A stretch of 64,000 nt of DNA. Source: Escherichia coli phage AZ21. Below are positions 1-64,000 of the stretch, in pieces. Numbering within the stretch: the stretch's first letter is position 1; each line of letters begins with the position of its first letter. Below the pieces are notes generated by a model. The model was not told the DNA's origin, did no database searches, and saw nothing but the letters and a program-made list of their open reading frames with translations. A program made the position numbers and the translations under genes. The DNA is taken from the sequence record LC788708.1; one strand, written 5' to 3'.

Positions 1-15
1 ATTGGAGGTACACAT

Positions 16-273
16 ATGGGACTCTTTAGAAAGAAAGTTTATTTAACAGAAGAGCAAGAACACAAACTTCTTACTCTATCAGAATACTATCATTTACCAT
101 ATGATTATTTTGTAGATAGAGCAATAGAGGAATTCTTAGATAGAGAATTAGAGGCTATAAAACCTAAGCCTCCTGAGCCGTCTTTAGCATCAAAGGGTCA
201 CCAAAGAGAATCCCCAAGAGTTCCGCCAATGCCCCCAATTCCACCAAAAACTAGAGTTGTAACAGAGTTGTAA
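16..273 (+). CDS. hypothetical protein, Pro-rich C-terminus
   Basis: Complete ORF 85 aa directly upstream of RNase H gene; no recognisable motif. Confidence 0.4.
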   Translation: MGLFRKKVYLTEEQEHKLLTLSEYYHLPYDYFVDRAIEEFLDRELEAIKPKPPEPSLASKGHQRESPRVPPMPPIPPKTRVVTEL

Positions 274-289
274 TAGAAGGTAAAAAATA

Positions 290-769
290 ATGTCGGTTTT
301 CCACATTTACACAGATGGTGCTTGTAAGTCTAACCCAGGTCCAGGTGCTTGGGGTTTTATTGTCTATAATGATAACGACGATCGTTTAGGTTCTAAATCT
401 GGTTATAATCCTAAAACTACAAATAATGAGATGGAACTCACAGCTATTGTAGAAGCTCTACGTTGGTCTGTTAAAAAAGATAATAGACCAATTGCTATCT
501 ATACTGACTCTGCTTATTGCAAAAATGGCATGGAAAGCTGGATGTTTTCTTGGCAAAGGAAAGGCTGGAAGAAAGCAGATGGTGAAGTTCCTCTTAATCT
601 AGAACTTTGGCAGGAAGCATTTAAATTAACACAGCAGTATATCAACTTTCATAATACTAATCCTACCTTTATTAAGGTTAAAGGACATTCTGGTATTAGT
701 GGTAATGAAGCTGTAGACGCCTTATGTAATACAGTTATTACTGAAGCTGAAATGGCTGAGATGTTATAA
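290..769 (+). CDS. rnh: ribonuclease H (RNase HI-like)
   Basis: 159 aa; YTDGACKSNPGPGAWG, MELTAIVEAL, YTDSAY, KGHSGISGNEAVDAL match RNase HI catalytic DEDD/His layout; RBS AAGGT before ATG. Confidence 0.8.
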   Translation: MSVFHIYTDGACKSNPGPGAWGFIVYNDNDDRLGSKSGYNPKTTNNEMELTAIVEALRWSVKKDNRPIAIYTDSAYCKNGMESWMFSWQRKGWKKADGEVPLNLELWQEAFKLTQQYINFHNTNPTFIKVKGHSGISGNEAVDALCNTVITEAEMAEML

Positions 770-786
770 ATAAATTAAAAATTTTC

Positions 787-815
787 TTGCTTAAAGCCCT
801 CTAATTTAGTATAAT
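787..815 (+). promoter_or_regulatory. T5-type early sigma70 promoter
   Basis: TTGCTT-17 bp-TATAAT with AT-rich upstream tract. Confidence 0.6.
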
Positions 816-842
816 ATTCGTATTGAAAGTGAGGAGGGATTT

Positions 843-1121
843 ATGCGAATTTATAACTCAAATTCATTAGGATTTAAACCATTGAGAAAACGTGCACAAT
901 CACCTCGTCAAATAAGAAAGGCTAATATTGGTGAGCCAGAGACACGCCTTCCACCTCCTCCAGAACAACGTTTAGTTTATCTGGACGAAGAATTAGCTGA
1001 ACGCGAAAGAAAAGCTCAAGAAGAGATTGAGCGTAAGAAAATGTGTACTGCTCCAGCGTATAATAAAGGGGCGTATCAATACGTCTCAGATGCCGAACAA
1101 GCTAAGATGGTTGGTAGATAA
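843..1121 (+). CDS. hypothetical protein
   Basis: 92 aa ORF 8 nt after GAGGAGGG RBS and T5-type promoter. Confidence 0.45.
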   Translation: MRIYNSNSLGFKPLRKRAQSPRQIRKANIGEPETRLPPPPEQRLVYLDEELAERERKAQEEIERKKMCTAPAYNKGAYQYVSDAEQAKMVGR

Positions 1122-1137
1122 TTTTTAAAAAATTCAT

Positions 1138-1166
1138 TTGCTAAACGCTTCAAATTCTCGTATAAT
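1138..1166 (+). promoter_or_regulatory. T5-type early sigma70 promoter
   Basis: TTGCTA-17-TATAAT then conserved TTCATAAATTGA leader. Confidence 0.65.
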
Positions 1167-1204
1167 ATACTTCATAAATTGATAAACAAAAAGGAAAACA
1201 AATA

Positions 1205-1720
1205 ATGGCTAAGCAGAAAAACGCAAAAACTCAAGCAGCTCCGGCAGTTAAAACTTTCCCGAAGACTGAGGCTAATCGCAAAGCTCGGCTGGAACGTCAC
1301 CTGCGTAAGCATCCTACAGATGCTCAGGCTGCGCAAGCACTGAATAATCCGGCTCCGATTCGTCAGAAGCCTAAAGCTAAAAATGCCACCCGTAAATCCT
1401 ACAAAATGGTTATGTATGTAGAAAATTACGGCCACAAATCTGTCCCAGTTTCCCTGAGCTTTAACGCTGGGGCTGAATTGTTCTCTCGTAATGGTATGTC
1501 TATGAAAGACTATGAGAAGGCAGTTAACCAGAAGCGTAAACCAACAGCAGATGTATTGCGCGATACTCGTGGACAGTTTGGTTCTGTTAAGCCAAGTATC
1601 TTTGGCGTAGAGTATAGTAAAGATAATGTTCGTGCTCTGTGTTACGGTGTAGGTATTAAGTTCACGGGTGATTCTGCTCGTAAATCTGCTAAACCAGCTC
1701 GCAAGCGTAAAGCGAAGTAA
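1205..1720 (+). CDS. hypothetical basic protein
   Basis: 171 aa, Lys/Arg-rich termini; promoter and RBS AAAGGAAAACAAATAATG; followed by GGGGCGAAAGCCCC hairpin. Confidence 0.5.
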   Translation: MAKQKNAKTQAAPAVKTFPKTEANRKARLERHLRKHPTDAQAAQALNNPAPIRQKPKAKNATRKSYKMVMYVENYGHKSVPVSLSFNAGAELFSRNGMSMKDYEKAVNQKRKPTADVLRDTRGQFGSVKPSIFGVEYSKDNVRALCYGVGIKFTGDSARKSAKPARKRKAK

Positions 1721-1784
1721 TAGATAAATAGGGGCGAAAGCCCCTACAATCGACTAATTCTCTAACTAATCAAGGATATTTTTT

Positions 1785-2000
1785 ATGTTCTCTAAGAAAC
1801 CACGTTCTGTTACTGAAATCGTTGCTTCCTTTACCACTATCACTGATGAGCTTCAAGCTCGTATTGAGGCTGATCAAAAAATCGCTGCTGATATTCAGAA
1901 ACAGCAGGAAGAACTCGCTTTAAAGTTGGCTGAAACCAACAAGAGTGAAAAATCTGCCCAAACTATTATGGAAAATATCCTTAAACTGCTGGGCAAGTGA
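1785..2000 (+). CDS. hypothetical protein (coiled-coil)
   Basis: 71 aa ORF between two GGGGCGAAAGCCCC hairpins. Confidence 0.45.
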   Translation: MFSKKPRSVTEIVASFTTITDELQARIEADQKIAADIQKQQEELALKLAETNKSEKSAQTIMENILKLLGK

Positions 2001-2009
2001 TTTAAATCA

Positions 2010-2034
2010 GGGGGGGGCGAAAGCCCCTCTTATT
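2010..2034 (+). terminator. hairpin terminator
   Basis: GGGGGGGCGAAAGCCCCTC stem-loop then TTATTT; same GGGGCGAAAGCCCC hairpin at 1731-1744. Confidence 0.5.
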
Positions 2035-2044
2035 TGGAGAAACT

Positions 2045-2281
2045 ATGCGTAATTTTGTAGCAAAGAATGATTTTAACCGTGCTAGCACTCATAAGTCCGC
2101 TAGAGATTATACACGACTTTCTAGTCATGAGGTAATGGATACCTGTTATGAAGAGCTGGAAGGTAGCTGGAATGAGTGTCCCGACTTCTCTATGGAAGAG
2201 AACTGGGATGTCAGTGAGGATATGCTTCCTGGTTTTAAAGACCCCAAGAAGTGGGAGTCTATTAAAGAGACAGCTCTTTAA
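2045..2281 (+). CDS. hypothetical acidic protein
   Basis: 78 aa ORF, RBS GGAGAAACTATG. Confidence 0.4.
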   Translation: MRNFVAKNDFNRASTHKSARDYTRLSSHEVMDTCYEELEGSWNECPDFSMEENWDVSEDMLPGFKDPKKWESIKETAL

Positions 2282-2309
2282 TAGTTTTCTACACAATAAA
2301 GGATAAGTT

Positions 2310-3011
2310 ATGAAAGTAAAACCATTTGGTATGCTAGATATTGAATCTCTAGGAACTCCAGGAGATTGTGGTACTACCCATATCGCAATGCCTTCATTCG
2401 CTTTTGTGGCTATGCATGGAATTGATAAAGACCCTGATCTAGTATTTGTTACTTTAGATGTACAAGATCAACTTAATTCTGGTGCCAAAGTTACAGCATC
2501 TACTCTAGCATTCTGGATGGATCAGGCTAAACATAGCCCGTCTGCTATCCACATTATGGAAGCTATGAATGAGCGTAATCCAAAACTGGTTGCCTTCCAA
2601 AATGGTAAACATCATTGCACTAATAAACTTGGCTCTAACCATGCTGCCTTCTCTATGGCTCAAAATATTATGGAGTTGGCTCTAGGCGAAAATGCTTTGT
2701 ATTATGGCAATGGCCCAGAGTTTGATATGACTATCTACTCTGCAAACACTTTCCATGCTGGAACCAATGAAGAAATAGTTCCGTGGAAATTCTGGAACTT
2801 GGGTAATGTTAGATCTCTTCGTAATCTCTGGATGCAAACTGGCTATAGTTATAAAGCTCTAGAAACCGAAGGTATTAGCTGGGCAATAGCTAAAATGGAG
2901 AAGATGGACACCATTCGTTATGGGATCTATCCGGTTAAGCACGACCCAGCATTCGATGCCCTAGTTGAGAGCTATTGTGTTGCAGCTATGATCGAAAAAA
3001 TGAAAATTTGA
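2310..3011 (+). CDS. DEDDh-type 3'-5' exonuclease-like protein
   Basis: 233 aa; MLDIESLG (Exo I D-x-E), YGNGPEFDMTIY (Exo II), KHDPAFDALVESY (Exo III H-x4-D) by eye. Confidence 0.55.
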   Translation: MKVKPFGMLDIESLGTPGDCGTTHIAMPSFAFVAMHGIDKDPDLVFVTLDVQDQLNSGAKVTASTLAFWMDQAKHSPSAIHIMEAMNERNPKLVAFQNGKHHCTNKLGSNHAAFSMAQNIMELALGENALYYGNGPEFDMTIYSANTFHAGTNEEIVPWKFWNLGNVRSLRNLWMQTGYSYKALETEGISWAIAKMEKMDTIRYGIYPVKHDPAFDALVESYCVAAMIEKMKI

Positions 3012-3012
3012 T

Positions 3013-3041
3013 TTGCTTCCGGCTCCAAAATTCTGTATAAT
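3013..3041 (+). promoter_or_regulatory. T5-type early sigma70 promoter
   Basis: TTGCTT-17-TATAAT, leader ATATTCATAAATTTGAGA as in T5 PN25-class promoters. Confidence 0.65.
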
Positions 3042-3081
3042 ATATTCATAAATTTGAGAAAACAATAAAAGGAAAACAAAT

Positions 3082-3264
3082 ATGCCAGTATCTAAAAATG
3101 TTCGTAAAAATGGTAAGAAAGCTACTCGTAATCTGGGTATCCGTCGTATGGCTGAACGTCAATCAGGTATCCAGAAAATCTTTGATCTGCTAAATCGTGC
3201 TAATCCTAAAATTGATAACAGTAACGATACTGTTCTGCGCACCCTGCTGGCAATTGGTCTGTAA
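3082..3264 (+). CDS. hypothetical basic protein
   Basis: 60 aa ORF behind T5-type promoter and RBS AAAGGAAAACAAATATG. Confidence 0.4.
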   Translation: MPVSKNVRKNGKKATRNLGIRRMAERQSGIQKIFDLLNRANPKIDNSNDTVLRTLLAIGL

Positions 3265-3317
3265 TAGACCAAATTTAAACAAATTCAAATCTCAAACTTC
3301 ATATAAGGAAGCAAATA

Positions 3318-3956
3318 ATGACTACTCGTATCTCTAAAACTCGCGCTCTGGCAACTATCAAATCTCTGGAAGCTAAAATCCGTAAAGCTACTGAACAACA
3401 GCTTCTGATCGCTGTTGGTGAAGGTAAGGATAAAAACCAGGTTGTAGTTGGCGCTGCAATCGAAGTAGATGCCCTGTCTACTCGTATTAAAACTGATTTC
3501 CAATCTCTGCTGGATATGATGTCTCAGCGTGATCGTATTAAATCTGCTCTGATTAAGAGCAATGCAGAAACAATCGTTGAGATTGGTTCTCGTAAGATGA
3601 CTGTTGCGGAAGCAATTGAAGCTAAGCGTTCTATGGAGCTTAAAGCTCAGCTGCTGGCTAACATGCGTAAGCAGTTCCATGCCGCTACGATTAAGTTTAA
3701 TACGCAGAAAGCACAGTTTGATGCTAAATATGAGCGTTTGCAGGATAGCATGGCTACCCGCGATAAGAAAACTTCCGAAGATGAAGTTAAAATGCAGCTC
3801 AATCTGCTGGAACTCAAGAATACTCCATTCTTGATTGATCCGCTGGAACTGGAGAAGCTGATTAAGCAGCATGACGAGGAATACCAGGACTTTGCAACAA
3901 ATGTTGACTTTGTTCTATCCGAGTCTAACGCCTCTACCTTCATTGAAGTAGAGTAA
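3318..3956 (+). CDS. hypothetical protein (coiled-coil)
   Basis: 212 aa ORF, RBS AAGGAAGCAAATAATG. Confidence 0.5.
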   Translation: MTTRISKTRALATIKSLEAKIRKATEQQLLIAVGEGKDKNQVVVGAAIEVDALSTRIKTDFQSLLDMMSQRDRIKSALIKSNAETIVEIGSRKMTVAEAIEAKRSMELKAQLLANMRKQFHAATIKFNTQKAQFDAKYERLQDSMATRDKKTSEDEVKMQLNLLELKNTPFLIDPLELEKLIKQHDEEYQDFATNVDFVLSESNASTFIEVE

Positions 3957-4339
3957 TAATTTAAAAGCTAGTAAATCGGTAGACGAAAGCCCAAGCATCT
4001 TACCTCGCAGCAGCGGTTGAAATACGAGGTTAAATAAGACCGCTGACCATACTATAAAGTATAATCTATTGGAGATTATGTTTATTACACCAGCCTCTTA
4101 AGCTGACACGTAAGAACAAAGCGTCGTTGATATTACCGACACAACTTCAAAGATCAACATTTAAGTATGAAAGCTGAAAAGTTTAAAGAACTCAAACTTC
4201 TAAACTTCTAAAGCTAAAAGATGCAAAGTATTCGTTGATGATTCAAACCCTAGATCAAAGGTACATGGCTCATAAGATATGGCCTGTGGCGCCTCTAGGC
4301 TGTTTATCGGTTTACTAGTTTCACAATTTAAAAATGTAT

Positions 4340-4368
4340 TTGCTAATTTACTAAGTTATCTGTATAAT
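4340..4368 (+). promoter_or_regulatory. T5-type early sigma70 promoter
   Basis: TTGCTA-17-TATAAT. Confidence 0.65.
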
Positions 4369-4398
4369 ATATTTTTAAATTGATGAAACGAGGCTATT

Positions 4399-4716
4399 AT
4401 GACTTTTCATATTTTGATTGATGATGTGCGTAATCTTCACGGAATGGACATTATCATTCGAACCCCAGAAGCCGCTGTAGAGTTTCTGAATAAAACTGAT
4501 ACCACAGGCCACTTCGTTTATATGGATAATGACTTGGCTGTAGATGGTATGGAAGGTTATCAAATTCTTCGTTTACTCTTAGAATTTGGGCAGAGACCAA
4601 AGAAAGTGGTACTAGTAACCTCAAACCCAGTAGCTAAGCAAAATATGCGTAATGATTTGCTTGACTTAGGGTATAAAGAAAATCCCAATCGTGTTGAATA
4701 TGATTGGCAGGAGTAA
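4399..4716 (+). CDS. hypothetical protein, CheY-like receiver-domain pattern
   Basis: 105 aa; HILIDDV (acidic pair), FVYMDNDL (Asp), KVVLVTSN (Thr/Ser) spaced like receiver-domain strands; tentative. Confidence 0.4.
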   Translation: MTFHILIDDVRNLHGMDIIIRTPEAAVEFLNKTDTTGHFVYMDNDLAVDGMEGYQILRLLLEFGQRPKKVVLVTSNPVAKQNMRNDLLDLGYKENPNRVEYDWQE

Positions 4717-4721
4717 AAAGA

Positions 4722-5171
4722 ATGAAGGCAGCTTTGCTTTTAGTAGCTGCCCTTACCTTCAGCTTTAGTAGTCAGGCATCGCACGATGCAAAAGAAATAG
4801 ATTGCATTGCTAAAAATATCTATTTCGAGAGTCGCGGTGAGGGCATAAAGGGAATGACGGCGGTTGCACATGTTACTAAAAACCGTGTAAACTCCGGTAA
4901 ATTCCCAGATTCCTACTGTAAAGTAGTATATCAGTCTAACCAGTTCTCTTGGGTATCTAAGAGACCAAAAGTTGATAAAACTGATGAGGCTTGGCAAACC
5001 GCTAAGAATTTAGCTAGAGTGATATACTACGTTGATTTACCACAAGATCCTACGTATGGAGCACTATACTTCCATAGTGGTAAAGATAAACCTTACTGGA
5101 CAAAGAAGTTTAAGAAAACAACTAAGATTAAGGGACATACGTTTTATAAACCTGTTGTCACTAAAACTTAA
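4722..5171 (+). CDS. secreted SleB-like cell-wall hydrolase (Hydrolase_2-like)
   Basis: N-terminal signal peptide MKAALLLVAALTFSFSSQA; IAKNIYFESRGEG...AHVTKNRV...YCKVVYQSNQFSW motif; AGGAG RBS; start moved from TTG 4704 to ATG 4722. Confidence 0.6.
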   Translation: MKAALLLVAALTFSFSSQASHDAKEIDCIAKNIYFESRGEGIKGMTAVAHVTKNRVNSGKFPDSYCKVVYQSNQFSWVSKRPKVDKTDEAWQTAKNLARVIYYVDLPQDPTYGALYFHSGKDKPYWTKKFKKTTKIKGHTFYKPVVTKT

Positions 5172-5179
5172 AAATTTAC

Positions 5180-5208
5180 TTGCTTAGCTACTTAAATTTC
5201 TGTATAAT
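5180..5208 (+). promoter_or_regulatory. T5-type early sigma70 promoter
   Basis: TTGCTT-17-TATAAT, leader TTTCATAAATTAATGAGAGG. Confidence 0.65.
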
Positions 5209-5239
5209 ACTTTCATAAATTAATGAGAGGAAGCGAAAT

Positions 5240-5410
5240 ATGAAATCAGTTGTAATTATTGGTGTTAACACTCGCGGTATTCGTACTACGAAAACTGTTA
5301 AAACTTCTAACGTTGCTGAAATCACTACGAACCCTAAAAAGTTTGATTTCGCCAAAGTCTCAGCAGTTATGACAGAACAATCTTTTAACCAAGCATTGGG
5401 GATGAAATAA
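5240..5410 (+). CDS. small hypothetical protein (56 aa)
   Basis: Short ORF directly behind promoter and GAGAGGAAGCGAAATATG RBS; stop overlaps next start (TAATG). Confidence 0.3.
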   Translation: MKSVVIIGVNTRGIRTTKTVKTSNVAEITTNPKKFDFAKVSAVMTEQSFNQALGMK

Positions 5411-5844
5411 TGGGTGAAAATATTCTAATGACCCTTCGTGGACTGCTTAGTCTAGCACGTACCCACGGTGATAAGGAGAGGGCACTTAATCTTCAGACCA
5501 TGATTGGTGATCTGCAACGTATTGATAAAGACATTGTTACTCGAACCGAGTTCGTAGCCTATCTGAAAGCTCAGATTAAGGCTCTAGAAAATGCAAAACA
5601 ACGCGCTATTAAAGTTGGTACGGAAGTTCCTACTGATGTAGACTATGAGCAACTGCTTTATTCCATGCTGCAAGAGTATCAGCCAAGTCAACTGACTGAA
5701 GTTCAGATTCGTGAGTATTTTGCAGAACTGGTTAAATTAAACCCAGGTATTACCAAAGCTCTATTAATGAAAACTATTAAGGCAGAATTTCCTGGACGTT
5801 ATGACGGTAAAACAACTGCTTTGATTGCTAGTGAATTTTTCTAA
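5410..5844 (+). CDS. hypothetical protein
   Basis: 144 aa ORF translationally coupled to upstream small ORF. Confidence 0.5.
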   Translation: MGENILMTLRGLLSLARTHGDKERALNLQTMIGDLQRIDKDIVTRTEFVAYLKAQIKALENAKQRAIKVGTEVPTDVDYEQLLYSMLQEYQPSQLTEVQIREYFAELVKLNPGITKALLMKTIKAEFPGRYDGKTTALIASEFF

Positions 5845-5852
5845 AAATTCAC

Positions 5853-5881
5853 TTGCTAAATGCTTATAAATTCTATATAAT
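5853..5881 (+). promoter_or_regulatory. T5-type promoter driving tRNA island
   Basis: TTGCTA-17-TATAAT about 80 nt upstream of first tRNA-like element. Confidence 0.6.
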
Positions 5882-5958
5882 ATATTCATAAATTAGATGA
5901 TAATTAGGCATCTAATTTATAAATAGTGGGGTGTGGAAATCACTTATGTAGTAACACT

Positions 5959-6030
5959 GCCGTCCTAGTATAATTGGTATTATCAAGCCGTAACTGGTGG
6001 AAGATGTAGGTTCGAATCCTACGGTCGGTA
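5959..6030 (+). tRNA. tRNA-like element (anticodon arm not resolved)
   Basis: GTAGG-TTCGAAT-CCTAC T-arm and 7-bp acceptor pairing (one mismatch) 70 nt downstream of promoter; no clean anticodon stem found by eye. Confidence 0.35.
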
Positions 6031-6532
6031 AGAACTGGATAACTGATGCTTTTAACGTAAAAGCTTCCGAGGTTAGTTGCGCACTGCCTAAACCACGCGG
6101 TAGTTGGTTCCAGACTAACCAACCAGTCTGCTGAATAGTTTTATTACGATTTAACTATGTCCAGGCTAAAGAAGAACTTTAGAAGGTATTCTAGGATAGT
6201 GAAGTTCTTTCTCCACATCGGAGTAGTTTTTCAAGCTATCCACAAAGTGGGAAATGCTGACATGAGAGATGTCACTAATGGTGCACAATAGCACAGGTAA
6301 TTCGCGATAATTCCTGTTGAGTAGCAGCAAAAGGCGGGAAGTCATGACCCCAAGCCTAACCGAGTCCTCAATATACCGCAGGGCATAACCACTAAGTCAC
6401 CCTGACTTAAACTGGAAAATAATAGACGTTACTGTATTTTGTCTTGAAATACTTAATGAGTGAGACTTATGACTCTCCCGGTATCGTCTGTATTTTTAAG
6501 AGTTTTTACGAGAGTTCTTAAAAATACTTAAA

Positions 6533-6607
6533 CGGGGTGTAGTCTAAGGGAGAGGCAGGAGTCTTCTAAATTCCTTTATGCAGGTTCGAATCCTGTCACC
6601 TCGGCCA
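6533..6607 (+). tRNA. tRNA-Arg (anticodon UCU)
   Basis: Acceptor CGGGGTG/CACCTCG, D-stem GTCT/AGGC, anticodon stem GGAGT/ATTCC with loop CTTCTAA, T-arm GCAGG-TTCGAAT-CCTGT, encoded CCA. Confidence 0.75.
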
Positions 6608-6641
6608 ATTTTATTAACTGTAACTAAAACAAAGGAAACAT

Positions 6642-7589
6642 ATGTTTAATACTAAAAATATGAAAGAATTGACTTCTGAGCAGAAAGTAATTCGTACTAT
6701 TAAACGTTGGGGTATTGGTGCTGTAGTTGGTTTAGCAGGTTTAATCCTAGCTTTTAATTCGTATACCATTGTTTCTGATGGTACGGTTAAAACCCAAACA
6801 TTCCTGGGTAAAGTAGACCCTAATCCAGTATTACCTGGTTTCCATCTTGTAAACCCGTTTGCATCTTTCGATACTTTTAGTACGAAAGATATTTCTATGA
6901 AACTGGATAAACTTCAGGTTCCTAGCCAGGATAAGTTTAAGTCTACAGTTGACATTACCGTTATGTTGCAGTTTGATGGTGCTAAAGCTCCTATTAACCG
7001 TGTTAACGCAGGTACTCAGGATCAAGCTCTGAACAAGTACGTTGAAGAGAAGATGCTGTCTACGATTCGTGAGTTTGGTAAGTCTGTACCAAAAGCACAA
7101 GATCTGTTCGACGCTAAGATTCAGGCTCAACTGCAAACCGCTATTCAGCAAGAAGTAGAAGAGTATGCGCGTCCTTATGGCTACACCGTTAAGCAAGTAT
7201 TCCTTCAGGATATTACTCTGCCACCGGTAATCATGGAACAGGTACAAAACACCAAAGTTCGTGAAGAACAAGTTAACGCTGCAAAAGCTGAACTAGCTCG
7301 TGTTGAACAAGAAGCACAGCAGAAAGTTAAGCAAGCTGAGGCTGATCGTTCTGCTCGTGAAAATATGGCAGTAGCTAACGAACGTGACGCAGATGCTAAA
7401 CTGTATGCGGCTAAGAAAGAAGCTGAAGCTAACACCGCTCTGCAGCGTACCATCACTCCAGAGATGATTCGCTGGAAACAGCTGGAAGTTGATATGAAAC
7501 GCGCTGAAAAATATCAGGGTGGCGTTCCTCAGACTGTTGTAGGTACTGGTTATGATGGCCAGATGATTATGGATATGCGTAATAAGTAA
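6642..7589 (+). CDS. SPFH/band-7 (prohibitin/HflC-like) membrane protein
   Basis: 315 aa; N-terminal TM helix then TQTFLGKV...PGFHLVNPF...TVDITVM SPFH-like core and long Ala/Glu/Lys coiled coil; followed by strong terminator. Confidence 0.65.
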   Translation: MFNTKNMKELTSEQKVIRTIKRWGIGAVVGLAGLILAFNSYTIVSDGTVKTQTFLGKVDPNPVLPGFHLVNPFASFDTFSTKDISMKLDKLQVPSQDKFKSTVDITVMLQFDGAKAPINRVNAGTQDQALNKYVEEKMLSTIREFGKSVPKAQDLFDAKIQAQLQTAIQQEVEEYARPYGYTVKQVFLQDITLPPVIMEQVQNTKVREEQVNAAKAELARVEQEAQQKVKQAEADRSARENMAVANERDADAKLYAAKKEAEANTALQRTITPEMIRWKQLEVDMKRAEKYQGGVPQTVVGTGYDGQMIMDMRNK

Positions 7590-7612
7590 TAGTTACACGT
7601 AATCTTCGAAAC

Positions 7613-7647
7613 AAGCCCGCGTTTCCTCCGAGAGCGCGGGCTTTTCT
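7613..7647 (+). terminator. rho-independent terminator
   Basis: AAGCCCGCG-loop-CGCGGGCTT followed by TTTTCT. Confidence 0.75.
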
Positions 7648-7792
7648 GTATTTAAGGCAAAAGAAAAGCCCATAAGTTATTCAACTAAGGTCTTTAGTAC
7701 TTAATTCTTTAGAATCATATACTATTATTGCAGCAACAACGTGCTACCACTAAATGCCCTACGATTTTCCTCTAAAAAGTTAAAAAATTCGA

Positions 7793-7821
7793 TTGCTTGA
7801 ATGCTAAATTCTCTGTATAAT
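7793..7821 (+). promoter_or_regulatory. T5-type early sigma70 promoter
   Basis: TTGCTT-17-TATAAT, leader TTTATAAATTTGAGAGAGG. Confidence 0.65.
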
Positions 7822-7851
7822 ATATTTATAAATTTGAGAGAGGAATCAAAT

Positions 7852-8148
7852 ATGAAACGCATTGTACTTGCATTGACTCTAGTATCTACTTCTGTATTTG
7901 CTGCTCCACAACAGGAACTTTGTCAAGTTCAAGTTTGTAATAAGCTAGAACGATTTACTTTGGATATTTGGTCACACATTAAAGATAATATGGGTGAGCA
8001 ATGTTTTGATATTGTTCTGCCAAAAGAACAAGCTGTTCCTGGTGCTGTTCTCAGCTCAGAATCACGTTGGTGGCAAGGTTCTTCTATCAATCCAACTAAG
8101 AAGTCAGTGACACGTATCAAACAAGTGTATCAGTGCAGTGTTCAGTAA
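7852..8148 (+). CDS. small secreted protein
   Basis: Signal peptide MKRIVLALTLVSTSVFAAP; RBS GAGAGAGGAATCAAATATG; upstream in-frame extension overlaps promoter so start set at 7852. Confidence 0.5.
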   Translation: MKRIVLALTLVSTSVFAAPQQELCQVQVCNKLERFTLDIWSHIKDNMGEQCFDIVLPKEQAVPGAVLSSESRWWQGSSINPTKKSVTRIKQVYQCSVQ

Positions 8149-8156
8149 AATTTCAC

Positions 8157-8185
8157 TTGCTTAATGCCGAAATTTTCTATATAAT
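8157..8185 (+). promoter_or_regulatory. T5-type early sigma70 promoter
   Basis: TTGCTT-17-TATAAT. Confidence 0.65.
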
Positions 8186-8216
8186 ATATTCTATAAATTA
8201 TAGATAGGAGTCATAT

Positions 8217-8735
8217 ATGACTGTTGACGAGTTAAAACAACATCTTTTATCTAGGGGCTTTGATAGTGATAAGTATCACTGTTGGCTCTCTCCACATGGA
8301 TGGTTAACAGTTCCACTGTATGATTTCTCTGGCATGTTACGTGGATATCAAACATATAACCCTAGTGCAGCTAAAGGTCATGGAAAATGTCCTTCTGAAG
8401 CTAAATATTTTACGCATTCTTCTACTCAATGTCTATGGGGTTTAGAAACTCTTACAGGTAATGAAGACCTAGTATTAGTTGCAGAATCTGTATTTAAAGC
8501 TGTGGCACTACACAACGCGGGATATCCCGCACTAGCAATGCTAGGATCTTCCCCTAGCAAAGCACTGCTAAAGCAGCTAAAATTACAACCTTTTAAAGTA
8601 GTAGCCGTAGGCGATAATGATTCTGCTGGTGAGAAGTTTGCTAAAAAACTAAATGGGTTTACTTCCCTCATGGATTTAGATGAAATGAATACAGAAAACT
8701 TGAAAAATTTTCTTGCCATGAAGCTAAATTTCTAA
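8217..8735 (+). CDS. Toprim-domain (DnaG-like) protein
   Basis: 172 aa; VLVAESVFKAVALHNAGYPALAMLGS...VVAVGDNDSAGEKFAKKL resembles primase Toprim E...DxD motif; no zinc-ribbon or polymerase domain. Confidence 0.45.
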   Translation: MTVDELKQHLLSRGFDSDKYHCWLSPHGWLTVPLYDFSGMLRGYQTYNPSAAKGHGKCPSEAKYFTHSSTQCLWGLETLTGNEDLVLVAESVFKAVALHNAGYPALAMLGSSPSKALLKQLKLQPFKVVAVGDNDSAGEKFAKKLNGFTSLMDLDEMNTENLKNFLAMKLNF

Positions 8736-8741
8736 TATAAT
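8713..8741 (+). promoter_or_regulatory. promoter embedded in 3' end of Toprim gene, driving tRNA-Ser/Met
   Basis: TTGCCA-17-TATAAT then TTCATAAATTTGG immediately before tRNA-Ser. Confidence 0.55.
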
Positions 8742-8755
8742 ATATTCATAAATTT

Positions 8756-8849
8756 GGAAGATTAACCCTAAAGGTAAGGGAGCTGTTTGCTAAACAGCCA
8801 GTAGCTGTGGAGACACGGTGTGCCAGTTCGAATCTGGCATCTTCCTCCA
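8756..8849 (+). tRNA. tRNA-Ser (anticodon GCU), type II
   Basis: Acceptor GGAAGAT/ATCTTCC, anticodon stem GCTGT/ACAGC with loop TTGCTAA, long variable arm CTGTG-GAGA-CACGG, T-arm GCCAG-TTCGAAT-CTGGC, CCA. Confidence 0.75.
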
Positions 8850-8854
8850 AATTT

Positions 8855-8932
8855 GGTTCTCAAGCTCATTTGGTATGAGCCGTCGCCTCATAAGCGAAAG
8901 GTAGGCAGGTTCGAATCCTCCGGGAGCCACCA
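8855..8932 (+). tRNA. tRNA-Met/Ile-type (anticodon CAU)
   Basis: Acceptor GGTTCTC/GGGAGCC (G-U pairs), D-stem GCTC/GAGC, anticodon loop CTCATAA, T-loop TTCGAAT, CCA. Confidence 0.65.
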
Positions 8933-8951
8933 AATTAAATAAGGACAACTA

Positions 8952-9140
8952 ATGGAATTATTCATAGTTTCTATTAAATTTGCACAAGATAGAGAACATT
9001 CGGACGAGTTTAAACAAGGGTACAGACTAGTAAAGGCTACATCTGAACTACATGCTATGGACAAAGTAGTAGACTATATGTATAAAGTAGAAGACGTTTA
9101 CTACGTCAATGCTTTAGAAGCCTCAAAAGTAATTAACTAG
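8952..9140 (+). CDS. hypothetical protein
   Basis: 62 aa ORF immediately after tRNA pair, RBS AAGGACAACTAATG. Confidence 0.4.
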   Translation: MELFIVSIKFAQDREHSDEFKQGYRLVKATSELHAMDKVVDYMYKVEDVYYVNALEASKVIN

Positions 9141-9148
9141 GAGACTAT

Positions 9149-9334
9149 ATGTCCAAATTTCAAGAACTCAAGCAAGAGCTAGAAGAGTGTGCCTGCCCAA
9201 AATGCTTCGGAGTAGGTGAGTGGAACGATGCTGAACCCGGTGATACACGGTATAATACATACGTTTGTACATATTGTAATGGTTCTGGTATTAATCCTGA
9301 ATGTGGTATTTCTCTAGACATTGAGCGAGGTTAA
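9149..9334 (+). CDS. small zinc-finger protein (DnaJ-type CxxCxGxG repeats)
   Basis: 61 aa; CPKCFGVGE and CTYCNGSGI motifs; RBS AGGAGACTATATG. Confidence 0.45.
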   Translation: MSKFQELKQELEECACPKCFGVGEWNDAEPGDTRYNTYVCTYCNGSGINPECGISLDIERG

Positions 9335-9674
9335 GATGGATATTTTTACTACTCCGGCAATAAACCTTTTAGGTGTTGGCTTGTTCCAAGCTACGGTGTA
9401 TCGTACTGATGATTCTACTGATGTGGTAACGTTCATCGTACCTGAGTTCTTCCTAGAAAAGTTCTTTGAAGAGTTTGAGCAGTTCCGTGAAGAACACAAT
9501 GCTCATTCCGATATGGAAGATCTAGCAGCTATGTTCCCTGCGGTTTACGGCTATATCTTTGAAGGTAATGGCCTAGATCTTAATAAATCTGAACTCGTTG
9601 AACTTAACTGGGGCATCAATTTTGAAGTTGGCTCTCCATTCCCTCGATATTTCCAGGGTTTAGAGATTCGCTAA
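9321..9674 (+). CDS. hypothetical acidic protein
   Basis: 117 aa ORF overlapping stop of upstream gene. Confidence 0.45.
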   Translation: MSEVKMDIFTTPAINLLGVGLFQATVYRTDDSTDVVTFIVPEFFLEKFFEEFEQFREEHNAHSDMEDLAAMFPAVYGYIFEGNGLDLNKSELVELNWGINFEVGSPFPRYFQGLEIR

Positions 9675-9682
9675 GATTACAT

Positions 9683-9759
9683 GGGGGTGTAATCGAATTG
9701 GCATAGGTACTGGACTTAAAATTCAGGTTTTGTGGGTTCGAATCCCACCACCCCTACCA
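9683..9759 (+). tRNA. tRNA, anticodon read as UAA (Leu-type) on short-variable-arm scaffold
   Basis: Acceptor GGGGGTG/CACCCCT, anticodon stem CTGGA/TTCAG with loop CTTAAAA, T-arm GTGGG-TTCGAAT-CCCAC, CCA; isotype uncertain. Confidence 0.6.
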
Positions 9760-9774
9760 AATTAAGGAAATAAA

Positions 9775-9897
9775 ATGAAAGCTATTAAGAAAGCACTGCG
9801 TAAATTTATGTATTGTCGTTTTCATAGCATCAAGGCTTCAACTAATGGTACTACTTACGATCGCTATGATCCTAAGTTTGGCTTACATTCTAAATAA
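9775..9897 (+). CDS. small hypothetical protein (40 aa)
   Basis: Short ORF with RBS AAGGAAATAAAATG right after tRNA. Confidence 0.3.
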   Translation: MKAIKKALRKFMYCRFHSIKASTNGTTYDRYDPKFGLHSK

Positions 9898-9910
9898 CTG
9901 GAGAAAACAA

Positions 9911-10117
9911 ATGGCTAATCCTGAAATTACGGCACAACGCTTTATGCTGAAAGGAATTATTGCTGAAGCAGGCATGACAGAAGAAGTTGCAGATTTTCAA
10001 AAGCAATTCCTCAATATTCTCACTCAAGCCAAAGAGCTAGGAGAGAAAGAACATGGCGCGGCTATTATGGCAATCACATTGGTTGGGCTTGATCTGGCTG
10101 AAGAATCAGGAGTTTAA
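9911..10117 (+). CDS. hypothetical protein
   Basis: 68 aa from ATG with RBS GGAGAAAACAAATG; in-frame upstream extension lacks RBS. Confidence 0.4.
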   Translation: MANPEITAQRFMLKGIIAEAGMTEEVADFQKQFLNILTQAKELGEKEHGAAIMAITLVGLDLAEESGV

Positions 10118-10206
10118 CTCCTCCAAGCAGAAATTTTAAAAATGTACTTGCTTTTTGCTTAAGATTTCTGCTATAATAGTTATATAAGTTGATGAGAGGA
10201 ATCAGA

Positions 10207-10482
10207 ATGTTAAAACGTTTTGCAGCAACTGGTATTGAAAGCTCAGTATGTAAATCCTGGGGTGGTTGGGAAGGTGAGATCGAGTGGCTTCAGTTCTACA
10301 ATGTAGAACTTCTTCCAGAGATCAAAGCTCAATGTATTGAGGCTGGTATGGCTCCTGATGCTACGGCTGATGTTGAAATCAGCATGAATAAGCTAGAGGG
10401 TCGAGTAGTCACTGTTACTGATGAAGGTGAAGAGGTATTCGAACTTCCATTCACTTTGAAAGTCACTCCTTCATTTGATTAA
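10207..10482 (+). CDS. hypothetical protein
   Basis: 92 aa; promoter and RBS GAGAGGAATCAGAATG. Confidence 0.45.
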   Translation: MLKRFAATGIESSVCKSWGGWEGEIEWLQFYNVELLPEIKAQCIEAGMAPDATADVEISMNKLEGRVVTVTDEGEEVFELPFTLKVTPSFD

Positions 10483-10518
10483 CTGATACAGCACTGAGCA
10501 AGTTCTTTAAAATTTGAC

Positions 10519-10547
10519 TTGCTCAGTGCCTTAAAACTTGATATAAT
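10519..10547 (+). promoter_or_regulatory. promoter upstream of tRNA-Tyr
   Basis: TTGCTC-17-TATAAT. Confidence 0.55.
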
Positions 10548-10612
10548 ATTTATCTAATTTGGAAACATATTTAAAAGTGTTTAAATGAGAATTTTTGAAT
10601 ACTTCTAAATAT

Positions 10613-10700
10613 GGGCGTTTATTCCGTAAGTGGTAGCGGAGGGGATTGTAAATCCCTGGTCATTGCGACTCGAGTGGTTCGACTCCATTAACGCCCACCA
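10613..10700 (+). tRNA. tRNA-Tyr (anticodon GUA), type II
   Basis: Acceptor GGGCGTT/AACGCCC, anticodon stem GGGGA/TCCCT with loop TTGTAAA, long variable arm, T-loop TTCGACT, CCA. Confidence 0.7.
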
Positions 10701-10717
10701 AATTAAAGGTAAAGGAT

Positions 10718-10909
10718 ATGTATATTGATCGGATAATTCAAGAAGCTGCAAATAGGGGTATTATACAGTTGGGTTCACCCGCTGATATAAATAAAGATCT
10801 AATATTAGAAAGCCTCACATTTGGTACAGCTAACTTTGGTCGCGATAGTAATCGTCGATATAGCTTGAAGTTATCTGCACTATCTTTTATCAAGTATAAC
10901 AAATTATAG
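10718..10909 (+). CDS. hypothetical protein
   Basis: 63 aa ORF between two tRNAs, RBS AAAGGTAAAGGATATG. Confidence 0.3.
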   Translation: MYIDRIIQEAANRGIIQLGSPADINKDLILESLTFGTANFGRDSNRRYSLKLSALSFIKYNKL

Positions 10910-10983
10910 TTAGTTGGCAGAGTGGTTATGCACCTCCTTCATACGGAGCGACTACAGTGGTTCAACTCCACTACTAACTACCA
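10908..10983 (+). tRNA. tRNA-Met/Ile-type (anticodon CAU)
   Basis: Acceptor AGTTAGT/ACTAACT, anticodon stem CTCC/GGAG with loop TTCATAC, T-arm AGTGG-TTCAACT-CCACT, CCA. Confidence 0.65.
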
Positions 10984-11166
10984 AAGATAAGATCAGGCCT
11001 TTGTGCCAGATCTCTGTGTTTATTAAACTGAATGGGACTATCAATCCACAAGCCGGACTACGAGCGATTATCGGGTATTCACTTAATAAACAGCCTGCCT
11101 CCCAGTTTTTATCTTGCTTCTGGGTTAACAAAAAGCTGAGCCAAATTCTAACATCAGGGAGATCTA

Positions 11167-11535
11167 ATGAAAGCATATCAAAGTCTTAAGTCTGGCGTAA
11201 TTAACCTTGTTCATGATAACCAGATCATTCAGCTATATTCTAAAGATGGTGAACTTAAACAAAAGGTTCTAGTTGAAGATCTAGAGGGTATCACACCTCA
11301 TTTTGACCCTGAGGCCTTCCGCATTGTAGATGTAGAAGTGGTTCCTCAAGTCGAGGGTGGTCAGCACCTAAATGTCAATGTGTTAAGCCGTGATCAGCTT
11401 TTGGATGCACAGAAACATCCTGAAAAATATCCTCAGTTGACCATCCGTGTCTCTGGCTATGCTGTTCGATTTAACGCATTGACGCGTGAACAACAGAACG
11501 ACGTTATTAGTCGTACATTTACTCAGGCGATATAA
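11167..11535 (+). CDS. grcA: GrcA-like autonomous glycyl-radical cofactor protein
   Basis: 122 aa; C-terminus [12 protein letters not shown]...[36 protein letters not shown] closely matches the E. coli GrcA/PFL glycyl-radical domain incl. RVSGY glycine site. Confidence 0.8.
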
Positions 11536-11616
11536 TGGGGTTTGGATACGATTTCTCCCAACTACGCAAGGTAGTCGAGCAAACTCCATTTATCTCCCAA
11601 GTTTTAGGAGAAATGT

Positions 11617-11916
11617 GTGGATCGAGCATTAAGACGCCATCACCGGCAACGTGTGAAAAACAATCGCAAGAAGTATTGGACAGTCTTCCCACATGAAGAA
11701 AGCCCTAAGAGGTTAGGCATTATCACTACCACTCCTTGCATCTGTTCTTGTTGGATGTGTGGGAATCCTCGCAAATACTATAAGAATAGTAAAGCAGGCA
11801 TGAAAATTTCGGAGATTAAAAAGATGGATGCAATGATTATGGGCATCACCTTTACAGGTGGTATCTCTGATGAATTCGACGGTTTTGTAACTCAGGATAT
11901 TGTCGAAATTATCTAA
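11617..11916 (+). CDS. hypothetical Cys-rich basic protein
   Basis: 99 aa; TPCICSCWMCGNPRKYY cluster; followed by terminator. Confidence 0.45.
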   Translation: MDRALRRHHRQRVKNNRKKYWTVFPHEESPKRLGIITTTPCICSCWMCGNPRKYYKNSKAGMKISEIKKMDAMIMGITFTGGISDEFDGFVTQDIVEII

Positions 11917-11925
11917 TTAATAATA

Positions 11926-11962
11926 AACCCCAGCTATTGAATACGTAGTCTGGGGTTTTCTT
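11926..11962 (+). terminator. rho-independent terminator
   Basis: AACCCCAG-loop-CTGGGGTT followed by TTCTT. Confidence 0.65.
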
Positions 11963-11980
11963 GTATATAGGATTTTCGAA

Positions 11981-12166
11981 ATGAAAATTTTTAAAGTGAA
12001 CTATAGCGGCCTGTGGTTAGGTGGTACAGCTATTGTTGTTGCGGAAACTGCGGAAGAAGCAATCGAACTGGCTAGAAATCATAGAAGTTCTATAGAATTC
12101 GAGAATGTGACAGCAGAAGAACTCCCTAGCAGTGGGGTAGTATACAACGATAACGGAGACTACTAA
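11981..12166 (+). CDS. hypothetical protein
   Basis: 61 aa ORF after terminator. Confidence 0.4.
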   Translation: MKIFKVNYSGLWLGGTAIVVAETAEEAIELARNHRSSIEFENVTAEELPSSGVVYNDNGDY

Positions 12167-12225
12167 ATGTTATATTTTGAAGTTAGACCACATTAAGTTA
12201 CTTTAACAGACTTAATGGAGGTATT

Positions 12226-12579
12226 ATGAGCCGTACATATCGTAAACAATCGGGGAATCGTCACTGGCGTGATGCACATCGTTCTAAATTCAACTTTACT
12301 CTTGGGTACAATCGTCGTTTCTTTGCTTTGAAGGAGCCAGCAGTCCCGTATACTAGAGAAGAAGTTGAAAAGGAATTACAAGACGATATCATTAAATATG
12401 AGAAGAAGGATGGTTATAACTGGAATTCCATTAGTAAGAATGTTAAGTGGCACTCTAATAAAATGGTTCGTCAAGGGAATCGTCAAGAACTTCACCGCGT
12501 GATGAAAGATCCAGAAAATTACGACTATAATCGCGATCATGACATGCGTAAGCGTGGGTTATGGTGGTGCTATGACTAA
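12226..12579 (+). CDS. hypothetical protein
   Basis: 117 aa ORF, RBS GGAGGTATTATG. Confidence 0.5.
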   Translation: MSRTYRKQSGNRHWRDAHRSKFNFTLGYNRRFFALKEPAVPYTREEVEKELQDDIIKYEKKDGYNWNSISKNVKWHSNKMVRQGNRQELHRVMKDPENYDYNRDHDMRKRGLWWCYD

Positions 12580-12596
12580 ATTCTGAAATAATTCAT

Positions 12597-12625
12597 TTGC
12601 TAAACCTCTCTTTTCTTGCTATAAT
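12597..12625 (+). promoter_or_regulatory. T5-type early sigma70 promoter
   Basis: TTGCTA-17-TATAAT, leader TTTATAAATTGATGAGAGAGG. Confidence 0.65.
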
Positions 12626-12655
12626 ATGTTTATAAATTGATGAGAGAGGTTTGAA

Positions 12656-12937
12656 ATGAAAACTCGTCTAGACTGTGCTGTTCATGTTCTTGAGCATGAT
12701 GTTGCGGGAACCTGTATGTCCTACCATGAAGCAGGTCGTTTAATTAAAGAACGTGTGGCAGATGTGTGCGGATTGAAGATTACTGCTGAGGAAGCTGATG
12801 ATCTTTTAGGTCAAGCACTGGAGAAAACCGAAATGTTCCTCTGCGATTCTTGTTCTTGGTGGTGTGAAGCTCACGAACGTTCTTTCAACGATTATGATGT
12901 ATGTCGTGATTGTAGTGGGGAGGATGAAGATGAATAA
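12656..12937 (+). CDS. hypothetical Cys-rich protein
   Basis: 93 aa; CDSCSWWC and CRDCSGEDEDE C-terminus; promoter and RBS upstream. Confidence 0.5.
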   Translation: MKTRLDCAVHVLEHDVAGTCMSYHEAGRLIKERVADVCGLKITAEEADDLLGQALEKTEMFLCDSCSWWCEAHERSFNDYDVCRDCSGEDEDE

Positions 12938-13229
12938 GTTTATTATTGCACTGATGATCTCCGCAGTTAGTTTCGGTTCTCTGGCGTCTACCAAAGTTTC
13001 TATGAAAAATGGTAATGTTAAAGTCCAACAGAACGGTATTATTACCGAGTATGGTAAAGTTCGCGATGTTAAAGAACGTAATGGTAAAGTAGAAATCTAT
13101 ACTAATAAAAACTTCTCTACTCCAGCCGTTACTATTGGCAAACGTGGTGAAATAACCACTCAACGTACTAATAGTTCCAGCTCTTTTACTTGTCGTTATG
13201 ATTGCGACTTTGAAGGTGAAGATGAATAA
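12930..13229 (+). CDS. small secreted protein
   Basis: Signal peptide MNKFIIALMISAVSFGSLAS; start overlaps upstream stop; ends CDFEGEDE. Confidence 0.5.
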   Translation: MNKFIIALMISAVSFGSLASTKVSMKNGNVKVQQNGIITEYGKVRDVKERNGKVEIYTNKNFSTPAVTIGKRGEITTQRTNSSSSFTCRYDCDFEGEDE

Positions 13230-13617
13230 TTTAGACCCTAGAATTAAATTTGCAATTACAGAAATCCAAGATCAAATTGATGAGGACTTCACTGTTTGGT
13301 CAAGGTCTGGTAATGGGGAATATTGCCAGCTTTATAGCATGAAAATGGGTATCTCAATTGAGCTTAATATCAACTCTGAAGGCAGAGTAGAAGCCCAACC
13401 CATGTTCAGTGTTCCAGGCTTCTCTGGATTTGTTGCAGGTATAAAATTGTGTCTACCAAATAACCATCTTCATCGAATTATTTGTCAGCTAGAGACTATT
13501 AAGCATTTCTTGCCAGAAGATAACATTAATGACTACTACCACGAAGTTGTAGCAGCTCATATGATGAAAGAATCTAAACGTCGGAGAGAAGAACGTGAAA
13601 AGACTAAACATCAATAG
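13222..13617 (+). CDS. hypothetical protein
   Basis: 131 aa, start overlaps upstream stop in same GAAGATGAATAA junction. Confidence 0.45.
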   Translation: MNNLDPRIKFAITEIQDQIDEDFTVWSRSGNGEYCQLYSMKMGISIELNINSEGRVEAQPMFSVPGFSGFVAGIKLCLPNNHLHRIICQLETIKHFLPEDNINDYYHEVVAAHMMKESKRRREEREKTKHQ

Positions 13618-13891
13618 CACAGTGCAGATTCCAGCAACTAAGGATGTTTTAACATTCCTACGGAGTGAAAACGCTCAGTTTTGGCATGATCATGTTGTAA
13701 AGAACGGTAGTATTCCAGATGTAGTTGCCTTTGCCAAAAAACGTATTGAAGAATATAAAGATCCAGAGATTAAAGATGGGATGATCACTATACAATTGTG
13801 GGTAGCCATGAATACGTTTGGGCCTACTATGAGTCTAGGAGTTACTCCACTGTTTACTAATATTCTAATTAAGGAAAAGGATCTGAAATGA
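13595..13891 (+). CDS. hypothetical protein
   Basis: 98 aa ORF in overlapping operon arrangement. Confidence 0.45.
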   Translation: MKRLNINSTVQIPATKDVLTFLRSENAQFWHDHVVKNGSIPDVVAFAKKRIEEYKDPEIKDGMITIQLWVAMNTFGPTMSLGVTPLFTNILIKEKDLK

Positions 13892-14172
13892 TTATCTCTC
13901 CATTTGCTCTTTGGTTCGTCATTGGATCTATAGTAGCTATTTACAGCTTGGTTGATGATCTGTATATTTCTAAGAATAAAGATGTAATATTATACGTTAT
14001 ACATAAAACTCGACCGTTAGATCTGCCTCCTCTTGATGATAAAACATTACTCAGATGTGCTAGATCTATGATATTTGTTGTGGATATTCTTCTAGGCCCA
14101 ACATCTGTGTTTTTCTTTTATAGAAAGACTCGTAATATGAAAAAATTTAAAGCTGAAATGCAGAATACCTAA
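13888..14172 (+). CDS. hypothetical membrane protein
   Basis: 94 aa, two hydrophobic segments; ATGA overlap with upstream gene. Confidence 0.45.
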   Translation: MIISPFALWFVIGSIVAIYSLVDDLYISKNKDVILYVIHKTRPLDLPPLDDKTLLRCARSMIFVVDILLGPTSVFFFYRKTRNMKKFKAEMQNT

Positions 14173-14282
14173 AGAACTCGCGTAGGACCGAGTTGCGTCA
14201 CCTGCAACTGTTACGGATAAGGGAGTCGTGCCCCTTAGTGCGGTAAGTGGTGAGGTGGCTGCTAGCCATAACTGGAGATAAT

Positions 14283-14627
14283 ATGACTATATTACTAATT
14301 CTTGTTACAACTTGGTTTTTAATAGGTGCTGGATACGCAATAGCTATTATTAGACATTTGGACGAATACTCTGCTGAATGGTTTGTTAAATATCTACGTA
14401 TTGATGATCAAGAACAGAAGTTTAAAGATGAAAAGCAGAAAAAAGCAGTAAATAATATGACAGCCAAAGAATGCTTGTTCTACATGCGTATTGTAGGGTT
14501 CTTTGGACTATTAGTTGCTGGCCCAATTGGTTCTACCATTGCTCCCTATAAAGAAACAGTTGCTGACATCAAATTGTGGAGAAATGCAGGGGTACTACGC
14601 AAAGCTAGAGAAACTAATATTACATAA
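14283..14627 (+). CDS. hypothetical membrane protein
   Basis: MTILLILVTTWFLIGAGYAIAII TM helix; RBS GGAGATAATATG; start moved inward from track ORF. Confidence 0.45.
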   Translation: MTILLILVTTWFLIGAGYAIAIIRHLDEYSAEWFVKYLRIDDQEQKFKDEKQKKAVNNMTAKECLFYMRIVGFFGLLVAGPIGSTIAPYKETVADIKLWRNAGVLRKARETNIT

Positions 14628-14781
14628 GATTGATACTAAATCAACTTACTAGCAAAAGCAAATAATGACAAAGTCCAGCCTGCACTTTTGCGACTGGGCT
14701 ATTTTTATAATAAAATTTTAGTTGCTTAGATGCCCAAACTTTTGTATAATATGTTTATAGATTGAGGCAAGAGGATTAAAT

Positions 14782-15480
14782 ATGAGGATTATTTCTAAGT
14801 TCGCCGATGTGTATGATTTGCAGAACAGTTTGTTCGACCCAGATCGTGTTTGGGAACGTAAAACTGAAGAGTTGCTGGTTAAAGTAACCGATGATGCAGA
14901 AAAGAACATTGTGCATACTCGCCAGGTATTTCGTGATGGTTCGCTATCTTTCCGTGGTGATTTCGAATATTTTGTAAACCCACTATTTGTTGCAGGTGAA
15001 GTTTACTGGTTACACGAGCTGTACTGCTGGCATCCAGCATTTAGCTTCAAAACGTTTAATCTCGACACTATGTTCGATAAAATGGAAGAGATGGGATTAC
15101 ATGCTCGCTCTTACTTAATGGATAAGAGTCGTGGAGATGTTCGTGAAACAGTACGTGATTTGCTCTCTGAAGCAAAACCTAAAGCAGAACGTATCTTATC
15201 CGAACTGCGTGTACCGATTGCATATGTGAAAGGTATTAAGAAGAACGATAACGATGATGTTCGTAACTTCGTGATTCAGACTAACATTCGTTTCCATCAG
15301 TCAGGTATTCCGTGGCAGGAAATTGAAAGTAACTTATACCGTTTACACCAAGTTCTCGAACAGTATATCTTCGGTGTACTAGGAACTGGTGAGCCTGATA
15401 TGATTAAAGTATCAGATAAAGACAGGTTAGCAGCGCATGGATTTGATACAAAAACTTCTTTCAGGAATATGGCACGGTAA
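14782..15480 (+). CDS. hypothetical protein
   Basis: 232 aa ORF behind T5-type promoter, RBS AAGAGGATTAAATATG. Confidence 0.5.
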   Translation: MRIISKFADVYDLQNSLFDPDRVWERKTEELLVKVTDDAEKNIVHTRQVFRDGSLSFRGDFEYFVNPLFVAGEVYWLHELYCWHPAFSFKTFNLDTMFDKMEEMGLHARSYLMDKSRGDVRETVRDLLSEAKPKAERILSELRVPIAYVKGIKKNDNDDVRNFVIQTNIRFHQSGIPWQEIESNLYRLHQVLEQYIFGVLGTGEPDMIKVSDKDRLAAHGFDTKTSFRNMAR

Positions 15481-15886
15481 GTGGTATATCCTGGGAGCAG
15501 GTCTAGCGATAGGCATCGGGTTCGGTGCTTATCACTTAGTAGATAAAGTGGAGACTTTAGCAGGAGATCTTGCGGTAGCTACTAAAAAGATTTCTTCTCT
15601 AGAAACTTCCCTTAATAAGGTGAAAGCTGAAAGTGAACTTCGGGAGACTCGGATGAATCAGTATTTCACGATGAATAATACTTCTCAAGCAGATCTAGAC
15701 AAAAAGATTAAGCAGTTAGATAAAGCTCTTAGTCGACAAGATATTATAGCTGCAAAGCCTGGATTGGTAACATTAATTGCTAAAAAGCAGAGTAAAGAGT
15801 TCGAGGAAAGATTAGCGTGTTTAACTGGAAACTTGGAATACTGCTCGCAGCCGCAATCACAATCACAGGCTGTGCAGAAGAAATAA
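15437..15886 (+). CDS. membrane-anchored coiled-coil protein (i-spanin-like)
   Basis: 149 aa; N-terminal TM (YILGAGLAIGIGFGAY) then coiled coil; 3' end overlaps lipoprotein gene. Confidence 0.4.
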   Translation: MDLIQKLLSGIWHGKWYILGAGLAIGIGFGAYHLVDKVETLAGDLAVATKKISSLETSLNKVKAESELRETRMNQYFTMNNTSQADLDKKIKQLDKALSRQDIIAAKPGLVTLIAKKQSKEFEERLACLTGNLEYCSQPQSQSQAVQKK

Positions 15887-16170
15887 AACCAGAGCCATCT
15901 CATGAGTTAAAGCAAGCTCATGTAGACTGGCCTAAAGGACTTCAACCTTGTAGCTTTGACTTTAAGTTTGAAAAGAAATTAGCTACAAATGGAGAAGATG
16001 GCGTAGTAGTTGTTGTACCATACAAAGATTGGAATGCAAAAGCAAAATGTGAGGAAGCAGTTTACTCTTACATTTCACGACTGACTGGTATGGTTTGCTT
16101 CTATCGCCAAGATTTACAAGAAAAACGTTGCTTAGTTTACTATCCACCAATTAACAATAGGAAAGATTAA
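15817..16170 (+). CDS. lipoprotein (o-spanin-like)
   Basis: 117 aa; signal peptide with lipobox AITITGC; start embedded in upstream gene, Rz/Rz1-like layout. Confidence 0.4.
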   Translation: MFNWKLGILLAAAITITGCAEEIKPEPSHELKQAHVDWPKGLQPCSFDFKFEKKLATNGEDGVVVVVPYKDWNAKAKCEEAVYSYISRLTGMVCFYRQDLQEKRCLVYYPPINNRKD

Positions 16171-16922
16171 TGTCAGTATTAGTCGGTTTACATGGTGAAG
16201 CTGGTTCGGGAAAAGATACCGTTGCAAAATTAATTATCGATTGGTGTAATGACACGTATCCAACGTGTTTATCCCGTCGTTATAGTTTTGCTAAGCCCGT
16301 TTATGAACTTGCATCCGTAATCCTCGGTGTAACTCCGGAGTTTCTAGGAGAGCGCAGGGGAAAAGAGATTGACCAATGGTTTACTGTCACACAATCTCAA
16401 TTGGAGCGAGCCAGAGATGTGTGGTTTAAGTACGGTATCGATAAGTTTGAAGACTTCTCGTACATTTGGCCTATTTTTGAGGAAAAGTATCTTAATCCTC
16501 AACAACTTATCTCAGAGAATAAAGAAGACGGATTTTATAGTTTATTTATTTCTCCGAGAAAAATGTTACAGCTCGTAGGGACAGAGCTAGGAAGGCAGCT
16601 GGTGCATGAACGCATTTGGCTCATAATTCTGGAGCAATCCATCGCTAAAGACGACCCAGATGTCGCCGTAATAACAGATGTTAGATTCCCCAATGAAGGA
16701 GAGTTACTCAGAGAAACAAACCATTTAGATATGGATTCTTTGATAGTAAATGTAGTACCCGCTGAGCAGAAGTTCACTATTAAATCAGATCATCCATCTG
16801 AAAGTGGTATTCCTGCAAAATATATTACTCACGAATTAGTTAATAAATTCGATGGTATCAATAACCTTAAACTAGAAGTTTATAACTTCTGTGACTTAGA
16901 GCTAGAACCACTAGTTGGATAA
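16170..16922 (+). CDS. dnk: deoxynucleoside monophosphate kinase
   Basis: 250 aa; P-loop GLHGEAGSGKDT and VITDVRFPNEGE motif typical of phage dNMP kinases. Confidence 0.7.
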   Translation: MSVLVGLHGEAGSGKDTVAKLIIDWCNDTYPTCLSRRYSFAKPVYELASVILGVTPEFLGERRGKEIDQWFTVTQSQLERARDVWFKYGIDKFEDFSYIWPIFEEKYLNPQQLISENKEDGFYSLFISPRKMLQLVGTELGRQLVHERIWLIILEQSIAKDDPDVAVITDVRFPNEGELLRETNHLDMDSLIVNVVPAEQKFTIKSDHPSESGIPAKYITHELVNKFDGINNLKLEVYNFCDLELEPLVG

Positions 16923-16934
16923 TCAAGGATCGCT

Positions 16935-17534
16935 ATGACTAATAAAAAAGAAGAAAAGACTAACCTGTTTCACTCCATTCGCCAATCTAACGAGTATACC
17001 TTTTTCTTTGATGAAGAATTAGGCCCGCCTGATGAATACCGTGATTTATCAATGGTACTTATGCAGGCAAATGAGGACGACGAAATTAATCTGATGATTA
17101 ATGGCCCAGGTGGTTATGTTGATACTGCTGCACAGTTAGCTAACTTAATTGCTAATTGCCGTGGAACAGTTATAGGGCATCTGATTGGTCCTAGTGCTTC
17201 TGCTTACTGCACAATTTTCCTATCCTGTCATGGATGGGTAGTACATCCACATGCTACGTTAATGGGACACACGTTCTCTGGCGGATTCTGTGAGAAAGGT
17301 CAGGAAATCAAGAAAGCCTATGAATCTTACAACAAGTTTGTAGAAGATATGATGCTAGATGTCTACTATCCCTTTTTCTCAATAGATGAAATCGACGAGA
17401 TGGTAAAAGACAACAAAAATATCTATCTAGATAGCAAGGAAATCCATAAGCGTATTGAAATCTTGGCGAAATATCGATCTGAGCAATATAATAAAGCCCA
17501 GTTACCTCAATCCGAGGAGTACAACGAAGAGTAA
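16935..17534 (+). CDS. ClpP-like serine protease family protein
   Basis: 199 aa; INGPGGYVDTAAQLANLI...GPSASAYCTIF resembles ClpP nucleophile region; followed by strong terminator. Confidence 0.5.
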   Translation: MTNKKEEKTNLFHSIRQSNEYTFFFDEELGPPDEYRDLSMVLMQANEDDEINLMINGPGGYVDTAAQLANLIANCRGTVIGHLIGPSASAYCTIFLSCHGWVVHPHATLMGHTFSGGFCEKGQEIKKAYESYNKFVEDMMLDVYYPFFSIDEIDEMVKDNKNIYLDSKEIHKRIEILAKYRSEQYNKAQLPQSEEYNEE

Positions 17535-17544
17535 GTAATTTTAA

Positions 17545-17575
17545 GCCAGGGTTTAACGACCCTGGCTTTTCTTTT
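17545..17575 (+). terminator. rho-independent terminator
   Basis: AGCCAGGGT-loop-ACCCTGGCT followed by TTTTCTTTT. Confidence 0.75.
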
Positions 17576-17637
17576 ATCTAAAATTCTTCTTGACAACGAC
17601 AAAATTTTGTGCTCCAAAGAAAATCTTTAAAAACACA

Positions 17638-17666
17638 TTGTAATTTTCCTCCAAAATTAGTATAAT
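17638..17666 (+). promoter_or_regulatory. promoter for holin-endolysin operon
   Basis: TTGTAA-17-TATAAT followed by GAGGAGG RBS. Confidence 0.5.
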
Positions 17667-17690
17667 GGTACTGGTTAGAGGAGGTTACAA

Positions 17691-18347
17691 TTGGAAAAGT
17701 TCTTACAATTATTAACGGTACTGCTCCAAGAAGCGAAAGATCCAGCATCGCTTCTTAAACGTCTGCTAACTATCTTAGTTGCTGTCATTATTTTCTTATT
17801 TGTTAGTAATACTAGCGAGGTGATGTCATTCTTAAAGACTTTCTCCACGTCTGCGGTTCTACAGGATGTTCAAACTCAAAGGATAGATAACTTTCCTAAT
17901 GTAGCTAGAGAAAAGAGCATGGTACTCTTTTCTCAAACGGGTGCGGATGCTGTTTTTGTAGTCAAGTATAAACCCGATGCCATTAATGATTATTCTAACA
18001 TTATTGCATGGGAAAGCAATGCGCAATTAGATAGGGCTGACTTGGCCGATAAAGCAGTAAATAAAACGTCTGAGCTATACAGACGTCACTTAGAGGGCTT
18101 TAACTACGCATCGGATTTAAGTGTAAGAGTAAATAAATATACGGGGTTAAATATACCTGCGTTTAAGAACGTTACTTTTAATTACATATACACTTGTCCA
18201 TATTTCAATCTAAACAATATCTATGCTGGATATATTGGTATTGCTTGGAAAGATAATCCTGTAGATGCAGCCGATTCTGAGAGATTTAAGGAATATTTAA
18301 CAAAGCTCTGTTCTCCACAACAGAGATCTTTAGGTAGATCAATATGA
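17691..18347 (+). CDS. putative holin
   Basis: 218 aa, single N-terminal TM helix, immediately upstream of and overlapping endolysin; TTG start behind GAGGAGG RBS. Confidence 0.55.
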   Translation: MEKFLQLLTVLLQEAKDPASLLKRLLTILVAVIIFLFVSNTSEVMSFLKTFSTSAVLQDVQTQRIDNFPNVAREKSMVLFSQTGADAVFVVKYKPDAINDYSNIIAWESNAQLDRADLADKAVNKTSELYRRHLEGFNYASDLSVRVNKYTGLNIPAFKNVTFNYIYTCPYFNLNNIYAGYIGIAWKDNPVDAADSERFKEYLTKLCSPQQRSLGRSI

Positions 18348-18757
18348 GTTTTAAATTTGGTAAAAATAGCGAAAAACAATTAGCTACCGTTAAGCCAGAG
18401 CTACAAAAAGTAGCTCGTAGAGCGTTAGAATTATCCCCATATGATTTCACAATCGTACAGGGTATTCGTACAGTAGCACAAAGTGCCCAGAATATTGCTA
18501 ATGGTACTTCATTTTTAAAAGATCCTAGTAAAAGCAAGCATATTACTGGGGATGCGCTTGATTTTGCTCCATATATTAATGGCAAAATTGATTGGAATGA
18601 CTTAGAAGCATTTTGGGCGGTTAAAAAGGCTTTTGAACAAGCGGGTAAAGAACTAGGTATTAAACTTCGTTTTGGTGCTGATTGGAATAATTCTGGAGAC
18701 TATCACGATGAAATAAAACGTGGTACCTATGATGGCGGTCATGTCGAACTAGTTTAA
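18344..18757 (+). CDS. lys: endolysin, L-alanoyl-D-glutamate peptidase (T5 type)
   Basis: 137 aa; peptidase M15-like HITGDALDF...DGGHVE zinc-site pattern; length equals T5 endolysin; followed by terminator. Confidence 0.85.
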   Translation: MSFKFGKNSEKQLATVKPELQKVARRALELSPYDFTIVQGIRTVAQSAQNIANGTSFLKDPSKSKHITGDALDFAPYINGKIDWNDLEAFWAVKKAFEQAGKELGIKLRFGADWNNSGDYHDEIKRGTYDGGHVELV

Positions 18758-18768
18758 TTAATAATTGA

Positions 18769-18791
18769 GGCGGGAATATTCCCGCCTTTTT
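18769..18791 (+). terminator. rho-independent terminator
   Basis: GGCGGGA-ATATT-CCCGCC followed by TTTTT, after endolysin. Confidence 0.75.
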
Positions 18792-18834
18792 AGGCAAAGG
18801 GGGCTTTAATAATTTTTGAAGATAGGAGAAAGCC

Positions 18835-19251
18835 ATGTTTGCAGAACTATTCACTATGATGCTGCTAAGTATCTGGAAAATAAGTCTAGTAGTATTCGTT
18901 TTAATGATAGTCTTTACTATCCTTGCATTAACTACCCGAAATAGCTTATTAATAAAGGTTATTCACGGACTAGAGTATATAATTATGGGTTCATTCGGCG
19001 TTTGTAAATGCAATTGCCATAGAGATACGAAATATTGTTGGTTATGGATGGAACTAGAGAATCCTATATCCATAGCTTTGGCTGTTTCATTCGGCATGAT
19101 TCTTATGGCCCTTACTCTAGCATTAATACCTTTGATGTTAGCTGGGGGAGTTACAGCGTATTTCACCCTTTTCTCCCCGATACTTATGTACTCAATTTAC
19201 CCGATAACTATGTATCTAGTTAGGAAAAGATTTATCCATGCAGTAGATTAA
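18835..19251 (+). CDS. polytopic membrane protein
   Basis: 138 aa with about 4 hydrophobic helices; RBS AGGAGAAAGCCATG. Confidence 0.45.
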   Translation: MFAELFTMMLLSIWKISLVVFVLMIVFTILALTTRNSLLIKVIHGLEYIIMGSFGVCKCNCHRDTKYCWLWMELENPISIALAVSFGMILMALTLALIPLMLAGGVTAYFTLFSPILMYSIYPITMYLVRKRFIHAVD

Positions 19252-19264
19252 GATAAAAAAGTAG

Positions 19265-19293
19265 TTGACTTTTAGCCCTACTTATTATATAAT
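19265..19293 (+). promoter_or_regulatory. T5-type early sigma70 promoter
   Basis: TTGACT-17-TATAAT. Confidence 0.6.
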
Positions 19294-19328
19294 ATATACA
19301 TAAATTAGTTAAGAGAGGTATATATATT

Positions 19329-19757
19329 ATGTCTGATCGTTTCTATACTCAAATGGCGGAACATTTTCGTATACCACATTACGAGCTAAACATTGCACTC
19401 CGTGATCATGACTCTCCTGAGTACAAAAAGCTCGAAAAGAAAGCGGAAAAATCTATTGATACAAAGGTAGGTGCATCTATGTCTAAGGGCAAAAAGTTAA
19501 CTCGTCTTGATCTTAATAAAATTTTAACTGAACTTTTGGGTACTGATATTGAAGGTGCTAAATTACCGCTTCTTGTACTAGAGACTATGATTAAAAAGGT
19601 CAAAAATAAAGAATATAAGAAGGTAGAAGTCCCGGAAGGCAGATTAAAAGCTCCTTATCAGGAAGCATTAACCGAGTGTTTGGGTGTAAATCTTGATCTG
19701 AGCACCGCAACCGTAAAAACTATGAAAAACTTCTTAGAGGCCATTAATAAATTGTGA
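19329..19757 (+). CDS. hypothetical protein
   Basis: 142 aa ORF behind promoter, RBS AGAGAGG. Confidence 0.45.
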   Translation: MSDRFYTQMAEHFRIPHYELNIALRDHDSPEYKKLEKKAEKSIDTKVGASMSKGKKLTRLDLNKILTELLGTDIEGAKLPLLVLETMIKKVKNKEYKKVEVPEGRLKAPYQEALTECLGVNLDLSTATVKTMKNFLEAINKL

Positions 19758-20260
19758 TTACTAGGGAAAGATTATTAGAGGTACTAGAGTATCACGAAGA
19801 TGGTACTCTAACCTGGAAACCTAGACCAGAAGGTACAAGAGGTTGGAATACCAGCCTTAACAATATGCCTGCTGGGTCTATTAATGCTGATGGCTATCTA
19901 ATGCTCTCTATTGATAGAGAACGAATACTTGCGCATAGGGCAATCTTCTTTATGCACAAAGGCTATTTACCTGATATAGTAGATCATGATGATACCAATA
20001 CTCTAGATAATCGTATTGGTAACTTAAGAGAAGCTACAAAAGCTCAAAATGCTTTTAATAGGAAATCGGCTAATAAAAATAACCTATTGGGATTAAAAAA
20101 TATATCTCAAAGAGGGAAGTCTTTTAGAGTAAAAATCTCTAGGGCAGGAATCAATTATATGAAAACGTGCAGTTCTTTGGAAGAAGCAATTGCATGGAGA
20201 GATGAAAAACTAGAAGAACTCCACGGTGAGTTTGCCAGCAAAGGAAATAAAAATGTCTAA
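19754..20260 (+). CDS. HNH homing endonuclease with AP2-like DNA-binding domain
   Basis: 168 aa; LAHRAIFFMHKGYLPDIVDHDDTNTLDNRIGNLREAT HNH core plus LKNISQRGKSFRVKISRAGINYMKTCSSLEEAIAWRDEK AP2-type tail. Confidence 0.7.
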   Translation: MITRERLLEVLEYHEDGTLTWKPRPEGTRGWNTSLNNMPAGSINADGYLMLSIDRERILAHRAIFFMHKGYLPDIVDHDDTNTLDNRIGNLREATKAQNAFNRKSANKNNLLGLKNISQRGKSFRVKISRAGINYMKTCSSLEEAIAWRDEKLEELHGEFASKGNKNV

Positions 20261-20543
20261 ATTAGTCTATCTATTAAAAGGTTCCACCTGTAACCCGTGT
20301 AAACTTTTCGAGCCAGTATTTGATAAAGTAGTCAGTGACTATAATTTGGAAATCCATAAAGAGACTGATAATACAGAATTAATGCAGAAATTTGGTGTGC
20401 GCCAAGTTCCTGTAGTAGTTCTGGCGGATCGCTTACCTAATGGTCGAGTAGAAGCTAATCATATTCTGATTGGACGTCAGCTTCGTAAAGAAACTATGCA
20501 CGAAGCTATTAAAAATTTCCTGGATGATAATCCAGAGGACTAA
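20253..20543 (+). CDS. thioredoxin/glutaredoxin-like protein
   Basis: CNPC redox motif near N-terminus (GSTCNPCK); RBS AAAGGAAATAAAAATG; terminator downstream. Confidence 0.55.
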   Translation: MSKLVYLLKGSTCNPCKLFEPVFDKVVSDYNLEIHKETDNTELMQKFGVRQVPVVVLADRLPNGRVEANHILIGRQLRKETMHEAIKNFLDDNPED

Positions 20544-20549
20544 TAAACA

Positions 20550-20582
20550 AAGCCTGATTTTAGCTGATCAGGCTTTTATTTT
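20550..20582 (+). terminator. rho-independent terminator
   Basis: AAGCCTGAT-loop-ATCAGGCTT followed by TTATTTT. Confidence 0.7.
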
Positions 20583-20584
20583 AC

Positions 20585-20613
20585 TTGCTTTTTGCTAAAA
20601 ATTTTGGTATAAT
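20585..20613 (+). promoter_or_regulatory. T5-type early sigma70 promoter
   Basis: TTGCTT-17-TATAAT. Confidence 0.6.
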
Positions 20614-20640
20614 ACTTATATAAATTGATTGGAGGATTAA

Positions 20641-20886
20641 ATGTTAGCGGAACAAGCAAAACGTTTAGCTAGAATAAATAGAGCTGCACTCCTTAAGAGC
20701 AAGAAGAAAACGTATAAGTATGTTAAAAAGAGAATAGTTTCTTCTGTAGGGATTGGAAGTTCTTTTGTACAGTTTAATCGTGATGAAATTAGTTATGAAG
20801 TTATAAAAGCCCTCTATAAAGAGGGTTATACTCTCCAACTATCTAATGATTATGGCACAACTATTTTAACTGTTATTTGGGAATAA
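20641..20886 (+). CDS. hypothetical basic protein
   Basis: 81 aa ORF behind promoter, RBS GGAGGATTAAATG. Confidence 0.4.
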   Translation: MLAEQAKRLARINRAALLKSKKKTYKYVKKRIVSSVGIGSSFVQFNRDEISYEVIKALYKEGYTLQLSNDYGTTILTVIWE

Positions 20887-20888
20887 TT

Positions 20889-21752
20889 ATGAAAAAAGAA
20901 TTTAATGTACATAAAACTCTAGTAGTGCCTGATGATGCCAACTTGTTTTTCGTTGGTGATATTCATGGATGCAATGATTTGCTAGAAGATGCGTTGAAGT
21001 TAGCTGGGTATAATAGCAAAAAAGATTGCGTAGTATGTGTCGGAGACTTAATAGACCGAGGCACACAAAACCTACAAGTTTTAGCCAAATTCCTGTATAA
21101 TCCACGTTTTATCAGTGTACGTGGTAATCATGACCAATTTATGATTGTAGGAGATTGGGCTAATTGGATGTATAATGGTGGTATGTGGGCTATGAATGAA
21201 CTAGATGCAGACACCATTAAAAATATTGCCGAAGATATGGCTGAAAAAATGCCAGTATTCCTAACTGTTAGACATCGTGGTAAGAAGTTTGGTGTTGTTC
21301 ATGGTGGTGTACCTTTTACGTACAAAGAATGTGGTAATGAAGTAGAAACCCCAGTATGGGATAATCTTATTGCACAAATAGAAGCAGCTAAGGAAAACCC
21401 ACATGACCATCCTGAATACCATATTGAACCATATTTATGGGATCGAGATGTAATCCAAGAAATAGGCTTCTACTTGTCCAAAAATGGTGAGGAACACCCG
21501 TATTTCCAGCGTTATGCAGGATTTAAAGAAAAATACATGGTAGAAGTGCCAGAAGTTAAAGGTGTAGATTTCGTGTTTCACGGACATACTGGAGTTCCTT
21601 ACCCACTTCTTTATAAGAACCGTGTTTATCTTGATACTGGCGGTGTTTTCAACGGGCAGTTGACGGTTGCGCAAGTTAACGATGAAACTGGCAAAATCAC
21701 CACATTTACCACAGATAAAAATAATAGCTGCGGTGTACAGAGGATTCTTTAA
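20889..21752 (+). CDS. Ser/Thr protein phosphatase (calcineurin-like, lambda PPase type)
   Basis: FFVGDIHGC, VCVGDLIDRG, VRGNHD metallophosphatase motifs in canonical order. Confidence 0.8.
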   Translation: MKKEFNVHKTLVVPDDANLFFVGDIHGCNDLLEDALKLAGYNSKKDCVVCVGDLIDRGTQNLQVLAKFLYNPRFISVRGNHDQFMIVGDWANWMYNGGMWAMNELDADTIKNIAEDMAEKMPVFLTVRHRGKKFGVVHGGVPFTYKECGNEVETPVWDNLIAQIEAAKENPHDHPEYHIEPYLWDRDVIQEIGFYLSKNGEEHPYFQRYAGFKEKYMVEVPEVKGVDFVFHGHTGVPYPLLYKNRVYLDTGGVFNGQLTVAQVNDETGKITTFTTDKNNSCGVQRIL

Positions 21753-22273
21753 TGAAAGTTCGCTTTTGGAGTGATCTCCACTTGGGGCATGCAAATATTA
21801 CTAAATTCAGACCAATCTTCTCTACTATGGAAGAGCATGATGAATTTATTATGGATACTATTACATCTATGAAAGATAAGCGTACAGTATTCTATATTTT
21901 AGGAGACGCATTTGTATCTAGAAATGGTTTGGAGAAGTTCGAAAAACTCTTTGGCAATGTTAGAACTACGTTAGTTTTGGGAAACCACGACTTAGAACGA
22001 GAAGGATTATCTTTCAAAGACTTAATAGGGGTTGTAGATAATGTACAATCACTAGTTAAATATAAAAACTTCTGGCTTTCCCATGCTCCAGTGCACCCTG
22101 GGGAGCTGAGGGGTAAAAAGAACCTACATGGACATACTCACTTTGAGTTAATGGGAGACCCTCGTTATATTAACGTTTGTATCGAGTATGCAAAATCTCC
22201 AGTACGCCTGGAAGACATCATGAGTGGTAAGTACACTTCACATGATAAAACTAGCTGGATGTTAAATGTCTGA
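21752..22273 (+). CDS. calcineurin-like metallophosphoesterase
   Basis: 173 aa; WSDLHLGH, ILGDAF, LGNHD motifs; ATGA overlap with upstream phosphatase. Confidence 0.65.
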   Translation: MKVRFWSDLHLGHANITKFRPIFSTMEEHDEFIMDTITSMKDKRTVFYILGDAFVSRNGLEKFEKLFGNVRTTLVLGNHDLEREGLSFKDLIGVVDNVQSLVKYKNFWLSHAPVHPGELRGKKNLHGHTHFELMGDPRYINVCIEYAKSPVRLEDIMSGKYTSHDKTSWMLNV

Positions 22274-22381
22274 GTATATAGCTGAGGGTATTATTAAACG
22301 AATCATACAAGCGATAGCAATACTTATAATCATTTGTATTGCTATTGGTGCGGGATTAGGCATTTTAATTAAAAGTTTTAT

Positions 22382-22410
22382 TTGCTAAAATGCTTAAGTT
22401 TCTGTATAAT
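22382..22410 (+). promoter_or_regulatory. T5-type early sigma70 promoter
   Basis: TTGCTA-17-TATAAT. Confidence 0.65.
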
Positions 22411-22440
22411 TACTTTATAAATTGATGAGAAGGAATCAAA

Positions 22441-22869
22441 ATGAACAAAGTTGATAAAGCTCTAGTTTTCGCAGCAGCAGATAAGTTTGAACAAGTTAAG
22501 GCAACTTTCCGAACCTTGTTCCAGTCTTACGTTCAAGATAAGTCTAATCCTATCTCTGAACGTTTGATGGTCTGGGAATGCTACGCAACTGATGCCCTAT
22601 TAATGGCATATTACAGGGGTGAGGCAGACGAAGAGATCGAAGAACTTTTTACTGAAGATACTCCACGTTATCAGGCAGTTTATTTCCAAGACCTAGCTGA
22701 GCGCATCATTCCTGATGATCTTTGGAATAAATACTACGGTGATCCTGAAGATGAAGGAATGACTCCAGAAGCCTGTATTGAGCTGATCTGCAAAGATCAT
22801 CCTGAAATTGCAGAGAAATTTGAAAAAGTTTTTGCTTCTGAGTTCTCCGGCGTTGTTAACGATTGGTAA
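22441..22869 (+). CDS. hypothetical acidic protein
   Basis: 142 aa behind promoter, RBS GAGAAGGAATCAAAATG. Confidence 0.5.
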   Translation: MNKVDKALVFAAADKFEQVKATFRTLFQSYVQDKSNPISERLMVWECYATDALLMAYYRGEADEEIEELFTEDTPRYQAVYFQDLAERIIPDDLWNKYYGDPEDEGMTPEACIELICKDHPEIAEKFEKVFASEFSGVVNDW

Positions 22870-22886
22870 GTAATTAAAAAATTCAG

Positions 22887-22915
22887 TTGCTTTAAGCCTT
22901 AAAATTCTGTATAAT
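22887..22915 (+). promoter_or_regulatory. T5-type early sigma70 promoter
   Basis: TTGCTT-17-TATAAT, leader TTCATAAATTAATGAGAGAGG. Confidence 0.65.
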
Positions 22916-22947
22916 AAGTTCATAAATTAATGAGAGAGGAAATTCTA

Positions 22948-23226
22948 ATGAAAAACATGACTAAAGACTTCGACGCCTCTAACCTTACCAAGACTGAAAT
23001 GGCCAATGTATTAGCAATTCTCCTCGACATGCAAGGATTTGAGGGGCAACTGATGAAAATGTCTATTCCAGCGATGAAGAAGATGTACGATTCCCTTAAC
23101 AAGAACGCTATGGCCTTTAACTTAGCAAAACAAGAGGCGCGCTTTGCTAAGGAGCATCAAGCAGTGGCAGAACGCCGAGCAGCTAGCTTTGAGCGTGAAG
23201 TTAAGCAACTGAAAGGTAAGAAATAA
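22948..23226 (+). CDS. hypothetical protein
   Basis: 92 aa; promoter and RBS GAGAGAGGAAATTCTAATG. Confidence 0.45.
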   Translation: MKNMTKDFDASNLTKTEMANVLAILLDMQGFEGQLMKMSIPAMKKMYDSLNKNAMAFNLAKQEARFAKEHQAVAERRAASFEREVKQLKGKK

Positions 23227-23248
23227 GGACTAAGGGAGTATATAATTA

Positions 23249-23530
23249 ATGTTAATTGAAATTCTCATTGGATTGCTAGTGCTTATGACACTAGCAGCGA
23301 TTGGTGGGGTTATTGGTATTGTAAGCATACGAAAAAACATGGAGAGTATGCTTATTACTAATAGTGGACTTCACTGCCGCTTAATAGAACAAGAACAAGA
23401 TATTGAACTAGCACAAAGACGCTCGGATATTCTAAAAGAAAAATTAAACAATATTGAAGCAATAGCTGGGAATACAAAACTACCTAATAAAGTAATGCGT
23501 GCTCAGATAATTACGGAGATTAAAAAATGA
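23249..23530 (+). CDS. membrane protein
   Basis: 93 aa, N-terminal TM helix; RBS AAGGGAGTATATAATTAATG. Confidence 0.4.
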   Translation: MLIEILIGLLVLMTLAAIGGVIGIVSIRKNMESMLITNSGLHCRLIEQEQDIELAQRRSDILKEKLNNIEAIAGNTKLPNKVMRAQIITEIKK

Positions 23531-23772
23531 TGATGTTTATTCTAGCGTTTTATCTAATTGTGGTTGGTGTACTGGTTACTAAATATCACACATGGACGCC
23601 AAAGAATGTTGTTAAGGTAGCCTTATTTGTTATTCCAGTTCCACTTATTATCTTTTCTATGTTACTAGTGATGTTAGTTGGTAAAGTAACAAAAACCGAT
23701 ATTAAACGAATTGCGGATGAATTGCAACAGTCTTGTGATATGGTAGAGGATATTCTTAAAGATGAAGCTTAA
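23527..23772 (+). CDS. membrane protein
   Basis: 81 aa with two TM helices; ATGA overlap. Confidence 0.4.
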   Translation: MMMFILAFYLIVVGVLVTKYHTWTPKNVVKVALFVIPVPLIIFSMLLVMLVGKVTKTDIKRIADELQQSCDMVEDILKDEA

Positions 23773-24088
23773 TTTTAATGAATTAAATACCTTACATGAG
23801 ATATTACAGTTTGTGAATAACAATATTAGTATTCCGGACGATACACTAGAAGTTCTCAGGATAATTGAGAAAAAGGTAGGAATTGAAATTGAGGACTCTT
23901 GGAAACCACTTTCTGTATTAACACCACTTAATATGAAAGTGATAGTTAAAAATATCAATACTGGTGAAGAGTGTGAAATGATTCGTAAAGAACTAGCTGA
24001 TAGCTATTCACCAAAGTCTGTAGTAATGTACCATGATGATACTGCTAAGACTCTACAGACAGCTAATTACGTATGGCGTCTCCCATGA
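23762..24088 (+). CDS. hypothetical protein
   Basis: 108 aa ORF in overlapping array. Confidence 0.4.
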   Translation: MKLNFNELNTLHEILQFVNNNISIPDDTLEVLRIIEKKVGIEIEDSWKPLSVLTPLNMKVIVKNINTGEECEMIRKELADSYSPKSVVMYHDDTAKTLQTANYVWRLP

Positions 24089-24187
24089 TTGATTTAGTAC
24101 CAATTACTGCTGGGCTAATAGCACTATTAGTGCTTGCAGTTTTTATTATTGTGGAGCAGGCCAAAGTAATAAGGAGACTTAAAAACA

Positions 24188-24388
24188 ATGATAAAACGTC
24201 TTGTTTATCAGGCACCAAAGATTGTAACTGAGTATTTTGTATTACTGCCTCAGATTGTATTTCTAACAGCATTATTTAATATACTTTTTCGGCATCTAGG
24301 AATAACGGAAAATATCTTCTACACTTCTGAACTACTTCCTTTTATGTACGAAGGCATCATCGTGGCAATTAACGGAGTTCGTAAATGA
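24188..24388 (+). CDS. hypothetical small protein
   Basis: 66 aa ORF, RBS AAGGAGACTTAAAAACAATG. Confidence 0.3.
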   Translation: MIKRLVYQAPKIVTEYFVLLPQIVFLTALFNILFRHLGITENIFYTSELLPFMYEGIIVAINGVRK

Positions 24389-24846
24389 CAGCACTACAAC
24401 AACTACAGAATTACTGGTTTGATAACCAATTTAACGATCTCTTCATCCAGTTGTTTGTCGAAACGAACGGACGCTTCAACTACCGATTCTTTAATAAGTT
24501 TCACGAAACAAAATTCTCGCATACAGAAATTAATGCAGCGATCCAAGACCTAACTGGTTCTAAAGTAATTCAGTATCGTGAAGTAGACTTTACACCAGAT
24601 TGTTTTGGGTTTGAATTGTTTAAGAAAGCATATAAATTTGGTAAGTTTGAGGATGCTCGTCAATGGGTTCATGATTTCTGGTACAACACTGATATTGTTC
24701 CTAGTCGTGTGCTGATTCTTAACTGGATTGCTAAACAACATCCACCTAAAGCTCAATCGTCCTTCTTACCAACTGACACAGGAAACCTTTACCATGACAG
24801 AAAAGAAAAATCCATTGCTGGAGCAGATGAAGGAATGGGAGAGTAA
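24385..24846 (+). CDS. hypothetical protein
   Basis: 153 aa ORF, ATGA overlap with upstream ORF. Confidence 0.45.
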   Translation: MTALQQLQNYWFDNQFNDLFIQLFVETNGRFNYRFFNKFHETKFSHTEINAAIQDLTGSKVIQYREVDFTPDCFGFELFKKAYKFGKFEDARQWVHDFWYNTDIVPSRVLILNWIAKQHPPKAQSSFLPTDTGNLYHDRKEKSIAGADEGMGE

Positions 24847-25165
24847 TATTGAATCTGGTCTGGTAGACGGAGAAGATATTGTTAACTCTATGCTAGAAGT
24901 AACAATAGATAATATAAATCCTATTTTGGCCAGTGAAACCTCAGATCTTATAGGACTTTCTAGTACTTTCGATTCTTTGGCTAAATTAGCCTTAGATGAC
25001 AAAGAGATAACCAAAGAAGATCTCGCCTCAGCTATGAATATGGCTATTAACGCTTACATTGGCAAACGTACCGATGAACTCGACAAACAAATCAAAAAGC
25101 GTGATACAACACTAAATCTTATGGAAACGGCCACTATTTTAAGAAGTGGTAAACAACTTCATTAA
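24794..25165 (+). CDS. hypothetical acidic protein
   Basis: ORF overlapping upstream gene end; start uncertain (24794 or 24827); hairpin terminator downstream. Confidence 0.4.
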   Translation: MTEKKNPLLEQMKEWESNIESGLVDGEDIVNSMLEVTIDNINPILASETSDLIGLSSTFDSLAKLALDDKEITKEDLASAMNMAINAYIGKRTDELDKQIKKRDTTLNLMETATILRSGKQLH

Positions 25166-25171
25166 TTCTAG

Positions 25172-25201
25172 AGGCCGGGACTTGATTGTTCTGGCCTTTT
25201 G
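25172..25201 (+). terminator. hairpin terminator
   Basis: AGGCCGG-loop-CTGGCCT followed by TTTT. Confidence 0.5.
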
Positions 25202-25219
25202 TGTTTCAAGGAATATAAT

Positions 25220-25417
25220 ATGAAAGCACTAGATAATTACTTAAAGGCTAAATATAGTCCTATAGAAGATCAATCTGCTGTAACTTGTGAAATAAGTCGA
25301 AATAATACAGTACGATTAGCTCAAAAAGGCGGAGGAACATCTGCTAATATTATTTGGCTATCCGAAGAACAAGCAAAAGACTTGTACCATAAACTAGACA
25401 AGTTATTTAATAAGTAG
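25220..25417 (+). CDS. hypothetical protein
   Basis: 65 aa, RBS AAGGAATATAATATG. Confidence 0.4.
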   Translation: MKALDNYLKAKYSPIEDQSAVTCEISRNNTVRLAQKGGGTSANIIWLSEEQAKDLYHKLDKLFNK

Positions 25418-25418
25418 T

Positions 25419-25859
25419 ATGAGAGAAAAAGTAAATGAATTACTAATCGAGGAAGCTAACAACTTTCCAATAAATAGGTTTGTCAAATCTGATGGATCTA
25501 TTAATAGAACTAAGATTAAGCAGCTACATCCCGACTTTCAACAAGAAGCACTAAACCTTATATTTATCAAGAAAGCTGTTGCAGTTCATGGGGCTTTCTT
25601 TGGGTATGAGCGTGTAAATTACAAAACAATGCAACAGCAAGTCGAGATCTACTGTCCAGATCATGAAGGGTATTATTGGCAAACTGCTAGATCTCATTTA
25701 GAAGGGCATGGTTGTCGACTGTGTGCACACAAGGTTGTGCAGCGTGTCACGGATTATGGAACTTATACCGTACCAGCATGTTATCATAAATTTGTAGTTG
25801 ACGATAATCATATAGTTTGGTATAATAAGTTTTCAAAGTTAAGAATGGAGATAAAATAA
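25419..25859 (+). CDS. hypothetical protein, possible zinc-binding
   Basis: 146 aa; CPDHEGYYW...HGCRLCAHK Cys/His cluster. Confidence 0.45.
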   Translation: MREKVNELLIEEANNFPINRFVKSDGSINRTKIKQLHPDFQQEALNLIFIKKAVAVHGAFFGYERVNYKTMQQQVEIYCPDHEGYYWQTARSHLEGHGCRLCAHKVVQRVTDYGTYTVPACYHKFVVDDNHIVWYNKFSKLRMEIK

Positions 25860-26044
25860 TGGAAACTCTTTTTCTTTTAATGCTCGTAGGTTCTCTGTTA
25901 CTAATACTAGCACTTCTACTAATCTGCAATATTCTTAACAACAAGAATCTAGAGCTAAAGTGTGAGAACCAAATCCTTAATCGTGAACTTAAACAATATA
26001 ACATCGCAGCCCATAAACTGTTAGACAAACTGGAGAATAAATAA
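25859..26044 (+). CDS. small membrane protein
   Basis: 61 aa; TM helix LMLVGSLLLILALLLI; ATGG overlap. Confidence 0.4.
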   Translation: METLFLLMLVGSLLLILALLLICNILNNKNLELKCENQILNRELKQYNIAAHKLLDKLENK

Positions 26045-26649
26045 TGACTTTTAATACACAACAATCTATTCAAGTAGTGCCAGATCATGAACTGAACACA
26101 TGGGATTATAGCTTTAAAGATTTAACTGCTACTATACAATTTAAATCTATGAAGCTAACATTTGCACACACTGATCTTAGAGCCTGTAAAGATCTTGAGG
26201 ATAAGCTCGAAGATGCTCGTAAGATTTTTGGCAAGGCTCGCATCCCGGCTGATAATCTAATTAACGCATTAATCGATGTAGGATACAAACTCGTGAAGAC
26301 TGAGGTGAACCGCCCTAGTACTCCAGTGACTGTTAGAGATCCGTGGCAGCCAGGGACAATCTCAATGCTAAATAAATCATCGGATATACACAATGTTCCA
26401 TGCGGTGGTGTGGTAAGTAGTACGCAGTCATACAAGTTTGGTGAAGATTACGGCCCTTCTGTGCAGTTGAAACATACTCAAGAAGCTTTTGAATCTGATA
26501 TGCGAAGCGTAGCACCTGTGGATGCTGGAGTTTCTAGGAGTTCTGTTTGTACTATTCATTTTAATAATCCTAGTAAACATGGAAGTTTAGAGGATGCTAT
26601 CCTTGAAGCGTTGGGAGCTGCTATTAATGAAGATAAAAGAGGTAGTTAA
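26044..26649 (+). CDS. hypothetical protein
   Basis: 201 aa ORF in overlapping array. Confidence 0.5.
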   Translation: MTFNTQQSIQVVPDHELNTWDYSFKDLTATIQFKSMKLTFAHTDLRACKDLEDKLEDARKIFGKARIPADNLINALIDVGYKLVKTEVNRPSTPVTVRDPWQPGTISMLNKSSDIHNVPCGGVVSSTQSYKFGEDYGPSVQLKHTQEAFESDMRSVAPVDAGVSRSSVCTIHFNNPSKHGSLEDAILEALGAAINEDKRGS

Positions 26650-27539
26650 TGGGATTTTATAGTAATAGAAAACCAAAAGGTGTAACTGGTAAATTCGCAG
26701 TTGAAGAAAGACCTTTTCCACCGGTCGATGTAGAGAAACTACGTGAACTTCTAGAAATGCTAGAAGGTTGCCATGAACGTTGTTATTCTGAACTCTCTTT
26801 AAATGAGAAACGTGTTGTTGAGATGTTCTGTATTCGTTCAGCTAGAACAGCTAAAGGTACTTCTCCAAAAGATGAAGTAAAAGAGTACAGAGTTCTAGTG
26901 ATGCATGCTTGGGCACAACGTTTTGCAGTTCATTCGCTTCAGGAATGGTTTAATCTTCCAGCCTATAAAGATTTTCATGTTTACGAAGATGAGGTTATGA
27001 ATTATAATGAGTTGTATGGTTTGTCCTTCAAAAAGACAGGCTCACCGATGCATGATGCACTCAATTCATTCCCTGATCATTACCTTCCAGTTCGTGAATA
27101 TAGAGATCGTGAAGGAAATAAACCCTGCTTCACTATTTGGAATAAGTCTAAGACGATATCTGATCTAGATAATTATTGGTTTCGCACAAAAGAAGGATTC
27201 CTAGGAACAGAACCTTTACCTAAGGATCTCAAACCTATCCTTCCGCCTGCGAAACCTAAACATGAAGTAACGATTGCTATTAATAGAATAATTCTAGGAG
27301 CAGATGATCTTACTAAACAAATCGCCGCAGTTATCGCAGTTCTGTTTGACGGTACAAATTCTTCTGCACGTTATGAGAAGCTAACGGATAACAAATTGCA
27401 GATACCTAACGAGTTGTATGAGAGTTCGTGCAAGATCTATGATAACTTTAGTAAAGTAGATTACCCCGTGAGATCCATTAAAGAACTCATGGAGTATGCG
27501 GAGATGGGGATGAAAGGAAATCTCATGTTCGATGAATAA
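26649..27539 (+). CDS. hypothetical protein
   Basis: 296 aa ORF, last gene before the repeat-rich gap. Confidence 0.5.
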   Translation: MGFYSNRKPKGVTGKFAVEERPFPPVDVEKLRELLEMLEGCHERCYSELSLNEKRVVEMFCIRSARTAKGTSPKDEVKEYRVLVMHAWAQRFAVHSLQEWFNLPAYKDFHVYEDEVMNYNELYGLSFKKTGSPMHDALNSFPDHYLPVREYRDREGNKPCFTIWNKSKTISDLDNYWFRTKEGFLGTEPLPKDLKPILPPAKPKHEVTIAINRIILGADDLTKQIAAVIAVLFDGTNSSARYEKLTDNKLQIPNELYESSCKIYDNFSKVDYPVRSIKELMEYAEMGMKGNLMFDE

Positions 27540-27546
27540 ACTCTAC

Positions 27547-27575
27547 TTGACGTTATGATTTCTGCATGTTATAAT
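27547..27575 (+). promoter_or_regulatory. sigma70 promoter firing into the non-coding repeat region
   Basis: TTGACG-17-TATAAT with no ORF downstream for about 1.8 kb. Confidence 0.55.
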
Positions 27576-27903
27576 AACTCTATGAAATAACATAGAATAA
27601 AGAGATCCACCCGGATACGGATGGTGGATGGGAAACTTCTATTTCCCCCGTAGCTTGTCGGAGGGCTAGGGAAATCTTAAGAAGTTTTGTACCATCTCAC
27701 GCAATTCGTATCCCAGGGGTGGAGCATCTCTTCCAATCTTTGGGGATCTTATACTTAAATTAAAGGTAAAACTTTTGGTCACATAATTTACATTCAAGAT
27801 GATACACTGGTTGCCGCCATTCTTCCTAGGATGGCACAACACTTTCTTCTAGACTCCTAAGTTTCTAGGAATACTAACTCTAGAGTTTACACTAAACTTT
27901 GAA

Positions 27904-28641
27904 TCGGATTCGCACATGCTCTAGGGCAGTTTTTCATCTACTATAAATATCCTAGGCCGGTTTTCCTATACAGGGCGGTTATGGGGAGGGCGGTTATTTC
28001 TAGACAATAAAATTTACTCTTGTCAGTCCAGAAATTACTGTCGGATTTGCACATTGTGTTTCTAGAAATTTATGGTCGGATTTGCACAATTGCCTAAGTT
28101 TTTAGGAACATATAATCTCCTGAAAATGGCAGCATTATTTCGGGCCGAAGGCCCATGATTGCCTGAGTTTTTTTAGAGACACAGAAATTTTCACTTGTCA
28201 AGCTATTTTGCCCCATTTTGCTAATAAAATTTTACTTTATCTCCCCTAATCTCAAATTAACCCAAATCTTCTCAACTCTTCTCCAAAATCCCCGCAAATC
28301 AGGTGCTCCGCACCAAACATGCGCCCCTCCCGTAGTTCCCCCAAGTTTCTCTCGATCTCTCAACTTCTCCCCAAACTCATACAATCACACACCCTCCAAT
28401 CGAAGTCACAAAAATCTTGTCGGATTCGCACAAATAAACCCATGTCGGATTTGCACATATTCTAGTTAATTCCACAGGATTGATGCGCAGCATCGGATTG
28501 CTGGAGTTTTTGGGAGAATTCATTGTCGGATTCGCACACTATAAAAATTTTTCGGGTCGGATTTGCACACTACCAAAAATTGTCGGATTCGCACATACAC
28601 GCCCACGCGTAATCCATGGGGGCAAATGTCGGATTTGCACA
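27904..28641 (+). repeat. array of 9 direct copies of GTCGGAT(T/C)(T/C)GCACA
   Basis: Copies at about 27904, 28040, 28075, 28419, 28444, 28525, 28557, 28582, 28628, same orientation, irregular spacing, non-coding. Confidence 0.8.
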
Positions 28642-28647
28642 AAAGCG

Positions 28648-28663
28648 CAGGGCAATTGCCCTG
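28648..28663. repeat. perfect 16-bp palindrome CAGGGCAATTGCCCTG
   Basis: Exact reverse-complement symmetry. Confidence 0.8.
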
Positions 28664-28705
28664 CTTGCCTGAATGCGAATGATAATGAGAATCATTTGCA
28701 TTTAA

Positions 28706-28858
28706 AAAGCGGAATGAGAATGATAATAATTCGCATTTAAGAATGGAAGTGAGAATTATTCAGGAAGTGAAACGATTCTCATTTAAAAAGTGAAACGATT
28801 CTCATTTAGAAAGTGAAACGCGAATGATAATGATTCGTATTTAAGAATGGAAGTGAGA
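28706..28858 (+). repeat. two about 42-bp direct repeats flanking a 23-bp tandem repeat
   Basis: ATGATAAT.ATTCG.ATTTAAGAATGGAAGTGAGAA at about 28706 and 28817; GTGAAACGATTCTCATTTA(A/G)AAA x2.5 at 28767-28822. Confidence 0.75.
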
Positions 28859-28874
28859 AACACTATTATTTAAG

Positions 28875-28964
28875 TTATCCACAGACTTATCAACAGCACG
28901 ATTTGACTTGACAGAATCCTAGCCATTTTGAGGCGTTATCAACAGACTTATCAACAGCTTATCC
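28875..28964. promoter_or_regulatory. DnaA-box cluster
   Basis: TTATCCACA at 28875-28883 plus three TTATCAACA variants within 90 bp. Confidence 0.55.
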
Positions 28965-28984
28965 TACTGTATAAATATACAGTA
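28965..28984. promoter_or_regulatory. LexA (SOS) box, near-consensus
   Basis: TACTGTATAAATATACAGTA, i.e. CTGT-N8(AT-rich)-ACAG, one spacer difference from the E. coli consensus. Confidence 0.6.
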
Positions 28985-29177
28985 TTCCTATGCAGTGAAT
29001 AATTCTAATATACAGCTAAAACGCTCTCAAACGCATTCTAACGCGTTTAATTTTGGTGGGGATACTAAAACAAGGGCAAAATTGGAGGAGGCTTGAAAAT
29101 TAGTTAGCTCGCTAATGATCACACACGGCGACACGTAACACCCTAACCATTAGCAGGCTAACCATCGCGGGCGTGGT

Positions 29178-29200
29178 CAAATGAGAATGATTCTCATTTG
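29178..29200. repeat. perfect inverted repeat CAAATGAGAAT-G-ATTCTCATTTG
   Basis: 11-bp arms around a single central base. Confidence 0.8.
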
Positions 29201-29350
29201 TGGATTGGGGGCGCTTCCTGATAGTTGCGCCCCGTGATTATTATAGTAGGGGGCAACCGTTACGCTTTGCCCACTCCCGCCACTCATCTTGGTGCCTAGA
29301 CTTGCGACGGCGTACTAAAAACCGCTTGTACCAGTGATTAAACCATCGTT

Positions 29351-29554
29351 TCATAAATCCTCCTCCGGTAGTCGATGCGTGATCTTTTCCTCCTCCCCAT
29401 AGGAATCCACCAAATACTGATAATAACCATCGTGATCATAAATCACTTTATCATATTCCCCACGCTCGACCGCTTGCCGATTTTCCAACGTATCAGGCAC
29501 AAAGAAAGTATCAACGGTAACAGTAGTTTTAGTTACAACAATTTTATCACTCAT
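29351..29554 (-). CDS. hypothetical small acidic protein
   Basis: 67 aa; last gene of tightly packed minus-strand operon; start overlaps upstream tiny ORF. Confidence 0.45.
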   Translation of the reverse strand: MSDKIVVTKTTVTVDTFFVPDTLENRQAVERGEYDKVIYDHDGYYQYLVDSYGEEEKITHRLPEEDL

Positions 29555-29680
29555 AATGCCATCGCCCCTAGAATGAGAATGATTATCAATATCATTGTGA
29601 AGCCATTACCAAATCGTAAACGCTGGGAATGTTTCCCAGCGGTATTATTAGACTTATGGCTTTGTGTTTTTCGCCACCAG

Positions 29681-29881
29681 CTATTCACGGTAGACGCTCC
29701 ATCCGTCTAGCTTCCATTCTTCCCCCTTGCGAATATTGAAAAACCAATCATTAAAATTGTAACCATCTTCTGACATGATCACGCCGTTTTCTTTCATGTA
29801 CAAAAATTCATCACTAGTAAAATATTGATTACTAACTTTAAAACCTTGTTTCATTTTTTCTAGTGCTTCATCTTTAGTCAT
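29681..29881 (-). CDS. hypothetical small acidic protein
   Basis: 66 aa; ATGA-type overlap with upstream gene. Confidence 0.45.
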   Translation of the reverse strand: MTKDEALEKMKQGFKVSNQYFTSDEFLYMKENGVIMSEDGYNFNDWFFNIRKGEEWKLDGWSVYRE

Positions 29882-30222
29882 TGCGCCACCTTTCGAAACG
29901 CTGTTTCAATACTATCCGCAGTGGATTGAATATATGCGCCTTTGAGTATCAGCCGCTCGGTGCATATCTTGCGAAAAATATTAATAAAATCGTCCTCATT
30001 TTCTGCGATTAATGCCTCACCCATAACCTGAACGTCGCAAGATGCAAAGGTCAAAAATTGAAACGCTAGTTCACGGGCAACGACCGCATTGATTTTATAA
30101 TGCGCCTTGCCTTCATAGATATTAATAACGCCCTTATAAGCTGGCGAAAGCTGATTTAAGTAGTTTGCTAATAATGCCGGACGGCAATTAGCAACAAAAC
30201 GATTGCCCTCATAAATAACCAT
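29878..30222 (-). CDS. hypothetical protein
   Basis: 114 aa, minus-strand operon member. Confidence 0.5.
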   Translation of the reverse strand: MVIYEGNRFVANCRPALLANYLNQLSPAYKGVINIYEGKAHYKINAVVARELAFQFLTFASCDVQVMGEALIAENEDDFINIFRKICTERLILKGAYIQSTADSIETAFRKVAQ

Positions 30223-30349
30223 TTGATAGTCTCCCGATTAGATAGCCAGATAATAACATAAAGATCCCCAATAAAAGAGGATCATTCTTAAATAAGGTGG
30301 CGGTAAAACCGCCAACCATTGCAAGGAGAATAACAATAATGCTTTTCAT
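30209..30349 (-). CDS. small membrane protein (46 aa)
   Basis: MKSIIVILLAMVGGFTATLF hydrophobic ORF; ATG overlaps stop of upstream gene (ATGA) and its stop overlaps next start. Confidence 0.3.
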   Translation of the reverse strand: MKSIIVILLAMVGGFTATLFKNDPLLLGIFMLLSGYLIGRLSNGYL

Positions 30350-30558
30350 AGTACCCCACGAAACGCAGCGTAAAAGGTGGCAAAGTGTTTAACTGTTTCA
30401 GCAATCACGTTGCCGCGCTTATCAAATTTCTTTTCTGTAACACGAAAGGCATTTTTATTACGTGCTACATATTCGATTTTACAATCTTCCCGCTCGAACG
30501 TGTTAACATCCACCAGCTTAAAGCCTTTCGAACGTGCAAGAGAAACGTTGCGGATCAT
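30346..30558 (-). CDS. hypothetical basic protein
   Basis: 70 aa ORF in minus operon. Confidence 0.45.
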   Translation of the reverse strand: MIRNVSLARSKGFKLVDVNTFEREDCKIEYVARNKNAFRVTEKKFDKRGNVIAETVKHFATFYAAFRGVL

Positions 30559-30560
30559 TT

Positions 30561-30743
30561 TTATTCCCCTTTACTAGTCATGCAGCCCAGCAGATAAGAA
30601 AATACAGCGATGCCAGCACCAATAGTAACCATTGGTTTTATATTTACTAAACCGCAATAGGAATCCTGAATACCATAAGCGGTGGCGAAAAGAGTCAAAA
30701 TAGCGCCCAAGATACCCGCTAAAATAGCTCGAAAAATAACCAT
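30561..30743 (-). CDS. small membrane protein
   Basis: 60 aa with two hydrophobic helices; preceded by GGGGCG-loop-CGCCCC hairpin. Confidence 0.45.
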   Translation of the reverse strand: MVIFRAILAGILGAILTLFATAYGIQDSYCGLVNIKPMVTIGAGIAVFSYLLGCMTSKGE

Positions 30744-30792
30744 TTGTAATACTCCTCTAGTTAGTGGGGCGAAAGTAACGCCCCGTTATTAA

Positions 30793-31023
30793 TTACATTA
30801 AAATAATTTTTGCCGCTTGTTTTTTGGTACAGTGTTCCGCTTTCAGGGTGTCCAGCAAAAAGCCCGCCGTTTGCTGATCGATTTTATCGGCATTATATAG
30901 TTCTTGGATGGTGTTATAAGTTTTAGCAATGCCGTATTCTTGTACCATTTCTTGAATAATCCAGCGATTTGATACCCAGCCTTTACCAGTGAAAAGAGCG
31001 TCAGAAGAAGAGTAAGCAACCAT
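30793..31023 (-). CDS. hypothetical protein
   Basis: 76 aa from ATG with RBS GGAGGCTTAAAATG (minus strand); longer track ORF lacks RBS. Confidence 0.45.
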   Translation of the reverse strand: MVAYSSSDALFTGKGWVSNRWIIQEMVQEYGIAKTYNTIQELYNADKIDQQTAGFLLDTLKAEHCTKKQAAKIILM

Positions 31024-31086
31024 TTTAAGCCTCCAAATTTTTGGGAAAATTTTCAACCGTCCTCAAACGGTGTAAAGGCATTATAA

Positions 31087-31115
31087 CAAAAAAGGCCGCC
31101 ATAAAAGGCGACCTT
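31087..31115 (-). terminator. rho-independent terminator (minus strand)
   Basis: AGGTCGCC-loop-GGCGGCCT hairpin followed by TTTTTT on minus strand, right after the stop of 31130-31624. Confidence 0.5.
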
Positions 31116-31129
31116 TACAAAACTTTACA

Positions 31130-31624
31130 TTAAACTACTTGTAAGGATTCAATATTGAAACATCGTTTCAGTTCGTCATGCAAAACGGCATATTCATCCC
31201 ATCGGGTACTATCAGGAATATAAACAAGCTGTTTTAATCGGTTTGCATATATTACCGCTTTGTTATCAATTATCTCGACGCCACCATATTTAATAATTAA
31301 TTTCATGACGGAATTAATAGGATCGCCGCCGTTTACATATGCGCCGGATTTACTTAATTGATAATGATAAAGGCTTGCATATACGTTTTCATTTTCATAC
31401 CATTCGCCAGTCTCTTCGTCTTCATAGCCATCGCTACCAAAACGAGAAGCATTATCAACAGCCATTTCATGAGCAAAAGCGTCCAGATCCGTACCAGCAG
31501 GAACAAAATATTCCTCGGTATTCCCTTCCCCGCAATAGCCAGTATGACAATCGACTAAAATGATCATATCATGTTTAGCCTTGCTCACTTCCCCTAGCGA
31601 GAAGCCGTATTTTTCTTCTAACAT
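31130..31624 (-). CDS. hypothetical acidic protein
   Basis: 164 aa from ATG with RBS GGAGAC; acidic run DGYEDEETGEWYENENVY. Confidence 0.5.
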   Translation of the reverse strand: MLEEKYGFSLGEVSKAKHDMIILVDCHTGYCGEGNTEEYFVPAGTDLDAFAHEMAVDNASRFGSDGYEDEETGEWYENENVYASLYHYQLSKSGAYVNGGDPINSVMKLIIKYGGVEIIDNKAVIYANRLKQLVYIPDSTRWDEYAVLHDELKRCFNIESLQVV

Positions 31625-31688
31625 AATTAGTCTCCTATTAATTAACAAGGAAATAGTAAAGCGGGGAAATAATCCCCGCTAGATATTA

Positions 31689-31922
31689 TTACTCGTTTTC
31701 GGTGTTAGTGGTAAAAGTAGAGATATCGATACCTTTTACCATTTCATCGATCATCTCAGCGATGTTAAAACTTTGCACCATTTCTAACATTGCCGCTTCC
31801 ATAGCCGCCCCTGCTACCGCTTTCGCTTTCTGATTAGTCGGGGCGTACTGGTCAACCGCTACACTCAGCAGGTTAGCGATCACTACACGACCAATCGGCG
31901 TATCAATATAGCCTTTGATCAT
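31689..31922 (-). CDS. hypothetical protein, possibly C-terminal part of a frameshifted gene
   Basis: 77 aa ORF overlapping end of 31903-32694 by 20 nt; reachable by +1 shift at an A7 run. Confidence 0.4.
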   Translation of the reverse strand: MIKGYIDTPIGRVVIANLLSVAVDQYAPTNQKAKAVAGAAMEAAMLEMVQSFNIAEMIDEMVKGIDISTFTTNTENE

Positions 31923-32694
31923 AAACGGTGCTTTTTTTAGCCGCTACTTTCGTGATTTGAGTTAGTGCAATTTTACCAGCTTCCAGTTTTGCAGCGTTTA
32001 CAACAGCGGATTTATTAGCGGCAACGATATTAGCGATCTTGGTCATGGTATTTTTTCCTTTGTTTTCAGTAGTTTGAGTATTAACGCTTTGAGTGTTAGA
32101 GCTTACAACCTGTTTTTCAATATTGTCAACTGGTTTTAGTGTAAATCCAGCATTTGCAACGTTTGATTCATTCCCATACTCTAAATAATCACTAGGGATC
32201 AACATGTTGCCACTAGCGCGTTCAAAACATAACACGCCAGTTGTAGAAATTACATTACTATCAGCACTTTTGTAATTAGCTGATAGTTCACGCCAAATGC
32301 TAGTTAATAACGATCCGACACTATCAGTCCTGATATTACTTACTTTTGTTGCTGTTACTTGCTCTTTTTCTTGCACGTTATATAATCGCGCAATGTAACC
32401 ACTATTAGATTCACTATAACCAACAATGATAAAATCAATATCTCTTCCACGTTGATTGCGGAAAATGTGATAATCACGGTTGAAAATTACTAGCGCCCTT
32501 TTCTGGTCTAGTAATTGTGTGAAATCTTCAACTGAATAATGAGTACCCTCATCGTCTAAAATTCTATCATGAATCTTTTCGATAATAGTAGCGGTATGCT
32601 GTACGCTTGCCGCGCTACTACCCTCTAACAGATTGCGCAAACTGCCTTTAATAATAGTGGCGTTTGCTGGTACTGCAATTCTTACAGTAGACAT
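31903..32694 (-). CDS. hypothetical protein (first gene of minus-strand operon)
   Basis: 263 aa ORF, Ser/Thr/Asn-rich middle, Ala/Lys-rich C-terminus; ends just after A7 homopolymer. Confidence 0.5.
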   Translation of the reverse strand: MSTVRIAVPANATIIKGSLRNLLEGSSAASVQHTATIIEKIHDRILDDEGTHYSVEDFTQLLDQKRALVIFNRDYHIFRNQRGRDIDFIIVGYSESNSGYIARLYNVQEKEQVTATKVSNIRTDSVGSLLTSIWRELSANYKSADSNVISTTGVLCFERASGNMLIPSDYLEYGNESNVANAGFTLKPVDNIEKQVVSSNTQSVNTQTTENKGKNTMTKIANIVAANKSAVVNAAKLEAGKIALTQITKVAAKKSTVYDQRLY

Positions 32695-32960
32695 TTTATT
32701 TTGTCTCCCTCGTTAATCGGTGAGTGAATGATAAGGGTAATTTTCTAGCATAGGCAAATATTATTTTACTTTTTTATTTTCCTTGCCTAGCGTCTAATTT
32801 TATGCTAACCGCGCAGCGGTGCAATAAAGAGCAAACCACGGCGAAGCCACCAGCCCGACGCATTGAGGCTTTACTTTAATATTACCTTACAGCGTTTAGC
32901 TCGTTAGAATGCGTTTTGGGCCACTTAAAATTGATTGCAGTTGTTAACACTACCTTTCTA

Positions 32961-32980
32961 CCCTGTATATTTATACAGTG
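32961..32980. promoter_or_regulatory. LexA (SOS) box
   Basis: CCCTGTATATTTATACAGTG with perfect CTGT-N8-ACAG core, about 270 bp upstream of the first minus-strand gene. Confidence 0.55.
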
Positions 32981-32988
32981 GAATAACC

Positions 32989-33397
32989 TGTGGATAAGTC
33001 TGTGCAAAAGTCCTTATATCACCGCCTATCGTGTCAAGTTATTTTGTGCTGTGGAAAACATTGTGGATAACTTAAATGATAGTGCTTCTCACTTAGGCTA
33101 ATGATTTCTTATAGTTATTATTTCTCATTAATTTATAAGTATATTATATATTATCAAATAGTTAGTTGGCTAATGAGATTTTCCGTGATTAATAGTCTGC
33201 TAATAATTCAGGTCGTTACAATCCACCAGCATGATTATCATTCTAGCAATTATTAGTCTGCTATCTTTCCGATACATACTAACAAATAAAAGTCAATTAA
33301 TTTATTTCATAAAATAAGTAGTTATCCACTGGAAAATAAAAGTCAAGTGGATAACTAGGAAAATTTCATTTTTGCTTTTGGGGATAAGTTATCAACA
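32989..33397. promoter_or_regulatory. DnaA-box cluster
   Basis: TGTGGATAA at 32989 and 33062, TTATCCAC at 33322, GTGGATAA at 33347, TTATCAACA at 33389. Confidence 0.55.
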
Positions 33398-33799
33398 AGG
33401 CTAGAATGCGCCTAAAACGCTCCAGAACGCGATGAAGTTTTTAGCCACCCCATCATAAGGGGATAGGCCGTTTATCGCTGCCACGAGCTTTTTAGATTTT
33501 GTCAAGTAGGGGAAAGCAAATATAAATGAAAAAATTACTTGCCTATTTGCTTTATTTTGTGGTATTCGCGCCCGTTTCTTTTAATTTTAGGCCGTCGCCG
33601 GACGTGGTGCGGTGAATTTTGTCTTTACGTTTCTTTACAAAAATAAGGTTGCGCCATTTTCGGGAATCCCCTATTATTTATCACGTAGGGCGGCAATGAC
33701 GAACTACACGGCGGGAAGTTTACCGCCACGCTCTTTAAAAATTGGGTACATCTTAAAGCCTATCGGCGGTAAACTTATTTATTATAAGGAATCGACGAT

Positions 33800-34012
33800 A
33801 TGAAACAAACTTTATTGATCACTGGCAAGCCTATTAAGGCACTAGATAGCAAAACAAAAAATTTGTTGACAGTAGCGCAAAGATCGGTAAAATACCGATT
33901 CACGCAGTACAAGAAAGACCGCCAGCAAGGTTTAGAAATGATCTGGCGAAACATTATGATTGACTTGAAAGAAAATCATAAAAAACTGCAAAAAAATTAT
34001 TTGACAACCTAG
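33800..34012 (+). CDS. hypothetical ORF (doubtful)
   Basis: 70 aa ORF but contains internal TTGACA-17-TAAAAT promoter-like sites; may be non-coding. Confidence 0.2.
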   Translation: MKQTLLITGKPIKALDSKTKNLLTVAQRSVKYRFTQYKKDRQQGLEMIWRNIMIDLKENHKKLQKNYLTT

Positions 34013-34233
34013 CCGATAGGTTTTAAGATGTACCCAGTTCGATAAGAGCGATAACTTGATAAAATTTGACGGTCGGTGCTTACCATAATGCGCCCCGCCC
34101 CCTAACGGGATATAGCGGCCTACGTGGAGTTCTTTAAATTGATTATAGCGGCGAGAGGATTGTTACTTATTACCTGCTAGTATTTTCTAGTAGGTAATAA
34201 GTAACAATCCATCAAATAACTGGAGTTTATATT

Positions 34234-34485
34234 ATGCAAAACGTTATTACCGCGCCTAAAATTGGTCAATCCGTCTTTATTCCTTTCGTTACTAAAACGG
34301 ATGAATTAACCGGAAAGGCCGAACGTATTAAAGGTGCGGCGCTTATGCCGTTCGATACAATCGACGCGGTATATGCTGAAAATGAACGCAGTAACAACGG
34401 CAAGCCCGTTTTTAGCGTTCGCGTTAAATCCGGCGATGTTGTAAAGGTTGTTCAACGCAACGAAAAATGGGAAGCTGTGTTGTAA
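34234..34485 (+). CDS. pre-early hypothetical protein
   Basis: 83 aa, RBS AACTGGAGTTTATATTATG; followed by perfect 9-bp hairpin. Confidence 0.5.
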   Translation: MQNVITAPKIGQSVFIPFVTKTDELTGKAERIKGAALMPFDTIDAVYAENERSNNGKPVFSVRVKSGDVVKVVQRNEKWEAVL

Positions 34486-34583
34486 TTTAGTGTTAACTTT
34501 ATATCCCCCTTATTTCAGGGGGATATAACGATTAACATTAAGTTAATCTAATCCCTTAAATTAAACTAATAGGAGTTTTTACC

Positions 34584-34991
34584 ATGACTAACGCAAAAAC
34601 CGCAAAATTCGCATGGAATGAAGAAAACACTCAGAAAGCTGTTACCATGTACCAGCAGTTAATCAACGAAAACGGTTTAGATTTTGCAAATAGCGACGGC
34701 CTGAAAGAGATTGCAAAAGCAGTAGGCGCGGCCTCCCCCGTATCCGTTCGGTCAAAATTGACCAGTGCAAAAGCCTATCAAAAAAGCGATAAGCCGCGTA
34801 AAGTTGGCGGCGGTAGCTCTGTGCGTAAAGCTCACTATGTGCGAGTAATTGCAAAACACGCTATCGATTCCGGTATTATCAAAGACGCCGATGATCTGGC
34901 AAGCCTTGAAAGTGCTAAACTGGAAACGCTGGACGCGGTGGCGCAACTGTTAGGCGTTGCCGATGAAGTAAAACAAGCCGTAGGTGAATAA
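34584..34991 (+). CDS. pre-early hypothetical protein
   Basis: 135 aa, RBS AGGAG; followed by GCCCCCT-loop-AGGGGGC hairpin. Confidence 0.5.
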   Translation: MTNAKTAKFAWNEENTQKAVTMYQQLINENGLDFANSDGLKEIAKAVGAASPVSVRSKLTSAKAYQKSDKPRKVGGGSSVRKAHYVRVIAKHAIDSGIIKDADDLASLESAKLETLDAVAQLLGVADEVKQAVGE

Positions 34992-35081
34992 TAGTTATAC
35001 CTTGCCCCCTTCTAGTGAGGGGGCACTAATATAACTGTTTAGCGATAGTTATTTTCTTCCCTTAAATCAGGAGTTTTAAAA

Positions 35082-35279
35082 ATGGTTTTCTTCCCTACTG
35101 AATCTTTGATTCTAGGCTTGTTTATTATGGCGGCCTCATTATTGTTCGCTTATTTTCAGAATGATTTAGATTCGTATTATTTTAAACGTAAATCTAAATT
35201 AGCAAAACGTTTGGGCTTGCTTTGTTTTATCGCTGCCGTTGCCTGTGGTGTTAGTTCGAGTCTAGTACCATTAAATTAA
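35082..35279 (+). CDS. small membrane protein
   Basis: 65 aa with two hydrophobic helices; RBS AGGAG. Confidence 0.4.
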   Translation: MVFFPTESLILGLFIMAASLLFAYFQNDLDSYYFKRKSKLAKRLGLLCFIAAVACGVSSSLVPLN

Positions 35280-35366
35280 TGTTGCAAATTATAACGCCTA
35301 TTATTCGAGGCGTTATATTTGGCAATATTGCCATTATTAACCTAATCCCTTTAATGGAGTTTTATT

Positions 35367-37037
35367 ATGATTATTTCCGCAGAAAAACAAACCGTTATCC
35401 TGAAAATGGCCGCTGATTTCAATTTCTACGGTAAACGCCTGCGCGCCACTAAACTGGAGGTCTGCGACGATATTTCAAAAGCGGTCTACGATACAACGAA
35501 ACACTCCACCGCTATCTGCGACTGGCTGGAAGCAAATAAACCAGCGAAACCAAAAGCGGCAAAAGTAGCAAAAGCCATTAAAAACGGTGAGCGCCCCGAA
35601 GCGGCTGGGATTGTTTCTAGTACCGTGGAGCAGTGGGAAGTAAAACAAGGTAAACGCTTTATTATTACATCGATTCAGAATAATACTTTCCCGCATAAAA
35701 ACTTTTTAGCCTCACTGGAGCAATTTGCTAAATATATCGGGGCTGATTTGCTCGTTTCTAAGTATATTTATAATAAAAACGGTTTTCAAAATGGGGAAGG
35801 TGCTGACGGAATCAAATATGATTCCGCGTTTGATAAATATATTTGCAGCAAAAACGTGTTTTTGAATAACCGCCGCTTTGCTTTCATGGCTGAAATTAAT
35901 GTTTTGCCTACCGCAGATTATCCGCTTTCTGGATTCGCAGAAACTGCAACGGCTTTAAATATTGAAGGTCTGGCAATTGGTCACGCTAAAATTACCGCTG
36001 AAAGCGTACCAGCTTTAAAAGGTGAAGTAGTGCGCCGTATGTACTCAACCGGAACGGCAACGCTCAAAAACTACATTCAGCAGAAAGCAGGACAAAAGGC
36101 CGAGGCGCTGCATAACTTCGGTGCGCTTATTGTTGAGTTCGACGAGGACGGGGAATTTTTTGTACGCCAGCTTGAAACGATGGACGAAAGCGGGGTATTT
36201 TATGATCTGAATGTGTGTGCTACTCCTGCCGGATGCTATGAAACATCGGGGCATGTTTTAGGCTTGCAGTATGGCGATATTCACGCCGAAAAATTAGATG
36301 AGGAGTGCGCCGCCGCGTCATGGGGGCATGGTGATACTTATGGGCTAGTAGATATTCTTAAACCAAAATATCAGTTTGTGCATGACGTGCATGATTTTAC
36401 ATCGCGCAATCATCATAACCGCGCATCGGGTGTATTCCTAGCAAAACAGTACGCCGCCGGACGTGATAAGGTTATTGATGATCTTATCGATACGGGGCGC
36501 GTGCTGGAATCAATGGAGCGTGATTTTTCTCAAACAATCATTGTTGAATCGAATCACGATTTGGCGTTATCCCGTTGGCTTGATGATCGTAATGCTAACA
36601 TCAAAGACGATCCAGCAAACGCAGAACTGTATCACCGCCTGAATGCTGCAATTTACGAGGCAATCGGTGAACATGACGAAACGTTCAACGTGCTAGATTA
36701 TGCGCTGCGCAAGGTTGCAGGTTGTGAGTTTAACGCCATTTTCCTGACCACTGACCAATCTTTCAAGATTGCAGGCATTGAATGCGGCGTACACGGTCAC
36801 AACGGCATTAATGGCAGTCGTGGCAATCCCAAACAATTTAAGAAATTGGGCAAGTTAAACACTGGTCATACTCATACGGCAAGCATTTACGGCGGGGTAT
36901 ATACCGCTGGCGTAGCTGGTAGTCTGGATATGGGTTACAACGTTGGCGCGTCAAGCTGGACGCAAACTCATTTAATTACCTATGCAAACGGTCAGCGCAC
37001 TTTGATTGACTTTAAGAACGGTAAATTTTTTGCGTAA
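35367..37037 (+). CDS. A1: A1-like pre-early protein, calcineurin-like metallophosphatase (Mre11/SbcD-type nuclease fold)
   Basis: 556 aa (size of the T5 A1 product as I recall it); GDIH, ESNHD, HGHNG, GHTHT metallophosphatase motifs in order; sits with dmp-like gene. Confidence 0.7.
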   Translation: MIISAEKQTVILKMAADFNFYGKRLRATKLEVCDDISKAVYDTTKHSTAICDWLEANKPAKPKAAKVAKAIKNGERPEAAGIVSSTVEQWEVKQGKRFIITSIQNNTFPHKNFLASLEQFAKYIGADLLVSKYIYNKNGFQNGEGADGIKYDSAFDKYICSKNVFLNNRRFAFMAEINVLPTADYPLSGFAETATALNIEGLAIGHAKITAESVPALKGEVVRRMYSTGTATLKNYIQQKAGQKAEALHNFGALIVEFDEDGEFFVRQLETMDESGVFYDLNVCATPAGCYETSGHVLGLQYGDIHAEKLDEECAAASWGHGDTYGLVDILKPKYQFVHDVHDFTSRNHHNRASGVFLAKQYAAGRDKVIDDLIDTGRVLESMERDFSQTIIVESNHDLALSRWLDDRNANIKDDPANAELYHRLNAAIYEAIGEHDETFNVLDYALRKVAGCEFNAIFLTTDQSFKIAGIECGVHGHNGINGSRGNPKQFKKLGKLNTGHTHTASIYGGVYTAGVAGSLDMGYNVGASSWTQTHLITYANGQRTLIDFKNGKFFA

Positions 37038-37093
37038 TTAAATTATTTCCCTAGCGGCTTGAAATACAGCCGCTATTACAGGAGCTAAATTAA

Positions 37094-37372
37094 ATGGCTA
37101 TTAAAATTAATCTTCCCAATATTAAAAACACCGCTGATATATGGTCGATTGATACTATATTGCGTGGCACTGTATACCGTAATTTAAAAGATAATAATTG
37201 TTATATTTATCAAAATGAATTAAACGGCCATATTTACATAATCGAGTCCGATGGTTTTTGTTCTTTTGAGACTGATTATGAAGCGCAAGATCATATACAG
37301 GCAAATGATATTCCTGACGTATGGAAAGAAACAAACCTTGCTTTTGTTGTAAGTCTTGAAGCTAACAAATAA
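37094..37372 (+). CDS. pre-early hypothetical protein
   Basis: 92 aa ORF downstream of A1-like gene, RBS AGGAGCTAAATTAAATG. Confidence 0.45.
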   Translation: MAIKINLPNIKNTADIWSIDTILRGTVYRNLKDNNCYIYQNELNGHIYIIESDGFCSFETDYEAQDHIQANDIPDVWKETNLAFVVSLEANK

Positions 37373-37410
37373 ATTAAATATCTTATTAAATTAATTGGAG
37401 TTTTACAAAT

Positions 37411-37803
37411 ATGAAAAAGCAAAATATTCCATTCGATCGCGCTCAGTCTTCTATTGTTCTGGTTTATTCTAATGGTGAGCGTTACCACGTCGAGGCGGGG
37501 CACGTTATTGATGAATTATTAGATTTCAATGACGCTTTACAGGTTACTACCTTTGCCTACACGCAAGGCCGCGCAAGTAGTTACATTAAGGCCGCAGGCG
37601 TTTATGTTGACACGGTGAAACAAGAAACGATTATCATCGACGCAGTAAAATCCGGTCTAGCCTTTGCAGTTGTCGCGCCTTGCCCCTCTTGTCTTGATGA
37701 TCAGCTAACGAGTGCGAAAGTATACACCTGCGCGGGCATTCGTTCCCATGTATCAGGAGAGGATATTAGTTTTATCGCTGATGCGTTGGCTTATGGTCTT
37801 TAA
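37411..37803 (+). CDS. pre-early hypothetical protein (possible A2 equivalent)
   Basis: 130 aa ORF downstream of A1-like gene; assignment by position only. Confidence 0.4.
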   Translation: MKKQNIPFDRAQSSIVLVYSNGERYHVEAGHVIDELLDFNDALQVTTFAYTQGRASSYIKAAGVYVDTVKQETIIIDAVKSGLAFAVVAPCPSCLDDQLTSAKVYTCAGIRSHVSGEDISFIADALAYGL

Positions 37804-37883
37804 TAGTTGATTTATTATTGCCCGCTGATAGATAGCGGGCAATGCTGGATAAACTACATCCCTTTAATGGAGAACGTAACAAA

Positions 37884-38618
37884 ATGAATCAAGTTAAAAC
37901 GAATATTTCCCGTAACTTCCCGCATATTTCCCGCGTCATGATCTGGGATCTTGATGGCACTATCGTTAATTCATTCCATCGTGTAGCGCCTTGCTTTGAT
38001 AGTGAGGGTAATCTAGATTTAAATAAGTATAAGAATGAGGCTTGCAAACATGATTTAATAATGCAGGATACTTTATTGCCTTTGGTGGAATATATGCGCC
38101 AATGCATGAATGACGCAAATACTTTAAACATTATTTGTACCGCTCGATTAATGAGCAAATCGGATTATTATTATTTGCGCAAACAAGGCTTGCGAGGGCG
38201 TGGGGATAGCAATATCCGCGTGTTTTCCCGCGACACGCTGCATAAATATTTTGAAGCTGATAAGGTTAGCGAGATATACCACAGTAAAGACGCAGTTTAT
38301 AAATCGTATTACTTTGAATTATTTAAACAGCTATATCCGAACGCTGATTTCACAATGATTGATGATCATAAAGGTGTATTATCAGCGGCGGCGTCATACG
38401 GATTTAAAACGCTAGACGCGCAAGCCGTTAACGATATTCTATCAATCGGCGTGGCATTGATAGGCGGAACCTTTATTGATGAATCTCTCGATGATGATAA
38501 TGATTATCAGTTCCTAGCCGATCGATTGAAATTATGTTGGGAAAGTATGACCGAAGAAGAACGCGCAGAATATAGTTGCAGCCCGCAACAATATATTGAG
38601 AAATTAAAAGTTGCGTAA
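37884..38618 (+). CDS. dmp: HAD-family 5'-deoxyribonucleotidase (dmp-like)
   Basis: VMIWDLDGTIVNS (HAD motif I DxDGT); RBS GGAGAACGTAACAAAATG; pre-early context. Confidence 0.65.
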   Translation: MNQVKTNISRNFPHISRVMIWDLDGTIVNSFHRVAPCFDSEGNLDLNKYKNEACKHDLIMQDTLLPLVEYMRQCMNDANTLNIICTARLMSKSDYYYLRKQGLRGRGDSNIRVFSRDTLHKYFEADKVSEIYHSKDAVYKSYYFELFKQLYPNADFTMIDDHKGVLSAAASYGFKTLDAQAVNDILSIGVALIGGTFIDESLDDDNDYQFLADRLKLCWESMTEEERAEYSCSPQQYIEKLKVA

Positions 38619-38782
38619 TAATTAAAGTTGAAATAGTTTCATCCTGCAATTAAAATGGTTGCGGGATGAAACAATTACCCTGCTAATAGTAACGGGGGTG
38701 GCGGTTAGCAGACTAAGTATTCTCCCCCAACCCACTGGACACACCTCCATGTGTAATCCTATGAAATTTGGCAAAAGTCAAA

Positions 38783-39028
38783 TTAGCGCATAGAAGGGTC
38801 ATCAAACCTGTGCTCTGGTCTGAACTCACGGAATCTCTTCCACGACGCCCGAGATCCATCAGACCACTCCCGCTCAAACTCCGCACGTTTCTCGTCAAAC
38901 TTCCGCTCCCTTTCCGCAATCTCTCGCGTCACCCCCGCGATATATTCCCGATGCTTGTTAATTGCCGCAGTTGTCCCGAAAACTCCCGCGAGTATCCCGA
39001 TAATAAAAGCAATTACAATACTAAACAT
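38783..39028 (-). CDS. small membrane protein
   Basis: 81 aa, N-terminal TM helix then charged tail. Confidence 0.4.
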   Translation of the reverse strand: MFSIVIAFIIGILAGVFGTTAAINKHREYIAGVTREIAERERKFDEKRAEFEREWSDGSRASWKRFREFRPEHRFDDPSMR

Positions 39029-39215
39029 CTAATTCCCTCTCAATTTGCAGAATACGGGTACTATCACAACGTTGCAGTAGTGCTAGCTTTTCTAGAGTAA
39101 CTTGTTGTTGTTTTACCTGAGCTTCTAGAGTTTTTAGGCGGAGATACACGATACGAGAGACAATGAGGATTACCCAGACTAATATTACCATTAGTGTAAT
39201 TGCCGCTTCCATCAT
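39021..39215 (-). CDS. small membrane protein
   Basis: 64 aa, TM helix then coiled coil. Confidence 0.4.
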   Translation of the reverse strand: MMEAAITLMVILVWVILIVSRIVYLRLKTLEAQVKQQQVTLEKLALLQRCDSTRILQIERELDV

Positions 39216-39318
39216 TTACGTTTCTCCAATAATAAGGTTTCAATTCTAGCTAAATGATTATCTAAAATACATTGTCCAATAATCACAATCCCTAGTAGTG
39301 CAATAATTACCCATTCCA

Positions 39319-39510
39319 TTAAATCCACCCCGCCATAGCTGCTAACCAAAAACCTACGAAGATTAGGAATAATACAAAACCAAATCCGTAAATATTAATC
39401 CACGCTTCATATACTTCTCCGCGTCTGTTCTTTCTTTTATTTGACATATCTTTCATGCTCCAATAAATGTGGTATCTGGAATATTTTACAGTTTGTGCAC
39501 AACCAACCAT
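39319..39510 (-). CDS. small membrane protein
   Basis: 63 aa, C-terminal TM helix. Confidence 0.4.
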   Translation of the reverse strand: MVGCAQTVKYSRYHIYWSMKDMSNKRKNRRGEVYEAWINIYGFGFVLFLIFVGFWLAAMAGWI

Positions 39511-39623
39511 GCTTGTGACTTCCTAGAAGGACTTCTCATTTTCTTGCATAGTGGTTTCTGCCAATATACCATCCAAAAAATAAAAAATTTAGTTTACTTG
39601 GATGTCGTTTTGCTTTATACTAA

Positions 39624-39890
39624 TTACAGGTAGTTAGATTGCTCTAGTTTAAATTTACAATCACCGTATTTAAGATCAAACTGACTGAGATCCCACCACC
39701 CAAACTTAGTACGGAGCTGTACTACTGGGAAGCGATCTCCCTTAATACGAACTTTTTGAACTTTGAGGCCATAATGTTCTTCTCCTGCACCTCCAAAAGA
39801 TTTTACAAATCCCGTACAAAATGGTTTGGGAGCAGGTGCACAACCAGATAACATAACTGCGGCAACTAGTGCAATCACAAACTTTTTCAT
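39624..39890 (-). CDS. llp: lipoprotein, Llp-like superinfection-exclusion (receptor-blocking) candidate
   Basis: 88 aa; signal peptide with lipobox LSGC; divergently placed immediately upstream of receptor-binding protein gene as in T5. Confidence 0.6.
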   Translation of the reverse strand: MKKFVIALVAAVMLSGCAPAPKPFCTGFVKSFGGAGEEHYGLKVQKVRIKGDRFPVVQLRTKFGWWDLSQFDLKYGDCKFKLEQSNYL

Positions 39891-39975
39891 ATTTATCTCT
39901 CCATTTCTAATTTATGAATCTATTATAGCAAAATAGAGGGATGAAAGCAAATACATTTTTATAATAGGAGATTAT

Positions 39976-41733
39976 ATGGGTTTTTTCGCTGGTAAGTATA
40001 GCGATGGTAAGACCGTACTATCTTTAAATACTGAATCTGGTGGTGACATTAATCGTCACTATAGTCCAAATGCCAATAGTATTTTTCATAGTGATATGCC
40101 ATTTGTCCTAGTTGATGGTACTTATGAGTCTGGGTTAGGTGATGCCGGTAATGGGTTTTTTGTATGTCAGATGCCCTCTGACATAATAAATATTAAATCT
40201 AACGATCCTGGTAGAGTTATACTAACTGCTATTGAAATTAATGGTACTCACAGAGCTTTTCTTAACGGTACTCAGAGTAAAGTAGGTCAAACTATAGCTG
40301 CCACTCAAGCAGATCCTTTTAGATCTTTTGCTAGTGTTTCCCAGACTAGTGGATTTGCATTTGGTAATAGCCTGGCATCTGGTACATATAACTATAATCC
40401 ATCTATAGGGCATGAAGAATCTATTTCTAGAAATGGTACTGGTGGAACCACCCTACATAGTACGTATCATGGTATAGTTAGGCCAGGTGCAGGAGCTCCA
40501 GTAGGGGTTACTGTTGCAGAAGCTTTTGCACAGTTGGGTTTTCCTACTAATAGTAGTACAGTACCTATAGATGGTAATAATCAATATTACTGGGACCCAG
40601 GATGGATGTCTCCTTTAGGATCAGCACACAGAGGGCACGATTGGTTTTATGTTTGTAACTCTAACATACGTGGGTATGGTGGGGTAAGACAAGGTCTTCC
40701 TGGTAGTGTAAATACTATGTATCATGATGGTGGCAACAGATTTGTTTGTAGGGGTTCTACAACTAATTTAGCTAATCAATCTAGTGATTCTACAATACTA
40801 CAAGATTGGTATAACATAACTCCTACTAAGGTTATTTGGTACGTCTTGAATTTAAGATATTCTGGCGGCAATATGAGTATCTCTGGTAATCCTTTTACTG
40901 GTTCAGATATTCTTATATCTCCTTCTAATTTCATAATTAAAGGGGTTAGTCTTCCCAATACTGGATACAAGTTTATTAACCAGAACGCTTTCGGTAACTT
41001 AGGTTATAGACCAGATATGGAATATATTGGAAATAATGCAGCGTACACTGGGGCCTTCGGAGATACTACTGCAAGGTGTGAACTTGTAGGTTCTAGTAAT
41101 GGGGGTTTATGGTCTCCTGTGGACTATGGAGGGGCTAAGTCTCAAATTAGTATTTACAAATTCGGAGCTGGTAAGCAATGGTACGTAAACTCTAATGATA
41201 ATACTATCGGTAATGAACACGGGGTTGTTTGGGGGCCTTCAGCAGTTCCACTACGACTTTTTAGCGGAAATGTTGGTAGTTCTTACATGGGGGATGATAT
41301 TACTCCCAGCTATCCAGGAACTGGAGATAGATACGTTGGTTTATCAACTATTGGGCTAGGTATACCGGGTGGCAATGCTACCGTAATTCTTACCACTGAA
41401 GTTATATCAGGTAATCTTAACTGCGCGGGTGTTCCCGCTAATACATGGAATAACGGTGTATTTCAGGTTCAAGGAAGAAGAGCATATAGTTATAGTAATG
41501 GGGATGCAATATTTCATCAGATTTTAACATTACCAGTAGGGTATTTAGTACCTTTTCATACTACATCTGCTTTTAGATACACACCTAACAATGCCCTAAG
41601 TAGAAATAGTTTTATATACACTGCTAAAAATCTGGGGAATGGAAATGTAGAGCTAGGGGTAGTTATGCACGTAAGTTTAGGTAGTGCAGTTTTCCTACCT
41701 AGATTAAGAGTAACAGTTCAACGCCTAACCTAA
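39976..41733 (+). CDS. oad: receptor-binding tail protein (pb5-like)
   Basis: 585 aa; position next to llp-like gene; N-terminus (MGFFAGK...IFHSDM) and C-terminus (VQRLT) resemble what I recall of T5 pb5, with a diverged central region. Confidence 0.6.
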
Positions 41734-41743
41734 AGGAGGATAT

Positions 41744-42226
41744 ATGGCAAATGATGTATTAGTTCCCGATCTCATGTCTCCCGAAGGCATGGATGTTATT
41801 GAAGCCTATTTACAGTGCGGTAGTGATGTTCCTGCCGCCGCTCGTAGTCTTGGAATGTCCGAGATTGCATTTCGTGATATAATGAATCGTGGGGAAGTTA
41901 AAAACTATCTCAACGATATCTTTATGGAAAGCGGCTTCCGTAATCGTGACCGCTTATTCGGAGTTCTTGATGAAGTTATCAAACGCAAGTTGGAAGAACT
42001 CGAAGAAACTGGCATGGGTTCTGACCAGGATATCATGGATATTCTCTGGAAGGCGCACAAGATGAAGATGGAAGAAATGAAAATGATGGTAGAACTGGAG
42101 AAAGTGAAGGCAGCAGCCCGTACTCCGGCTAACCAGACTAATATTCAGAATAATATTATTGCTGGAAGTGGTGACGAAAACTATATGAATCTTATTACCG
42201 CTCTAGCAGGAGGAGGTAAGAGATAA
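41744..42226 (+). CDS. terminase small subunit (putative)
   Basis: 160 aa, HTH-like [15 protein letters not shown], immediately upstream of and overlapping terminase large subunit. Confidence 0.5.
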
Positions 42227-43542
42227 TGAAAGTCTCTAGAGATTATATTAACACCACAGATGTTATTGACTTTGGTATTGACAAACGATTTTTTCGTCTG
42301 CCAGTCTCTAGCATTCTAGCTCAAGAGGGGATTACACCTAACGCCCCTCAGGTTGCAATTATTAATGCGTTAGAAGATCCTAGACACCGTTTCGTAACTG
42401 CGTGTGTATCACGTCGTGTAGGTAAGTCATTCATCGCATATACACTTGGGTTCCTAAAACTTCTGGAACCCAATGTGAAGGTGCTGGTAGTTGCACCTAA
42501 CTACTCACTGGCTAACATAGGTTGGTCACAGATTCGTGGTCTTATTAAGAAGTATGGATTACAGACTGAACGTGAGAACGCAAAAGATAAAGAGATTGAA
42601 CTAGCGAATGGTTCTCTCTTTAAGCTGGCTTCTGCGGCGCAGGCTGACTCCGCGGTTGGTCGTTCATATGACTTCATCATTTTTGACGAAGCAGCGATTT
42701 CCGACGTTGGTGGTGCAGCTTTCGATATTCAGTTACGTCCTACTCTAGATAAGCCAAACTCTAAAGCTCTGTTTATTTCCACACCTCGTGGTGGTAACTG
42801 GTTTAAAGAGTTCTATGAGAAAGGATTTAACGAAACTCTACCTAACTGGGTATCTATTCATGGTACATATCGTGATAACCCACGTGCTGATCTGAACGAT
42901 ATCGAAGAAGCGCGTCGTACTGTTAGTAAAAACTACTTCCGTCAAGAATATGAGGCTGACTTCTCTGTATTCGAAGGTCAGATCTTTGACACCTTCAATG
43001 CTATCGAACATGTTAAAGACCTCAAAGGTATGCGCCACTTCTTTAAAGATGATGAGGCTTTCGAAACATTACTTGGTATCGACGTTGGTTATCGTGACCC
43101 TACAGCAGTTCTTACTATCAAGTATCACTATGATACTGATGTTTATTACGTACTGGAAGAATATCAGCAAGCTGAAAAGACTACAGCTCAACACGCTGCT
43201 TATATCCAACACTGCATAGATCGTTATAATGTTGATCGTATATTTGTAGACTCCGCCGCTGCTCAGTTCCGTCAGGACTTAGCATATGAACATGAAATCG
43301 CTTCTGCTCCTGCTAAGAAATCTGTCCTAGATGGTCTGGCATGCCTACAAGCACTGTTCCAGCAAGGTAAGATCATCGTAGATGCTTCATGTACCTCATT
43401 GATCCACGCCCTAGCGAACTACAGGTGGGACTTCCAGGAGGGCGAAGAGAAATTATCACGTGAAAAACCACGTCATGATGCGAACTCTCACCTTTGTGAC
43501 GCACTGCGTTATGGAATTTACTCAATTTCCCGTGGGAAATAA
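42226..43542 (+). CDS. terL: terminase large subunit
   Basis: 438 aa; Walker A CVSRRVGKSF, Walker B YDFIIFDEAA, C-terminal nuclease-like acidic motifs. Confidence 0.85.
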   Translation: MKVSRDYINTTDVIDFGIDKRFFRLPVSSILAQEGITPNAPQVAIINALEDPRHRFVTACVSRRVGKSFIAYTLGFLKLLEPNVKVLVVAPNYSLANIGWSQIRGLIKKYGLQTERENAKDKEIELANGSLFKLASAAQADSAVGRSYDFIIFDEAAISDVGGAAFDIQLRPTLDKPNSKALFISTPRGGNWFKEFYEKGFNETLPNWVSIHGTYRDNPRADLNDIEEARRTVSKNYFRQEYEADFSVFEGQIFDTFNAIEHVKDLKGMRHFFKDDEAFETLLGIDVGYRDPTAVLTIKYHYDTDVYYVLEEYQQAEKTTAQHAAYIQHCIDRYNVDRIFVDSAAAQFRQDLAYEHEIASAPAKKSVLDGLACLQALFQQGKIIVDASCTSLIHALANYRWDFQEGEEKLSREKPRHDANSHLCDALRYGIYSISRGK

Positions 43543-43713
43543 ATAAGTATAGGATGGGATACTACTCAGTTGGTATCCCATTCCTGCATTTTAAAATCCC
43601 CTTTACAAATTCGACATGATTATGTATACTATATTCATTGATCGGGAGAACTTCTCCCCTAATAGAACGTAAACAAGAAAAATTAGTGCTCTATACGGAG
43701 TGTAGGAGATTCT

Positions 43714-44388
43714 ATGGGTCGACAAAAGCTAACAATAAAAGATATAAATACTAGATTAGCTGATCGTGGAATCCAAATTGTCGGTGAATATGTAAACCAA
43801 CGTACAAAAACAGTATTTAAGTGCCAAAGAGCACACGTTTGGGAAGCAACGCCACATTCTATACTCCATATTAAGAGGGGTTGCCCACACTGCGCACCTA
43901 ATACTATATTGCTAGATGAAGTTAATAACAGGATATCCAGTATAGGGTATACACTGTTAAATAACTATACTAATGCAAAAACAAAACTACATCTACGCTG
44001 TAATAATGGTCATGAATGCGATATTACCTTAGATGGGTTGACGCAAGGTAGAAGATGTCCTTATTGCTCCCTTAAATGGGATAATGGTGGATTTCTCTAT
44101 ATCATGTCCTCTTCTAGGGGTACTAAAGTAGGTATAGGTTTATACCCCGAGAAGCGATTGAACGAGGTTAAAAGAGAGTCTGGATTTTCAGATCTATACT
44201 TATTTACCACGTATCACTTACCTGATAGAGAAACTGCTCTAGATTTAGAAAAAGAAGTCCATAGAGAATATTATAATAAAAACTGTGGGTTTTCAAAATT
44301 TACAGGAAGCACAGAATTTTTTAATGTTGCTCCAGAGGATATAGTAGTCTTTCTAAGTAACTTTGGATTGGAGGAATATGGCCACTAA
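43714..44388 (+). CDS. GIY-YIG-like (T5orf172-type) nuclease with N-terminal zinc ribbons
   Basis: 224 aa; CPHC/CPYC zinc-ribbon pairs then GFLYIMSSSRGTKVGIG...R...E pattern resembling GIY-YIG. Confidence 0.5.
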   Translation: MGRQKLTIKDINTRLADRGIQIVGEYVNQRTKTVFKCQRAHVWEATPHSILHIKRGCPHCAPNTILLDEVNNRISSIGYTLLNNYTNAKTKLHLRCNNGHECDITLDGLTQGRRCPYCSLKWDNGGFLYIMSSSRGTKVGIGLYPEKRLNEVKRESGFSDLYLFTTYHLPDRETALDLEKEVHREYYNKNCGFSKFTGSTEFFNVAPEDIVVFLSNFGLEEYGH

Positions 44389-44815
44389 TACTAAGTACAA
44401 ACGTGATGCCATTTCCATAATGAGGGATGGTATAAAATCTAGGTATAGTAAGGATGGTTGCTGTGCTATATGCGGTAGTGATGAAGCCCTAGAACTTCAT
44501 CACTATCATACTATATCTCAACTAATTAAAAATTTTGCTAAAGAACTCCAGCTGGATTTCACTGATGAGAATATCGTCCTTTCAAATAGGGAAGCATTCT
44601 ATAAGAAATATGAGCATGAATTAGTTAGAGACGTAGTAACATTATGCCAGCATCATCACCAATTATTACATAAGGTTTACACAAAAGAACCTCCTTTATT
44701 TTCTGCTAATAAGCAAAAAGTGTGGGTTCAAAAGCAGAAAGACAAATTACAGAATCCTCAAGAAAAGACACAAGTCAAGACTGAAACAAAATCAGGATTC
44801 GCAAGGTTCTTATAA
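44378..44815 (+). CDS. HNH endonuclease
   Basis: CAICGSDEALELHHYH...N...LCQHHHQLLH HNH motif; RBS GGAGGAATATG. Confidence 0.7.
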   Translation: MATNTKYKRDAISIMRDGIKSRYSKDGCCAICGSDEALELHHYHTISQLIKNFAKELQLDFTDENIVLSNREAFYKKYEHELVRDVVTLCQHHHQLLHKVYTKEPPLFSANKQKVWVQKQKDKLQNPQEKTQVKTETKSGFARFL

Positions 44816-46032
44816 TGGGTTTTAAAAGCTGGATTACTGAAAAGCTAAATCCGGGTCAACGTATTATAAGAGACATGGAACCAGTTAGTCATCGCACTAA
44901 CCGTAAGCCTTTTACCACTGGACAAGCCTACAGTAAAATTGAGATTCTCAATAGAACTGCTAATATGGTTATAGATAGTGCGGCGGAGTGTTCTTATACT
45001 GTCGGAGATAAATATAATATTGTCACGTATGCCAATGGCATCAAGGCAAAGACTCTAGACACTCTCTTAAATGTACGACCTAATCCATTCATGGATATAA
45101 GCACATTCCGTAGACTTGTAGTCACTGACCTACTTTTTGAAGGTTGTGCATACATCTATTGGGATGGCACAGCACTTTACCATGTCCCTGCTGCACTAAT
45201 GCAAGTAGAGGCAGATGCCAATAAGTTTATCAAAAAATTTATATTTAATAACCAGATAGACTATCGCGTAGATGAGATTATCTTTATAAAGGATAACAGT
45301 TACGTGTGTGGCACAAATTCTCAAATTTCTGGACAATCTCGTGTTGCTACTGTTATTGATTCTCTTGAGAAGCGTTCTAAGATGCTTAACTTTAAAGAGA
45401 AGTTCCTAGATAACGGAACCGTGATTGGTCTTATTCTTGAGACGGATGAAATCCTGAACAAGAAATTGCGTGAGCGTAAACAAGAAGAATTACAACTAGA
45501 TTATAATCCTAGTACTGGTCAGTCCTCTGTCCTGATTCTAGATGGTGGTATGAAAGCTAAACCGTACTCCCAAATATCCTCTTTTAAAGATCTAGACTTT
45601 AAGGAAGACATTGAAGGATTTAATAAATCTATCTGTCTAGCCTTTGGTGTTCCGCAAGTGCTACTTGATGGTGGTAATAATGCGAACATTAGACCAAATA
45701 TCGAACTGTTCTATTATATGACTATCATCCCTATGCTGAACAAGCTGACTAGTTCTCTTACTTTCTTTTTTGGTTATAAGATTACTCCTAATACTAAGGA
45801 AGTAGCTGCATTAACACCAGATAAAGAATCTGAGGCTAAACATTTAACCTCATTGGTTAATAATGGTATTATAACTGGTAATGAAGCTCGCTTAGAGCTG
45901 AACCTTGAACCTTTAGATGATGAGCAGATGAATAAGATTCGTATTCCTGCTAACGTTGCTGGTTCTGCAACAGGTGTATCCGGTCAAGAAGGTGGTAGAC
46001 CTCAAGGTTCCACCGAGGGAGATAAAGAATGA
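44815..46032 (+). CDS. portal protein
   Basis: 405 aa, located between terminase/HNH and prohead protease; ATGG overlap with upstream gene. Confidence 0.65.
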   Translation: MGFKSWITEKLNPGQRIIRDMEPVSHRTNRKPFTTGQAYSKIEILNRTANMVIDSAAECSYTVGDKYNIVTYANGIKAKTLDTLLNVRPNPFMDISTFRRLVVTDLLFEGCAYIYWDGTALYHVPAALMQVEADANKFIKKFIFNNQIDYRVDEIIFIKDNSYVCGTNSQISGQSRVATVIDSLEKRSKMLNFKEKFLDNGTVIGLILETDEILNKKLRERKQEELQLDYNPSTGQSSVLILDGGMKAKPYSQISSFKDLDFKEDIEGFNKSICLAFGVPQVLLDGGNNANIRPNIELFYYMTIIPMLNKLTSSLTFFFGYKITPNTKEVAALTPDKESEAKHLTSLVNNGIITGNEARLELNLEPLDDEQMNKIRIPANVAGSATGVSGQEGGRPQGSTEGDKE

Positions 46033-46517
46033 TTGATTATAGTGGTCTAAAGACCATTTTTGGAGAAAAACTGCCAGAATCTCATATCTTCTTTGCTACG
46101 GTTGCTGCGCATAAATATGTTCCTAGCTATGCTTTTCTGCGTAGAGAACTAGGACTTTCATCTGCGCATACTAACCGTAAAGTATGGAAGAAATTTGTAG
46201 AGGCTTATGGTAAGGCTGGTCCAGTAGACGTTGTCCCTGGAGCCCCTACGTTGCAGGTAACTCCGGGTGAAAATTCAGTAACTTATATAATTACTGAGGG
46301 TACTAATACCGACTCACCAATCACCCAGTATAAAGTATACTATACTGATGGGGTTACTGCGAAAACCTATAACTCTGGATCTTCTAAAACAGGTACTATT
46401 CCTACCTTAGAAGCAAAAGAGTATACTTTCCAGGCAGTAGCTGTTAATGGGGCGGGAGAATCTCCTAAGTCTACAGCAGTAAAAGCTACCCCAACTGCAC
46501 CTGGTGTTGGAGGCTAA
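46029..46517 (+). CDS. capsid decoration protein with C-terminal Ig/FN3-like domain (pb10-like)
   Basis: 162 aa; C-terminal TPGENSVTYII...YKVYYTDG...YTFQAVAVNGAGES beta-sandwich pattern. Confidence 0.5.
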   Translation: MIDYSGLKTIFGEKLPESHIFFATVAAHKYVPSYAFLRRELGLSSAHTNRKVWKKFVEAYGKAGPVDVVPGAPTLQVTPGENSVTYIITEGTNTDSPITQYKVYYTDGVTAKTYNSGSSKTGTIPTLEAKEYTFQAVAVNGAGESPKSTAVKATPTAPGVGG

Positions 46518-46520
46518 TAA

Positions 46521-47153
46521 ATGACACAAGCTGCTATTGACTATAACAAGTTAAAATCAGCACCGGTTCATTTAGATGCTTATATTAAATCTATTGATAG
46601 CGAATCCAAAGAGGGTGTTGTAAAAATCCGTGGATTCGCTAATACAATTAGTAAAGATCGCGCTGGTGATGTAATTCCTGCTTCGGCATGGAAAACATCT
46701 AATGCACTTGCTAACTACATGAAAAACCCGATTATTCTTTTCGGACATGACCATCGTCGTCCAATCGGCAAGTGTATTGATCTTAACCCTACTGAAATGG
46801 GTCTCGAAATCGAATGCGAGATCTATGAAAGTTCTGATCCGGCTATCTTTTCACTAATTAAAAACGGTGTACTGAAAACTTTTAGTATCGGATTCCGCTG
46901 CCTAGATGCAGAGTGGGATGAAGCTACTGATATATTTATTATTAAAGATTTAGAACTATACGAAGTTTCGGTAGTTTCTGTACCTTGTAATCAGGACTCA
47001 ACATTCAACCTCGCTAAGAGTATGAATGGTCATGATTATACTGAATGGCGTAAATCTTTTACTGCAATAAGTTCTAAAGCTGTCCCAGCTCAAGAACGTA
47101 ATCTTTCTGAACTAGAAAAACTTGCGATAGCTTTAGGCTACGTTAAAGAATAA
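46521..47153 (+). CDS. prohead protease (HK97 family)
   Basis: 210 aa; ILFGHD His motif; directly upstream of major capsid gene. Confidence 0.7.
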   Translation: MTQAAIDYNKLKSAPVHLDAYIKSIDSESKEGVVKIRGFANTISKDRAGDVIPASAWKTSNALANYMKNPIILFGHDHRRPIGKCIDLNPTEMGLEIECEIYESSDPAIFSLIKNGVLKTFSIGFRCLDAEWDEATDIFIIKDLELYEVSVVSVPCNQDSTFNLAKSMNGHDYTEWRKSFTAISSKAVPAQERNLSELEKLAIALGYVKE

Positions 47154-47170
47154 CGGAGAATTATTTAAAA

Positions 47171-48547
47171 ATGACTATTGATATTAATAAGCTGAAAGAA
47201 GAACTTGGTCTGGGTGATCTGGCTAAATCTCTGGAAGGTCTGACCGCTGCTCAGAAAGCTGCTGAAGCTGAACGTATGCGTAAAGAGCAGGAAGAAAAAG
47301 AACTGGCTCGTATGAATGATCTGGTTTCTAAAGCAGTTGGCGAAGATCGTCAGAAGCTAGAAGAAGCTCTGGAACTGGTTAAATCCCTGGATGAAAAATC
47401 TAAGAAGAGCGCAGAACTGTTTGCACAGACTGTAGAAAAACAGCAGGAAACTATTGTTGGTCTTCAGGACGAAATCAAATCTCTGCTAGCAGCTCGTGAA
47501 GGTCGTTCCTTCGTCGGTGATAGCGTAGCTAAAGCACTGTATGGTACTCAAGAAAACTTTGAAGACGAAGTGGAGAAACTGGTTCTTCTGTCCTACGTGA
47601 TGGAAAAAGGTGTATTTGATACCGAACATGGCCAGAGACACCTGAAAGCTGTAAACCAGTCCTCTTTAGTAGAAGTTTCTAGTGAAAGCTATGAAACTAT
47701 TTTCTCCCAGCGTATTATTCGTGATCTGCAGAAAGAACTGGTAGTTGGTGCACTGTTCGAAGAATTGCCGATGTCCAGCAAATTGCTGACTATGCTGGTT
47801 GAACCAGAAGCTGGTAAAGCTACTTGGGTAGATGCTAGTGCATATGGTACTGATGCTACTACTGGTGACGAAGTTAAAGGTGCTCTGACTGAAATTCAGT
47901 TCAAAACCTATAAACTGGCTGCTAAGTCCTTCATTACTGATGAAACTGAAGAAGATGCAATCTTCTCCCTGCTACCGTTGCTGCGTAAGCGTCTGATTGA
48001 AGCACACGCTGTTTCTATCGAAGAAGCATTTATGACTGGTGACGGTACTGGTAAGCCTAAGGGTCTGCTGAAACTGGCTGAAGGCGATAAGGCTAAAGTT
48101 ATTACTGAAGCTAAAGCTGATGGTTCTGTTCTGGTAACTGCTAAAACTATCTCTAAACTGCGTCGTAAACTGGGCCGTCATGGTCTGAAACTGAGCAAAC
48201 TGGTACTGATCGTATCTATGGATGCTTATTACGATCTGCTGGAAGATGAAGAATGGCAGGATGTTGCCCAGGTTGGTAACGATGCTGTTAAACTGCAAGG
48301 TCAGGTTGGTCGTATTTACGGTCTGCCGGTTGTAGTTTCTGAGTTCTTCCCGGCTAAAGCTAACTCTGCAGAGTTCGCAGTTATTGTTTATAAAGATAAC
48401 TTCGTAATGCCGCGTCAGCGTGCTGTTACTGTTGAACGTGAGCGCCAAGCTGGTAAACAACGTGATGCGTACTACGTTACTCAGCGTGTTAACCTGCAAC
48501 GTTACTTCGAAAACGGCGTTGTATCCGGTACTTACGCTGCATCTTAA
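47171..48547 (+). CDS. major capsid protein precursor with N-terminal scaffolding domain
   Basis: 458 aa; about 150-aa N-terminal coiled-coil domain; synteny after protease; strong terminator downstream. Confidence 0.8.
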   Translation: MTIDINKLKEELGLGDLAKSLEGLTAAQKAAEAERMRKEQEEKELARMNDLVSKAVGEDRQKLEEALELVKSLDEKSKKSAELFAQTVEKQQETIVGLQDEIKSLLAAREGRSFVGDSVAKALYGTQENFEDEVEKLVLLSYVMEKGVFDTEHGQRHLKAVNQSSLVEVSSESYETIFSQRIIRDLQKELVVGALFEELPMSSKLLTMLVEPEAGKATWVDASAYGTDATTGDEVKGALTEIQFKTYKLAAKSFITDETEEDAIFSLLPLLRKRLIEAHAVSIEEAFMTGDGTGKPKGLLKLAEGDKAKVITEAKADGSVLVTAKTISKLRRKLGRHGLKLSKLVLIVSMDAYYDLLEDEEWQDVAQVGNDAVKLQGQVGRIYGLPVVVSEFFPAKANSAEFAVIVYKDNFVMPRQRAVTVERERQAGKQRDAYYVTQRVNLQRYFENGVVSGTYAAS

Positions 48548-48567
48548 TACAGGCTTTTCAGCCGATA

Positions 48568-48594
48568 AGGAGAGCTTCGGCTCTCCTTTTTTAT
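48568..48594 (+). terminator. rho-independent terminator after major capsid gene
   Basis: AAGGAGAGC-TTCG-GCTCTCCTT followed by TTTTTT. Confidence 0.75.
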
Positions 48595-48606
48595 TGGGAA
48601 AAATAA

Positions 48607-49119
48607 ATGCAAATCATCACAGCCGAAGATTATAGATTATATGGTGGTTTAAAACGACCTGAATTAGAATCTGGTGTAGAAATGATGATTACTGCTGCCA
48701 ATGCGCTGATTACGAGCCTTCTAGGCATGGATGATGCTGATGCGGTAGACCAGTTAATCAATACAAAACCTACACGTAGGAAATATTTTCTGAGCTCACC
48801 ATCTGCTACCTCCGTAACTAAAGTGACGATTAACGATAATGAGATTGACCCAGAGCAGTATAAGCTATACTCTGATGGTATTATCCTTCTCAAATTTAAT
48901 CCTCCAGAAGGTTATATGGATGTAGCATATACACAAGGTGGATTCAATCCAATACCTGAAGATCTCAAACTTGCAGCATGTATGTTAGTAGATCATTGGC
49001 ACAAACAAGATTACCGCCAAGCTAAAACAATTGGTGGTGAAACAGTAACCTTCAATAGCACTAAGTCTGGTATCCCAGAGCATATTCGTACTATTATTGA
49101 AGTGTATAGGAGAGTATAA
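48607..49119 (+). CDS. head-tail connector/head completion protein (putative)
   Basis: 170 aa ORF right after capsid gene terminator. Confidence 0.45.
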   Translation: MQIITAEDYRLYGGLKRPELESGVEMMITAANALITSLLGMDDADAVDQLINTKPTRRKYFLSSPSATSVTKVTINDNEIDPEQYKLYSDGIILLKFNPPEGYMDVAYTQGGFNPIPEDLKLAACMLVDHWHKQDYRQAKTIGGETVTFNSTKSGIPEHIRTIIEVYRRV

Positions 49120-49886
49120 TGTCTCTTTCCGATCTAGCTAAACAAATTATTAAAGAGCAGCTAGATACTGCAGGACGATCTGAAAATAATAAGAATACTG
49201 TTGTGTATTCTGTTGAGACAGGGTTAAAAGATCCTACCAGAGATGGTACTGTTGCTCAAGTATCTTTTAAGTTTTCAAAACCCGTATCACAAGATCTTCT
49301 TGATGTTAGAACAGCCTCTATACTAAAAGCAGTATCCTCTAGTTTAGATCTTTCGGGGGATTTAGGTGCTCTAGAGAACTTAATACAAGCAACCGCGGGT
49401 AAAAAATCCTCTGTAGGTAAAAAACGTTCTACAGGCAGAGTACAGGTAAACTTTGGGGATCCTAGAGACGTAGAGGATGGATACTCAGGTGCAATAACAG
49501 GTGCTTCCGGACGTTTTGTATCAAATAGCAATATGAAGGTTATATTAGAGATAGTTGCTAAAGAGTACTTAATAAAGGATATGAAAAAGACAGGAGCGCC
49601 ATTAAAATTTAGAACTGGCAGGTTTGCAAATTCTCTGAAAATTAAGGATGTTATGCTTAGAGATGCAGAGACTAGTAAAGGTGCTCCTGAATTAAACGTG
49701 ACGTATAATTATATGGTACGTCCATATTCTGTATTTAATCCAGCAGTATCTACATATCGAAGATTATCTCTACGACCTTACCCAGGCGCTAGAAACCCCC
49801 AAAAACTTATTGGTGAGGCTATAGCAAAAGCTGCAAGAGACCTGATTCACTCTAGATATAAAATCAAGGTTAATCAAGGAACCTAA
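49119..49886 (+). CDS. head-tail joining protein (putative)
   Basis: 255 aa, ATGA overlap, structural module synteny. Confidence 0.45.
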   Translation: MSLSDLAKQIIKEQLDTAGRSENNKNTVVYSVETGLKDPTRDGTVAQVSFKFSKPVSQDLLDVRTASILKAVSSSLDLSGDLGALENLIQATAGKKSSVGKKRSTGRVQVNFGDPRDVEDGYSGAITGASGRFVSNSNMKVILEIVAKEYLIKDMKKTGAPLKFRTGRFANSLKIKDVMLRDAETSKGAPELNVTYNYMVRPYSVFNPAVSTYRRLSLRPYPGARNPQKLIGEAIAKAARDLIHSRYKIKVNQGT

Positions 49887-49889
49887 TAA

Positions 49890-50375
49890 ATGGATTATAG
49901 AACAAGTATTGCACAAGCTCTGGTTGACCGTATATCTAAACAGTTGGATGGTTCTCAACCTGACGAATATTTTAATAACCTATATGGAAACGTTTCTCGT
50001 CAAACTTATAAATTTGAGGAAATACGAGAGTTTCCTTATGTGGCAGTTCATATCGGAACTGAAACTGGGCAGTATCTTCCTTCGGGCCAACAGTGGATGT
50101 TTTTAGAACTTCCAATCCTGGTGTACGATAAAGAGAAAACAGACATTCAAGAGCAACTTGAAAAACTCGTAGCGGATATAAAAACCGTTATTGACACAGG
50201 TGGAAATTTAGAATATACTGTTAGTAAACCTAATGGATCGACCTTCCCATGTGAGGCAACTGATATGATCATTACATCAGTTAATACAGATGAGGGTCTA
50301 CTGGCCCCATATGGTTTAGCAGAAATAAATGTAACAGTGAGGTATCAGCCTCCACGTAGGTCACTTCGCAGATAA
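49890..50375 (+). CDS. tail terminator/completion protein (putative)
   Basis: 161 aa, immediately upstream of tail tube gene. Confidence 0.45.
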   Translation: MDYRTSIAQALVDRISKQLDGSQPDEYFNNLYGNVSRQTYKFEEIREFPYVAVHIGTETGQYLPSGQQWMFLELPILVYDKEKTDIQEQLEKLVADIKTVIDTGGNLEYTVSKPNGSTFPCEATDMIITSVNTDEGLLAPYGLAEINVTVRYQPPRRSLRR

Positions 50376-50401
50376 GTTACAGATTAGGAGAAAATAATTA
50401 A

Positions 50402-51796
50402 ATGTCTTTACAACTATTACGTAATACTCGAATCTTCGTGTCTACGGTTAAGACTGGTCATAATAAGACCAACACGCAAGAGATTCTAGTTCAGGATGAT
50501 ATTTCTTGGGGTCAGGACAGTAACTCAACAGATATTACTGTTAATGAAGCTGGTCCGCGTCCAACTCGTGGTTCTAAACGTTTTAACGACTCTTTAAACG
50601 CGGCTGAGTGGAGTTTCTCTACTTACATCCTGCCCTATATCAATAAAGATGATCAGAAGCAAATCGTTCCTGACTATATGTTATGGCATGCACTTTCTAG
50701 TGGTAAAGCTATTAACTTAGAAGGTAATACAGGGGCACACAATAACGAGGCTAACTTCATGGTTAACTTCAAAGATAACTCCTATCATGAGTTAGCAATG
50801 TTACATATTTATATTCTGACTGATAAAGCATGGAGTTATATCGATTCCTGTCAGATTAATCAGGCAGAAGTTAACGTTGATATCGAAGATATTGGCCGTG
50901 TAACTTGGTCCGGTAATGGTAATCAGCTTATTCCTCTGGATGAGCAACCATTTGACCCAGATGAGTTAGGTATTGATGATGAAACTTATATGACTATCCA
51001 GGGTTCTTATATTAAGAACAAACTAACGATCTTGAAGATCAAGGATATGGATACCAATAAGTCTTATGACATACCTATTACTGGTGGTACTTTCACCATT
51101 AATAATAACATCACGTATCTAACCCCGAATATTATGTCCCGTGTAAATATTCCGATCGGTTCATTTACTGGCGCATTTGAACTAACTGGTTCATTAACTG
51201 CTTATCTGAATGATAAATCTCTTGGTTCTATGGAGCTGTATAAAGATCTTATCAAAACTCTGAAGGTAGTTAACCGCTTCGAAATTGCTCTAGTACTTGG
51301 TGGTGAATACGATGAAGAACGTCCTGCGGCTATTTTGGTAGCTAAACAAGCACACGTTAATATTCCTACTATTGAAACTGATGATGTACTTGGTACTTCA
51401 GTAGAGTTTAAAGCTATTCCATCTGATCTGGATGCTGGTGATGAAGGTTACTTAGGCTTCTCTAGTAAATATACCAAAACAACTATTAATAACTTGATTG
51501 TTAATGGTGATGGTGCTACTAATGCTGTAACCGCAATTACTGTTAAATCTGCTGGTGATGTTACTACAGTAAATAACTCGGCTACTCTTCAAATGAGTGT
51601 TGAAATTACTCCTTCTTCCGCAAAGAATAAAGAAGTTACTTGGGCTATCACTGCTGGTGATGCAGCTACTATCAATGCAGCAGGACTATTAACAGCCCAT
51701 GCTAGTAAAACAGGTGCGGTAACTGTTGAAGCTACAGCTAAGGATGGTTCTGGAGTTAAAGGTACTAAACAGATTACTGTAACAGCAGGTGGTTAA
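50402..51796 (+). CDS. major tail tube protein with C-terminal Ig-like (Big_2) domain (pb6-like)
   Basis: 464 aa; C-terminal ITVKSAGDVTTV...VTVEATAKDGSGVKGTKQITVTAGG Ig-like pattern. Confidence 0.75.
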   Translation: MSLQLLRNTRIFVSTVKTGHNKTNTQEILVQDDISWGQDSNSTDITVNEAGPRPTRGSKRFNDSLNAAEWSFSTYILPYINKDDQKQIVPDYMLWHALSSGKAINLEGNTGAHNNEANFMVNFKDNSYHELAMLHIYILTDKAWSYIDSCQINQAEVNVDIEDIGRVTWSGNGNQLIPLDEQPFDPDELGIDDETYMTIQGSYIKNKLTILKIKDMDTNKSYDIPITGGTFTINNNITYLTPNIMSRVNIPIGSFTGAFELTGSLTAYLNDKSLGSMELYKDLIKTLKVVNRFEIALVLGGEYDEERPAAILVAKQAHVNIPTIETDDVLGTSVEFKAIPSDLDAGDEGYLGFSSKYTKTTINNLIVNGDGATNAVTAITVKSAGDVTTVNNSATLQMSVEITPSSAKNKEVTWAITAGDAATINAAGLLTAHASKTGAVTVEATAKDGSGVKGTKQITVTAGG

Positions 51797-51800
51797 TTAA

Positions 51801-52700
51801 ATGTACTACTCTCTAATGAGAGAGTCAAAAGTTATAGTTGAGTATGATGGTAGGGCATTTCATTTTGATGCCCTATCAAACTATGATATACAGACTTCCT
51901 ACGAGGAATTCAAGACTCTTCGTAGGACTGTTCATCGTAGAACTAACTATGCAGACTCTATTATAAATGCTCAAACTCCCTCTTCTATCTCTCTAGCCGT
52001 AAATTTCAGTAATACTCTTACGGAGGCTAACTTCTTTGAATGGTTAGGTTTTGATAGAAAAGGTAATACTTTCTTACTCCCACTATATAGTAGTAATATT
52101 GAACCTATTATGTTCAATATCTATATAGTAAACAAAGATAGTAACTGTGTATATTTTGAAAACTGTTATGTATCTACGGTAGATTTTTCTTTAGATAAGA
52201 ACATACCAATTCTTAATGTTGGTATTGAGTCTGGGAAATTCTCAGAAGTATCTACCTATAGAGAAGCAGCTTCTATTATACAGGGTGAAGTAATGTCTTA
52301 CAGCCCAGTAATAGCTTCTACTAATGGCAGCATCTTACCAGGTCTTATTTCTGCCTCTTTATCTTTCCAACAGCAGTGTTCCTGGAGAGAGGATAAGAGT
52401 GTTTTTGATATAAATAAAATTTATAATAATAAAAGAGCCTATGTAACTGAAATGAATGCTTCGGCAACCATTTCTCTATACTACTTAAAACGTTTTGCAG
52501 GAGATATGGTTTATAATATAGAACCGGAGATAGATATACCTTTAACAATAAGAAATAATAATATTTCTATAGATTTTCCTTCAGCACGTATTACAAAACG
52601 CCTAGATTTCTCAGATGTGTATAGAGTTGAGTGGGATATTATACCTACTGCTTCTTCAGACCCAGTGAGAATAGATTTCTTTGGAGAAATTAAAAAATGA
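51801..52700 (+). CDS. tail protein (p140-like)
   Basis: 299 aa, between tube gene and chaperone genes. Confidence 0.45.
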   Translation: MYYSLMRESKVIVEYDGRAFHFDALSNYDIQTSYEEFKTLRRTVHRRTNYADSIINAQTPSSISLAVNFSNTLTEANFFEWLGFDRKGNTFLLPLYSSNIEPIMFNIYIVNKDSNCVYFENCYVSTVDFSLDKNIPILNVGIESGKFSEVSTYREAASIIQGEVMSYSPVIASTNGSILPGLISASLSFQQQCSWREDKSVFDINKIYNNKRAYVTEMNASATISLYYLKRFAGDMVYNIEPEIDIPLTIRNNNISIDFPSARITKRLDFSDVYRVEWDIIPTASSDPVRIDFFGEIKK

Positions 52701-53101
52701 TTAATTTAAAAGATATTACTCTTGATACTCGTACTATTACTCTTTCCTACCCAGGTATGCCGAACTTTAAACTAGAACTTAACTATATGTCTCGTGCTAC
52801 CTCTAAACGTGTTATTTCTTCTGCTAAACGCGATGAATGGGTTAACGGTACTTTGGTTCAGGTACAGGATGATGATAAGTTCATTGAAGCCTTTGTTGAC
52901 GCAGCTATTAAAGGTTGGACTGGTTTGACTGTAGGTGACGTTGAAAAACTAATGCTGATTGAAACAGATGCTGATCCTGCTACTGAAGTTCCTTTTAGCC
53001 GCGATAATGCTGTAATGCTTATGCAGAACTCTGCTGCGTTTGATTCTTGGATCAACCAGACAGTGTTCCACTTAGACACTTTTCGTAGCCCAAAAGCGTA
53101 A
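52697..53101 (+). CDS. tail assembly chaperone (putative)
   Basis: 134 aa upstream of tape measure, ATGA overlap. Confidence 0.4.
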   Translation: MINLKDITLDTRTITLSYPGMPNFKLELNYMSRATSKRVISSAKRDEWVNGTLVQVQDDDKFIEAFVDAAIKGWTGLTVGDVEKLMLIETDADPATEVPFSRDNAVMLMQNSAAFDSWINQTVFHLDTFRSPKA

Positions 53102-53162
53102 AGAACTTCTGGATGCTGTTGCTGATTTTGCAGATAAATGTATTAAGAGCTCAGCATCTAAA

Positions 53163-53531
53163 ATGACCAAACAACAATATTTAATACTTTGCGAGTCAAT
53201 GGGTATAGAGCCTGATCCTAAGGCTATGCCCGTTGAACTTGAGGATTTTCCACCTATTGTATCTATTAGTATGAATATTTATAACAGTCTGATTGACTGT
53301 TTCATACCGGGTGACTTTCCTATTTTTATAGGTAAGGATAAAGCTGCATTAGGTGTTTTATTTGATATTTATGGGATTACTGATCCTATAGAAAAAGAAT
53401 TTGTTCTACACATTATCAATATATTTGATGCTAAAGCTGTAGACGCTGCACGTAAACATGCTGAGAAGCATAAACCGCAAAACGGGAGGATCCCTAACGT
53501 TAAGCCACATGCTAGATCTCGTGCACGGTAA
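53163..53531 (+). CDS. tail assembly chaperone (putative)
   Basis: 122 aa directly upstream of tape measure gene. Confidence 0.4.
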   Translation: MTKQQYLILCESMGIEPDPKAMPVELEDFPPIVSISMNIYNSLIDCFIPGDFPIFIGKDKAALGVLFDIYGITDPIEKEFVLHIINIFDAKAVDAARKHAEKHKPQNGRIPNVKPHARSRAR

Positions 53532-53565
53532 AAGTTTCCTCCAATGGGCGTTCCACGATGAGGCT

Positions 53566-53597
53566 TGGCTCTGGGTGATTTGCCCAGAGCCTTTTTT
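53566..53597 (+). terminator. rho-independent terminator before tape measure gene
   Basis: GGCTCTGGG-loop-CCCAGAGCC followed by TTTTTT. Confidence 0.75.
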
Positions 53598-53614
53598 ATT
53601 GGGAAAAATAAAAC

Positions 53615-56600
53615 ATGACTGATAAGCTAATACGAGAATTACTAATAGACGTTAAACAGAAGGGGGCAACTCGTACTGCAAAGTCTATTGAAAACGTATC
53701 TGATGCGTTGGAAAATGCTGCTGCTGCTTCCGAACTGACAAATGAGCAGTTAGGTAAAATGCCCAGAACTCTTTATTCCATTGAGAGGGCAGCAGACAGA
53801 GCAGCGAAAAGTCTTACTAAAATGCAAGCTAGTAGGGGTATGGCTGGTATCACTAAATCCATTGATGGTATTGGTGATAAGCTAGATTACCTGGCTATCC
53901 AACTTATTGAAGTAACAGATAAACTAGAAATTGGATTTGATGGAGTTTCTAGATCTGTTAAAACAATGGGTAATGATGTTGCAGCTGCAACAGAAAAAGT
54001 CCAGGATAGATTATATGATACTAATAGAGCATTAGGTGGTACAGCTAGAGGTTTTAACGACACTGCTGGTGCCGCTGGTAGAGCTTCTAGAGCTATTGGT
54101 AATACTTCTGGTTCAGCACGTGGTGCAACTCGTGATTTTGCGGCAATGGCTAAGATCGGTGGTAGTCTACCTATTATGTACGCAGCTCTTGCTTCCAACA
54201 TCTTCGTTTTGCAATCAGCATTTGAACAACTTAAACTAGGTGATCAGCTAAATCGTCTAGAAAAATTTGGTGTTATAGTAGGTACTCAGACAGGTACTCC
54301 TGTTCAGACCCTTGCTAGATCACTACAAGAAGCTGCTGGATATGCTATTTCTTTTGAGGAAGCAATGAGACAGGCATCTTCAGCATCTGCTTATGGATTT
54401 GATGCTGAACAGCTTAATAAATTTGGTTTAGTAGCTCGTCGTGCGGCTGCTGTTCTTGGCGTTGATATGACTGATGCACTTAACCGTGTAATTAAGGGCG
54501 TATCTAAACAAGAAATCGAACTTCTGGATGAACTTGGTGTCACCATCCGTCTTAATGACGCATACGCTGATTATGTTAAACAGTTAAATGCTGCAAACAC
54601 AGGTATAACATATAATGTTAATAGTCTTACCACTTTCCAGAAGCAACAAGCATACGCTAATGCGGTAATTGCTGAATCTACTAAGCGTTTCGGCTACCTA
54701 GATGAAGTACTACGTGCAACTCCATGGGAGCAGTTTGCTGCTAATGCAGATGCTGCACTAAGAAAAATACAACAAGCTGCTGCTAAGTATTTAGGGCCAG
54801 TAATTGATGCTATCAACACAGTATTTTATACGTCTCAGGCTTCTATATCTGCTGAGGCAGCTAGGGCTCAAGAAAAAACTAATAGACAGATAGACCCTAC
54901 CAACGTTGGTGCTGTTGCTTTAAGTTTAGCTGCTTCTGAAGAAGGCTATAATAAAGCTCTAGATATGTATAAGGAATCTCTTGATAAGCGTAATAAGCTA
55001 AAATCTGAGTTTGATAAACGAATGGAACAAGCAGATTTCTATACAAAATTAGCTATACGTCAAGTTGGTGAAGGTATTCCTATTGGTATTGCAGCAGCAG
55101 GTGCTTCGGAGGCCAATAAGCAATTTGTAGCAGAAACTGCAGCTATGGGTCTACAAGTAACTAGACTTGGTAAGGAAGTAGAGGATTCTACAGAGAATCT
55201 CAATGCTTGGAAATCAGCGTATCAAGCTGCTGGGGCTGCTGCTGCAAATGCTAGTCCAGAGTTTCAGAAGCAAATTAATCTCCAGAGAGATACTACTGAT
55301 CCTGATGCTGTATACGATTTTAACTCTACTGTATTAAAAGGACTAACTGAGCAGCAGAAAGCGTACAATCAGACTAAGAAAACTGCTAGTGACTTAGCTA
55401 ATGACTTTCAAAATATAGCTAGTAGCACAGATACTGCTGCTAAAACCAGTGCAACTTTTGAAGAGGTAATTAAAAACATATCGTCTCTATCCGCAGGAAC
55501 TGGTAAGAGTGCTGATGATTATGTTAAAAGCCTCAACTTAGGGTTTAACACTCTGTCTGAAATGAAAACTGCGTCTCAGGCCTTATCTGAGTACGTTAAA
55601 CTAACGGGTAATGAGACTAAGAACCAGTTAGCAGTTCAACAGAAGATAGCGGATGTATATAACCAAACTAAGGATAAAGAAAAAGCACAGGAAGCTGGTA
55701 GACGTTTAGAGTTGCAACAGTTAGAAGAGCAAGAAACTGCTTTACACCGTGTTCTTCAAACAAACCAGGGAAATAAAGCTGTTGAAAAAGAAATTGAAAA
55801 AATTCAGCTGGAGAAACTTAAACTTACTAATCAGGGTATGGAGGCTCAGAAGAAGGTTAAGGATTACACAGATAAAATTCTGGGTGTAGATCGTGAGATA
55901 GCCCTCTTAAATAACCGTACTATGACAGATACTCAGTATCGTCTAGCACAGTTAAATCTTGAATTGACCGTTGAAAAAGAGAAGTACGAATGGTACACAA
56001 AACAAGCTGATAAACAGAAAGAGGCAGAACAGTCTAGACGTGCTCAAGCTCAAATTGAACGTGAAATCTGGAAATTCCGCCAAGATCAGATTGCTTCAAT
56101 GGCTGCTGGTAGAGAGGAAGAACAGCAAAGACAATTTACTGCTAAACCATTAATGGGAAATGCGGAGCGCCTACAGGAACAGCTAAAATTATATGAAGAC
56201 TTAAAGCAGAAAACATTAGGTAATGCTGCGGCACAAGCGGAATATAATAAAAAGATAGCTGAAACTAGGGCACAACTAGCAGGTTTAAGGGCACAGAGAA
56301 ATGCGGAGATGCAAGCTTCTGTTGGATCTTCTTTAGGTGCTGTGTACACCCCTACAACTGGACTATCTGGAGAAGATAAAGATTTTGCTGATATGGGAAA
56401 TAGGATGGCTTCTTATGACCAGGCAATATCTAAACTATCCGAGCTAAACTCTGAAGCAACCGCTGTAGCTCAAAGCATGGGTAACCTAACCAATGCTATG
56501 ATTCAGTTCTCTATGGGGTCTTTAGACACGACTTCCACGATCGCAGTAGGTATGCAAGCTGTATCCTCTATGATTCAATATAGTACTAGTCAACAGGTTA

Positions 56601-57295
56601 GTGCAATTGATCAGGCTATCGCAGCAGAGCAGAAACGTGATGGTAAATCAGAAGCATCTAAAGCTAAGTTGAAGAAGTTGGAAGCTGAAAAGCTGAAGAT
56701 TCAACAAGACGCAGCTAAGAAGCAGATTATCATCCAAACTGCGGTAGCAGTAATGCAAGCGGCAACAGCTGTACCGTACCCGTTCTCTATTCCTTTGATG
56801 GTGGCGGCAGGTTTGGCAGGTGCCTTAGCTCTTGCTCAAGCATCTTCTGCATCTGGCATGTCTTCTATTGCAGATTCTGGGGCGGATACAACTAGTTATT
56901 TAACCTTAGGAGAACGTCAGAAGAATATAGATGTGTCCATGTCTGCTAATGCTGGTGAATTATCTTATATTCGTGGCGATAAAGGCATAGGTGGTGCTAA
57001 CTCTTTCGTTCCCCGTGCTGAGGGTGGTAATATGTACCCTGGGGTTAGCTATCAAATGGGTGAGCATGGTACAGAAGTAGTTACCCCTATGGTTCCTATG
57101 AAAGCTACACCTAATGATGAGCTAAAAATCTCATCTAACTCAACTTCAGGAAGACCTATCATCTTGAATATTAGTGCTATGGATGCTGCAAGTTTTAGAG
57201 AGTTTGCTTCTAGTAATAGTAGTGCTCTAAGAGACGCAGTAGAATTAGCTCTGAATGAGAACGGTGCTAGTCTGAAAACATTAGGAAATTCTTAA
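53615..57295 (+). CDS. tail tape measure protein (pb2-like)
   Basis: 1226 aa; Ala/Gln/Lys-rich coiled coils, hydrophobic segment IIIQTAVAVMQAATAVPYPFSIPLMVAAGLAGALALA near C-terminus. Confidence 0.85.
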   Translation: MTDKLIRELLIDVKQKGATRTAKSIENVSDALENAAAASELTNEQLGKMPRTLYSIERAADRAAKSLTKMQASRGMAGITKSIDGIGDKLDYLAIQLIEVTDKLEIGFDGVSRSVKTMGNDVAAATEKVQDRLYDTNRALGGTARGFNDTAGAAGRASRAIGNTSGSARGATRDFAAMAKIGGSLPIMYAALASNIFVLQSAFEQLKLGDQLNRLEKFGVIVGTQTGTPVQTLARSLQEAAGYAISFEEAMRQASSASAYGFDAEQLNKFGLVARRAAAVLGVDMTDALNRVIKGVSKQEIELLDELGVTIRLNDAYADYVKQLNAANTGITYNVNSLTTFQKQQAYANAVIAESTKRFGYLDEVLRATPWEQFAANADAALRKIQQAAAKYLGPVIDAINTVFYTSQASISAEAARAQEKTNRQIDPTNVGAVALSLAASEEGYNKALDMYKESLDKRNKLKSEFDKRMEQADFYTKLAIRQVGEGIPIGIAAAGASEANKQFVAETAAMGLQVTRLGKEVEDSTENLNAWKSAYQAAGAAAANASPEFQKQINLQRDTTDPDAVYDFNSTVLKGLTEQQKAYNQTKKTASDLANDFQNIASSTDTAAKTSATFEEVIKNISSLSAGTGKSADDYVKSLNLGFNTLSEMKTASQALSEYVKLTGNETKNQLAVQQKIADVYNQTKDKEKAQEAGRRLELQQLEEQETALHRVLQTNQGNKAVEKEIEKIQLEKLKLTNQGMEAQKKVKDYTDKILGVDREIALLNNRTMTDTQYRLAQLNLELTVEKEKYEWYTKQADKQKEAEQSRRAQAQIEREIWKFRQDQIASMAAGREEEQQRQFTAKPLMGNAERLQEQLKLYEDLKQKTLGNAAAQAEYNKKIAETRAQLAGLRAQRNAEMQASVGSSLGAVYTPTTGLSGEDKDFADMGNRMASYDQAISKLSELNSEATAVAQSMGNLTNAMIQFSMGSLDTTSTIAVGMQAVSSMIQYSTSQQVSAIDQAIAAEQKRDGKSEASKAKLKKLEAEKLKIQQDAAKKQIIIQTAVAVMQAATAVPYPFSIPLMVAAGLAGALALAQASSASGMSSIADSGADTTSYLTLGERQKNIDVSMSANAGELSYIRGDKGIGGANSFVPRAEGGNMYPGVSYQMGEHGTEVVTPMVPMKATPNDELKISSNSTSGRPIILNISAMDAASFREFASSNSSALRDAVELALNENGASLKTLGNS

Positions 57296-57302
57296 AACTG
57301 GA

Positions 57303-57326
57303 GGAGGACTTTGAGTCCTCCTTTTC
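57303..57326 (+). terminator. rho-independent terminator after tape measure gene
   Basis: GGAGGACT-TTG-AGTCCTCC followed by TTTTC. Confidence 0.7.
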
Positions 57327-57348
57327 TTTATGGAAAAATAAAAATTTC

Positions 57349-57377
57349 TTGATAAAATTTTCTAATACTATTATAAT
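57349..57377 (+). promoter_or_regulatory. sigma70-like promoter between tape measure and distal tail protein genes
   Basis: TTGATA-17-TATAAT right after a hairpin terminator. Confidence 0.45.
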
Positions 57378-57404
57378 ATTGTTATTAAAGAGGAGAAATT
57401 AACT

Positions 57405-58019
57405 ATGAGATTACCAGACCCATACACGAATCCAGAACTTTCAGGCTTAGGATTCGAAAGTGTTAACCTGATTGATAATGACCCAGTAATTCGTGATGAG
57501 TTACCAAATGGTAAAGTTAACGAAGTTAAGGTATCTGCTCAATACTGGGGTATAAATATTTCTTATCCAGAATTATTTCCAGATGAATATAGTGTTCTAG
57601 ATGCTTTTATTCTAGAATACAAAAGGACTGGTGGTTATATAGATGTTATATTACCCCAATACGAAGCTTTCAGAGTTAGAGGTAATACTAGTCTAGTAAA
57701 TATACCTGCTGGACAGAAGGGTTCTAATATAACTATGGATACAAAAGGACTTCTTACAGGTACTCCAAAACCTGGGGATCTATTTAAGCTGTCTAGCCAC
57801 CCAAAAGTATATAAAATAACATCATTTAACAAATCAGGTAATACATGGTCTATAAACTTATACCCTGATTTATTTATAACTACTACTGGAGCGGATAAGC
57901 CAGTATTCAATGGAATACTATTTAGAACAAAACTCATGAATGGTGATGCTTTCGGATCTACATTAAATAATAACGGAACATATTCCGGCATCTCATTAAA
58001 TTTACGGGAAAGTTTATGA
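57405..58019 (+). CDS. distal tail protein (pb9-like)
   Basis: 204 aa, first gene after tape measure. Confidence 0.65.
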   Translation: MRLPDPYTNPELSGLGFESVNLIDNDPVIRDELPNGKVNEVKVSAQYWGINISYPELFPDEYSVLDAFILEYKRTGGYIDVILPQYEAFRVRGNTSLVNIPAGQKGSNITMDTKGLLTGTPKPGDLFKLSSHPKVYKITSFNKSGNTWSINLYPDLFITTTGADKPVFNGILFRTKLMNGDAFGSTLNNNGTYSGISLNLRESL

Positions 58020-60865
58020 AGAAAATACTAGATAGTGCTAGAAACTACTTAAAAAATAATAGCAGAATAAAAACTGCTAGTCTAATTTCCCTAGAATTAC
58101 CCGGCTCTACTGGTACTAGTACTGCTTTTATTTACTTAACTGACTATTTTAGAGATGTACTATATAATGGTATTTTGTACCAGGCCGGTAAAGTTAAGTC
58201 TATTAGCACACATAAACAAAATAGAGATTTATCTATTGGCAGCCTATCTTTTACTATTACAGGTACAGCACAGGATGAAGTACTGAAATTAGTGCAGAAT
58301 GGTGTATCCTTTTTAGATAGACTAGTATCAATCCACCAAGCAATTATTACAGAGGATGGTTCTATTTTACCTGTAGACCCAGACACAAATGGGCCTTTAT
58401 TATACTTTAGAGGGAGAATTACTGGTGGAGGTATTAAGGACAATATTAGTACTTCTGGGGTTGGAACCTCTACAATTACTTGGAATTGTTCTAACCAATT
58501 CTATGATTTTGATAGGGTTAACGGTAGATTTACTGATGATGCTTCTCATAGAGGGCTTGAGGTTGTAGCAGGACAATTAGTTCCATCTAACGGGGCTAAA
58601 AGACTTGAGTACCAGGAAGATTATGGGTTCTTTCATGCCAATAAAAGTATCTCTATTCTAGCAAAATATCAGGTACAGGAAGAAAGATACAAGCTAAAGT
58701 CTAAGAAAAAACTATTTGGCCTATCTAGAAGCTATAGTCTTAAAAAGTACTATGAGACTGTTACTAAAGAAGTAGATATAGATTTTAACCTTGCTGCTAA
58801 GTATATACCAGTAGTTTATGGTGTACAGAAAATACCGGGAATACCTATTTTTGCGGATACGGAATTACACAATCCTAATATAGTTTATGTAGTATATGCT
58901 TTTGCTGAAGGAGAGATAGACGGTTTTCTTGACTTTTCCTTTGGTGATAATCCCATGATTTGTATGGATTCTAATGATAGCTCTGCTAGAACCTGCTTCG
59001 GTGTTAAAAAAGTAGCAGGAGACACCATGCAAAGAATAGCATCAGGAATATCTTCTAGTAGTCCTTCTGTGCACGGTCAGGAATACAAGTATAATGATGG
59101 TAATGGTGATATAAGGATTTGGACCTATCATGGAAAAGCTGATCAAACGGCTTCTGAAGTATTAGTAAATATAGCGAAGGAACGTGGGTTCTATCTCCAA
59201 AATATGAACGGTAATGGGCCTGAATACTGGGATGCTAGATATAAACTATTAGATACTGCATACGCGATAGTACGCTTTACTATTAATGAAAATAGAACTG
59301 AGATTCCAGAAGTTAGTGCTGAGATTCAGGGTAAGAAGATAAAAATCTATCATTCTGATGGTAGAGTAACTGCTAATAGCACTAGTTTAAATGGTATCTG
59401 GCAAACACTTGACTACTTAACTTCAGATAGGTATGGTGCAAACATTGGTATTGATCAGTTCCCTCTCCAACAATTGGTACAAGAAGCTGCTATCTTAGAT
59501 ATTATAGATGAATCTTACCAAGTATCCTGGCAGCCATACTGGAGATATGTTGGGTGGACTGATCCATTAGCAGAAAATAGACAAATAGTACAAATGAATA
59601 CTATTCTAGATACATCTGAATCAGTATTTAAAAATGTGCAAGGTTTACTAGAATCCTACGGCGGGGCTATTAACAACTTATCTGGTCAATATAGGATTAC
59701 TGTAGAAAAATATTCTAATACTCCATTAGAAATTAATTTTCTGGATACTTATGGTGATTTAGAGCTATCAGATACTACTGGTAGAAATAAATTCAACTCA
59801 GTTCAAGCATCCATCGTAGACCCAGCTCTTAGCTGGAAAACTAACTCTATTACCTTTTACAACTCTAAATATAAAGAGCAAGATAAAAATTTAGACAAAA
59901 AATTACAATTATCTTTTGCAAATATAACTAACTACTATACTGCCAGAAGTTTTGCAGACAGAGAACTTAAGAAATCTAGGTATTCTAGAACCCTCTCATT
60001 TTCTTTACCATATCAATTCATTGGTATTGAGCCTAACGATGCTATTACATTTACATACGACCGTTACGGATGGGATAAGAAGTACTTTTTAGTAGATGAA
60101 GTCGAAAACTCTAGGGAAGGAAAGATAAATGTTACTCTGCAGGAATATGGGGAAGATGTATTTATCAACTCTGATCAGGTAGATAATAGTGGTAATGATA
60201 TACCAGATATTAGTAACAACGTTCTCTCTCCTAGAGATTTTAAATATACTCCTACACCCGGTGGTTTAGTTGGTTCTATAGGAAAAAATGGTGAGTTATC
60301 TTGGCTTCCAAGCTTAACTAATAACGTAGTTTATTACTCTATCGTGCATTCCGGTCATGCTGAGCCTTATATTGTGCAGCAACTAGAAACAAATCCTAAT
60401 GAACGCATGATCCAAGAGATAATTGGAGAGCCAGCAGGTTTAGCAATATTTGAAATAAGGGCTGTGGATATAAACGGTAGAAGAAGTTCTCCAGTAACAT
60501 TATCTATAGAACTTAACTCTGCTAAAAACCTAAGCGTAGTATCTAATTTTAGGGTAACTAATACGGCTTCTGGGGATATAACTGAGTTTGTAGGCCCAGA
60601 TGTAAAACTAGCTTGGGATAGGATACCAGAAGAAGATATAATAGAAAGTATATTCTATACTCTAGAGATCTATGATTCTCAGAATAGAATGCTAAGAAGT
60701 GTACATATTGAAAATCAGTATACTTATGACTATTTATTAATATATAATAAGGCAGATTTTGCTCTCCATAACAGTGGTGCTCTAGGGATCAATAGAAAAC
60801 TATATTTTCGTATTAGAGCAGAAGGAGATGATGGAGAACAGTCTGTGGAGTGGGCATCCATTTAA
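58016..60865 (+). CDS. baseplate hub protein (pb3-like)
   Basis: 949 aa, second gene after tape measure, ATGA overlap. Confidence 0.7.
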   Translation: MKKILDSARNYLKNNSRIKTASLISLELPGSTGTSTAFIYLTDYFRDVLYNGILYQAGKVKSISTHKQNRDLSIGSLSFTITGTAQDEVLKLVQNGVSFLDRLVSIHQAIITEDGSILPVDPDTNGPLLYFRGRITGGGIKDNISTSGVGTSTITWNCSNQFYDFDRVNGRFTDDASHRGLEVVAGQLVPSNGAKRLEYQEDYGFFHANKSISILAKYQVQEERYKLKSKKKLFGLSRSYSLKKYYETVTKEVDIDFNLAAKYIPVVYGVQKIPGIPIFADTELHNPNIVYVVYAFAEGEIDGFLDFSFGDNPMICMDSNDSSARTCFGVKKVAGDTMQRIASGISSSSPSVHGQEYKYNDGNGDIRIWTYHGKADQTASEVLVNIAKERGFYLQNMNGNGPEYWDARYKLLDTAYAIVRFTINENRTEIPEVSAEIQGKKIKIYHSDGRVTANSTSLNGIWQTLDYLTSDRYGANIGIDQFPLQQLVQEAAILDIIDESYQVSWQPYWRYVGWTDPLAENRQIVQMNTILDTSESVFKNVQGLLESYGGAINNLSGQYRITVEKYSNTPLEINFLDTYGDLELSDTTGRNKFNSVQASIVDPALSWKTNSITFYNSKYKEQDKNLDKKLQLSFANITNYYTARSFADRELKKSRYSRTLSFSLPYQFIGIEPNDAITFTYDRYGWDKKYFLVDEVENSREGKINVTLQEYGEDVFINSDQVDNSGNDIPDISNNVLSPRDFKYTPTPGGLVGSIGKNGELSWLPSLTNNVVYYSIVHSGHAEPYIVQQLETNPNERMIQEIIGEPAGLAIFEIRAVDINGRRSSPVTLSIELNSAKNLSVVSNFRVTNTASGDITEFVGPDVKLAWDRIPEEDIIESIFYTLEIYDSQNRMLRSVHIENQYTYDYLLIYNKADFALHNSGALGINRKLYFRIRAEGDDGEQSVEWASI

Positions 60866-62922
60866 TGATTTCGAATAATGCACCAGCCAAAATGGTCTTA
60901 AATAGTATAATGACTGGATATACAATGGCGTATGTCCAGCACTCTATATATACTGACTATGATGTTATTGGTAGATCTTTTTGGTTAAAGATAGGAGAAA
61001 GTATAGATAGACGTGATTATACTGGTATAGATACTTTCTTTGTAATGATTAATAACCTGACCCCTTCAACCTCTTACGAGATTCAAGGGGCTTTCTACGA
61101 CTCTATTATTGATTCAGAGCTACTAGAGGCTAAAATTGGTATAAACTTATCCAATAAAACTACCTTTAATACTAAGAGAAAACCTACTATTACTGCCGCT
61201 AGATCAGAAGCTGATCCAGTAGATGTGGGTATAGGTGCCCCTATAGTAGTTATAGAGACTACAGGAGAAGCTAGTTATTGTACTATTGAGTTAAAAAGTA
61301 CTCAACCTTCAAATAGCCCGTGGGTAAAGTATTATATAGGCCCACTATCTCCGACTATTAGATTTGGTGGTGTTCCTATTGGGGATTATAAAGTACGTAT
61401 ATCAGGGCAAGTTACTATGCCTGATGGTGTAACTGTAGACTCCTCTGGATACTTTGAGTTTTCTAAAGTTCTTACTGTAGAGTATAACTTTGTACCTCCC
61501 ACTGCTCCTAGCAATATTACCTTCAAGGCTGCAAGAATTGCAGATGGTAAAGAACGTTATGATTTACGTGTGCAATGGGATTGGAATAGGGGGTCTGGAG
61601 CCAATGTTCGTGAATTTGTTGTTTCTTATATAGACTCCGCAGAATTTGCAAGAACTGGATGGACTAAGGCCCAAAAAATTAACGTAGGTGCTGCACAAGC
61701 GGCAACTATTATATCGTTTCCGTGGAAAATTGAGCATAAATTTAAAGTCTCCTCTATAGCGTGGGGGCCAGATGCTAAAGATGTAACAGATTCTGCAGTA
61801 CAGACTTTTATACTAAATGAGGATACTCCTCTTGATAATAGTTTTGTTAATGAAACTGGTATCGAAGTAAACTATGCGTATATTAAAGGTAAGATTAAAG
61901 ATGGCTCTACGTGGAAGCAAACATTTTTAATTGATGCCTCTACTGGTGCTATTAATATAGGTCTTCTGGATGCAGAAGGAAAAGCACCAATATCTTTCGA
62001 TCCTATTAAAAAGATAGTTAACGTTGATGGTAGTGTTATAACCAAAACTATCAATGCTGCTAATTTTGTAATGACTAATCTAACTGGCCAAGATAATCCG
62101 GCAATCTATACTCAAGGTAAAACTTGGGGAGATACAAAATCTGGTATCTGGATGGGAATGGATAACACTTCTGCTAAACCAAAGTTAGATATAGGTAATG
62201 CTACTCAATGGATACGTTATGATGGTGATACTCTTCGTATTTCTAGCGGGGTTGTTATTGGGACTCCTAATGGTGACGTAGATATTGGTACTGGGATGCA
62301 GGGTAAACAAACAGTATTTGTTTATAAACTTGGTAAAAGCTTGCCAGCAAAACCATTGGAGCAAGATTACCCACCTCCTGGTTGGTCTAAAACCCCACCT
62401 AATCGCACAGATATGACTCAAAATATCTATGCGACTACAGGTACACTTGATCCAGTAACTAATAAGCTACTTGCAGGTACTAGCTGGTCTGATGTAGTTC
62501 AATGGAGTGGTACTGAAGGTACTATCGGTGCAGATGGGCAAAGAGGTCCTGGCATGTATTCCTTGGGTATTCCAGGTCTTGGTGGTTGGGATGATGGGCA
62601 AGCTAACACCTTCTTCCAGAATAACTTTGGCTCTCCACCAGTTAGATATGATATATTGACTGAGTTTAATAGTAATGCTCCTCAATCTGCGTTTACTCGT
62701 CAATGGAATGGTTCCAGTTGGGTTAGCCCAGCAATGGTATTGCACGGCGATATGATAGTTAATGGCACAGTAACCGCTAGTAAGATTGTAGCAAATAATG
62801 CTTTCTTATCTCAGATCGGTGTTAACGTTATTTATGATAGTAACGCCGCATTATCTGATAATCCGGAAGCCTATTACAGAATGAAGATAGACCTGCAAAA
62901 CGGGTACATCCATATAAGGTAA
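60850..62922 (+). CDS. central tail fibre protein (pb4-like)
   Basis: About 690 aa; start may be ATG 60865 (TAATG overlap with pb3 stop). Confidence 0.65.
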   Translation: MGIHLMISNNAPAKMVLNSIMTGYTMAYVQHSIYTDYDVIGRSFWLKIGESIDRRDYTGIDTFFVMINNLTPSTSYEIQGAFYDSIIDSELLEAKIGINLSNKTTFNTKRKPTITAARSEADPVDVGIGAPIVVIETTGEASYCTIELKSTQPSNSPWVKYYIGPLSPTIRFGGVPIGDYKVRISGQVTMPDGVTVDSSGYFEFSKVLTVEYNFVPPTAPSNITFKAARIADGKERYDLRVQWDWNRGSGANVREFVVSYIDSAEFARTGWTKAQKINVGAAQAATIISFPWKIEHKFKVSSIAWGPDAKDVTDSAVQTFILNEDTPLDNSFVNETGIEVNYAYIKGKIKDGSTWKQTFLIDASTGAINIGLLDAEGKAPISFDPIKKIVNVDGSVITKTINAANFVMTNLTGQDNPAIYTQGKTWGDTKSGIWMGMDNTSAKPKLDIGNATQWIRYDGDTLRISSGVVIGTPNGDVDIGTGMQGKQTVFVYKLGKSLPAKPLEQDYPPPGWSKTPPNRTDMTQNIYATTGTLDPVTNKLLAGTSWSDVVQWSGTEGTIGADGQRGPGMYSLGIPGLGGWDDGQANTFFQNNFGSPPVRYDILTEFNSNAPQSAFTRQWNGSSWVSPAMVLHGDMIVNGTVTASKIVANNAFLSQIGVNVIYDSNAALSDNPEAYYRMKIDLQNGYIHIR

Positions 62923-62925
62923 ATA

Positions 62926-63348
62926 ATGAGTACTGAAAATAGAGTTATAGATTTAGTAATAGACGAAAATGTACCATATGGTTTAATGATGCAGTTCTTA
63001 GACGTTGATGATAGTACTTATCCACCTACAAATACCCCAGTTAACTTAACTGGATACTCTCTGAGAGGTACTGTAAAAAATAGTCTAGATGAGAATGCAG
63101 AGATATTAGCATCCTTTACTACTAAAATTATTGATGCTGCTCAAGGGGCTATAGCTATAAGTTTGCCAGTAGAATCTGTGGAAAATATAGGAGCTAAAGC
63201 ATCTAAAGATAGAGATAAATATAACCCCCGACAGCGATTCGCAGGATACTATGATATAATTATGACTAGAGATGTTATAGGATCTGCAATTAGCTCCTTT
63301 CGTATAATGGAGGGTAAAGTATTTATCAGTGATGGGGTAACTAAATAA
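62926..63348 (+). CDS. tail collar protein (p132-like)
   Basis: 140 aa, between pb4-like and L-shaped fibre genes. Confidence 0.5.
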
Positions 63349-64000
63349 TGGCAGTAACTACTAAAATTATTGTACAACAAATATTAAATATTGATGATAC
63401 TAAAGCTACTGCTAGTAAGTTTCCTAGATATACAGTAACTCTAGGTAATTCTATTAGCTCTATTACTGCAAGTGAATTAGTATCTTCTATTGAGGCAGCA
63501 GCTAAGTCTGCTGCAGCTGCAAAAGATTCTGAGATAGCTGCTAAGACTTCAGAACTTAATGCTAAGAACTCTGAACAGGAAGCTGCTATTTCTGCTGGAG
63601 CTTCTGAAGCCTCTGCCGCTCAGTCCGCTACATCTGCTACTCAATCTGCTGCATCAGCGGATAGATCTGCAAAATCAGCCGCAGCAGCTAAAGTATCTGA
63701 GACTAATGCAAAAGCTAGTGAAACTAAGGCTAAAACCTCAGAGACTAATGCAAAAGTATCAGAAACCAAGGCAAAGTCTAGTGAAACCAAAGCTAAAGCC
63801 TCCGAAACTAATGTTAAGACTAGCGAAACTAATGCATTAGCAAGTAAAAATGCTGCAGCAGCTTCACAAATAGCAGCAAAAACTTCTGAGACTAATGCTA
63901 AGACTTCTGAAACTAATGCTAAAGCTTCCAAATTAGCGGCAGCTACTTCGGCTACGAATGCTGCTACTAGCGAAACTAATGCATTAGCAAGTAAAAATGC
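63348..64000 (+). CDS. ltf: L-shaped tail fibre protein, N-terminal part (partial at window edge)
   Basis: Open frame from ATG (TAATG overlap) to window end; Ala/Ser-rich with SETNAK/SETKAK repeats. Confidence 0.65.
   Translation, partial: MAVTTKIIVQQILNIDDTKATASKFPRYTVTLGNSISSITASELVSSIEAAAKSAAAAKDSEIAAKTSELNAKNSEQEAAISAGASEASAAQSATSATQSAASADRSAKSAAAAKVSETNAKASETKAKTSETNAKVSETKAKSSETKAKASETNVKTSETNALASKNAAAASQIAAKTSETNAKTSETNAKASKLAAATSATNAATSETNALASKN

What the first reader, a model, noticed from the sequence alone, without database searches (positions are those of the whole stretch)
5959..6532. tRNA-like element with canonical T-arm but no clean anticodon arm, followed by a 500-bp ORF-free spacer
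The promoter at 5853 transcribes into a sequence with a perfect GTAGG-TTCGAAT-CCTAC T-arm and acceptor pairing, but I could not fold a standard anticodon stem. The next 500 bp up to tRNA-Arg lacks credible ORFs. This could be a degenerate tRNA, a small RNA, or processing scaffold.
Basis: seen in the sequence. Interest (0 to 1): 0.45.

Follow-up and report, generated by a model that had tools for sequence, protein, structure and literature searches.

The report
Large phage RNA with tRNA-shaped arm
The "odd tRNA plus empty spacer" is one gene: a roughly 640-base, strongly folded non-coding RNA of T5-like phages, listed in GenBank as rnaX with unknown function, that carries a tRNA-shaped arm lacking an anticodon and resembles the large "ornate" RNAs that other phages keep next to their tRNA genes.

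Summary
The window is a T5-like phage (100% identical to E. coli phage AZ23). Positions 5959-6030 have tRNA-like acceptor, D and T arms but no anticodon arm, and nothing up to tRNA-Arg looks coding.

The interpretation needs widening. The whole stretch from the early promoter (5853-5881) to hairpin 6490-6527 matches the region annotated in T5, DT57C, BF23 and Salmonella phage 5 as "rnaX: stable RNA with unknown functions". It is conserved across Demerecviridae (Tequintavirus, Epseptimavirus, Sugarlandvirus, Hongcheonvirus, Myunavirus).

Compensatory base changes support:
- the tRNA-like arms;
- a 12-bp helix (5939-5952 with 6034-6047) that carries the tRNA-like domain at its tip;
- many helices of the 3' domain.

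The "anticodon arm" differs in every lineage, and in EPS7-type phages the whole tRNA-like domain is replaced by another hairpin. It is therefore a structural module, not a decoding or decaying tRNA.

Rfam holds no family for this RNA. Its closest analogues in kind are GOLLD and ROOL, and the T4 RNAs C and D. Function is unknown. I infer a stable early RNA that presents a tRNA mimic, possibly self-associating through a near-invariant palindromic loop.

The parts
5853..5881 (+). Early sigma-70-type promoter (T5 P16-17): TTGCTA, 17-nt spacer, TATAAT
   Evidence: 10 of 12 matches. Annotated as promoter P16-17 in AJ604531 and AY543070. A TTGCTT-N17-TATAAT equivalent is read directly from the sequence of Pectobacterium phage DU_PP_V.
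5888..5920 (+). P1: hairpin at the 5' end, at or near the transcription start (12 bp, 9-nt loop). Its tip carries a ~160-nt insertion in Salmonella phage 5 and many other T5-like phages, and a longer insertion in the Pectobacterium phages.
   Evidence: MFE -10.3 kcal/mol, z = -5.4. Insertion seen. Basal stem AAAUUA/UAAUUU is kept in DU_PP_V and My1.
5921..5938 (+). Highly conserved 5' 'anchor' (AAAUAGUGGGGUGUGGAA). Its pairing partner is unresolved.
   Evidence: Near-invariant in all lineages. A candidate GUGG/CCAC pairing with 6093-6096 or 6389-6392 could not be tested because those positions do not vary.
5939..5952 (+). P2, 5' strand. Pairs with 6034-6047.
   Evidence: 12 pairs, 98.9% of cells paired, 7 pairs with changes on both sides. 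Also predicted by single-sequence MFE.
5959..6030 (+). tRNA-like domain. Acceptor 5959-5965 with 6023-6029. D stem 5968-5971 with 5980-5983, with G18 G19 in the loop. Anticodon-arm region 5985-6001: only a 3-bp stem and a 6-nt loop GUAACU. T arm 6006-6022. A73 at 6030. No encoded CCA.
   Evidence: Rfam tRNA 35.5 bits, anticodon arm unaligned. (no ARAGORN call). (covariation in acceptor, D and T; 13% pairing at canonical anticodon-stem positions).
6034..6047 (+). P2, 3' strand (ACUGGAUAACUGAU)
6048..6064 (+). H2 hairpin, GCUUUU-AACGU-AAAAGC
   Evidence: helix 154-159 with 165-170. Pair 158:166 occurs as CG, UA and AU; pair 155:169 as CG and GC.
6071..6124 (+). H3 hairpin (6071-6088), conserved UAAACCACG (6089-6097), and H4 hairpin GUUGGUU/AACCAAC (6104-6124)
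   Evidence: Read by eye. H3 is GGCAG/CUGCC, and GACAG/CUGUC in phiR2-01. H4 is GUUGAUU/AAUCAAC in GSW6. Not formally counted.
6125..6241 (+). Variable middle region. Different lineages carry alternative hairpin modules here. Block 6168-6240 is shared with two of the Klebsiella phages examined (Uniso31 and Sealy).
6242..6488 (+). Conserved 3' domain. Hairpin 6258-6274. Stem 6293-6297 with 6313-6317. Stem 6332-6339 with 6348-6357, capped by the palindromic loop AGUCAUGA (6340-6347). Hairpin 6364-6384. CCA/UGG (6389-6391 with 6413-6415) enclosing the invariant hairpin AAGUCA-CCC-UGACUU (6394-6408). A three-way-junction region at ~6422-6488 that varies by lineage.
   Evidence: 66 pairs, 98% of cells paired, 16 pairs with changes on both sides against 6.4 +/- 1.4 in shuffles and 1-5 in slid controls. 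The covariance model finds the domain in Klebsiella and Yersinia phages.
6490..6527 (+). Hairpin D: an A/U-rich stem of 16-17 bp with a conserved loop. It is the 3' boundary of the unit and the most conserved element (89.5-100% identical to the Pectobacterium phage copy in the records listed).
   Evidence: z = -4.1. 16 of 16 pairs kept in all lineages, with G.U to G-C or A-U changes. Identity figures.
6533..6607 (+). tRNA-Arg (UCU) with encoded CCA, presumably co-transcribed. RNase P cleavage at its 5' end would leave the RNA ending 5 nt after hairpin D.
   Evidence: The cleavage step is inferred.

Best explanation
Positions ~5888-6532 are the rnaX gene of a T5-like phage. This is a single, stable, highly structured non-coding RNA of about 640 nt. 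It is transcribed from early promoter P16-17 and, in this phage, presumably together with tRNA-Arg(UCU).

Shown by the sequence and comparisons:
- The RNA starts with a hairpin (P1) and ends with a long hairpin (D).
- Its 5' part forms a 12-bp helix (P2) whose tip carries a tRNA-shaped domain. That domain has an acceptor stem, a D/T-loop elbow and a T arm, but no anticodon arm and no encoded CCA.
- Its 3' half is a conserved multi-helix domain. It contains a hairpin loop with the palindrome UCAUGA, which is part of GUCAUGAC.

Inferred mechanism (not shown):
- The terminal hairpins, together with RNase P cleavage at the 5' end of tRNA-Arg, give a nuclease-resistant mature RNA.
- The tRNA-like arm presents a tRNA elbow and acceptor to host tRNA-binding machinery. 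Candidates are RNase P, CCA-adding or T-loop-modifying enzymes, or the ribosome. This could either tether the RNA there or allow cleavage into pieces that P2 holds together.
- The 3' domain carries the main, still unknown, activity, possibly as a homodimer or oligomer through loop-loop pairing of the palindrome, by analogy with GOLLD and ROOL.

The tRNA-like arm is an exchangeable module rather than the core, because EPS7-type phages replace it with a different hairpin.
For: Identity:
- 100% identical to phage AZ23, 99% to Salmonella phage 5 and 93% to T5. In T5, DT57C, BF23 and phage 5 the region is annotated 'rnaX, stable RNA with unknown functions'.

Conservation:
- 558 phage records match.
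- The same layout (promoter, tRNA-like element, about 500 nt, hairpin D, tRNA-Arg) occurs in Pectobacterium phages DU_PP_V and My1, Klebsiella Sugarlandvirus phages and Yersinia phiR2-01.

Structure:
- The tRNA-like acceptor, D and T helices covary, while canonical anticodon-stem positions are 13% paired.
- 5' model (P2, tRNA-like arms, H2): P2 has 12 pairs, 98.9% paired, 7 with changes on both sides. The whole model has 17 such pairs against 6.5 +/- 1.4 in shuffles and 1-3 in slid controls.
- 3' domain: 66 pairs, 98% paired, 16 with changes on both sides against 6.4 +/- 1.4 in shuffles and 1-5 in slid controls.
- The covariance model of the 3' domain finds full-length matches in Klebsiella phages (70-80 bits) and Yersinia phiR2-01 (100 bits), none of which were used to build it.
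- MFE z-score is -3.4 for the whole RNA on the + strand.

Non-coding:
-.

Module swapping:
- The anticodon arm is built differently in each lineage, and the whole domain is replaced in EPS7, GSW6, SH9 and Sds2.

Palindromic loop:
- GUCAUGAC is present in 47 of 48 distinct sequences, and sits in a hairpin loop.

The unit ends at hairpin D:
- ORFs are inserted between hairpin D and tRNA-Arg in other phages.
Against: - No expression, end-mapping or stability data were available. 'Stable RNA' rests only on a GenBank note, and no paper in the searchable library mentions rnaX.
- The structures tested were derived from the same alignments, so the controls are favourable by construction. The out-of-sample test kept only some helices. 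In the Pectobacterium phages only hairpin D was found by the model.
- The tRNA-like element alone is not thermodynamically exceptional (z = -0.67).
- The palindromic loop never varies, so pairing between loops has no covariation support. In My1 the palindrome is broken (GUCAUGCC).
- The tRNA-like arm is dispensable in some lineages, which weakens any mechanism that centres on it.
- No protein partner was identified. The upstream YqeY-like match is below threshold (18 bits against a cutoff of 27).
Confidence: 0.8

Rival explanations
1. A decaying pseudo-tRNA followed by a functionless intergenic spacer left over from turnover of the tRNA cluster.
For: ARAGORN does not call the element. The anticodon arm is unpaired. 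The acceptor stem has a U.U mismatch. T5 tRNA regions are mosaic and rich in mobile endonuclease genes.
Against: The acceptor, D and T arms keep pairing through compensatory changes across four genera. The 'spacer' has near-invariant blocks and 16 covarying pairs. The flanks form a covarying helix around the element.
Confidence: 0.03
2. A functional but unusual decoding tRNA, for example a suppressor or a frameshifting tRNA with an odd anticodon loop.
For: The Rfam tRNA score is above the gathering threshold. ARAGORN calls the T5 copy tRNA-Ser(act) and the smaug-type copy tRNA-SeC(tca). Several genome records annotate it as tRNA-OTHER, Sec, Pro or Leu.
Against: The loop is 6 nt in the window, 3-5 nt in DU_PP_V and phiR2-01, and a long bulged hairpin in Sealy. 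No anticodon is conserved. There is no encoded CCA. Pair 1:72 is G.A in most lineages. The whole domain is absent in EPS7-type phages. The conflicting 'identities' assigned by annotation pipelines are themselves a sign of artefact.
Confidence: 0.03
3. A long leader or processing scaffold whose only role is to deliver and mature tRNA-Arg. The tRNA-like element and hairpin D would act as RNase P and RNase III/E entry sites.
For: The region lies between a strong promoter and tRNA-Arg. Hairpin D ends 5 nt before the tRNA. tRNA-like 'punctuation' is a known processing device (my own knowledge).
Against: In smaug-type, My1 and phiR2-01 phages an ORF sits between hairpin D and tRNA-Arg. In Klebsiella phages two ORFs do, and the distance is over 500 nt. 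The RNA is conserved all the same. Other T5 tRNAs need no such leader. 600 nt of covarying structure is far more than processing signals require.
Confidence: 0.07
4. The region encodes one or more small proteins. AKFV33 orf078 corresponds to window 5997-6134, and various 'hypothetical proteins' are annotated here in other genomes.
For: ORFs of 44-60 aa exist and several genome records annotate CDSs in this region.
Against: ORF lengths, frames and strands differ between lineages. Substitutions show no codon periodicity. Variation is of the compensatory, base-pair type. The 45-aa ORF overlaps the T arm of the tRNA-like element.
Confidence: 0.03
5. A DNA-level element, such as a replication origin, a protein-binding array or a recombination hotspot, rather than an RNA.
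For: There are perfect palindromes (GTCATGAC and hairpin D). The region is mosaic and mobile genes insert around it.
Against: It lies directly downstream of a consensus early promoter and on the same strand as the tRNAs. G.U-compatible variation, for example in hairpin D and P2, fits an RNA and not a DNA duplex. The + strand folds better than the - strand. The tRNA-like tertiary-interaction nucleotides are kept.
Confidence: 0.03

Closest known systems
T5 rnaX ('RNAX, stable RNA with unknown functions'; GenBank AY543070, AJ604531, NC_027356, NC_042564)
   Same: Same locus, same flanks (promoter P16-17 upstream, tRNA-Arg downstream), and 93-99% nucleotide identity. The window's element is this gene.
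   Different: The annotation gives only coordinates and a note. The structure, the tRNA-like domain, the family-wide distribution and the modular variants are described nowhere that I could search. The window copy lacks the ~160-nt P1 insertion of phage 5 and the 83-nt duplication of T5.
GOLLD (RF01998) and ROOL (RF03087), large ornate RNAs of phages and prophages
   Same: Encoded by phages next to tRNA islands. Several hundred nucleotides long with elaborate conserved structure. GOLLD has a conserved 3' region and a variable 5' region, and tRNAs are sometimes present in its linker. Function is unknown (PMC12286853). rnaX likewise has a conserved 3' domain, a variable 5' and middle part, and a covalently embedded tRNA-like unit.
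   Different: No match to either covariance model, even at E <= 10. The hosts are Enterobacteria phages rather than Lactobacillales, rumen, marine or mycobacterial sources. The embedded unit is a tRNA mimic without an anticodon arm rather than a real tRNA. Oligomerisation is untested.
T4 RNAC and RNAD (species 1 and 2 RNAs)
   Same: Phage RNAs transcribed from the tRNA gene region, with biological role unknown (PMC3014915, PMC9697503). From memory, they lie beside the T4 tRNA-Arg gene and have tRNA-like features. That is a lead, not something tested here.
   Different: They are much smaller (about 120-140 nt, from memory) and are classed as late RNAs. BLAST hits of the window region to phages outside Demerecviridae covered only the tRNA-Arg part.
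Canonical tRNA (RF00005), and tRNA mimics such as the tmRNA tRNA-like domain, YrlA/Y RNA and mascRNA
   Same: An acceptor stem, a T arm with a UUCGAAU loop, a D loop with GG, and U8, A14 and A21 are all consistent with an L-shaped elbow.
   Different: There is no anticodon arm and no encoded CCA. The acceptor ends continue into helix P2 of a larger RNA. This is the opposite topology to tmRNA and YrlA, where the rest of the RNA replaces the anticodon arm (my own knowledge). No Rfam match to tmRNA or Y RNA.

Membership tests
Canonical tRNA | 7-bp acceptor stem | tested here: met
   5959-5965 with 6023-6029: 6 of 7 positions pair in the window (one G.U, plus a U5.U68 mismatch). Compensatory A-U, U-A and U.G variants occur in relatives.
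Canonical tRNA | T arm with a T-psi-C-type loop, and a D arm with G18 G19 | tested here: met
   GTAGG-TTCGAAT-CCTAC. T stem 99% paired, with UA to CG covariation. GG is conserved in the D loop in nearly all variants.
Canonical tRNA | 5-bp anticodon stem with a 7-nt loop carrying an anticodon | tested here: not met
   13% pairing at canonical positions. The loop is 6 nt in the window. It is a 3-5-nt loop or an extended hairpin in other lineages. The arm is left unaligned by the Rfam model.
Canonical tRNA | Recognised by a tRNA gene finder, with a 3' CCA that is either encoded or added | tested here: not met
   No ARAGORN call in the window. The 3' sequence is GGUCGGU-A-AGAAC, so no CCA is encoded. 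Post-transcriptional CCA addition cannot be tested here.
T5 rnaX (GenBank-annotated stable RNA) | Lies between promoter P16-17 and tRNA-Arg(UCU), and is homologous to the annotated rnaX of T5, phage 5 and DT57C | tested here: met
   93-99% identity with the same flanking features.
T5 rnaX (GenBank-annotated stable RNA) | Accumulates as a stable RNA in infected cells | not testable with these tools
   Only the depositors' note is available, and no paper is held.
GOLLD / ROOL | Match to the family covariance model (conserved sequence and structure) | tested here: not met
   No hit in the window at gathering score, at E <= 10 over 5850-6650, or at E <= 1 in eight related loci.
GOLLD / ROOL | Phage-encoded, near a tRNA island, large, with extensive covarying structure | tested here: met
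   The family description is from PMC12286853.
GOLLD / ROOL | Homo-oligomeric RNA-only assembly | not testable with these tools
   The only pointer is a near-invariant palindromic hairpin loop, which is a suggestion and not a test.
tmRNA | tRNA-like domain formed by the 5' and 3' ends, plus a tag reading frame | tested here: not met
   ARAGORN finds no tmRNA and Rfam gives no hit. The topology is the reverse.

The most novel reading that the evidence does not exclude
rnaX is the founding member of a new class of large 'ornate' phage RNAs in the Demerecviridae that infect Enterobacteria. It would be functionally analogous to GOLLD and ROOL. It would self-assemble through its near-invariant palindromic loop, and use a built-in, exchangeable tRNA-mimic arm to engage the host's tRNA-processing or translation machinery early in infection. 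Because T5 and E. coli are genetically tractable, this would make the long-unknown function of such RNAs directly testable.
Probability: 0.25. Interest if true: 0.8.

Novelty: new variant of a known kind. Interest (0 to 1): 0.62.

Why it matters
Large structured phage RNAs beside tRNA genes, such as GOLLD, ROOL and T4 RNAC/RNAD, have no known function and come mostly from hosts that are hard to work with.

Here a comparable RNA sits in T5, a classical E. coli phage. It has hundreds of sequenced relatives that provide natural module swaps:
- the tRNA-like arm present, altered or replaced;
- insertions at the hairpin tips;
- mobile genes inserted at its 3' border.

That makes structure-function tests straightforward, for example deletions, arm swaps, palindrome mutants, pull-downs and cryo-EM.

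There are practical consequences too. Annotation pipelines currently call this element tRNA-Sec, Ser, Pro, Leu, OTHER or Undet, or place 'hypothetical proteins' over it. An Rfam family would remove these errors from hundreds of therapeutic-phage genomes.

Tried and rejected
- **Metagenome scan** with GTGGGGTG-N9-ACTTATG. The pattern was too loose. None of the 120 loci carried the extended motif in context.
- **IMG/VR scans** returned only the T5-like isolates already seen, plus DU_PP_V, which was also already held. One scan was wasted on a pattern mistyped by one base.
- **Genome scans.** A 22-nt motif from the 3' domain gave 0 hits in 185,579 species genomes. A gapped 18-base pattern gave only chance hits in unrelated taxa. 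So there is no sign of the RNA in bacterial chromosomes or prophages at this stringency.
- **Rfam** at permissive thresholds on the window and eight related loci gave nothing except tRNA.
- **Adding distant sequences** to the 3'-domain alignment with MAFFT gave unreliable alignments. This was replaced by a covariance-model search.
- **Long-range partners** for the 5' anchor (GUGG with CCAC) could not be supported, because the positions are invariant or inconsistent.
- **An H-type pseudoknot** around 6104-6131 was considered and dropped, because the smaug-type sequence does not keep the second stem.
- **A YqeY-like tRNA-binding partner** encoded upstream. The Pfam match is below threshold and absent from the Pectobacterium phage neighbour.
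- **Literature.** No held paper mentions rnaX. One apparent hit was the author name 'Cornax'. The paper on T5 deletion mutants (PMID 29512629) is not held.
Full report
**What the window is.** The 791 bases around the finding are 100% identical to E. coli phage AZ23 and 99.6% identical to AKFV33. In total 558 phage records match, nearly all of them Demerecviridae (T5-like) phages of Escherichia, Salmonella, Klebsiella and relatives. The window carries a typical T5 tRNA region with six tRNA genes.

**Checking the observation.**
- The promoter is real as a consensus match: TTGCTA-17-TATAAT at 5853-5881, 10 of 12. It corresponds to the annotated promoter P16-17 of T5 and Salmonella phage 5.
- At 5959-6030 the Rfam tRNA model scores 35.5 bits (gathering score 29; E about 1e-3 for the whole window). 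It aligns only the acceptor, D and T arms, and the 18 nt of the anticodon arm are skipped. ARAGORN makes no call.
The acceptor stem pairs at 6 of 7 positions (one G.U, plus a U5.U68 mismatch).
- Between 6031 and tRNA-Arg (6533-6607) the longest ORFs are 44-60 aa.

**It is an annotated but uncharacterised gene.** In AJ604531 (Salmonella phage 5), AY543070 (T5), DT57C, DT571/2 and the BF23 tRNA-region record, the whole stretch from the promoter to tRNA-Arg is annotated as 'rnaX: RNAX, stable RNA with unknown functions'. I found no paper in the searchable library that mentions it. Other genome records annotate the tRNA-like part inconsistently, as tRNA-OTHER, Undet, Sec, Pro or Leu, or they place short 'hypothetical proteins' over the region. 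ARAGORN itself calls the T5 copy tRNA-Ser(act) and the smaug-type copy tRNA-SeC(tca).

**The tRNA-like element is conserved, but never as a decoding tRNA.** I collected 21 distinct variants from Tequintavirus, Epseptimavirus, Sugarlandvirus (Klebsiella) and Hongcheonvirus (Pectobacterium). The acceptor, D and T helices stay paired and show compensatory changes:
- T-stem pair 50:64 (tRNA numbering) is UA in 13 variants and CG in 8.
- Acceptor pairs 6:67 and 7:66 occur as CG, UG and UA.
- The 5:68 position, a U.U mismatch in the window, is A-U in T5 and U-A in one relative.

By contrast, the canonical anticodon-stem positions pair in only 13% of cells. The arm is built differently in each lineage:
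- Window and T5: a 3-bp stem with a GUAACU loop.
- DU_PP_V and My1: a 6-bp stem with a 3-nt loop.
- Yersinia phiR2-01: a 6-bp stem with a GCGAA loop.
- Klebsiella phage Sealy: an extended bulged hairpin (85 nt in all).
- smaug-type phages: a UUCACC hexaloop.

In EPS7, GSW6, SH9 and Sds2 the entire tRNA-like domain is replaced by an unrelated hairpin of about 45 nt (CCAGA...UCUGG), between identical flanks. The elbow nucleotides (U8, A14, the GG of the D loop, the UUCGAAU T loop) are kept. No CCA is encoded, whereas the neighbouring tRNA-Arg does encode CCA.

**The flanks pair with each other.** Window 5939-5952 pairs with 6034-6047 to form helix P2. On 15 diverse sequences its 12 pairs are 98.9% paired, and 7 of them show changes on both sides. 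For example, UAGU/ACUG becomes UAAC/GUUG, UGAU/AUCA, CGAU/AUCG or UAGC/GCUG, and UAU/AUA becomes CAC/GUG in DU_PP_V.

The whole 5' model (P2, tRNA-like arms, hairpin H2) has 17 pairs with double changes. That compares with 6.5 +/- 1.4 in column shuffles (0 of 500 reached it) and 1-3 when the partners are slid by 1-3 columns. Single-sequence folding of 5939-6064 gives the same P2, cloverleaf and H2.

So the tRNA-like element is an arm at the tip of a helix of a larger RNA. It is joined through AACACU (5953-5958) and AGA (6031-6033).

**The '500-bp spacer' is the conserved body of that RNA.** BLAST shows blocks shared across the family: 5921-6054+, 6168-6240, 6395-6421 and 6490-6528. Multiple alignment shows near-invariant motifs separated by lineage-specific modules: GGAGUCAUGACC, AUAACCAC, AGUCACCYUGACU, UAAACUGGAA and hairpin D.

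For the 3' domain (6242-6529), RNAalifold on 15 Markadamsvirinae sequences gives 66 pairs, 98% paired. Sixteen pairs have changes on both sides, against 6.4 +/- 1.4 in shuffles (0 of 500) and 1-5 in slid controls. In hairpin 6364-6384 all five pairs covary.

A covariance model of this domain finds full-length matches in sequences that were not used to build it:
- Klebsiella phages: 70-80 bits.
- Yersinia phiR2-01: 100 bits.
- Salmonella phage bux (L014): 139 bits.
- Pectobacterium phages: only hairpin D is found.

In those out-of-sample sequences some helices are kept, partly through compensatory changes. These are the stem under the palindromic loop, the AAGUCA-CCC-UGACUU hairpin, parts of the 3' junction, and hairpin D. 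Others are replaced. The evidence for a common 3' core is therefore good for Markadamsvirinae and Sugarlandvirus. For Mccorquodalevirinae it is only partial, although manual inspection there shows the shared motifs GGAGUCAUGACC and AACCGU.

The whole RNA folds better than shuffles (z = -3.4 on the + strand, -2.7 on the - strand).

**Not coding.** ORFs inside the unit differ in length, frame and strand between lineages, and they cluster only where the nucleotide sequence is conserved. Variable positions are evenly spread over the three codon phases (p = 0.92 and 0.84).

**Boundaries.**
- The 5' end is hairpin P1 (5888-5920, z = -5.4), right at the expected transcription start. Its tip holds a ~160-nt G+C-rich insertion in phage 5 and many relatives, and a different one in the Pectobacterium phages.
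- The 3' end is hairpin D (6490-6527, z = -4.1). It is the most conserved element of all: 89.5-100% identical between the Pectobacterium phage copy and the matching records listed.
- In the window hairpin D ends 5 nt before tRNA-Arg. In smaug-type phages a 169-aa ORF lies between the two. In My1 and phiR2-01 it is a T5orf172/MUG113 endonuclease-like ORF, and in Klebsiella phages two ORFs.

The unit is therefore the stretch from P1 to hairpin D, not 'a leader of tRNA-Arg'.

**What it most likely does.**

Shown:
- A conserved, covarying, non-coding transcription unit under a consensus early promoter.
- A tRNA-mimic arm.
- Stable terminal hairpins.
- A hairpin loop (6340-6347) that carries the palindrome UCAUGA, part of GUCAUGAC, present in 47 of 48 distinct sequences.

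Inferred:
- RNase P processing of tRNA-Arg, together with the two terminal hairpins, would yield a nuclease-resistant RNA. This would fit the depositors' 'stable RNA' note.
- The tRNA-like arm offers the elbow and acceptor surface that is recognised by RNase P, the CCA-adding enzyme, T-loop modification enzymes and the ribosome (established knowledge about the tRNA elbow as a recognition site). It may tether rnaX to one of these. Alternatively it may be a cleavage site whose products P2 holds together.
- The palindromic loop could mediate loop-loop dimerisation.

None of these steps could be tested here. The loss of the arm in EPS7-type phages shows that it is an accessory module.

Viable T5 deletion mutants in the tRNA region remove 29191-32442 and 30661-38625 (PMC11464382). 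Neither reaches rnaX at 40848-41566 of AY543070. This is compatible with retention of the gene but is not evidence that it is essential.

**Comparison with what is known.** The element is a member of 'T5 rnaX' by position and identity. It is not a tRNA, because the anticodon arm was tested and is not there. It does not match GOLLD, ROOL, tmRNA, Y RNA or any other Rfam family.

In kind it resembles GOLLD and ROOL: phage-encoded, near tRNA islands, several hundred nucleotides long, with elaborate structure. GOLLD in addition has a conserved 3' and a variable 5' part, with tRNAs sometimes inside its linker (PMC12286853). It also resembles T4 RNAC and RNAD, which are small RNAs from the T4 tRNA region with unknown roles (PMC3014915, PMC9697503).

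It differs from all of these in sequence, in its host range (Enterobacteria phages), and in carrying a tRNA mimic without an anticodon arm as an integral, helix-capped arm.

No copy was found in bacterial genomes with a strict motif, nor outside T5-like isolates in IMG/VR.

**Verdict.** The finding points to a large structured phage RNA that GenBank names but nobody appears to have characterised and that Rfam lacks. I rate it a new variant of a known kind (large ornate phage RNAs associated with tRNA clusters), with moderate-to-high interest, mainly because it sits in a tractable model phage.

Noticed in passing
L170 (Pectobacterium phage My1) 9821-10366, minus strand; L169 (Yersinia phiR2-01) ~1719-2270: An ORF with a T5orf172/MUG113 (GIY-YIG-related) endonuclease-like domain is inserted exactly between hairpin D of rnaX and tRNA-Arg. 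In My1 the annotated CDS overlaps the tRNA-Arg gene. It looks like a mobile homing-type gene that uses the rnaX/tRNA boundary as an insertion site.
   Followed up: partly
L004 1187-1696, L012 1281-1790, L014 1830-2339, L167 1450-1959: A conserved 169-aa ORF with no Pfam or PHROG match sits at the same place (after hairpin D, before tRNA-Arg) in smaug- and GSW6-type Epseptimaviruses. Its function is unknown.
   Followed up: partly
L001 (Salmonella phage 5) 71-232; equivalent to window 5897-5910: A ~160-nt G+C-rich insertion sits in the tip of the 5' hairpin P1 of rnaX in phage 5 and many T5-like phages (the '2 pieces' BLAST hits). It has no Rfam match and may be an extra structured domain.
   Followed up: partly
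L003 (T5) ~1143-1225; between window 6408 and 6409: T5 itself carries an ~83-nt insertion that duplicates the AGUCACCUUGAC-UAAACUGGAA motif of the 3' domain and adds a hairpin.
   Followed up: no
window 5410-5844 (+): The gene directly upstream of rnaX (T5.081 homologue, annotated 'tRNA amidotransferase' or YqeY-domain protein in several genomes) gives only a sub-threshold Pfam YqeY match (18.2 bits against a cutoff of 27). YqeY/GatB-type domains bind tRNA (my own knowledge), so it is a speculative candidate partner for the tRNA-like arm. The corresponding neighbour in Pectobacterium phage DU_PP_V has no such match.
   Followed up: partly
L004 and L005 117-599; L014 717-1199: In smaug-type phages an HNH-endonuclease-like ORF (annotated P-TflX-like) is inserted between the YqeY-like gene and rnaX. 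This means both borders of rnaX attract mobile nuclease genes.
   Followed up: no
window 10613-10700 and 10908-10983: ARAGORN calls tRNA-Tyr and a second tRNA-Met here, but neither reaches the Rfam tRNA gathering score in the whole-window scan. The second overlaps a 91-aa ORF (10914-11189).
   Followed up: no
window 11167-11535 (+): A 122-aa ORF ends in a glycyl-radical-type motif (…RVSGYAVRF…). From memory this resembles GrcA/YfiD-like 'spare part' proteins or the C-terminus of anaerobic ribonucleotide reductase.
   Followed up: no
window 6490-6527 and the equivalent site in all loci: Hairpin D is more conserved than any other part of the region, including its loop (UUUUACGAGAG). It matches on both strands in the covariance-model search because it is nearly palindromic. 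It could be an RNase III or protein recognition site, or a DNA-level signal.
   Followed up: partly

What the first reader, a model, noticed from the sequence alone, without database searches (positions are those of the whole stretch)
8217..8741. Toprim-only protein with a tRNA promoter embedded in its 3' end
The 172-aa product has a DnaG-like Toprim motif but no zinc-binding or polymerase domain. The last 25 codons contain a full TTGCCA-17-TATAAT promoter that drives the tRNA-Ser/Met pair, so coding and regulatory functions overlap.
Basis: seen in the sequence. Interest (0 to 1): 0.4.

Follow-up and report, generated by a model that had tools for sequence, protein, structure and literature searches.

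The report
Known anti-retron gene with tRNA promoter
This is the T5-family phage gene rad, a small primase-like protein already reported to disarm bacterial retron defences, and its last codons carry an early promoter (P15b) that the phage T5 record already annotates in front of the downstream tRNA genes, so the feature is real but known.

Summary
The window comes from a T5-like phage (Demerecviridae). ORF 8217-8735 (172 aa) is the ortholog of T5.076 / T5 ORF071 / PhiSP15 ORF75. It is 86% identical over its full length to PhiSP15 ORF75, which a 2023 preprint named Rad (retron anti-defense). In that work Rad blocks five retrons and lowers their msr-msd RNA and msDNA.

The TTGCCA-17-TATAAT promoter is real. 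It is one of about 20 T5-class early promoters in the window and corresponds to "promoter P15b" in the T5 RefSeq record. Synonymous variation is almost absent in the last 14 codons of 11 T5-like phages. Only the -35 hexamer, the spacer and the A/T-rich upstream tract lie inside the ORF. The -10 hexamer starts right after the stop codon.

Verdict: real, already known, low interest.

The parts
8157..8185 (+). The gene's own early promoter (TTGCTT-17-TATAAT). It sits where T5 has P15a relative to the gene.
   Evidence: Found by the T5-class pattern scan. T5 annotates 'promoter P15a' directly upstream of T5.076. Upstream sequences are compared.
8206..8210 (+). Ribosome-binding site AGGAG, 6 nt before the ATG.
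   Evidence: Read directly from the sequence.
8217..8735 (+). rad (retron anti-defense) CDS, 172 aa. It is a minimal DnaG-type catalytic core (N-subdomain plus Toprim) with no zinc-binding domain.
8693..8767 (+). Stretch equivalent to the 75-nt feature 'promoter P15b' of the T5 RefSeq record.
   Evidence: Coordinates mapped from NC_005859 37247-37321, using the stop of T5.076 as anchor. The stretch is almost invariant in the window, T5, SP15 and IrisVonRoten.
8701..8711 (+). A/T-rich tract around -43 (GAAAAATTTTC), inside codons 162-165.
   Evidence: All promoters of this class in the window carry the same tract. The AKFV33 paper describes an AAAAATT tract near -43.
8713..8718 (+). -35 hexamer TTGCCA, inside codons 166-168. 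T5 has TTGCTA, a synonymous difference.
8736..8741 (+). -10 hexamer TATAAT, starting at the first base after the TAA stop codon.
8748..8748 (+). Predicted transcription start (A), 8 nt before the tRNA-Ser 5' end. Inferred, not mapped.
   Evidence: The sequence TATAAT-ATATTC-A-TAAATT matches the +1 region consensus of this promoter class. The start position is by analogy with T5 promoter PN25, from my own knowledge.
8756..8849 (+). tRNA-Ser(GCU).
   Evidence: ARAGORN. Ortholog of T5 tRNA-Ser3.
8855..8932 (+). tRNA with anticodon CAU. ARAGORN calls it Met. It is the ortholog of the gene annotated tRNA-Ile2(CAU) in T5.

Best explanation
The window is from a T5-like phage, and the ORF is rad, the 'retron anti-defense' gene of the T5 anti-defence island.

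The protein. It is a stand-alone minimal DnaG-type catalytic core: the N-terminal subdomain with primase-like motifs plus a Toprim domain. The metal-binding acidic residues E90, D133, D135 and D153/E156 are kept. There is no zinc-binding domain and no helicase-binding domain.

Expression (inferred). The gene is transcribed early by host sigma-70 RNA polymerase from its own T5-class promoter at 8157-8185.

Function. Published experiments show that the protein stops retron defence systems from aborting the infection and lowers retron msr-msd non-coding RNA and msDNA. I infer that this happens through metal-dependent action of the Toprim active site on the retron RNA or RNA-DNA hybrid. No in vitro activity has been reported.

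The embedded promoter. The last ~14 codons double as the upstream half of a second T5-class early promoter, the ortholog of T5 P15b. The A/T tract, the -35 hexamer and the spacer lie inside the coding sequence, and the -10 hexamer starts right after the stop codon. Transcription is predicted to start at about 8748, 8 nt before tRNA-Ser(GCU). The transcript should cover tRNA-Ser, tRNA(CAU) and probably the small ORFs and tRNA-Leu further on. RNase P would trim the short leader (inferred).
For: Identity of the gene:
- The window is a T5-like phage: megablast at 99-100% to Epseptimavirus and T5-like records.
- The synteny is the same as T5.076, which precedes tRNA-Ser3 and tRNA-Ile2.
- The protein is 86% identical over all 172 residues to PhiSP15 E0157_075 (ORF75).
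- The preprint names ORF75 Rad. It reports protection against Ec67, Ec78, Ec83, Ec48 and Se72, and reduced msr-msd RNA and msDNA. Its mutants R13E, P33T, I88T, D135H and E156H lose activity. These numbers match R13, P33, V88, D135 and E156 of the window protein.
[quoted passage not shown] AY587007 places that CDS at the same position.
- The Privateer homolog, also active in the preprint, is 45% identical.

Fold and residues:
- AlphaFold: pLDDT 94.2, pTM 0.89.
- A profile of the family hits the E. coli DnaG sequence at E=3e-8.
- L10, R13, G43, Y64, E90, A95, D133, D135, G138 and D153 are invariant in 25 relatives.

Not the replicative primase:
- T5 encodes pri (T5.121) with a zinc ribbon, DnaG_N and Toprim, in the same cluster as the DnaB-like helicase D6 and directly upstream of the polymerase.
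- Viable T5Mos carries a deletion 30661-38625 that covers the gene. The T5n and SP15m deletion mutants are viable too.

Promoter:
- 11 of 12 match to the consensus.
- Full extended match to the ~20 T5-class promoters in the window: 26 found against 5.7 expected.
- T5 annotates P15b at the equivalent place.
- In 11 T5-like sequences only 2 of the last 39 ORF nucleotides (481-519) vary, against about 30% elsewhere. Third codon positions vary in 2 of 16 codons at the end against 90 of 156 elsewhere (Fisher p=9e-4).
- The promoter is more conserved than the tRNA-Ser body it precedes.
Against: - The anti-retron function rests on one preprint, read. The RNA-degradation step there is inferred from lower RNA and msDNA levels in cells, not from a nuclease assay.
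- The window protein itself was not tested. It is 86% identical to the tested one.
- The fold is that of a nucleotidyl transferase (primase), not of a known RNase.
- No transcription-start mapping for P15b was found in the searchable literature. The T5 record does not say how the promoter was defined.
- Read-through from the upstream promoter could also supply the tRNAs.
Confidence: 0.85

Rival explanations
1. It is what many records call it: an accessory or back-up DNA primase. It would make RNA primers on phage DNA, with template recognition supplied in trans by another protein.
For: - The whole protein has the DnaG/T7 gp4 catalytic-core fold.
- It shows sequence homology to DnaG.
- The acidic metal-binding residues are invariant.
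- PHROG 849 'DNA primase' matches at E=1e-56.
- In Guernseyvirinae and Privateer the homolog sits in a replication module.
Against: - There is no zinc-binding domain and no helicase-binding domain.
- T5 has a canonical primase in its replication gene cluster, near the DnaB-like helicase and directly upstream of the polymerase.
- Kagunavirus also has a separate 740-aa helicase/primase.
- The gene is deleted in viable T5 and SP15 mutants.
- An anti-retron phenotype is reported for three homologs.
- The clade has Lys in place of the Asp of the Toprim EGxxD motif.
- Aromatic residues stand where E. coli DnaG has Arg in the PIRD and GFGGR motifs.
Confidence: 0.07
2. It is a tRNA-related enzyme, for example a Toprim RNase that processes or repairs the phage's own tRNA transcripts. 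That would explain why it sits in tRNA arrays.
For: - Homologs lie inside tRNA clusters in T5-likes, Novosibvirus (L006), L020, L059 (161-kb contig) and L061 (182-kb contig).
- In Vibrio phage F102 the homolog lies next to a tRNA nucleotidyltransferase gene.
- Toprim RNases exist: RNase M5 appears among the fold hits.
Against: - 18 of the 27 homolog loci scanned have no tRNA gene nearby. These include a Guernseyvirinae-like 44-kb contig and a Privateer-like 92-kb contig.
- The preprint reports that T5 and SP15 suffer no harm from losing this region except on retron hosts.
- The tRNA region is itself described as an anti-defence island, which explains the co-location.
Confidence: 0.05
3. The TTGCCA-17-TATAAT match is not a working promoter. 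The tRNAs would be made only by read-through from the promoter upstream of the ORF.
For: - Generic sigma-70-like matches are not enriched in this A/T-rich region: 18 found against 21.4 expected.
- No terminator separates the ORF from the tRNAs.
- No start-site mapping was found.
Against: - The site matches the extended T5 early-promoter class on both sides of the hexamers.
- It is annotated as P15b in T5.
- Synonymous sites in the overlapping codons are almost invariant across phages that differ at 22% of the ORF's nucleotides.
Confidence: 0.05

Closest known systems
Rad (retron anti-defense), PhiSP15 ORF75 / T5 ORF071 = T5.076 (Azam et al. 2023, bioRxiv 10.1101/2023.03.15.532788)
   Same: - 86% identity over the full length.
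- Same position directly upstream of tRNA-Ser and tRNA(CAU) in the tRNA/anti-defence region.
- The functionally tested residues are conserved (R13, P33, D135, E156; I88 is V88 here).
   Different: - The window protein is the Epseptimavirus-type allele and was not itself tested.
- The SP15 record starts the CDS 17 codons further upstream (189 aa). The window has no in-frame start there, and the published residue numbers fit the 172-aa form.
Promoter P15b of phage T5 (NC_005859 37247-37321) and the T5 early-promoter class (-35 TTGCTw, 17-18 nt spacer, -10 TATAATA, A/T-rich -43 and +1 regions)
   Same: - Same place relative to the gene and to tRNA-Ser.
- Almost identical sequence from -55 to +8.
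- Same extended consensus.
   Different: - The -35 hexamer is TTGCCA here and TTGCTA in T5, one synonymous change.
- Among the 19 promoters of this class with a 17-nt spacer in window 1-30 kb, this is the only one whose -35 and spacer lie inside a coding sequence.
DnaG-type primase RNA-polymerase domain (E. coli DnaG core 1DD9/1EQN, Aquifex 2AU3, T7 gp4 primase 1NUI, Twinkle)
   Same: - The Toprim Glu, the DxD motif and a third acidic motif are conserved.
   Different: - No zinc-binding domain.
- No helicase-binding or helicase domain.
- About half the size of the bacterial core.
- E-S-V-F-K in place of E-G-x-x-D.
- Not essential, and the reported role is anti-defence.
RNase M5 (Toprim ribonuclease, 6TG6/6Z2B) and the Mycoplasma MG010-type 'primase-like' protein (TIGR00646)
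   Same: - Small Toprim proteins without a zinc finger.
- RNase M5 shows that a Toprim site can cut structured RNA.
- MG010 gives a weak hit (E=1e-5) over residues 23-147.
   Different: - The TIGR00646 score of 25 bits is far below its cut-off of 260.

Membership tests
[quoted passage not shown] | Orthology to PhiSP15 ORF75 / T5 ORF071 | tested here: met
   86% identity, 172 of 172 residues aligned, E=9e-106. 78% nucleotide identity to T5.076 with no gaps.
[quoted passage not shown] | Position in the tRNA/anti-defence island, directly upstream of tRNA-Ser(GCU) and tRNA(CAU) | tested here: met
   Homologs of the other island parts (ORF71, ORF72, ORF74 and tRNA-Tyr) are also present.
[quoted passage not shown] | Residues whose mutation lowered activity (R13, P33, I88, D135, E156) | tested here: met
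   R13, P33, D135 and E156 are identical. Position 88 is Val instead of Ile.
[quoted passage not shown] | Protection of phage against retrons, with reduced msr-msd RNA and msDNA | not testable with these tools
   Known only from the preprint, for the SP15, T5 and Privateer proteins.
DnaG-type DNA primase | CHC2 zinc-binding domain for template recognition | tested here: not met
   No Zn_ribbon_DnaG hit and no Cys/His cluster. The protein starts at the 'HLLSRGF' motif that opens the catalytic core. T5.121 does hit PF01807.
DnaG-type DNA primase | RNA-polymerase core fold (N-subdomain plus Toprim) | tested here: met
   [not shown]
DnaG-type DNA primase | Full set of Toprim acidic residues (E-G-x-x-D, D-x-D, later D) | tested here: inconclusive
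   E90, D133, D135 and D153 are invariant. The Asp of EGxxD is Lys94 in this clade. More distant relatives keep the Asp.
DnaG-type DNA primase | Helicase-binding C-terminal domain or fused helicase, and a place in the replication module | tested here: not met
   The protein ends about 25 residues after the Toprim domain. The gene lies in the tRNA region, about 33 kb from T5's helicase-primase-polymerase cluster.
DnaG-type DNA primase | Template-directed oligoribonucleotide synthesis | not testable with these tools
   No biochemical data found.
T5-class sigma-70 early promoter | -35 TTGCTw-like hexamer, 17-18 nt spacer, -10 TATAAT(A) | tested here: met
   TTGCCA, 17 nt, TATAATA at 8713-8742. 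Consensus as given in PMC3326045.
T5-class sigma-70 early promoter | A/T-rich tract near -43 (AAAAATT) and a +1 region TAAATT | tested here: met
   GAAAAATTTTC lies before the -35 hexamer and ATATTCATAAATTT follows the -10 hexamer. The other ~20 sites in the window look the same.
T5-class sigma-70 early promoter | Conservation beyond what the coding sequence requires | tested here: met
   Third codon positions vary in 2 of the last 16 codons against 90 of 156 elsewhere, p=9e-4.
T5-class sigma-70 early promoter | Mapped transcription start or RNA polymerase binding | not testable with these tools
   The T5 record names the site P15b but gives no method. No start-site data were found in the searchable literature.

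The most novel reading that the evidence does not exclude
Rad may not be a plain RNase. It keeps the whole primase catalytic core, so it could act on retrons through a primase-like activity. For example, it could bind the single-stranded msDNA or its template RNA and add or extend ribonucleotides. Alternatively, it could use a re-tooled active site for cleavage, with Lys94 replacing the Asp of EGxxD. In that reading, the ~170-aa zinc-finger-less 'mini-DnaG' proteins would be a broad, uncharacterised class of anti-defence or nucleic-acid-modifying enzymes rather than primases. This family has about 200 clusters at E<=1e-30, and most members are stand-alone proteins. My evidence does not exclude this reading, but it does not show it either.
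Probability: 0.15. Interest if true: 0.55.

Novelty: already known. Interest (0 to 1): 0.15.

Why it matters
It matters little as a discovery. The gene (T5.076 / ORF071 / Rad) and the promoter (P15b) are both in the public T5 annotation, and the anti-retron role is in the literature.

Three points are useful:
- Many records still label this gene 'DNA primase' or 'hypothetical protein'. It should be read as rad.
- The protein is a full minimal DnaG-type core, not a bare Toprim domain. That bears on how Rad might act, and the mechanism is still unproven.
- The promoter overlap is a clean small example of dual coding. The synonymous sites of the last 14 codons are frozen by a promoter.

Tried and rejected
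- A single-sequence search against PDB sequences gave only chance hits to xylanases. The family profile was needed to reach DnaG.
- BLASTP against T5's canonical primase T5.121 found only the short DxD stretch. The two genes are therefore not recent paralogs.
- I asked whether the short protein is the sole primase of Guernseyvirinae, which would have argued for a true primase. Kagunavirus JSSK01 also has a 740-aa 'replicative helicase/primase', so I rejected this.
- I looked for a zinc-finger partner next to the gene. The 45-aa ORF after the Kagunavirus homolog looks like a coiled coil, not a zinc ribbon. The 61-aa ORF at window 9149-9334 has a DnaJ-type CxxCxGxG pattern, not a primase-type one.
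- I considered a tRNA-processing role because the gene recurs in tRNA arrays. I judged it less likely than the anti-defence-island explanation.
- Literature searches for 'T5.076', for T5 transcription-start data and for later work on Rad found nothing beyond the 2023 preprint and papers that cite it.

Full report
WHAT IS THERE

The window is from a T5-like phage (Demerecviridae, Markadamsvirinae).
- Bases 7000-12000 match E. coli phage AZ23 at 100% and many Epseptimavirus and T5-like records at 96-99.5%.
- The ORF runs from 8217 to 8735 on the + strand and encodes 172 aa. AGGAG lies six bases before the ATG.
- tRNA-Ser(GCU) at 8756-8849 and a tRNA with anticodon CAU at 8855-8932 follow, 20 nt after the stop.
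- TTGCCA (8713-8718), a 17-nt spacer and TATAAT (8736-8741) are present. This is the best sigma-70 match in window 5000-13000.
- The stop codon is 8733-8735, so the -10 hexamer begins at the first intergenic base. Only the -35 hexamer, the spacer and the upstream A/T-rich tract are coding.

THE PROTEIN

Sequence evidence:
- Pfam finds a significant Toprim domain at residues 86-146 and nothing else.
- PHROG 849 'DNA primase' matches residues 3-167 at E=1e-56.
- An alignment of 25 relatives, down to 25% identity to the window protein, has ten invariant columns: L10, R13, G43, Y64, E90, A95, D133, D135, G138 and D153. R13 lies in the 'HLLSRGF' motif that opens DnaG catalytic cores. Y64 lies in a K/R-Y motif. 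E90 is the Toprim Glu, and D133 and D135 form the DxD motif.
- A profile of the family reaches the E. coli, Aquifex and S. aureus DnaG sequences at E=3e-8 to 1e-7, from the N-subdomain motifs through DxD.

Structure evidence:
- AlphaFold2 on that alignment gives a confident model (pLDDT 94.2, pTM 0.89).

So the protein is not 'Toprim-only'. It is a complete but minimal DnaG-type core, made of the N-subdomain and the Toprim domain. It lacks the zinc-binding domain and any helicase-binding part.

Departures from DnaG:
- The Asp of the Toprim E-G-x-x-D motif is Lys94 (E-S-V-F-K-A) in this clade. More distant short relatives keep EGVFDA.
- In the profile alignment, aromatic residues stand where E. 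coli DnaG has Arg in 'PIRD' and 'GFGGR'.

WHAT IT IS KNOWN AS

- In the T5 RefSeq record the same gene is T5.076. It is labelled 'DNA primase' on the strength of the Toprim match and lies directly upstream of tRNA-Ser3(GCU) and tRNA-Ile2(CAU).
- In AY587007 it is the 'DNA primase' CDS between ORF070 and ORF072.
- The source preprint is Azam et al. 2023, 10.1101/2023.03.15.532788. It identifies ORF75 of phage SP15 as rad.
  - Rad rescues deletion mutants from retrons Ec67, Ec78 and Ec83, and rescues lambda vir from Ec48 and Se72.
  - Rad lowers msDNA and msr-msd RNA but not the RT or effector transcripts.
  - The mutations R13E, P33T, I88T, D135H and E156H weaken it.
- SP15 E0157_075 sits at the same place and is 86% identical to the window protein over all 172 residues.
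- The mutated residues carry the numbers of the 172-aa form: R13, P33, V88, D135 and E156 in the window protein.
- The Proteus phage Privateer homolog, also active in the preprint, is 45% identical.

The ORF is therefore rad.

NOT THE REPLICATIVE PRIMASE

- T5 encodes a canonical primase (pri, T5.121; zinc ribbon, DnaG_N and Toprim). It lies in the same cluster as the DnaB-like helicase D6, separated from it by one homing-endonuclease gene, and directly upstream of the polymerase.
- BLASTP between the window protein and T5.121 finds only the DxD stretch.
- The viable variant T5Mos lacks 30661-38625, which covers the gene.
- T5n and SP15m, which lack the ~8-kb island, are viable and become retron-sensitive.
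- Kagunavirus, whose 171-aa homolog sits next to a helicase and a polymerase, also has a separate 740-aa helicase/primase.

THE FAMILY

- A full HMMER scan of 1.84 billion cluster representatives finds 201 clusters at E<=1e-30 and 808 at E<=1e-10.
About 50 carry the Lys variant and about 88 the Asp variant.
- In IMG/VR contigs, most homologs are stand-alone ORFs of 165-230 aa with no Cys/His cluster.
- The gene lies inside tRNA arrays in T5-likes, Novosibvirus, L020, L059 and L061. In Vibrio phage F102 it lies beside a tRNA nucleotidyltransferase gene. Most other loci have no tRNA nearby.
- The preprint's view of the T5 tRNA region as an anti-defence island accounts for the co-location.

THE PROMOTER

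- The T5 record annotates 'promoter P15b' at 37247-37321. It overlaps the last 43 nt of T5.076 and runs into tRNA-Ser3. It also annotates 'P15a' upstream of the gene. Mapped onto the window, P15b is 8693-8767.
- A scan for TTG-N3-N16-18-TATAAT finds 26 sites in the window against 5.7 expected from shuffles. About 20 of these, nearly all on the + strand of the first 28 kb, share the extended T5 early-promoter pattern: an A/T tract near -43, TTGCTw, 'AAATTTCT' before the -10, TATAATA, and 'TTCATAAATT' at +1. The site at 8713-8741 fits this pattern on both sides. The pattern agrees with the consensus described for phage AKFV33.
- Across 11 T5-like sequences, about 30% of ORF positions vary and the window and T5 ORFs are 78% identical. 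Yet only 2 of the last 39 nucleotides (481-519) vary. Third codon positions vary in 2 of the last 16 codons against 90 of 156 elsewhere (Fisher p=9e-4).
- In a four-phage alignment, the stretch from about -55 to +8 is nearly invariant and is more conserved than the body of tRNA-Ser.
- Overlap of the promoter's upstream part with the end of the preceding ORF is common here. 11 of 19 promoters have an ORF ending within 20 nt upstream of the -35 hexamer. This is the only one with the -35 and spacer inside the ORF.
- In the more distant Novosibvirus homolog, the C-terminus differs and no such promoter is present. The tRNAs there probably depend on the promoter upstream of the gene.

INFERRED STEPS

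- The start at A8748, eight bases before the tRNA, is by analogy with T5 PN25, from my own knowledge.
- Trimming of the leader by RNase P is assumed.
- The extent of the transcript is not shown. No terminator-like site is found on the + strand between 8741 and the next promoters at about 10.15 and 10.52 kb. The transcript probably also covers the three small ORFs and tRNA-Leu, not just the tRNA pair.
- Read-through from 8157-8185 may add to it.
- No start-site data for T5 were found.

MECHANISM AND ITS LIMITS

Shown by others in cells: protection from retrons, and reduced ncRNA and msDNA.

Shown here: orthology, the fold, conserved metal-binding residues, and the absence of a zinc finger.

Inferred: the Toprim site acts directly on retron RNA or on the RNA-DNA hybrid. 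A primase-like action on msDNA, or simple binding, is not excluded. I give that reading about 15%.

VERDICT

The gene and the promoter are both already known. Novelty: already known. Interest: low.

Noticed in passing
window 1-64000; tRNAs at 6533-6607, 8756-8849, 8855-8932, 9683-9759, 10613-10700, 10908-10983: This phage carries only 6 tRNA genes, whereas the T5 record annotates 25 tRNA features in the same region. Even so, it keeps rad and tRNA-Tyr, the two elements reported to counter retron Ec78.
   Followed up: partly
window about 7650-7790, between the SPFH/band-7 gene (6642-7589) and the next ORF: Compared with its closest relatives (AZ23, bombadil), the window lacks about 1.8 kb carrying nadR and pnuC. 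The megablast match is split into two pieces that span 6842 bp of the AZ23 record for 5001 bp of query.
   Followed up: no
window 8855-8932: ARAGORN calls the tRNA with anticodon CAU 'Met'. It is the ortholog of the gene annotated tRNA-Ile2(CAU) in T5. It differs from the T5 gene mainly by paired changes in the anticodon stem.
   Followed up: partly
window 8952-9137, 9911-10114, 10207-10479, 10613-10700: Homologs of PhiSP15 ORF74, ORF72 and ORF71 (61-74% identity) and tRNA-Tyr are present. The preprint attributes anti-Ec83 activity to a pair of small ORFs in this island fragment and gives their numbers inconsistently (ORF71/72 in the text, ORF72/73 in the legend). It attributes anti-Ec78 activity to tRNA-Tyr. 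The T5 'anti-defence island' is therefore largely present here.
   Followed up: partly
window residue 94 of the ORF (codon at 8496-8498); loci L009-L088: The Rad clade has Lys where DnaG, T7 gp4 and RNase M5 have the Asp of the Toprim E-G-x-x-D motif (ESVFKA against EGVFDA). Among 176 relatives collected, about 50 have Lys and 88 have Asp. The functional meaning is unknown.
   Followed up: partly
L006 2995-3516, L020, L059 2471-3013, L061 2489-3004, L008 3001-3537: Rad-like genes sit inside tRNA gene arrays in unrelated large phages (Novosibvirus and contigs of 108, 161 and 182 kb). In Vibrio phage F102 the gene lies next to a tRNA nucleotidyltransferase gene.
   Followed up: partly
L013 and L015, just upstream of 2501: In two T5-like contigs the terminator hairpin of the SPFH gene (the same one as at window 7613-7643) is fused directly to the -10 hexamer of rad's own promoter. 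This suggests deletion variants that lack the -35 region.
   Followed up: no
L063, L066-L068, L073, L075; hits H46, H48, H51-H53: In Erwinia and Klebsiella jumbo phages the homolog appears as two tblastn pieces or as ORFs of 83-138 aa. It may be split by a frameshift, an intron or decay.
   Followed up: no
L089 10931-11500 (SP15 E0157_075): The SP15 record starts rad 17 codons upstream, giving 189 aa. That start lies in or before the gene's own promoter, and the published residue numbers fit the 172-aa form. The longer start is probably an annotation artefact.
   Followed up: partly
window 7801-8148: The mechanical ORF start at 7801 lies inside a T5-class promoter (7793-7821). The real gene probably starts at the ATG at 7852 (MKRIVLALTLVSTSVFA..., which looks like a signal peptide) and encodes 98 aa, as annotated in phage bombadil.
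   Followed up: no
window 9149-9334: This 61-aa ORF has two CxxCxGxG motifs (DnaJ-type zinc-finger pattern). Relatives annotate it as 'antitermination protein Q-like'.
   Followed up: no

Follow-up and report, generated by a model that had tools for sequence, protein, structure and literature searches.

Bacterial tRNA-Leu, tRNA-Ser and tRNA-Tyr are, in textbook accounts, class II tRNAs that carry a long variable arm. For E. coli leucyl-tRNA synthetase (LeuRS), A73 is crucial as the major leucine identity element and tertiary pairs that join the D loop to the T loop are also required, whereas neither the anticodon nor the long variable arm is needed (PMC9976931). In in vitro selection experiments, the A15-U48 Levitt pair, G18G19 and A20a were essential for leucylation, and the sequence and folding of the long arm were uncorrelated with it (PMC9976931). 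Variants of tRNA-Leu that lack both the long arm and the anticodon arm are still charged by E. coli LeuRS (PMC9976931); the minimalist E. coli variants of Larkin et al. (2002), Asahara et al. (1998) and Tocchini-Valentini et al. (2000), as summarized in PMC9976931, lack the long variable arm and yet are charged if A73 and the D/T-loop pairs are kept. SerRS depends on long-arm size, C2-G71 in E. coli tRNA-Leu is an antideterminant against SerRS, and the LeuRS of some hosts, such as haloarchaea, does read the long arm (PMC9976931). Animal mitochondrial tRNA-Leu(UUR) also presents UAA on a scaffold with a short variable loop, its leucine identity being conferred by A73 and A14 with no need for a long arm (PMC9976931).

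Here we describe a 77-nt tRNA-Leu(UAA) gene of class I architecture in a 64,000-nt stretch of DNA from Escherichia coli phage AZ21 (LC788708.1; the window, to which all coordinates refer unless stated otherwise). The class II tRNA-Leu(UAA) genes of E. coli (leuZ), phage T4 and Pseudomonas phage 201phi2-1 have the same anticodon, A73, Leu-type D arm and A35-A38 run, and they also have A15 together with U at the last position of the variable region. However, these genes are 85–87 nt long with a variable stem-loop of 13–18 nt, whereas the phage gene has only the five nucleotides GUUUU at this place. Its anticodon loop differs from that of host leuZ at position 32 only, which is U in leuZ and C in the phage gene, T4 and 201phi2-1; the stem sequences differ. 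With its class I architecture, the gene genuinely departs from what is the rule in bacterial tRNA-Leu, and this departure is explained, as to how the gene can work, by the known LeuRS identity rules. A natural class I tRNA-Leu with a complete E. coli LeuRS set, the gene looks like a counterpart of the laboratory result on the dispensable arm and like a natural equivalent of the minimalist variants, which are laboratory constructs, some of them also without the anticodon arm (PMC9976931). Animal mitochondrial tRNA-Leu(UUR) belongs to a different genetic system with a different synthetase and is structurally loose, making it an analogy and not a relative.

Gene call, cloverleaf and leucine-type body

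ARAGORN identifies six tRNA genes in the window, among them a tRNA-Leu with anticodon taa at exactly 9683–9759 on the plus strand (77 nt). The Rfam model RF00005 covers 9683–9756 over its full length with 57.4 bits (E value 7.7e-11; gathering score 29), which is the highest score among the window tRNAs, and its alignment places the anticodon loop identically to ARAGORN, with UAA, a leucine anticodon of the NAG or YAA kind, in a 7-nt loop that includes U33. The whole gene (9683–9759), with its short variable loop and encoded CCA, is moreover found unchanged in ~290 records of T5-like phages. A sequence-only reading of this stretch had proposed a Leu-type UAA anticodon on a short-variable-arm scaffold, and this was borne out by both programs and by the 5-nt GUUUU; the covariance model returned a full-length match with the same anticodon loop rather than a different anticodon or a pseudogene.

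All elements of the cloverleaf lie on the plus strand. The 5' strand of the acceptor stem, GGGGGUG (9683–9689), is partnered by CACCCCU (9749–9755), both in the sequence and in the RF00005 alignment, and the first pair, G1.U72, is common to this gene, E. coli leuZ and leuU, and the tRNA-Leu(UAG) of Vibrio phage JSF12. U8 and A9 are present between the acceptor stem and the D arm. The D arm (9692–9708) has a 3-bp stem AUC/GGU, G13.A22 and the loop AAUUGGCAU, with A14, A15, G18G19 and A20a; as judged from the alignment with E. coli tRNA-Leu, it is of Leu type, with a 9-nt loop of the form AAUUGG.A. in which G18G19 follow four loop bases. The anticodon arm CUGGA-CUUAAAA-UUCAG (9710–9726), on which sequence, ARAGORN and RF00005 agree, carries UAA at 9717–9719 followed by a run A36A37A38 that begins with its last base. 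It leads into the variable loop GUUUU (9727–9731), which by the alignment gap replaces an arm of 13–18 nt and whose last base, U48, is able to form the Levitt pair with A15. The T arm GUGGG-UUCGAAU-CCCAC (9732–9748; sequence and RF00005) has U54, U55, C56 and A58, and the discriminator A73 is followed by the encoded CCA (9756–9759). The general tRNA bases U8, A14, G18G19, U33, U54U55C56 and A58 are all present. A class II architecture, with a variable stem-loop of at least 13 nt, is absent from this tRNA, whereas the other two class II genes of the window, for tRNA-Ser (94 nt) and tRNA-Tyr (88 nt), have retained long arms.

The minimum-energy fold of the single sequence was not a cloverleaf (-24.7 kcal/mol, z -1.22). 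Non-cloverleaf folds of single sequences are common for tRNAs, and because such folds are uninformative for this class of RNA, we relied on the covariance model and on comparative data.

All six kinds of tRNA-Leu gene in E. coli K-12, together with the tRNA-Leu(UAG) of T5 and the 87-nt tRNA-Leu(UAA) of 201phi2-1, were aligned with the phage gene. The difference in length from the 87-nt tRNA-Leu genes is one clean gap of 10 nt, located at the variable arm. The D arm reads GAAUUGGCAUA in the phage gene, and GAAUUGGUAGA or close variants of it in the six E. coli tRNA-Leu genes. A search for nearest neighbours, which masked the anticodon and left out the variable region, drew on 1386 unique tRNAs covering every isotype in the loci fetched. 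Its 20 closest matches were all tRNA-Leu, and so were 40 of the best 50. These neighbours include the long-arm tRNA-Leu(UAA) of 201phi2-1, with a body identity of 0.80, and that of T4, with 0.74; the best non-Leu tRNA scored 0.74. Origin from a tRNA-Phe(GAA) by a G34U change, which would convert the loop CUGAAAA to CUUAAAA, is ruled out by the D arm and the whole body, both of which are Leu-type. As judged by its sequence, the gene encodes a leucine tRNA that has been stripped of its extra arm.

The identity elements published for E. coli LeuRS, as given in PMC9976931, are all present as bases in this gene: A15 at 9697, G18G19 at 9700–9701, A20a at 9703, U48 at 9731 and A73 at 9756, with U54, U55, C56 and A58 at 9737, 9738, 9739 and 9741 available for the pairs G18:U55, G19-C56 and U54:A58. 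Together with the Leu-type body, this agrees with the suggestion of the sequence-only reading that the tRNA is an atypical isoacceptor. The loop CUUAAAA also fits the determinants of TrmL, namely a pyrimidine at 34, A35 and A36A37A38 (PMC9976931), from which we infer that the anticodon loop may be modified.

Genomic setting, distribution and codon use

Positions 1–25000 of the window match Escherichia coli phage AZ23 (LC788707.1, Tequintavirus) with 100% identity, save for 1.84 kb (nadR-pnuC) that AZ23 carries in addition, located between tRNA-Arg and tRNA-Ser, so that window and AZ23 coordinates do not correspond one to one. Of 454 matching phage records, ~290 have the 77-nt gene at 100% identity, and in 340 the match covers at least 80% of its length; nearly all are T5-like Salmonella and Escherichia phages, mostly with the gene annotated as tRNA-Leu. 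Hundreds of public records thus label the gene tRNA-Leu already, and no description of short-arm phage tRNA-Leu was found in the literature searched, which included PMC9976931, PMC8421152, PMC12475279, PMC12916289 and PMC10264068 and was incomplete in coverage. Across 5,426 complete E. coli genomes there was no host or prophage copy of the gene, the only matches being 23 nt of the T arm on plasmids, which rules out a captured E. coli host gene.

In a comparison with T5-like phages, as the sequence-only reading had suggested, the gene recurred in identical form in these ~290 records and was absent from T5 itself. In T5, the HNH endonuclease gene hegA is found in place of window 8942–9752, a segment with three small ORFs and the tRNA, and homology to T5 resumes at 9753, within the 3' end of tRNA-Leu(UAA); this replacement indicates that the tRNA is dispensable in at least some settings. 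The DNA flanking the gene is 77–81% identical to T5. The sole tRNA-Leu of T5 is an 85-nt long-arm tRNA-Leu(UAG), and the notes on amber-suppressor tests in the T5 annotation refer to that tRNA and not to the gene at 9683–9759. The window also lacks T5 28,125–35,333, a block of ~21 tRNA genes; the tRNAs that remain are those for Arg(UCU), Ser(GCU), a CAU tRNA (Ile2 in the T5 annotation), Leu(UAA), Tyr(GUA) and Met(CAU). In addition, there is a tRNA-like element at 5959–6030 that corresponds to the RNAX region of T5.

A promoter-like sequence, TTGCCA-17-TATAAT, lies upstream of tRNA-Ser (8713–8741, plus strand), matches the consensus at 11 of 12 positions and occupies a place equivalent to that of the annotated T5 promoter P15b. 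Between this site and tRNA-Leu(UAA), no terminator-like site was found on the plus strand. The site is a candidate start for a shared transcript, which would run through Ser, Ile2(CAU), three ORFs, Leu, a further three ORFs and Tyr, so that the tRNA would probably be processed from a polycistronic early transcript.

Codons were counted in 63 long ORFs from this window (GC 38.5%) and, by the same procedure, in 50 kb of E. coli K-12, a region that holds ribosomal protein operons and is not a genome average. UUA is the commonest leucine codon of the window ORFs, accounting for 28.3% of leucine codons (22.8 per 1000) compared with 11.0% (11.5 per 1000) in the K-12 region. AGA and AUA are likewise raised, at 28% versus 4.8% and 24% versus 6%, respectively. 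Three of the tRNAs kept in the window, Arg-UCU, the CAU tRNA (Ile2 in T5) and Leu-UAA, match these raised codons AGA, AUA and UUA. That the tRNAs kept after the loss of most of the T5-type cluster read such codons supports a conventional role in codon supply; for tRNA-Leu(UAA), the role would most likely be to supply a rare codon through the host LeuRS.

Short-arm tRNA-Leu genes in other tRNA arrays

The phage gene is one of many. Other Demerecviridae, for example Salmonella phages RN29 and Spc35 and Vibrio phage JSF12, have a 77-nt short-arm tRNA-Leu(UAG) by tRNA-Ala, where T5 has the 85-nt version. The short-arm tRNA-Leu genes of these and other phage arrays (Spc35, RN29, JSF12, IMG/VR) are also 74–79 nt long, with a variable loop of 5–7 nt, a Leu D arm, A73 and U48. 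They differ from the phage gene in having the anticodons UAG, GAG, CAA and CAG and other acceptor and anticodon stems, with a body identity to it of ~0.65–0.82, and they adjoin tRNA-Ser and tRNA-Tyr genes with long arms.

A strict pattern, in which a Leu D loop and a UAA or UAG anticodon loop had to be followed by the T loop at a class I distance, matched 43 IMG/VR contigs, and at 29 of these sites ARAGORN called a clean tRNA-Leu of 75–78 nt. Some arrays have two or three consecutive short-arm tRNA-Leu genes with different anticodons (tag, gag and taa in L014; tag, caa and taa in L035). In the fetched arrays, tRNA-Ser (83–94 nt) and tRNA-Tyr (82–93 nt) are long while most tRNA-Leu are 74–79 nt; the sole short tRNA-Ser is a doubtful 74-nt call in T5. 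At the IMG/VR loci found with the pattern, tRNA-Ser (83–92 nt) and tRNA-Tyr (82–86 nt) are always long.

The same strict pattern was applied to 185,579 bacterial and archaeal species, each represented by one genome, and gave 28 matches, with 15 contigs that hold true short-arm tRNA-Leu. Five matches in Balneolaceae were false positives caused by TTCGA inside the variable arm of a normal 88-nt class II tRNA-Leu, and at eight further matches there was no tRNA. Eleven of the 15 true cases lie within dense arrays of 9–27 tRNAs, for the most part from filamentous cyanobacteria; the remainder are on contigs of metagenome-assembled genomes. The fraction of short-arm genes in cellular genomes would accordingly be far below 1%. 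For viruses, a second IMG/VR scan for UAA and UAG genes left the variable region unconstrained, giving a sample not selected for arm length; 25 of the 115 tRNA-Leu(UAA/UAG) among the matches listed (22%) were short-armed, and the median number of tRNA genes per locus, again among the matches listed, was 13 for short-arm and 3 for long-arm genes.

Short arms are also found in the mobile tRNA arrays of PMC8421152, which are chromosomal or plasmid-borne and do not belong to T5-like phages. These are dense arrays of 16–27 tRNAs with, in our scan, up to four tRNA-Leu of 75–77 nt each (L057, L064, L065, L068 and L075–L077). Such arrays have been tied to homing endonucleases, as in phages (PMC8421152), and the main text of that paper makes no mention of short-arm tRNA-Leu. 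A short arm on tRNA-Leu appears to be common in both phage and mobile tRNA arrays.

A gap-free alignment of 20 diverse 74-nt short-arm tRNA-Leu with five anticodons (UAA, UAG, GAG, CAA and CAG), most of them not selected by the pattern, was used to examine conservation and pairing. U8, A14, A15, U17, G19, A20a, A35, U48, G53, U54, C56, A58, C61 and A73 are invariant in all 20 sequences, and the other bases of the LeuRS set are nearly so. Conservation of this set across different anticodons is what would be expected if a LeuRS that ignores the anticodon were the common reader. In the cloverleaf, 99.8% of cells are standard pairs and 17 of 20 pairs have changed on both sides; none of 500 shuffles reached the observed pairing and covariation, and pairing fell to 36–43% when the partners were slid by one to three columns. 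By these comparative measures, the family behaves as expected of working tRNAs.

Charging, decoding and loss of the variable arm

We propose that, in a functional phage tRNA, the long variable arm of a class II tRNA-Leu(UAA) has been reduced to a 5-nt loop. The tRNA would probably share a transcript with the small ORFs and tRNAs around it and be cut out of that RNA, its CCA being already encoded. Charging would most likely be by the host leucyl-tRNA synthetase, with leucine, and the charged tRNA would decode UUA and probably UUG too, codons of which the AT-rich phage makes far heavier use than the host does. The arm could be lost because an E. coli-type LeuRS reads A73 and the elbow formed by the D and T loops (A14, A15-U48, G18G19, A20a and U54-A58), and neither the arm nor the anticodon. 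The arm is, by contrast, used by SerRS and TyrRS, in keeping with the long arms that tRNA-Ser and tRNA-Tyr of the same arrays retain. We regard a functional UUA decoder charged by LeuRS as the probable identity of this gene and infer that loss of the arm has been tolerated rather than selected for.

Two alternatives would deny the tRNA this function. The class I shape removes one of the features that separate tRNA-Leu from class I tRNAs, and the tRNA might be charged by another synthetase, with UUA and UUG partly recoded, or be a poor substrate for all of them. Against this, the UAA anticodon is unlike the anticodon determinants of E. coli PheRS (G34), LysRS (U35), IleRS, ValRS (C36), TyrRS and MetRS, and G3-C70 excludes AlaRS. 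Recoding UUA, the commonest leucine codon of the phage, would damage its whole proteome, and the full LeuRS set is not only present in this gene but conserved in short-arm tRNA-Leu of five anticodons. The anti-SerRS pair C2-G71 is G2-C71 in the phage gene, but this change should not matter given the dependence of SerRS on the size of the long arm (PMC9976931), and we consider a tRNA that escapes charging with leucine to be extremely improbable. It is also very unlikely that the gene has no role in translation and is either a decaying tRNA or one kept as a processing signal in a polycistronic transcript or as a target site for a homing endonuclease. Such a reading would accommodate the absence of the gene from T5, the boundary of the hegA replacement inside the 3' end of the tRNA, and the presence in this region of other tRNA-like elements, such as that at 5959–6030. 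Yet the gene has the top tRNA score in the window, a perfect cloverleaf and every universal tertiary position intact, it is identical in ~290 records despite flanks that are only 77–81% identical to T5, and the wider short-arm family shows strong compensatory change, as working tRNAs do.

A third possibility leaves charging by LeuRS in place and concerns the reason for the loss of the arm. A short-arm tRNA-Leu might escape a host defence or toxin that recognizes tRNA-Leu or class II tRNAs, and replace the host tRNA-Leu that has been destroyed; the anticodon need not be the target. E. coli type I-A retrons deplete the other two kinds of class II tRNA, namely tRNA-Tyr (Ec78) and all four tRNA-Ser (FORC82), and T5 encodes an Ec78-resistant tRNA-Tyr (PMC12475279). 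Phage tRNAs that neutralize PARIS and retron defences are cited in PMC12475279 and PMC12916289, and PARIS has been cited to cut the loop or stem of the anticodon arm. A defence that recognizes class II features is therefore conceivable, and for tRNA-Leu alone, shedding the arm would offer an escape from it. The enrichment in phage and mobile arrays, with 25 of 115 genes short-armed among the IMG/VR matches listed and a median of 13 tRNAs as compared with 3, set beside 15 contigs in 185,579 cellular genomes under the stricter short-loop pattern, would also fit, but is equally expected from relaxed selection combined with a deletion bias. Moreover, tRNA-Ser and tRNA-Tyr of the same phages are long-armed despite being known retron targets, and the FORC82 retron cleaves T5 tRNA-Ser too (PMC12475279). 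We therefore judge adaptive loss of the arm to be unlikely in this phage. Its more general form, in which the short arm is a recurrent, selected feature of arrays that makes tRNA-Leu invisible to an arm-reading host tRNase or toxin, with tRNA-Ser and tRNA-Tyr barred from this route because their synthetases need the arm, is similarly doubtful.

Escape from host anticodon nucleases, which the sequence-only reading had offered as one explanation, found no support. With position 32 the only difference from the leuZ loop, and C32 also found in the long-arm T4 and 201phi2-1 genes, the anticodon loop does not appear to be what sets this gene apart; the same observation counts against adaptive loss of the arm. 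In the literature searched, which was limited in extent, we found no Leu-directed nuclease and, for enterobacteria, neither a nuclease nor a toxin with specificity for tRNA-Leu or the variable arm. That E. coli LeuRS does not use the arm (PMC9976931) explains its loss more simply than nuclease escape does.

Tolerated loss of the arm, the reading that we prefer, has to be set against the distribution of short-arm genes. About one-fifth of the listed viral tRNA-Leu(UAA/UAG) are short-armed, in large arrays, whereas core cellular tRNA sets almost never have them, unlike the neutral expectation, which suggests that selection differs between phages and cells. This raises the question of why cells keep the arm while phages and mobile arrays lose it, be it through streamlining, relaxed selection or evasion of defences. 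In practical terms, isotype-specific tRNA annotation may misjudge short-arm tRNA-Leu genes, and a compact scaffold that is charged by LeuRS independently of its anticodon could serve in suppressor or recoding work.

Possible gene exchange and missing segments around the tRNA genes

Comparison with phage T5 (NC_005859) reveals that three small open reading frames together with tRNA-Leu(UAA) (9683-9759), spanning window positions 8942-9752, are replaced in T5 by the HNH endonuclease gene hegA, with the counterpart on the hegA side lying at 9380-10063 of T5 locus L002. Homology to T5 restarts at window position 9753, within the last 7 nt of tRNA-Leu(UAA). The location of this restart inside the 3' end of the tRNA gene suggests, on the basis of sequence comparison, a homing-endonuclease cassette exchange with its junction at that 3' end.

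Two segments are absent from the window. In the record for phage AZ23 (LC788707.1), nadR and pnuC, which encode an NAD salvage regulator/kinase and a nicotinamide riboside transporter, respectively, lie between tRNA-Arg and tRNA-Ser (1512-3246 of AZ23 locus L001; corresponding window site at about 7856-8146). At this gap the window is 1.84 kb shorter than AZ23; elsewhere in window 1-25000 the two are 100% identical. In addition, T5 28,125-35,333 (~7.2 kb, with ~21 tRNA genes) is missing relative to T5, the site being window 10707-10896, between tRNA-Tyr and tRNA-Met. A comparable deletion, of 8.6 kb and spontaneous, has been reported from a laboratory stock of T5 (PMC12475279).

Identity of individual tRNA genes and of a tRNA-like element

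The tRNA gene with a CAU anticodon at 8855-8932 (+ strand) is assigned as tRNA-Met by ARAGORN and in the AZ23 record, and the syntenic T5 gene is annotated as tRNA-Ile2(CAU). An Ile2 identity would imply reading of AUA after lysidine modification; such decoding would fit the high use of this codon by the phage, AUA making up 24% of Ile codons in the open reading frames of the window. The sole Rfam match of tRNA-Tyr (10613-10696, + strand) is to tRNA-Sec and, at 33.2 bits, falls below the gathering score of that model (47); presumably it is an effect of the long arm and does not indicate a selenocysteine tRNA.

A seventh tRNA-like element, at 5959-6030 (+ strand), matches the Rfam tRNA model with 35.5 bits, above the gathering score, in an alignment that omits 18 nt at the anticodon arm; ARAGORN makes no tRNA call at these positions. 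The element lies within a region homologous to T5 RNAX, annotated as ‘stable RNA with unknown functions’; in the T5 sequence of this region ARAGORN finds a doubtful 74-nt tRNA-Ser(act).

Arrays with short-arm tRNA-Leu in phages and cyanobacteria

Long tRNA arrays in Oscillatoriales and Microcoleus genomes (L057, L064, L065, L068, L075, L076 and L077) contain up to four short-arm tRNA-Leu each, with anticodons CAA, UAA, CAG/GAG and UAG; the main text of PMC8421152, which describes such long arrays, makes no mention of short-arm tRNA-Leu. Odd tRNA calls in the IMG/VR and cellular arrays (L033 4571-4648, L035 6147-6221, L064 5268-5346, L071 4954-5032 and L076 4065-4141) include a tRNA with anticodon UUA, a reader of the stop codon UAA, one tRNA-SeC(tca) and several four-base anticodons (ctct, taaa, tgaa).

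At some sites with the short-arm Leu pattern (Leu D loop, UAA/UAG loop and class I spacing to the T loop), ARAGORN calls a tRNA-Leu of only 67 nt (L016, L029, L031 and L048) or 70 nt (L020, L042 and L045), its 5' start falling within what should be the D arm. The tRNAs at these sites may be reduced still further, or their 5' ends may have been miscalled. Phage arrays bearing short-arm tRNA-Leu often co-encode tmRNA (IMG/VR contigs L021, L030, L032, L034, L039, L040, L041, L050, L053 and L055), whose tag peptides include GINKALSNFFGFAEEMPLAA and DEMSTMTFDSLMDFIGADYAVAA.
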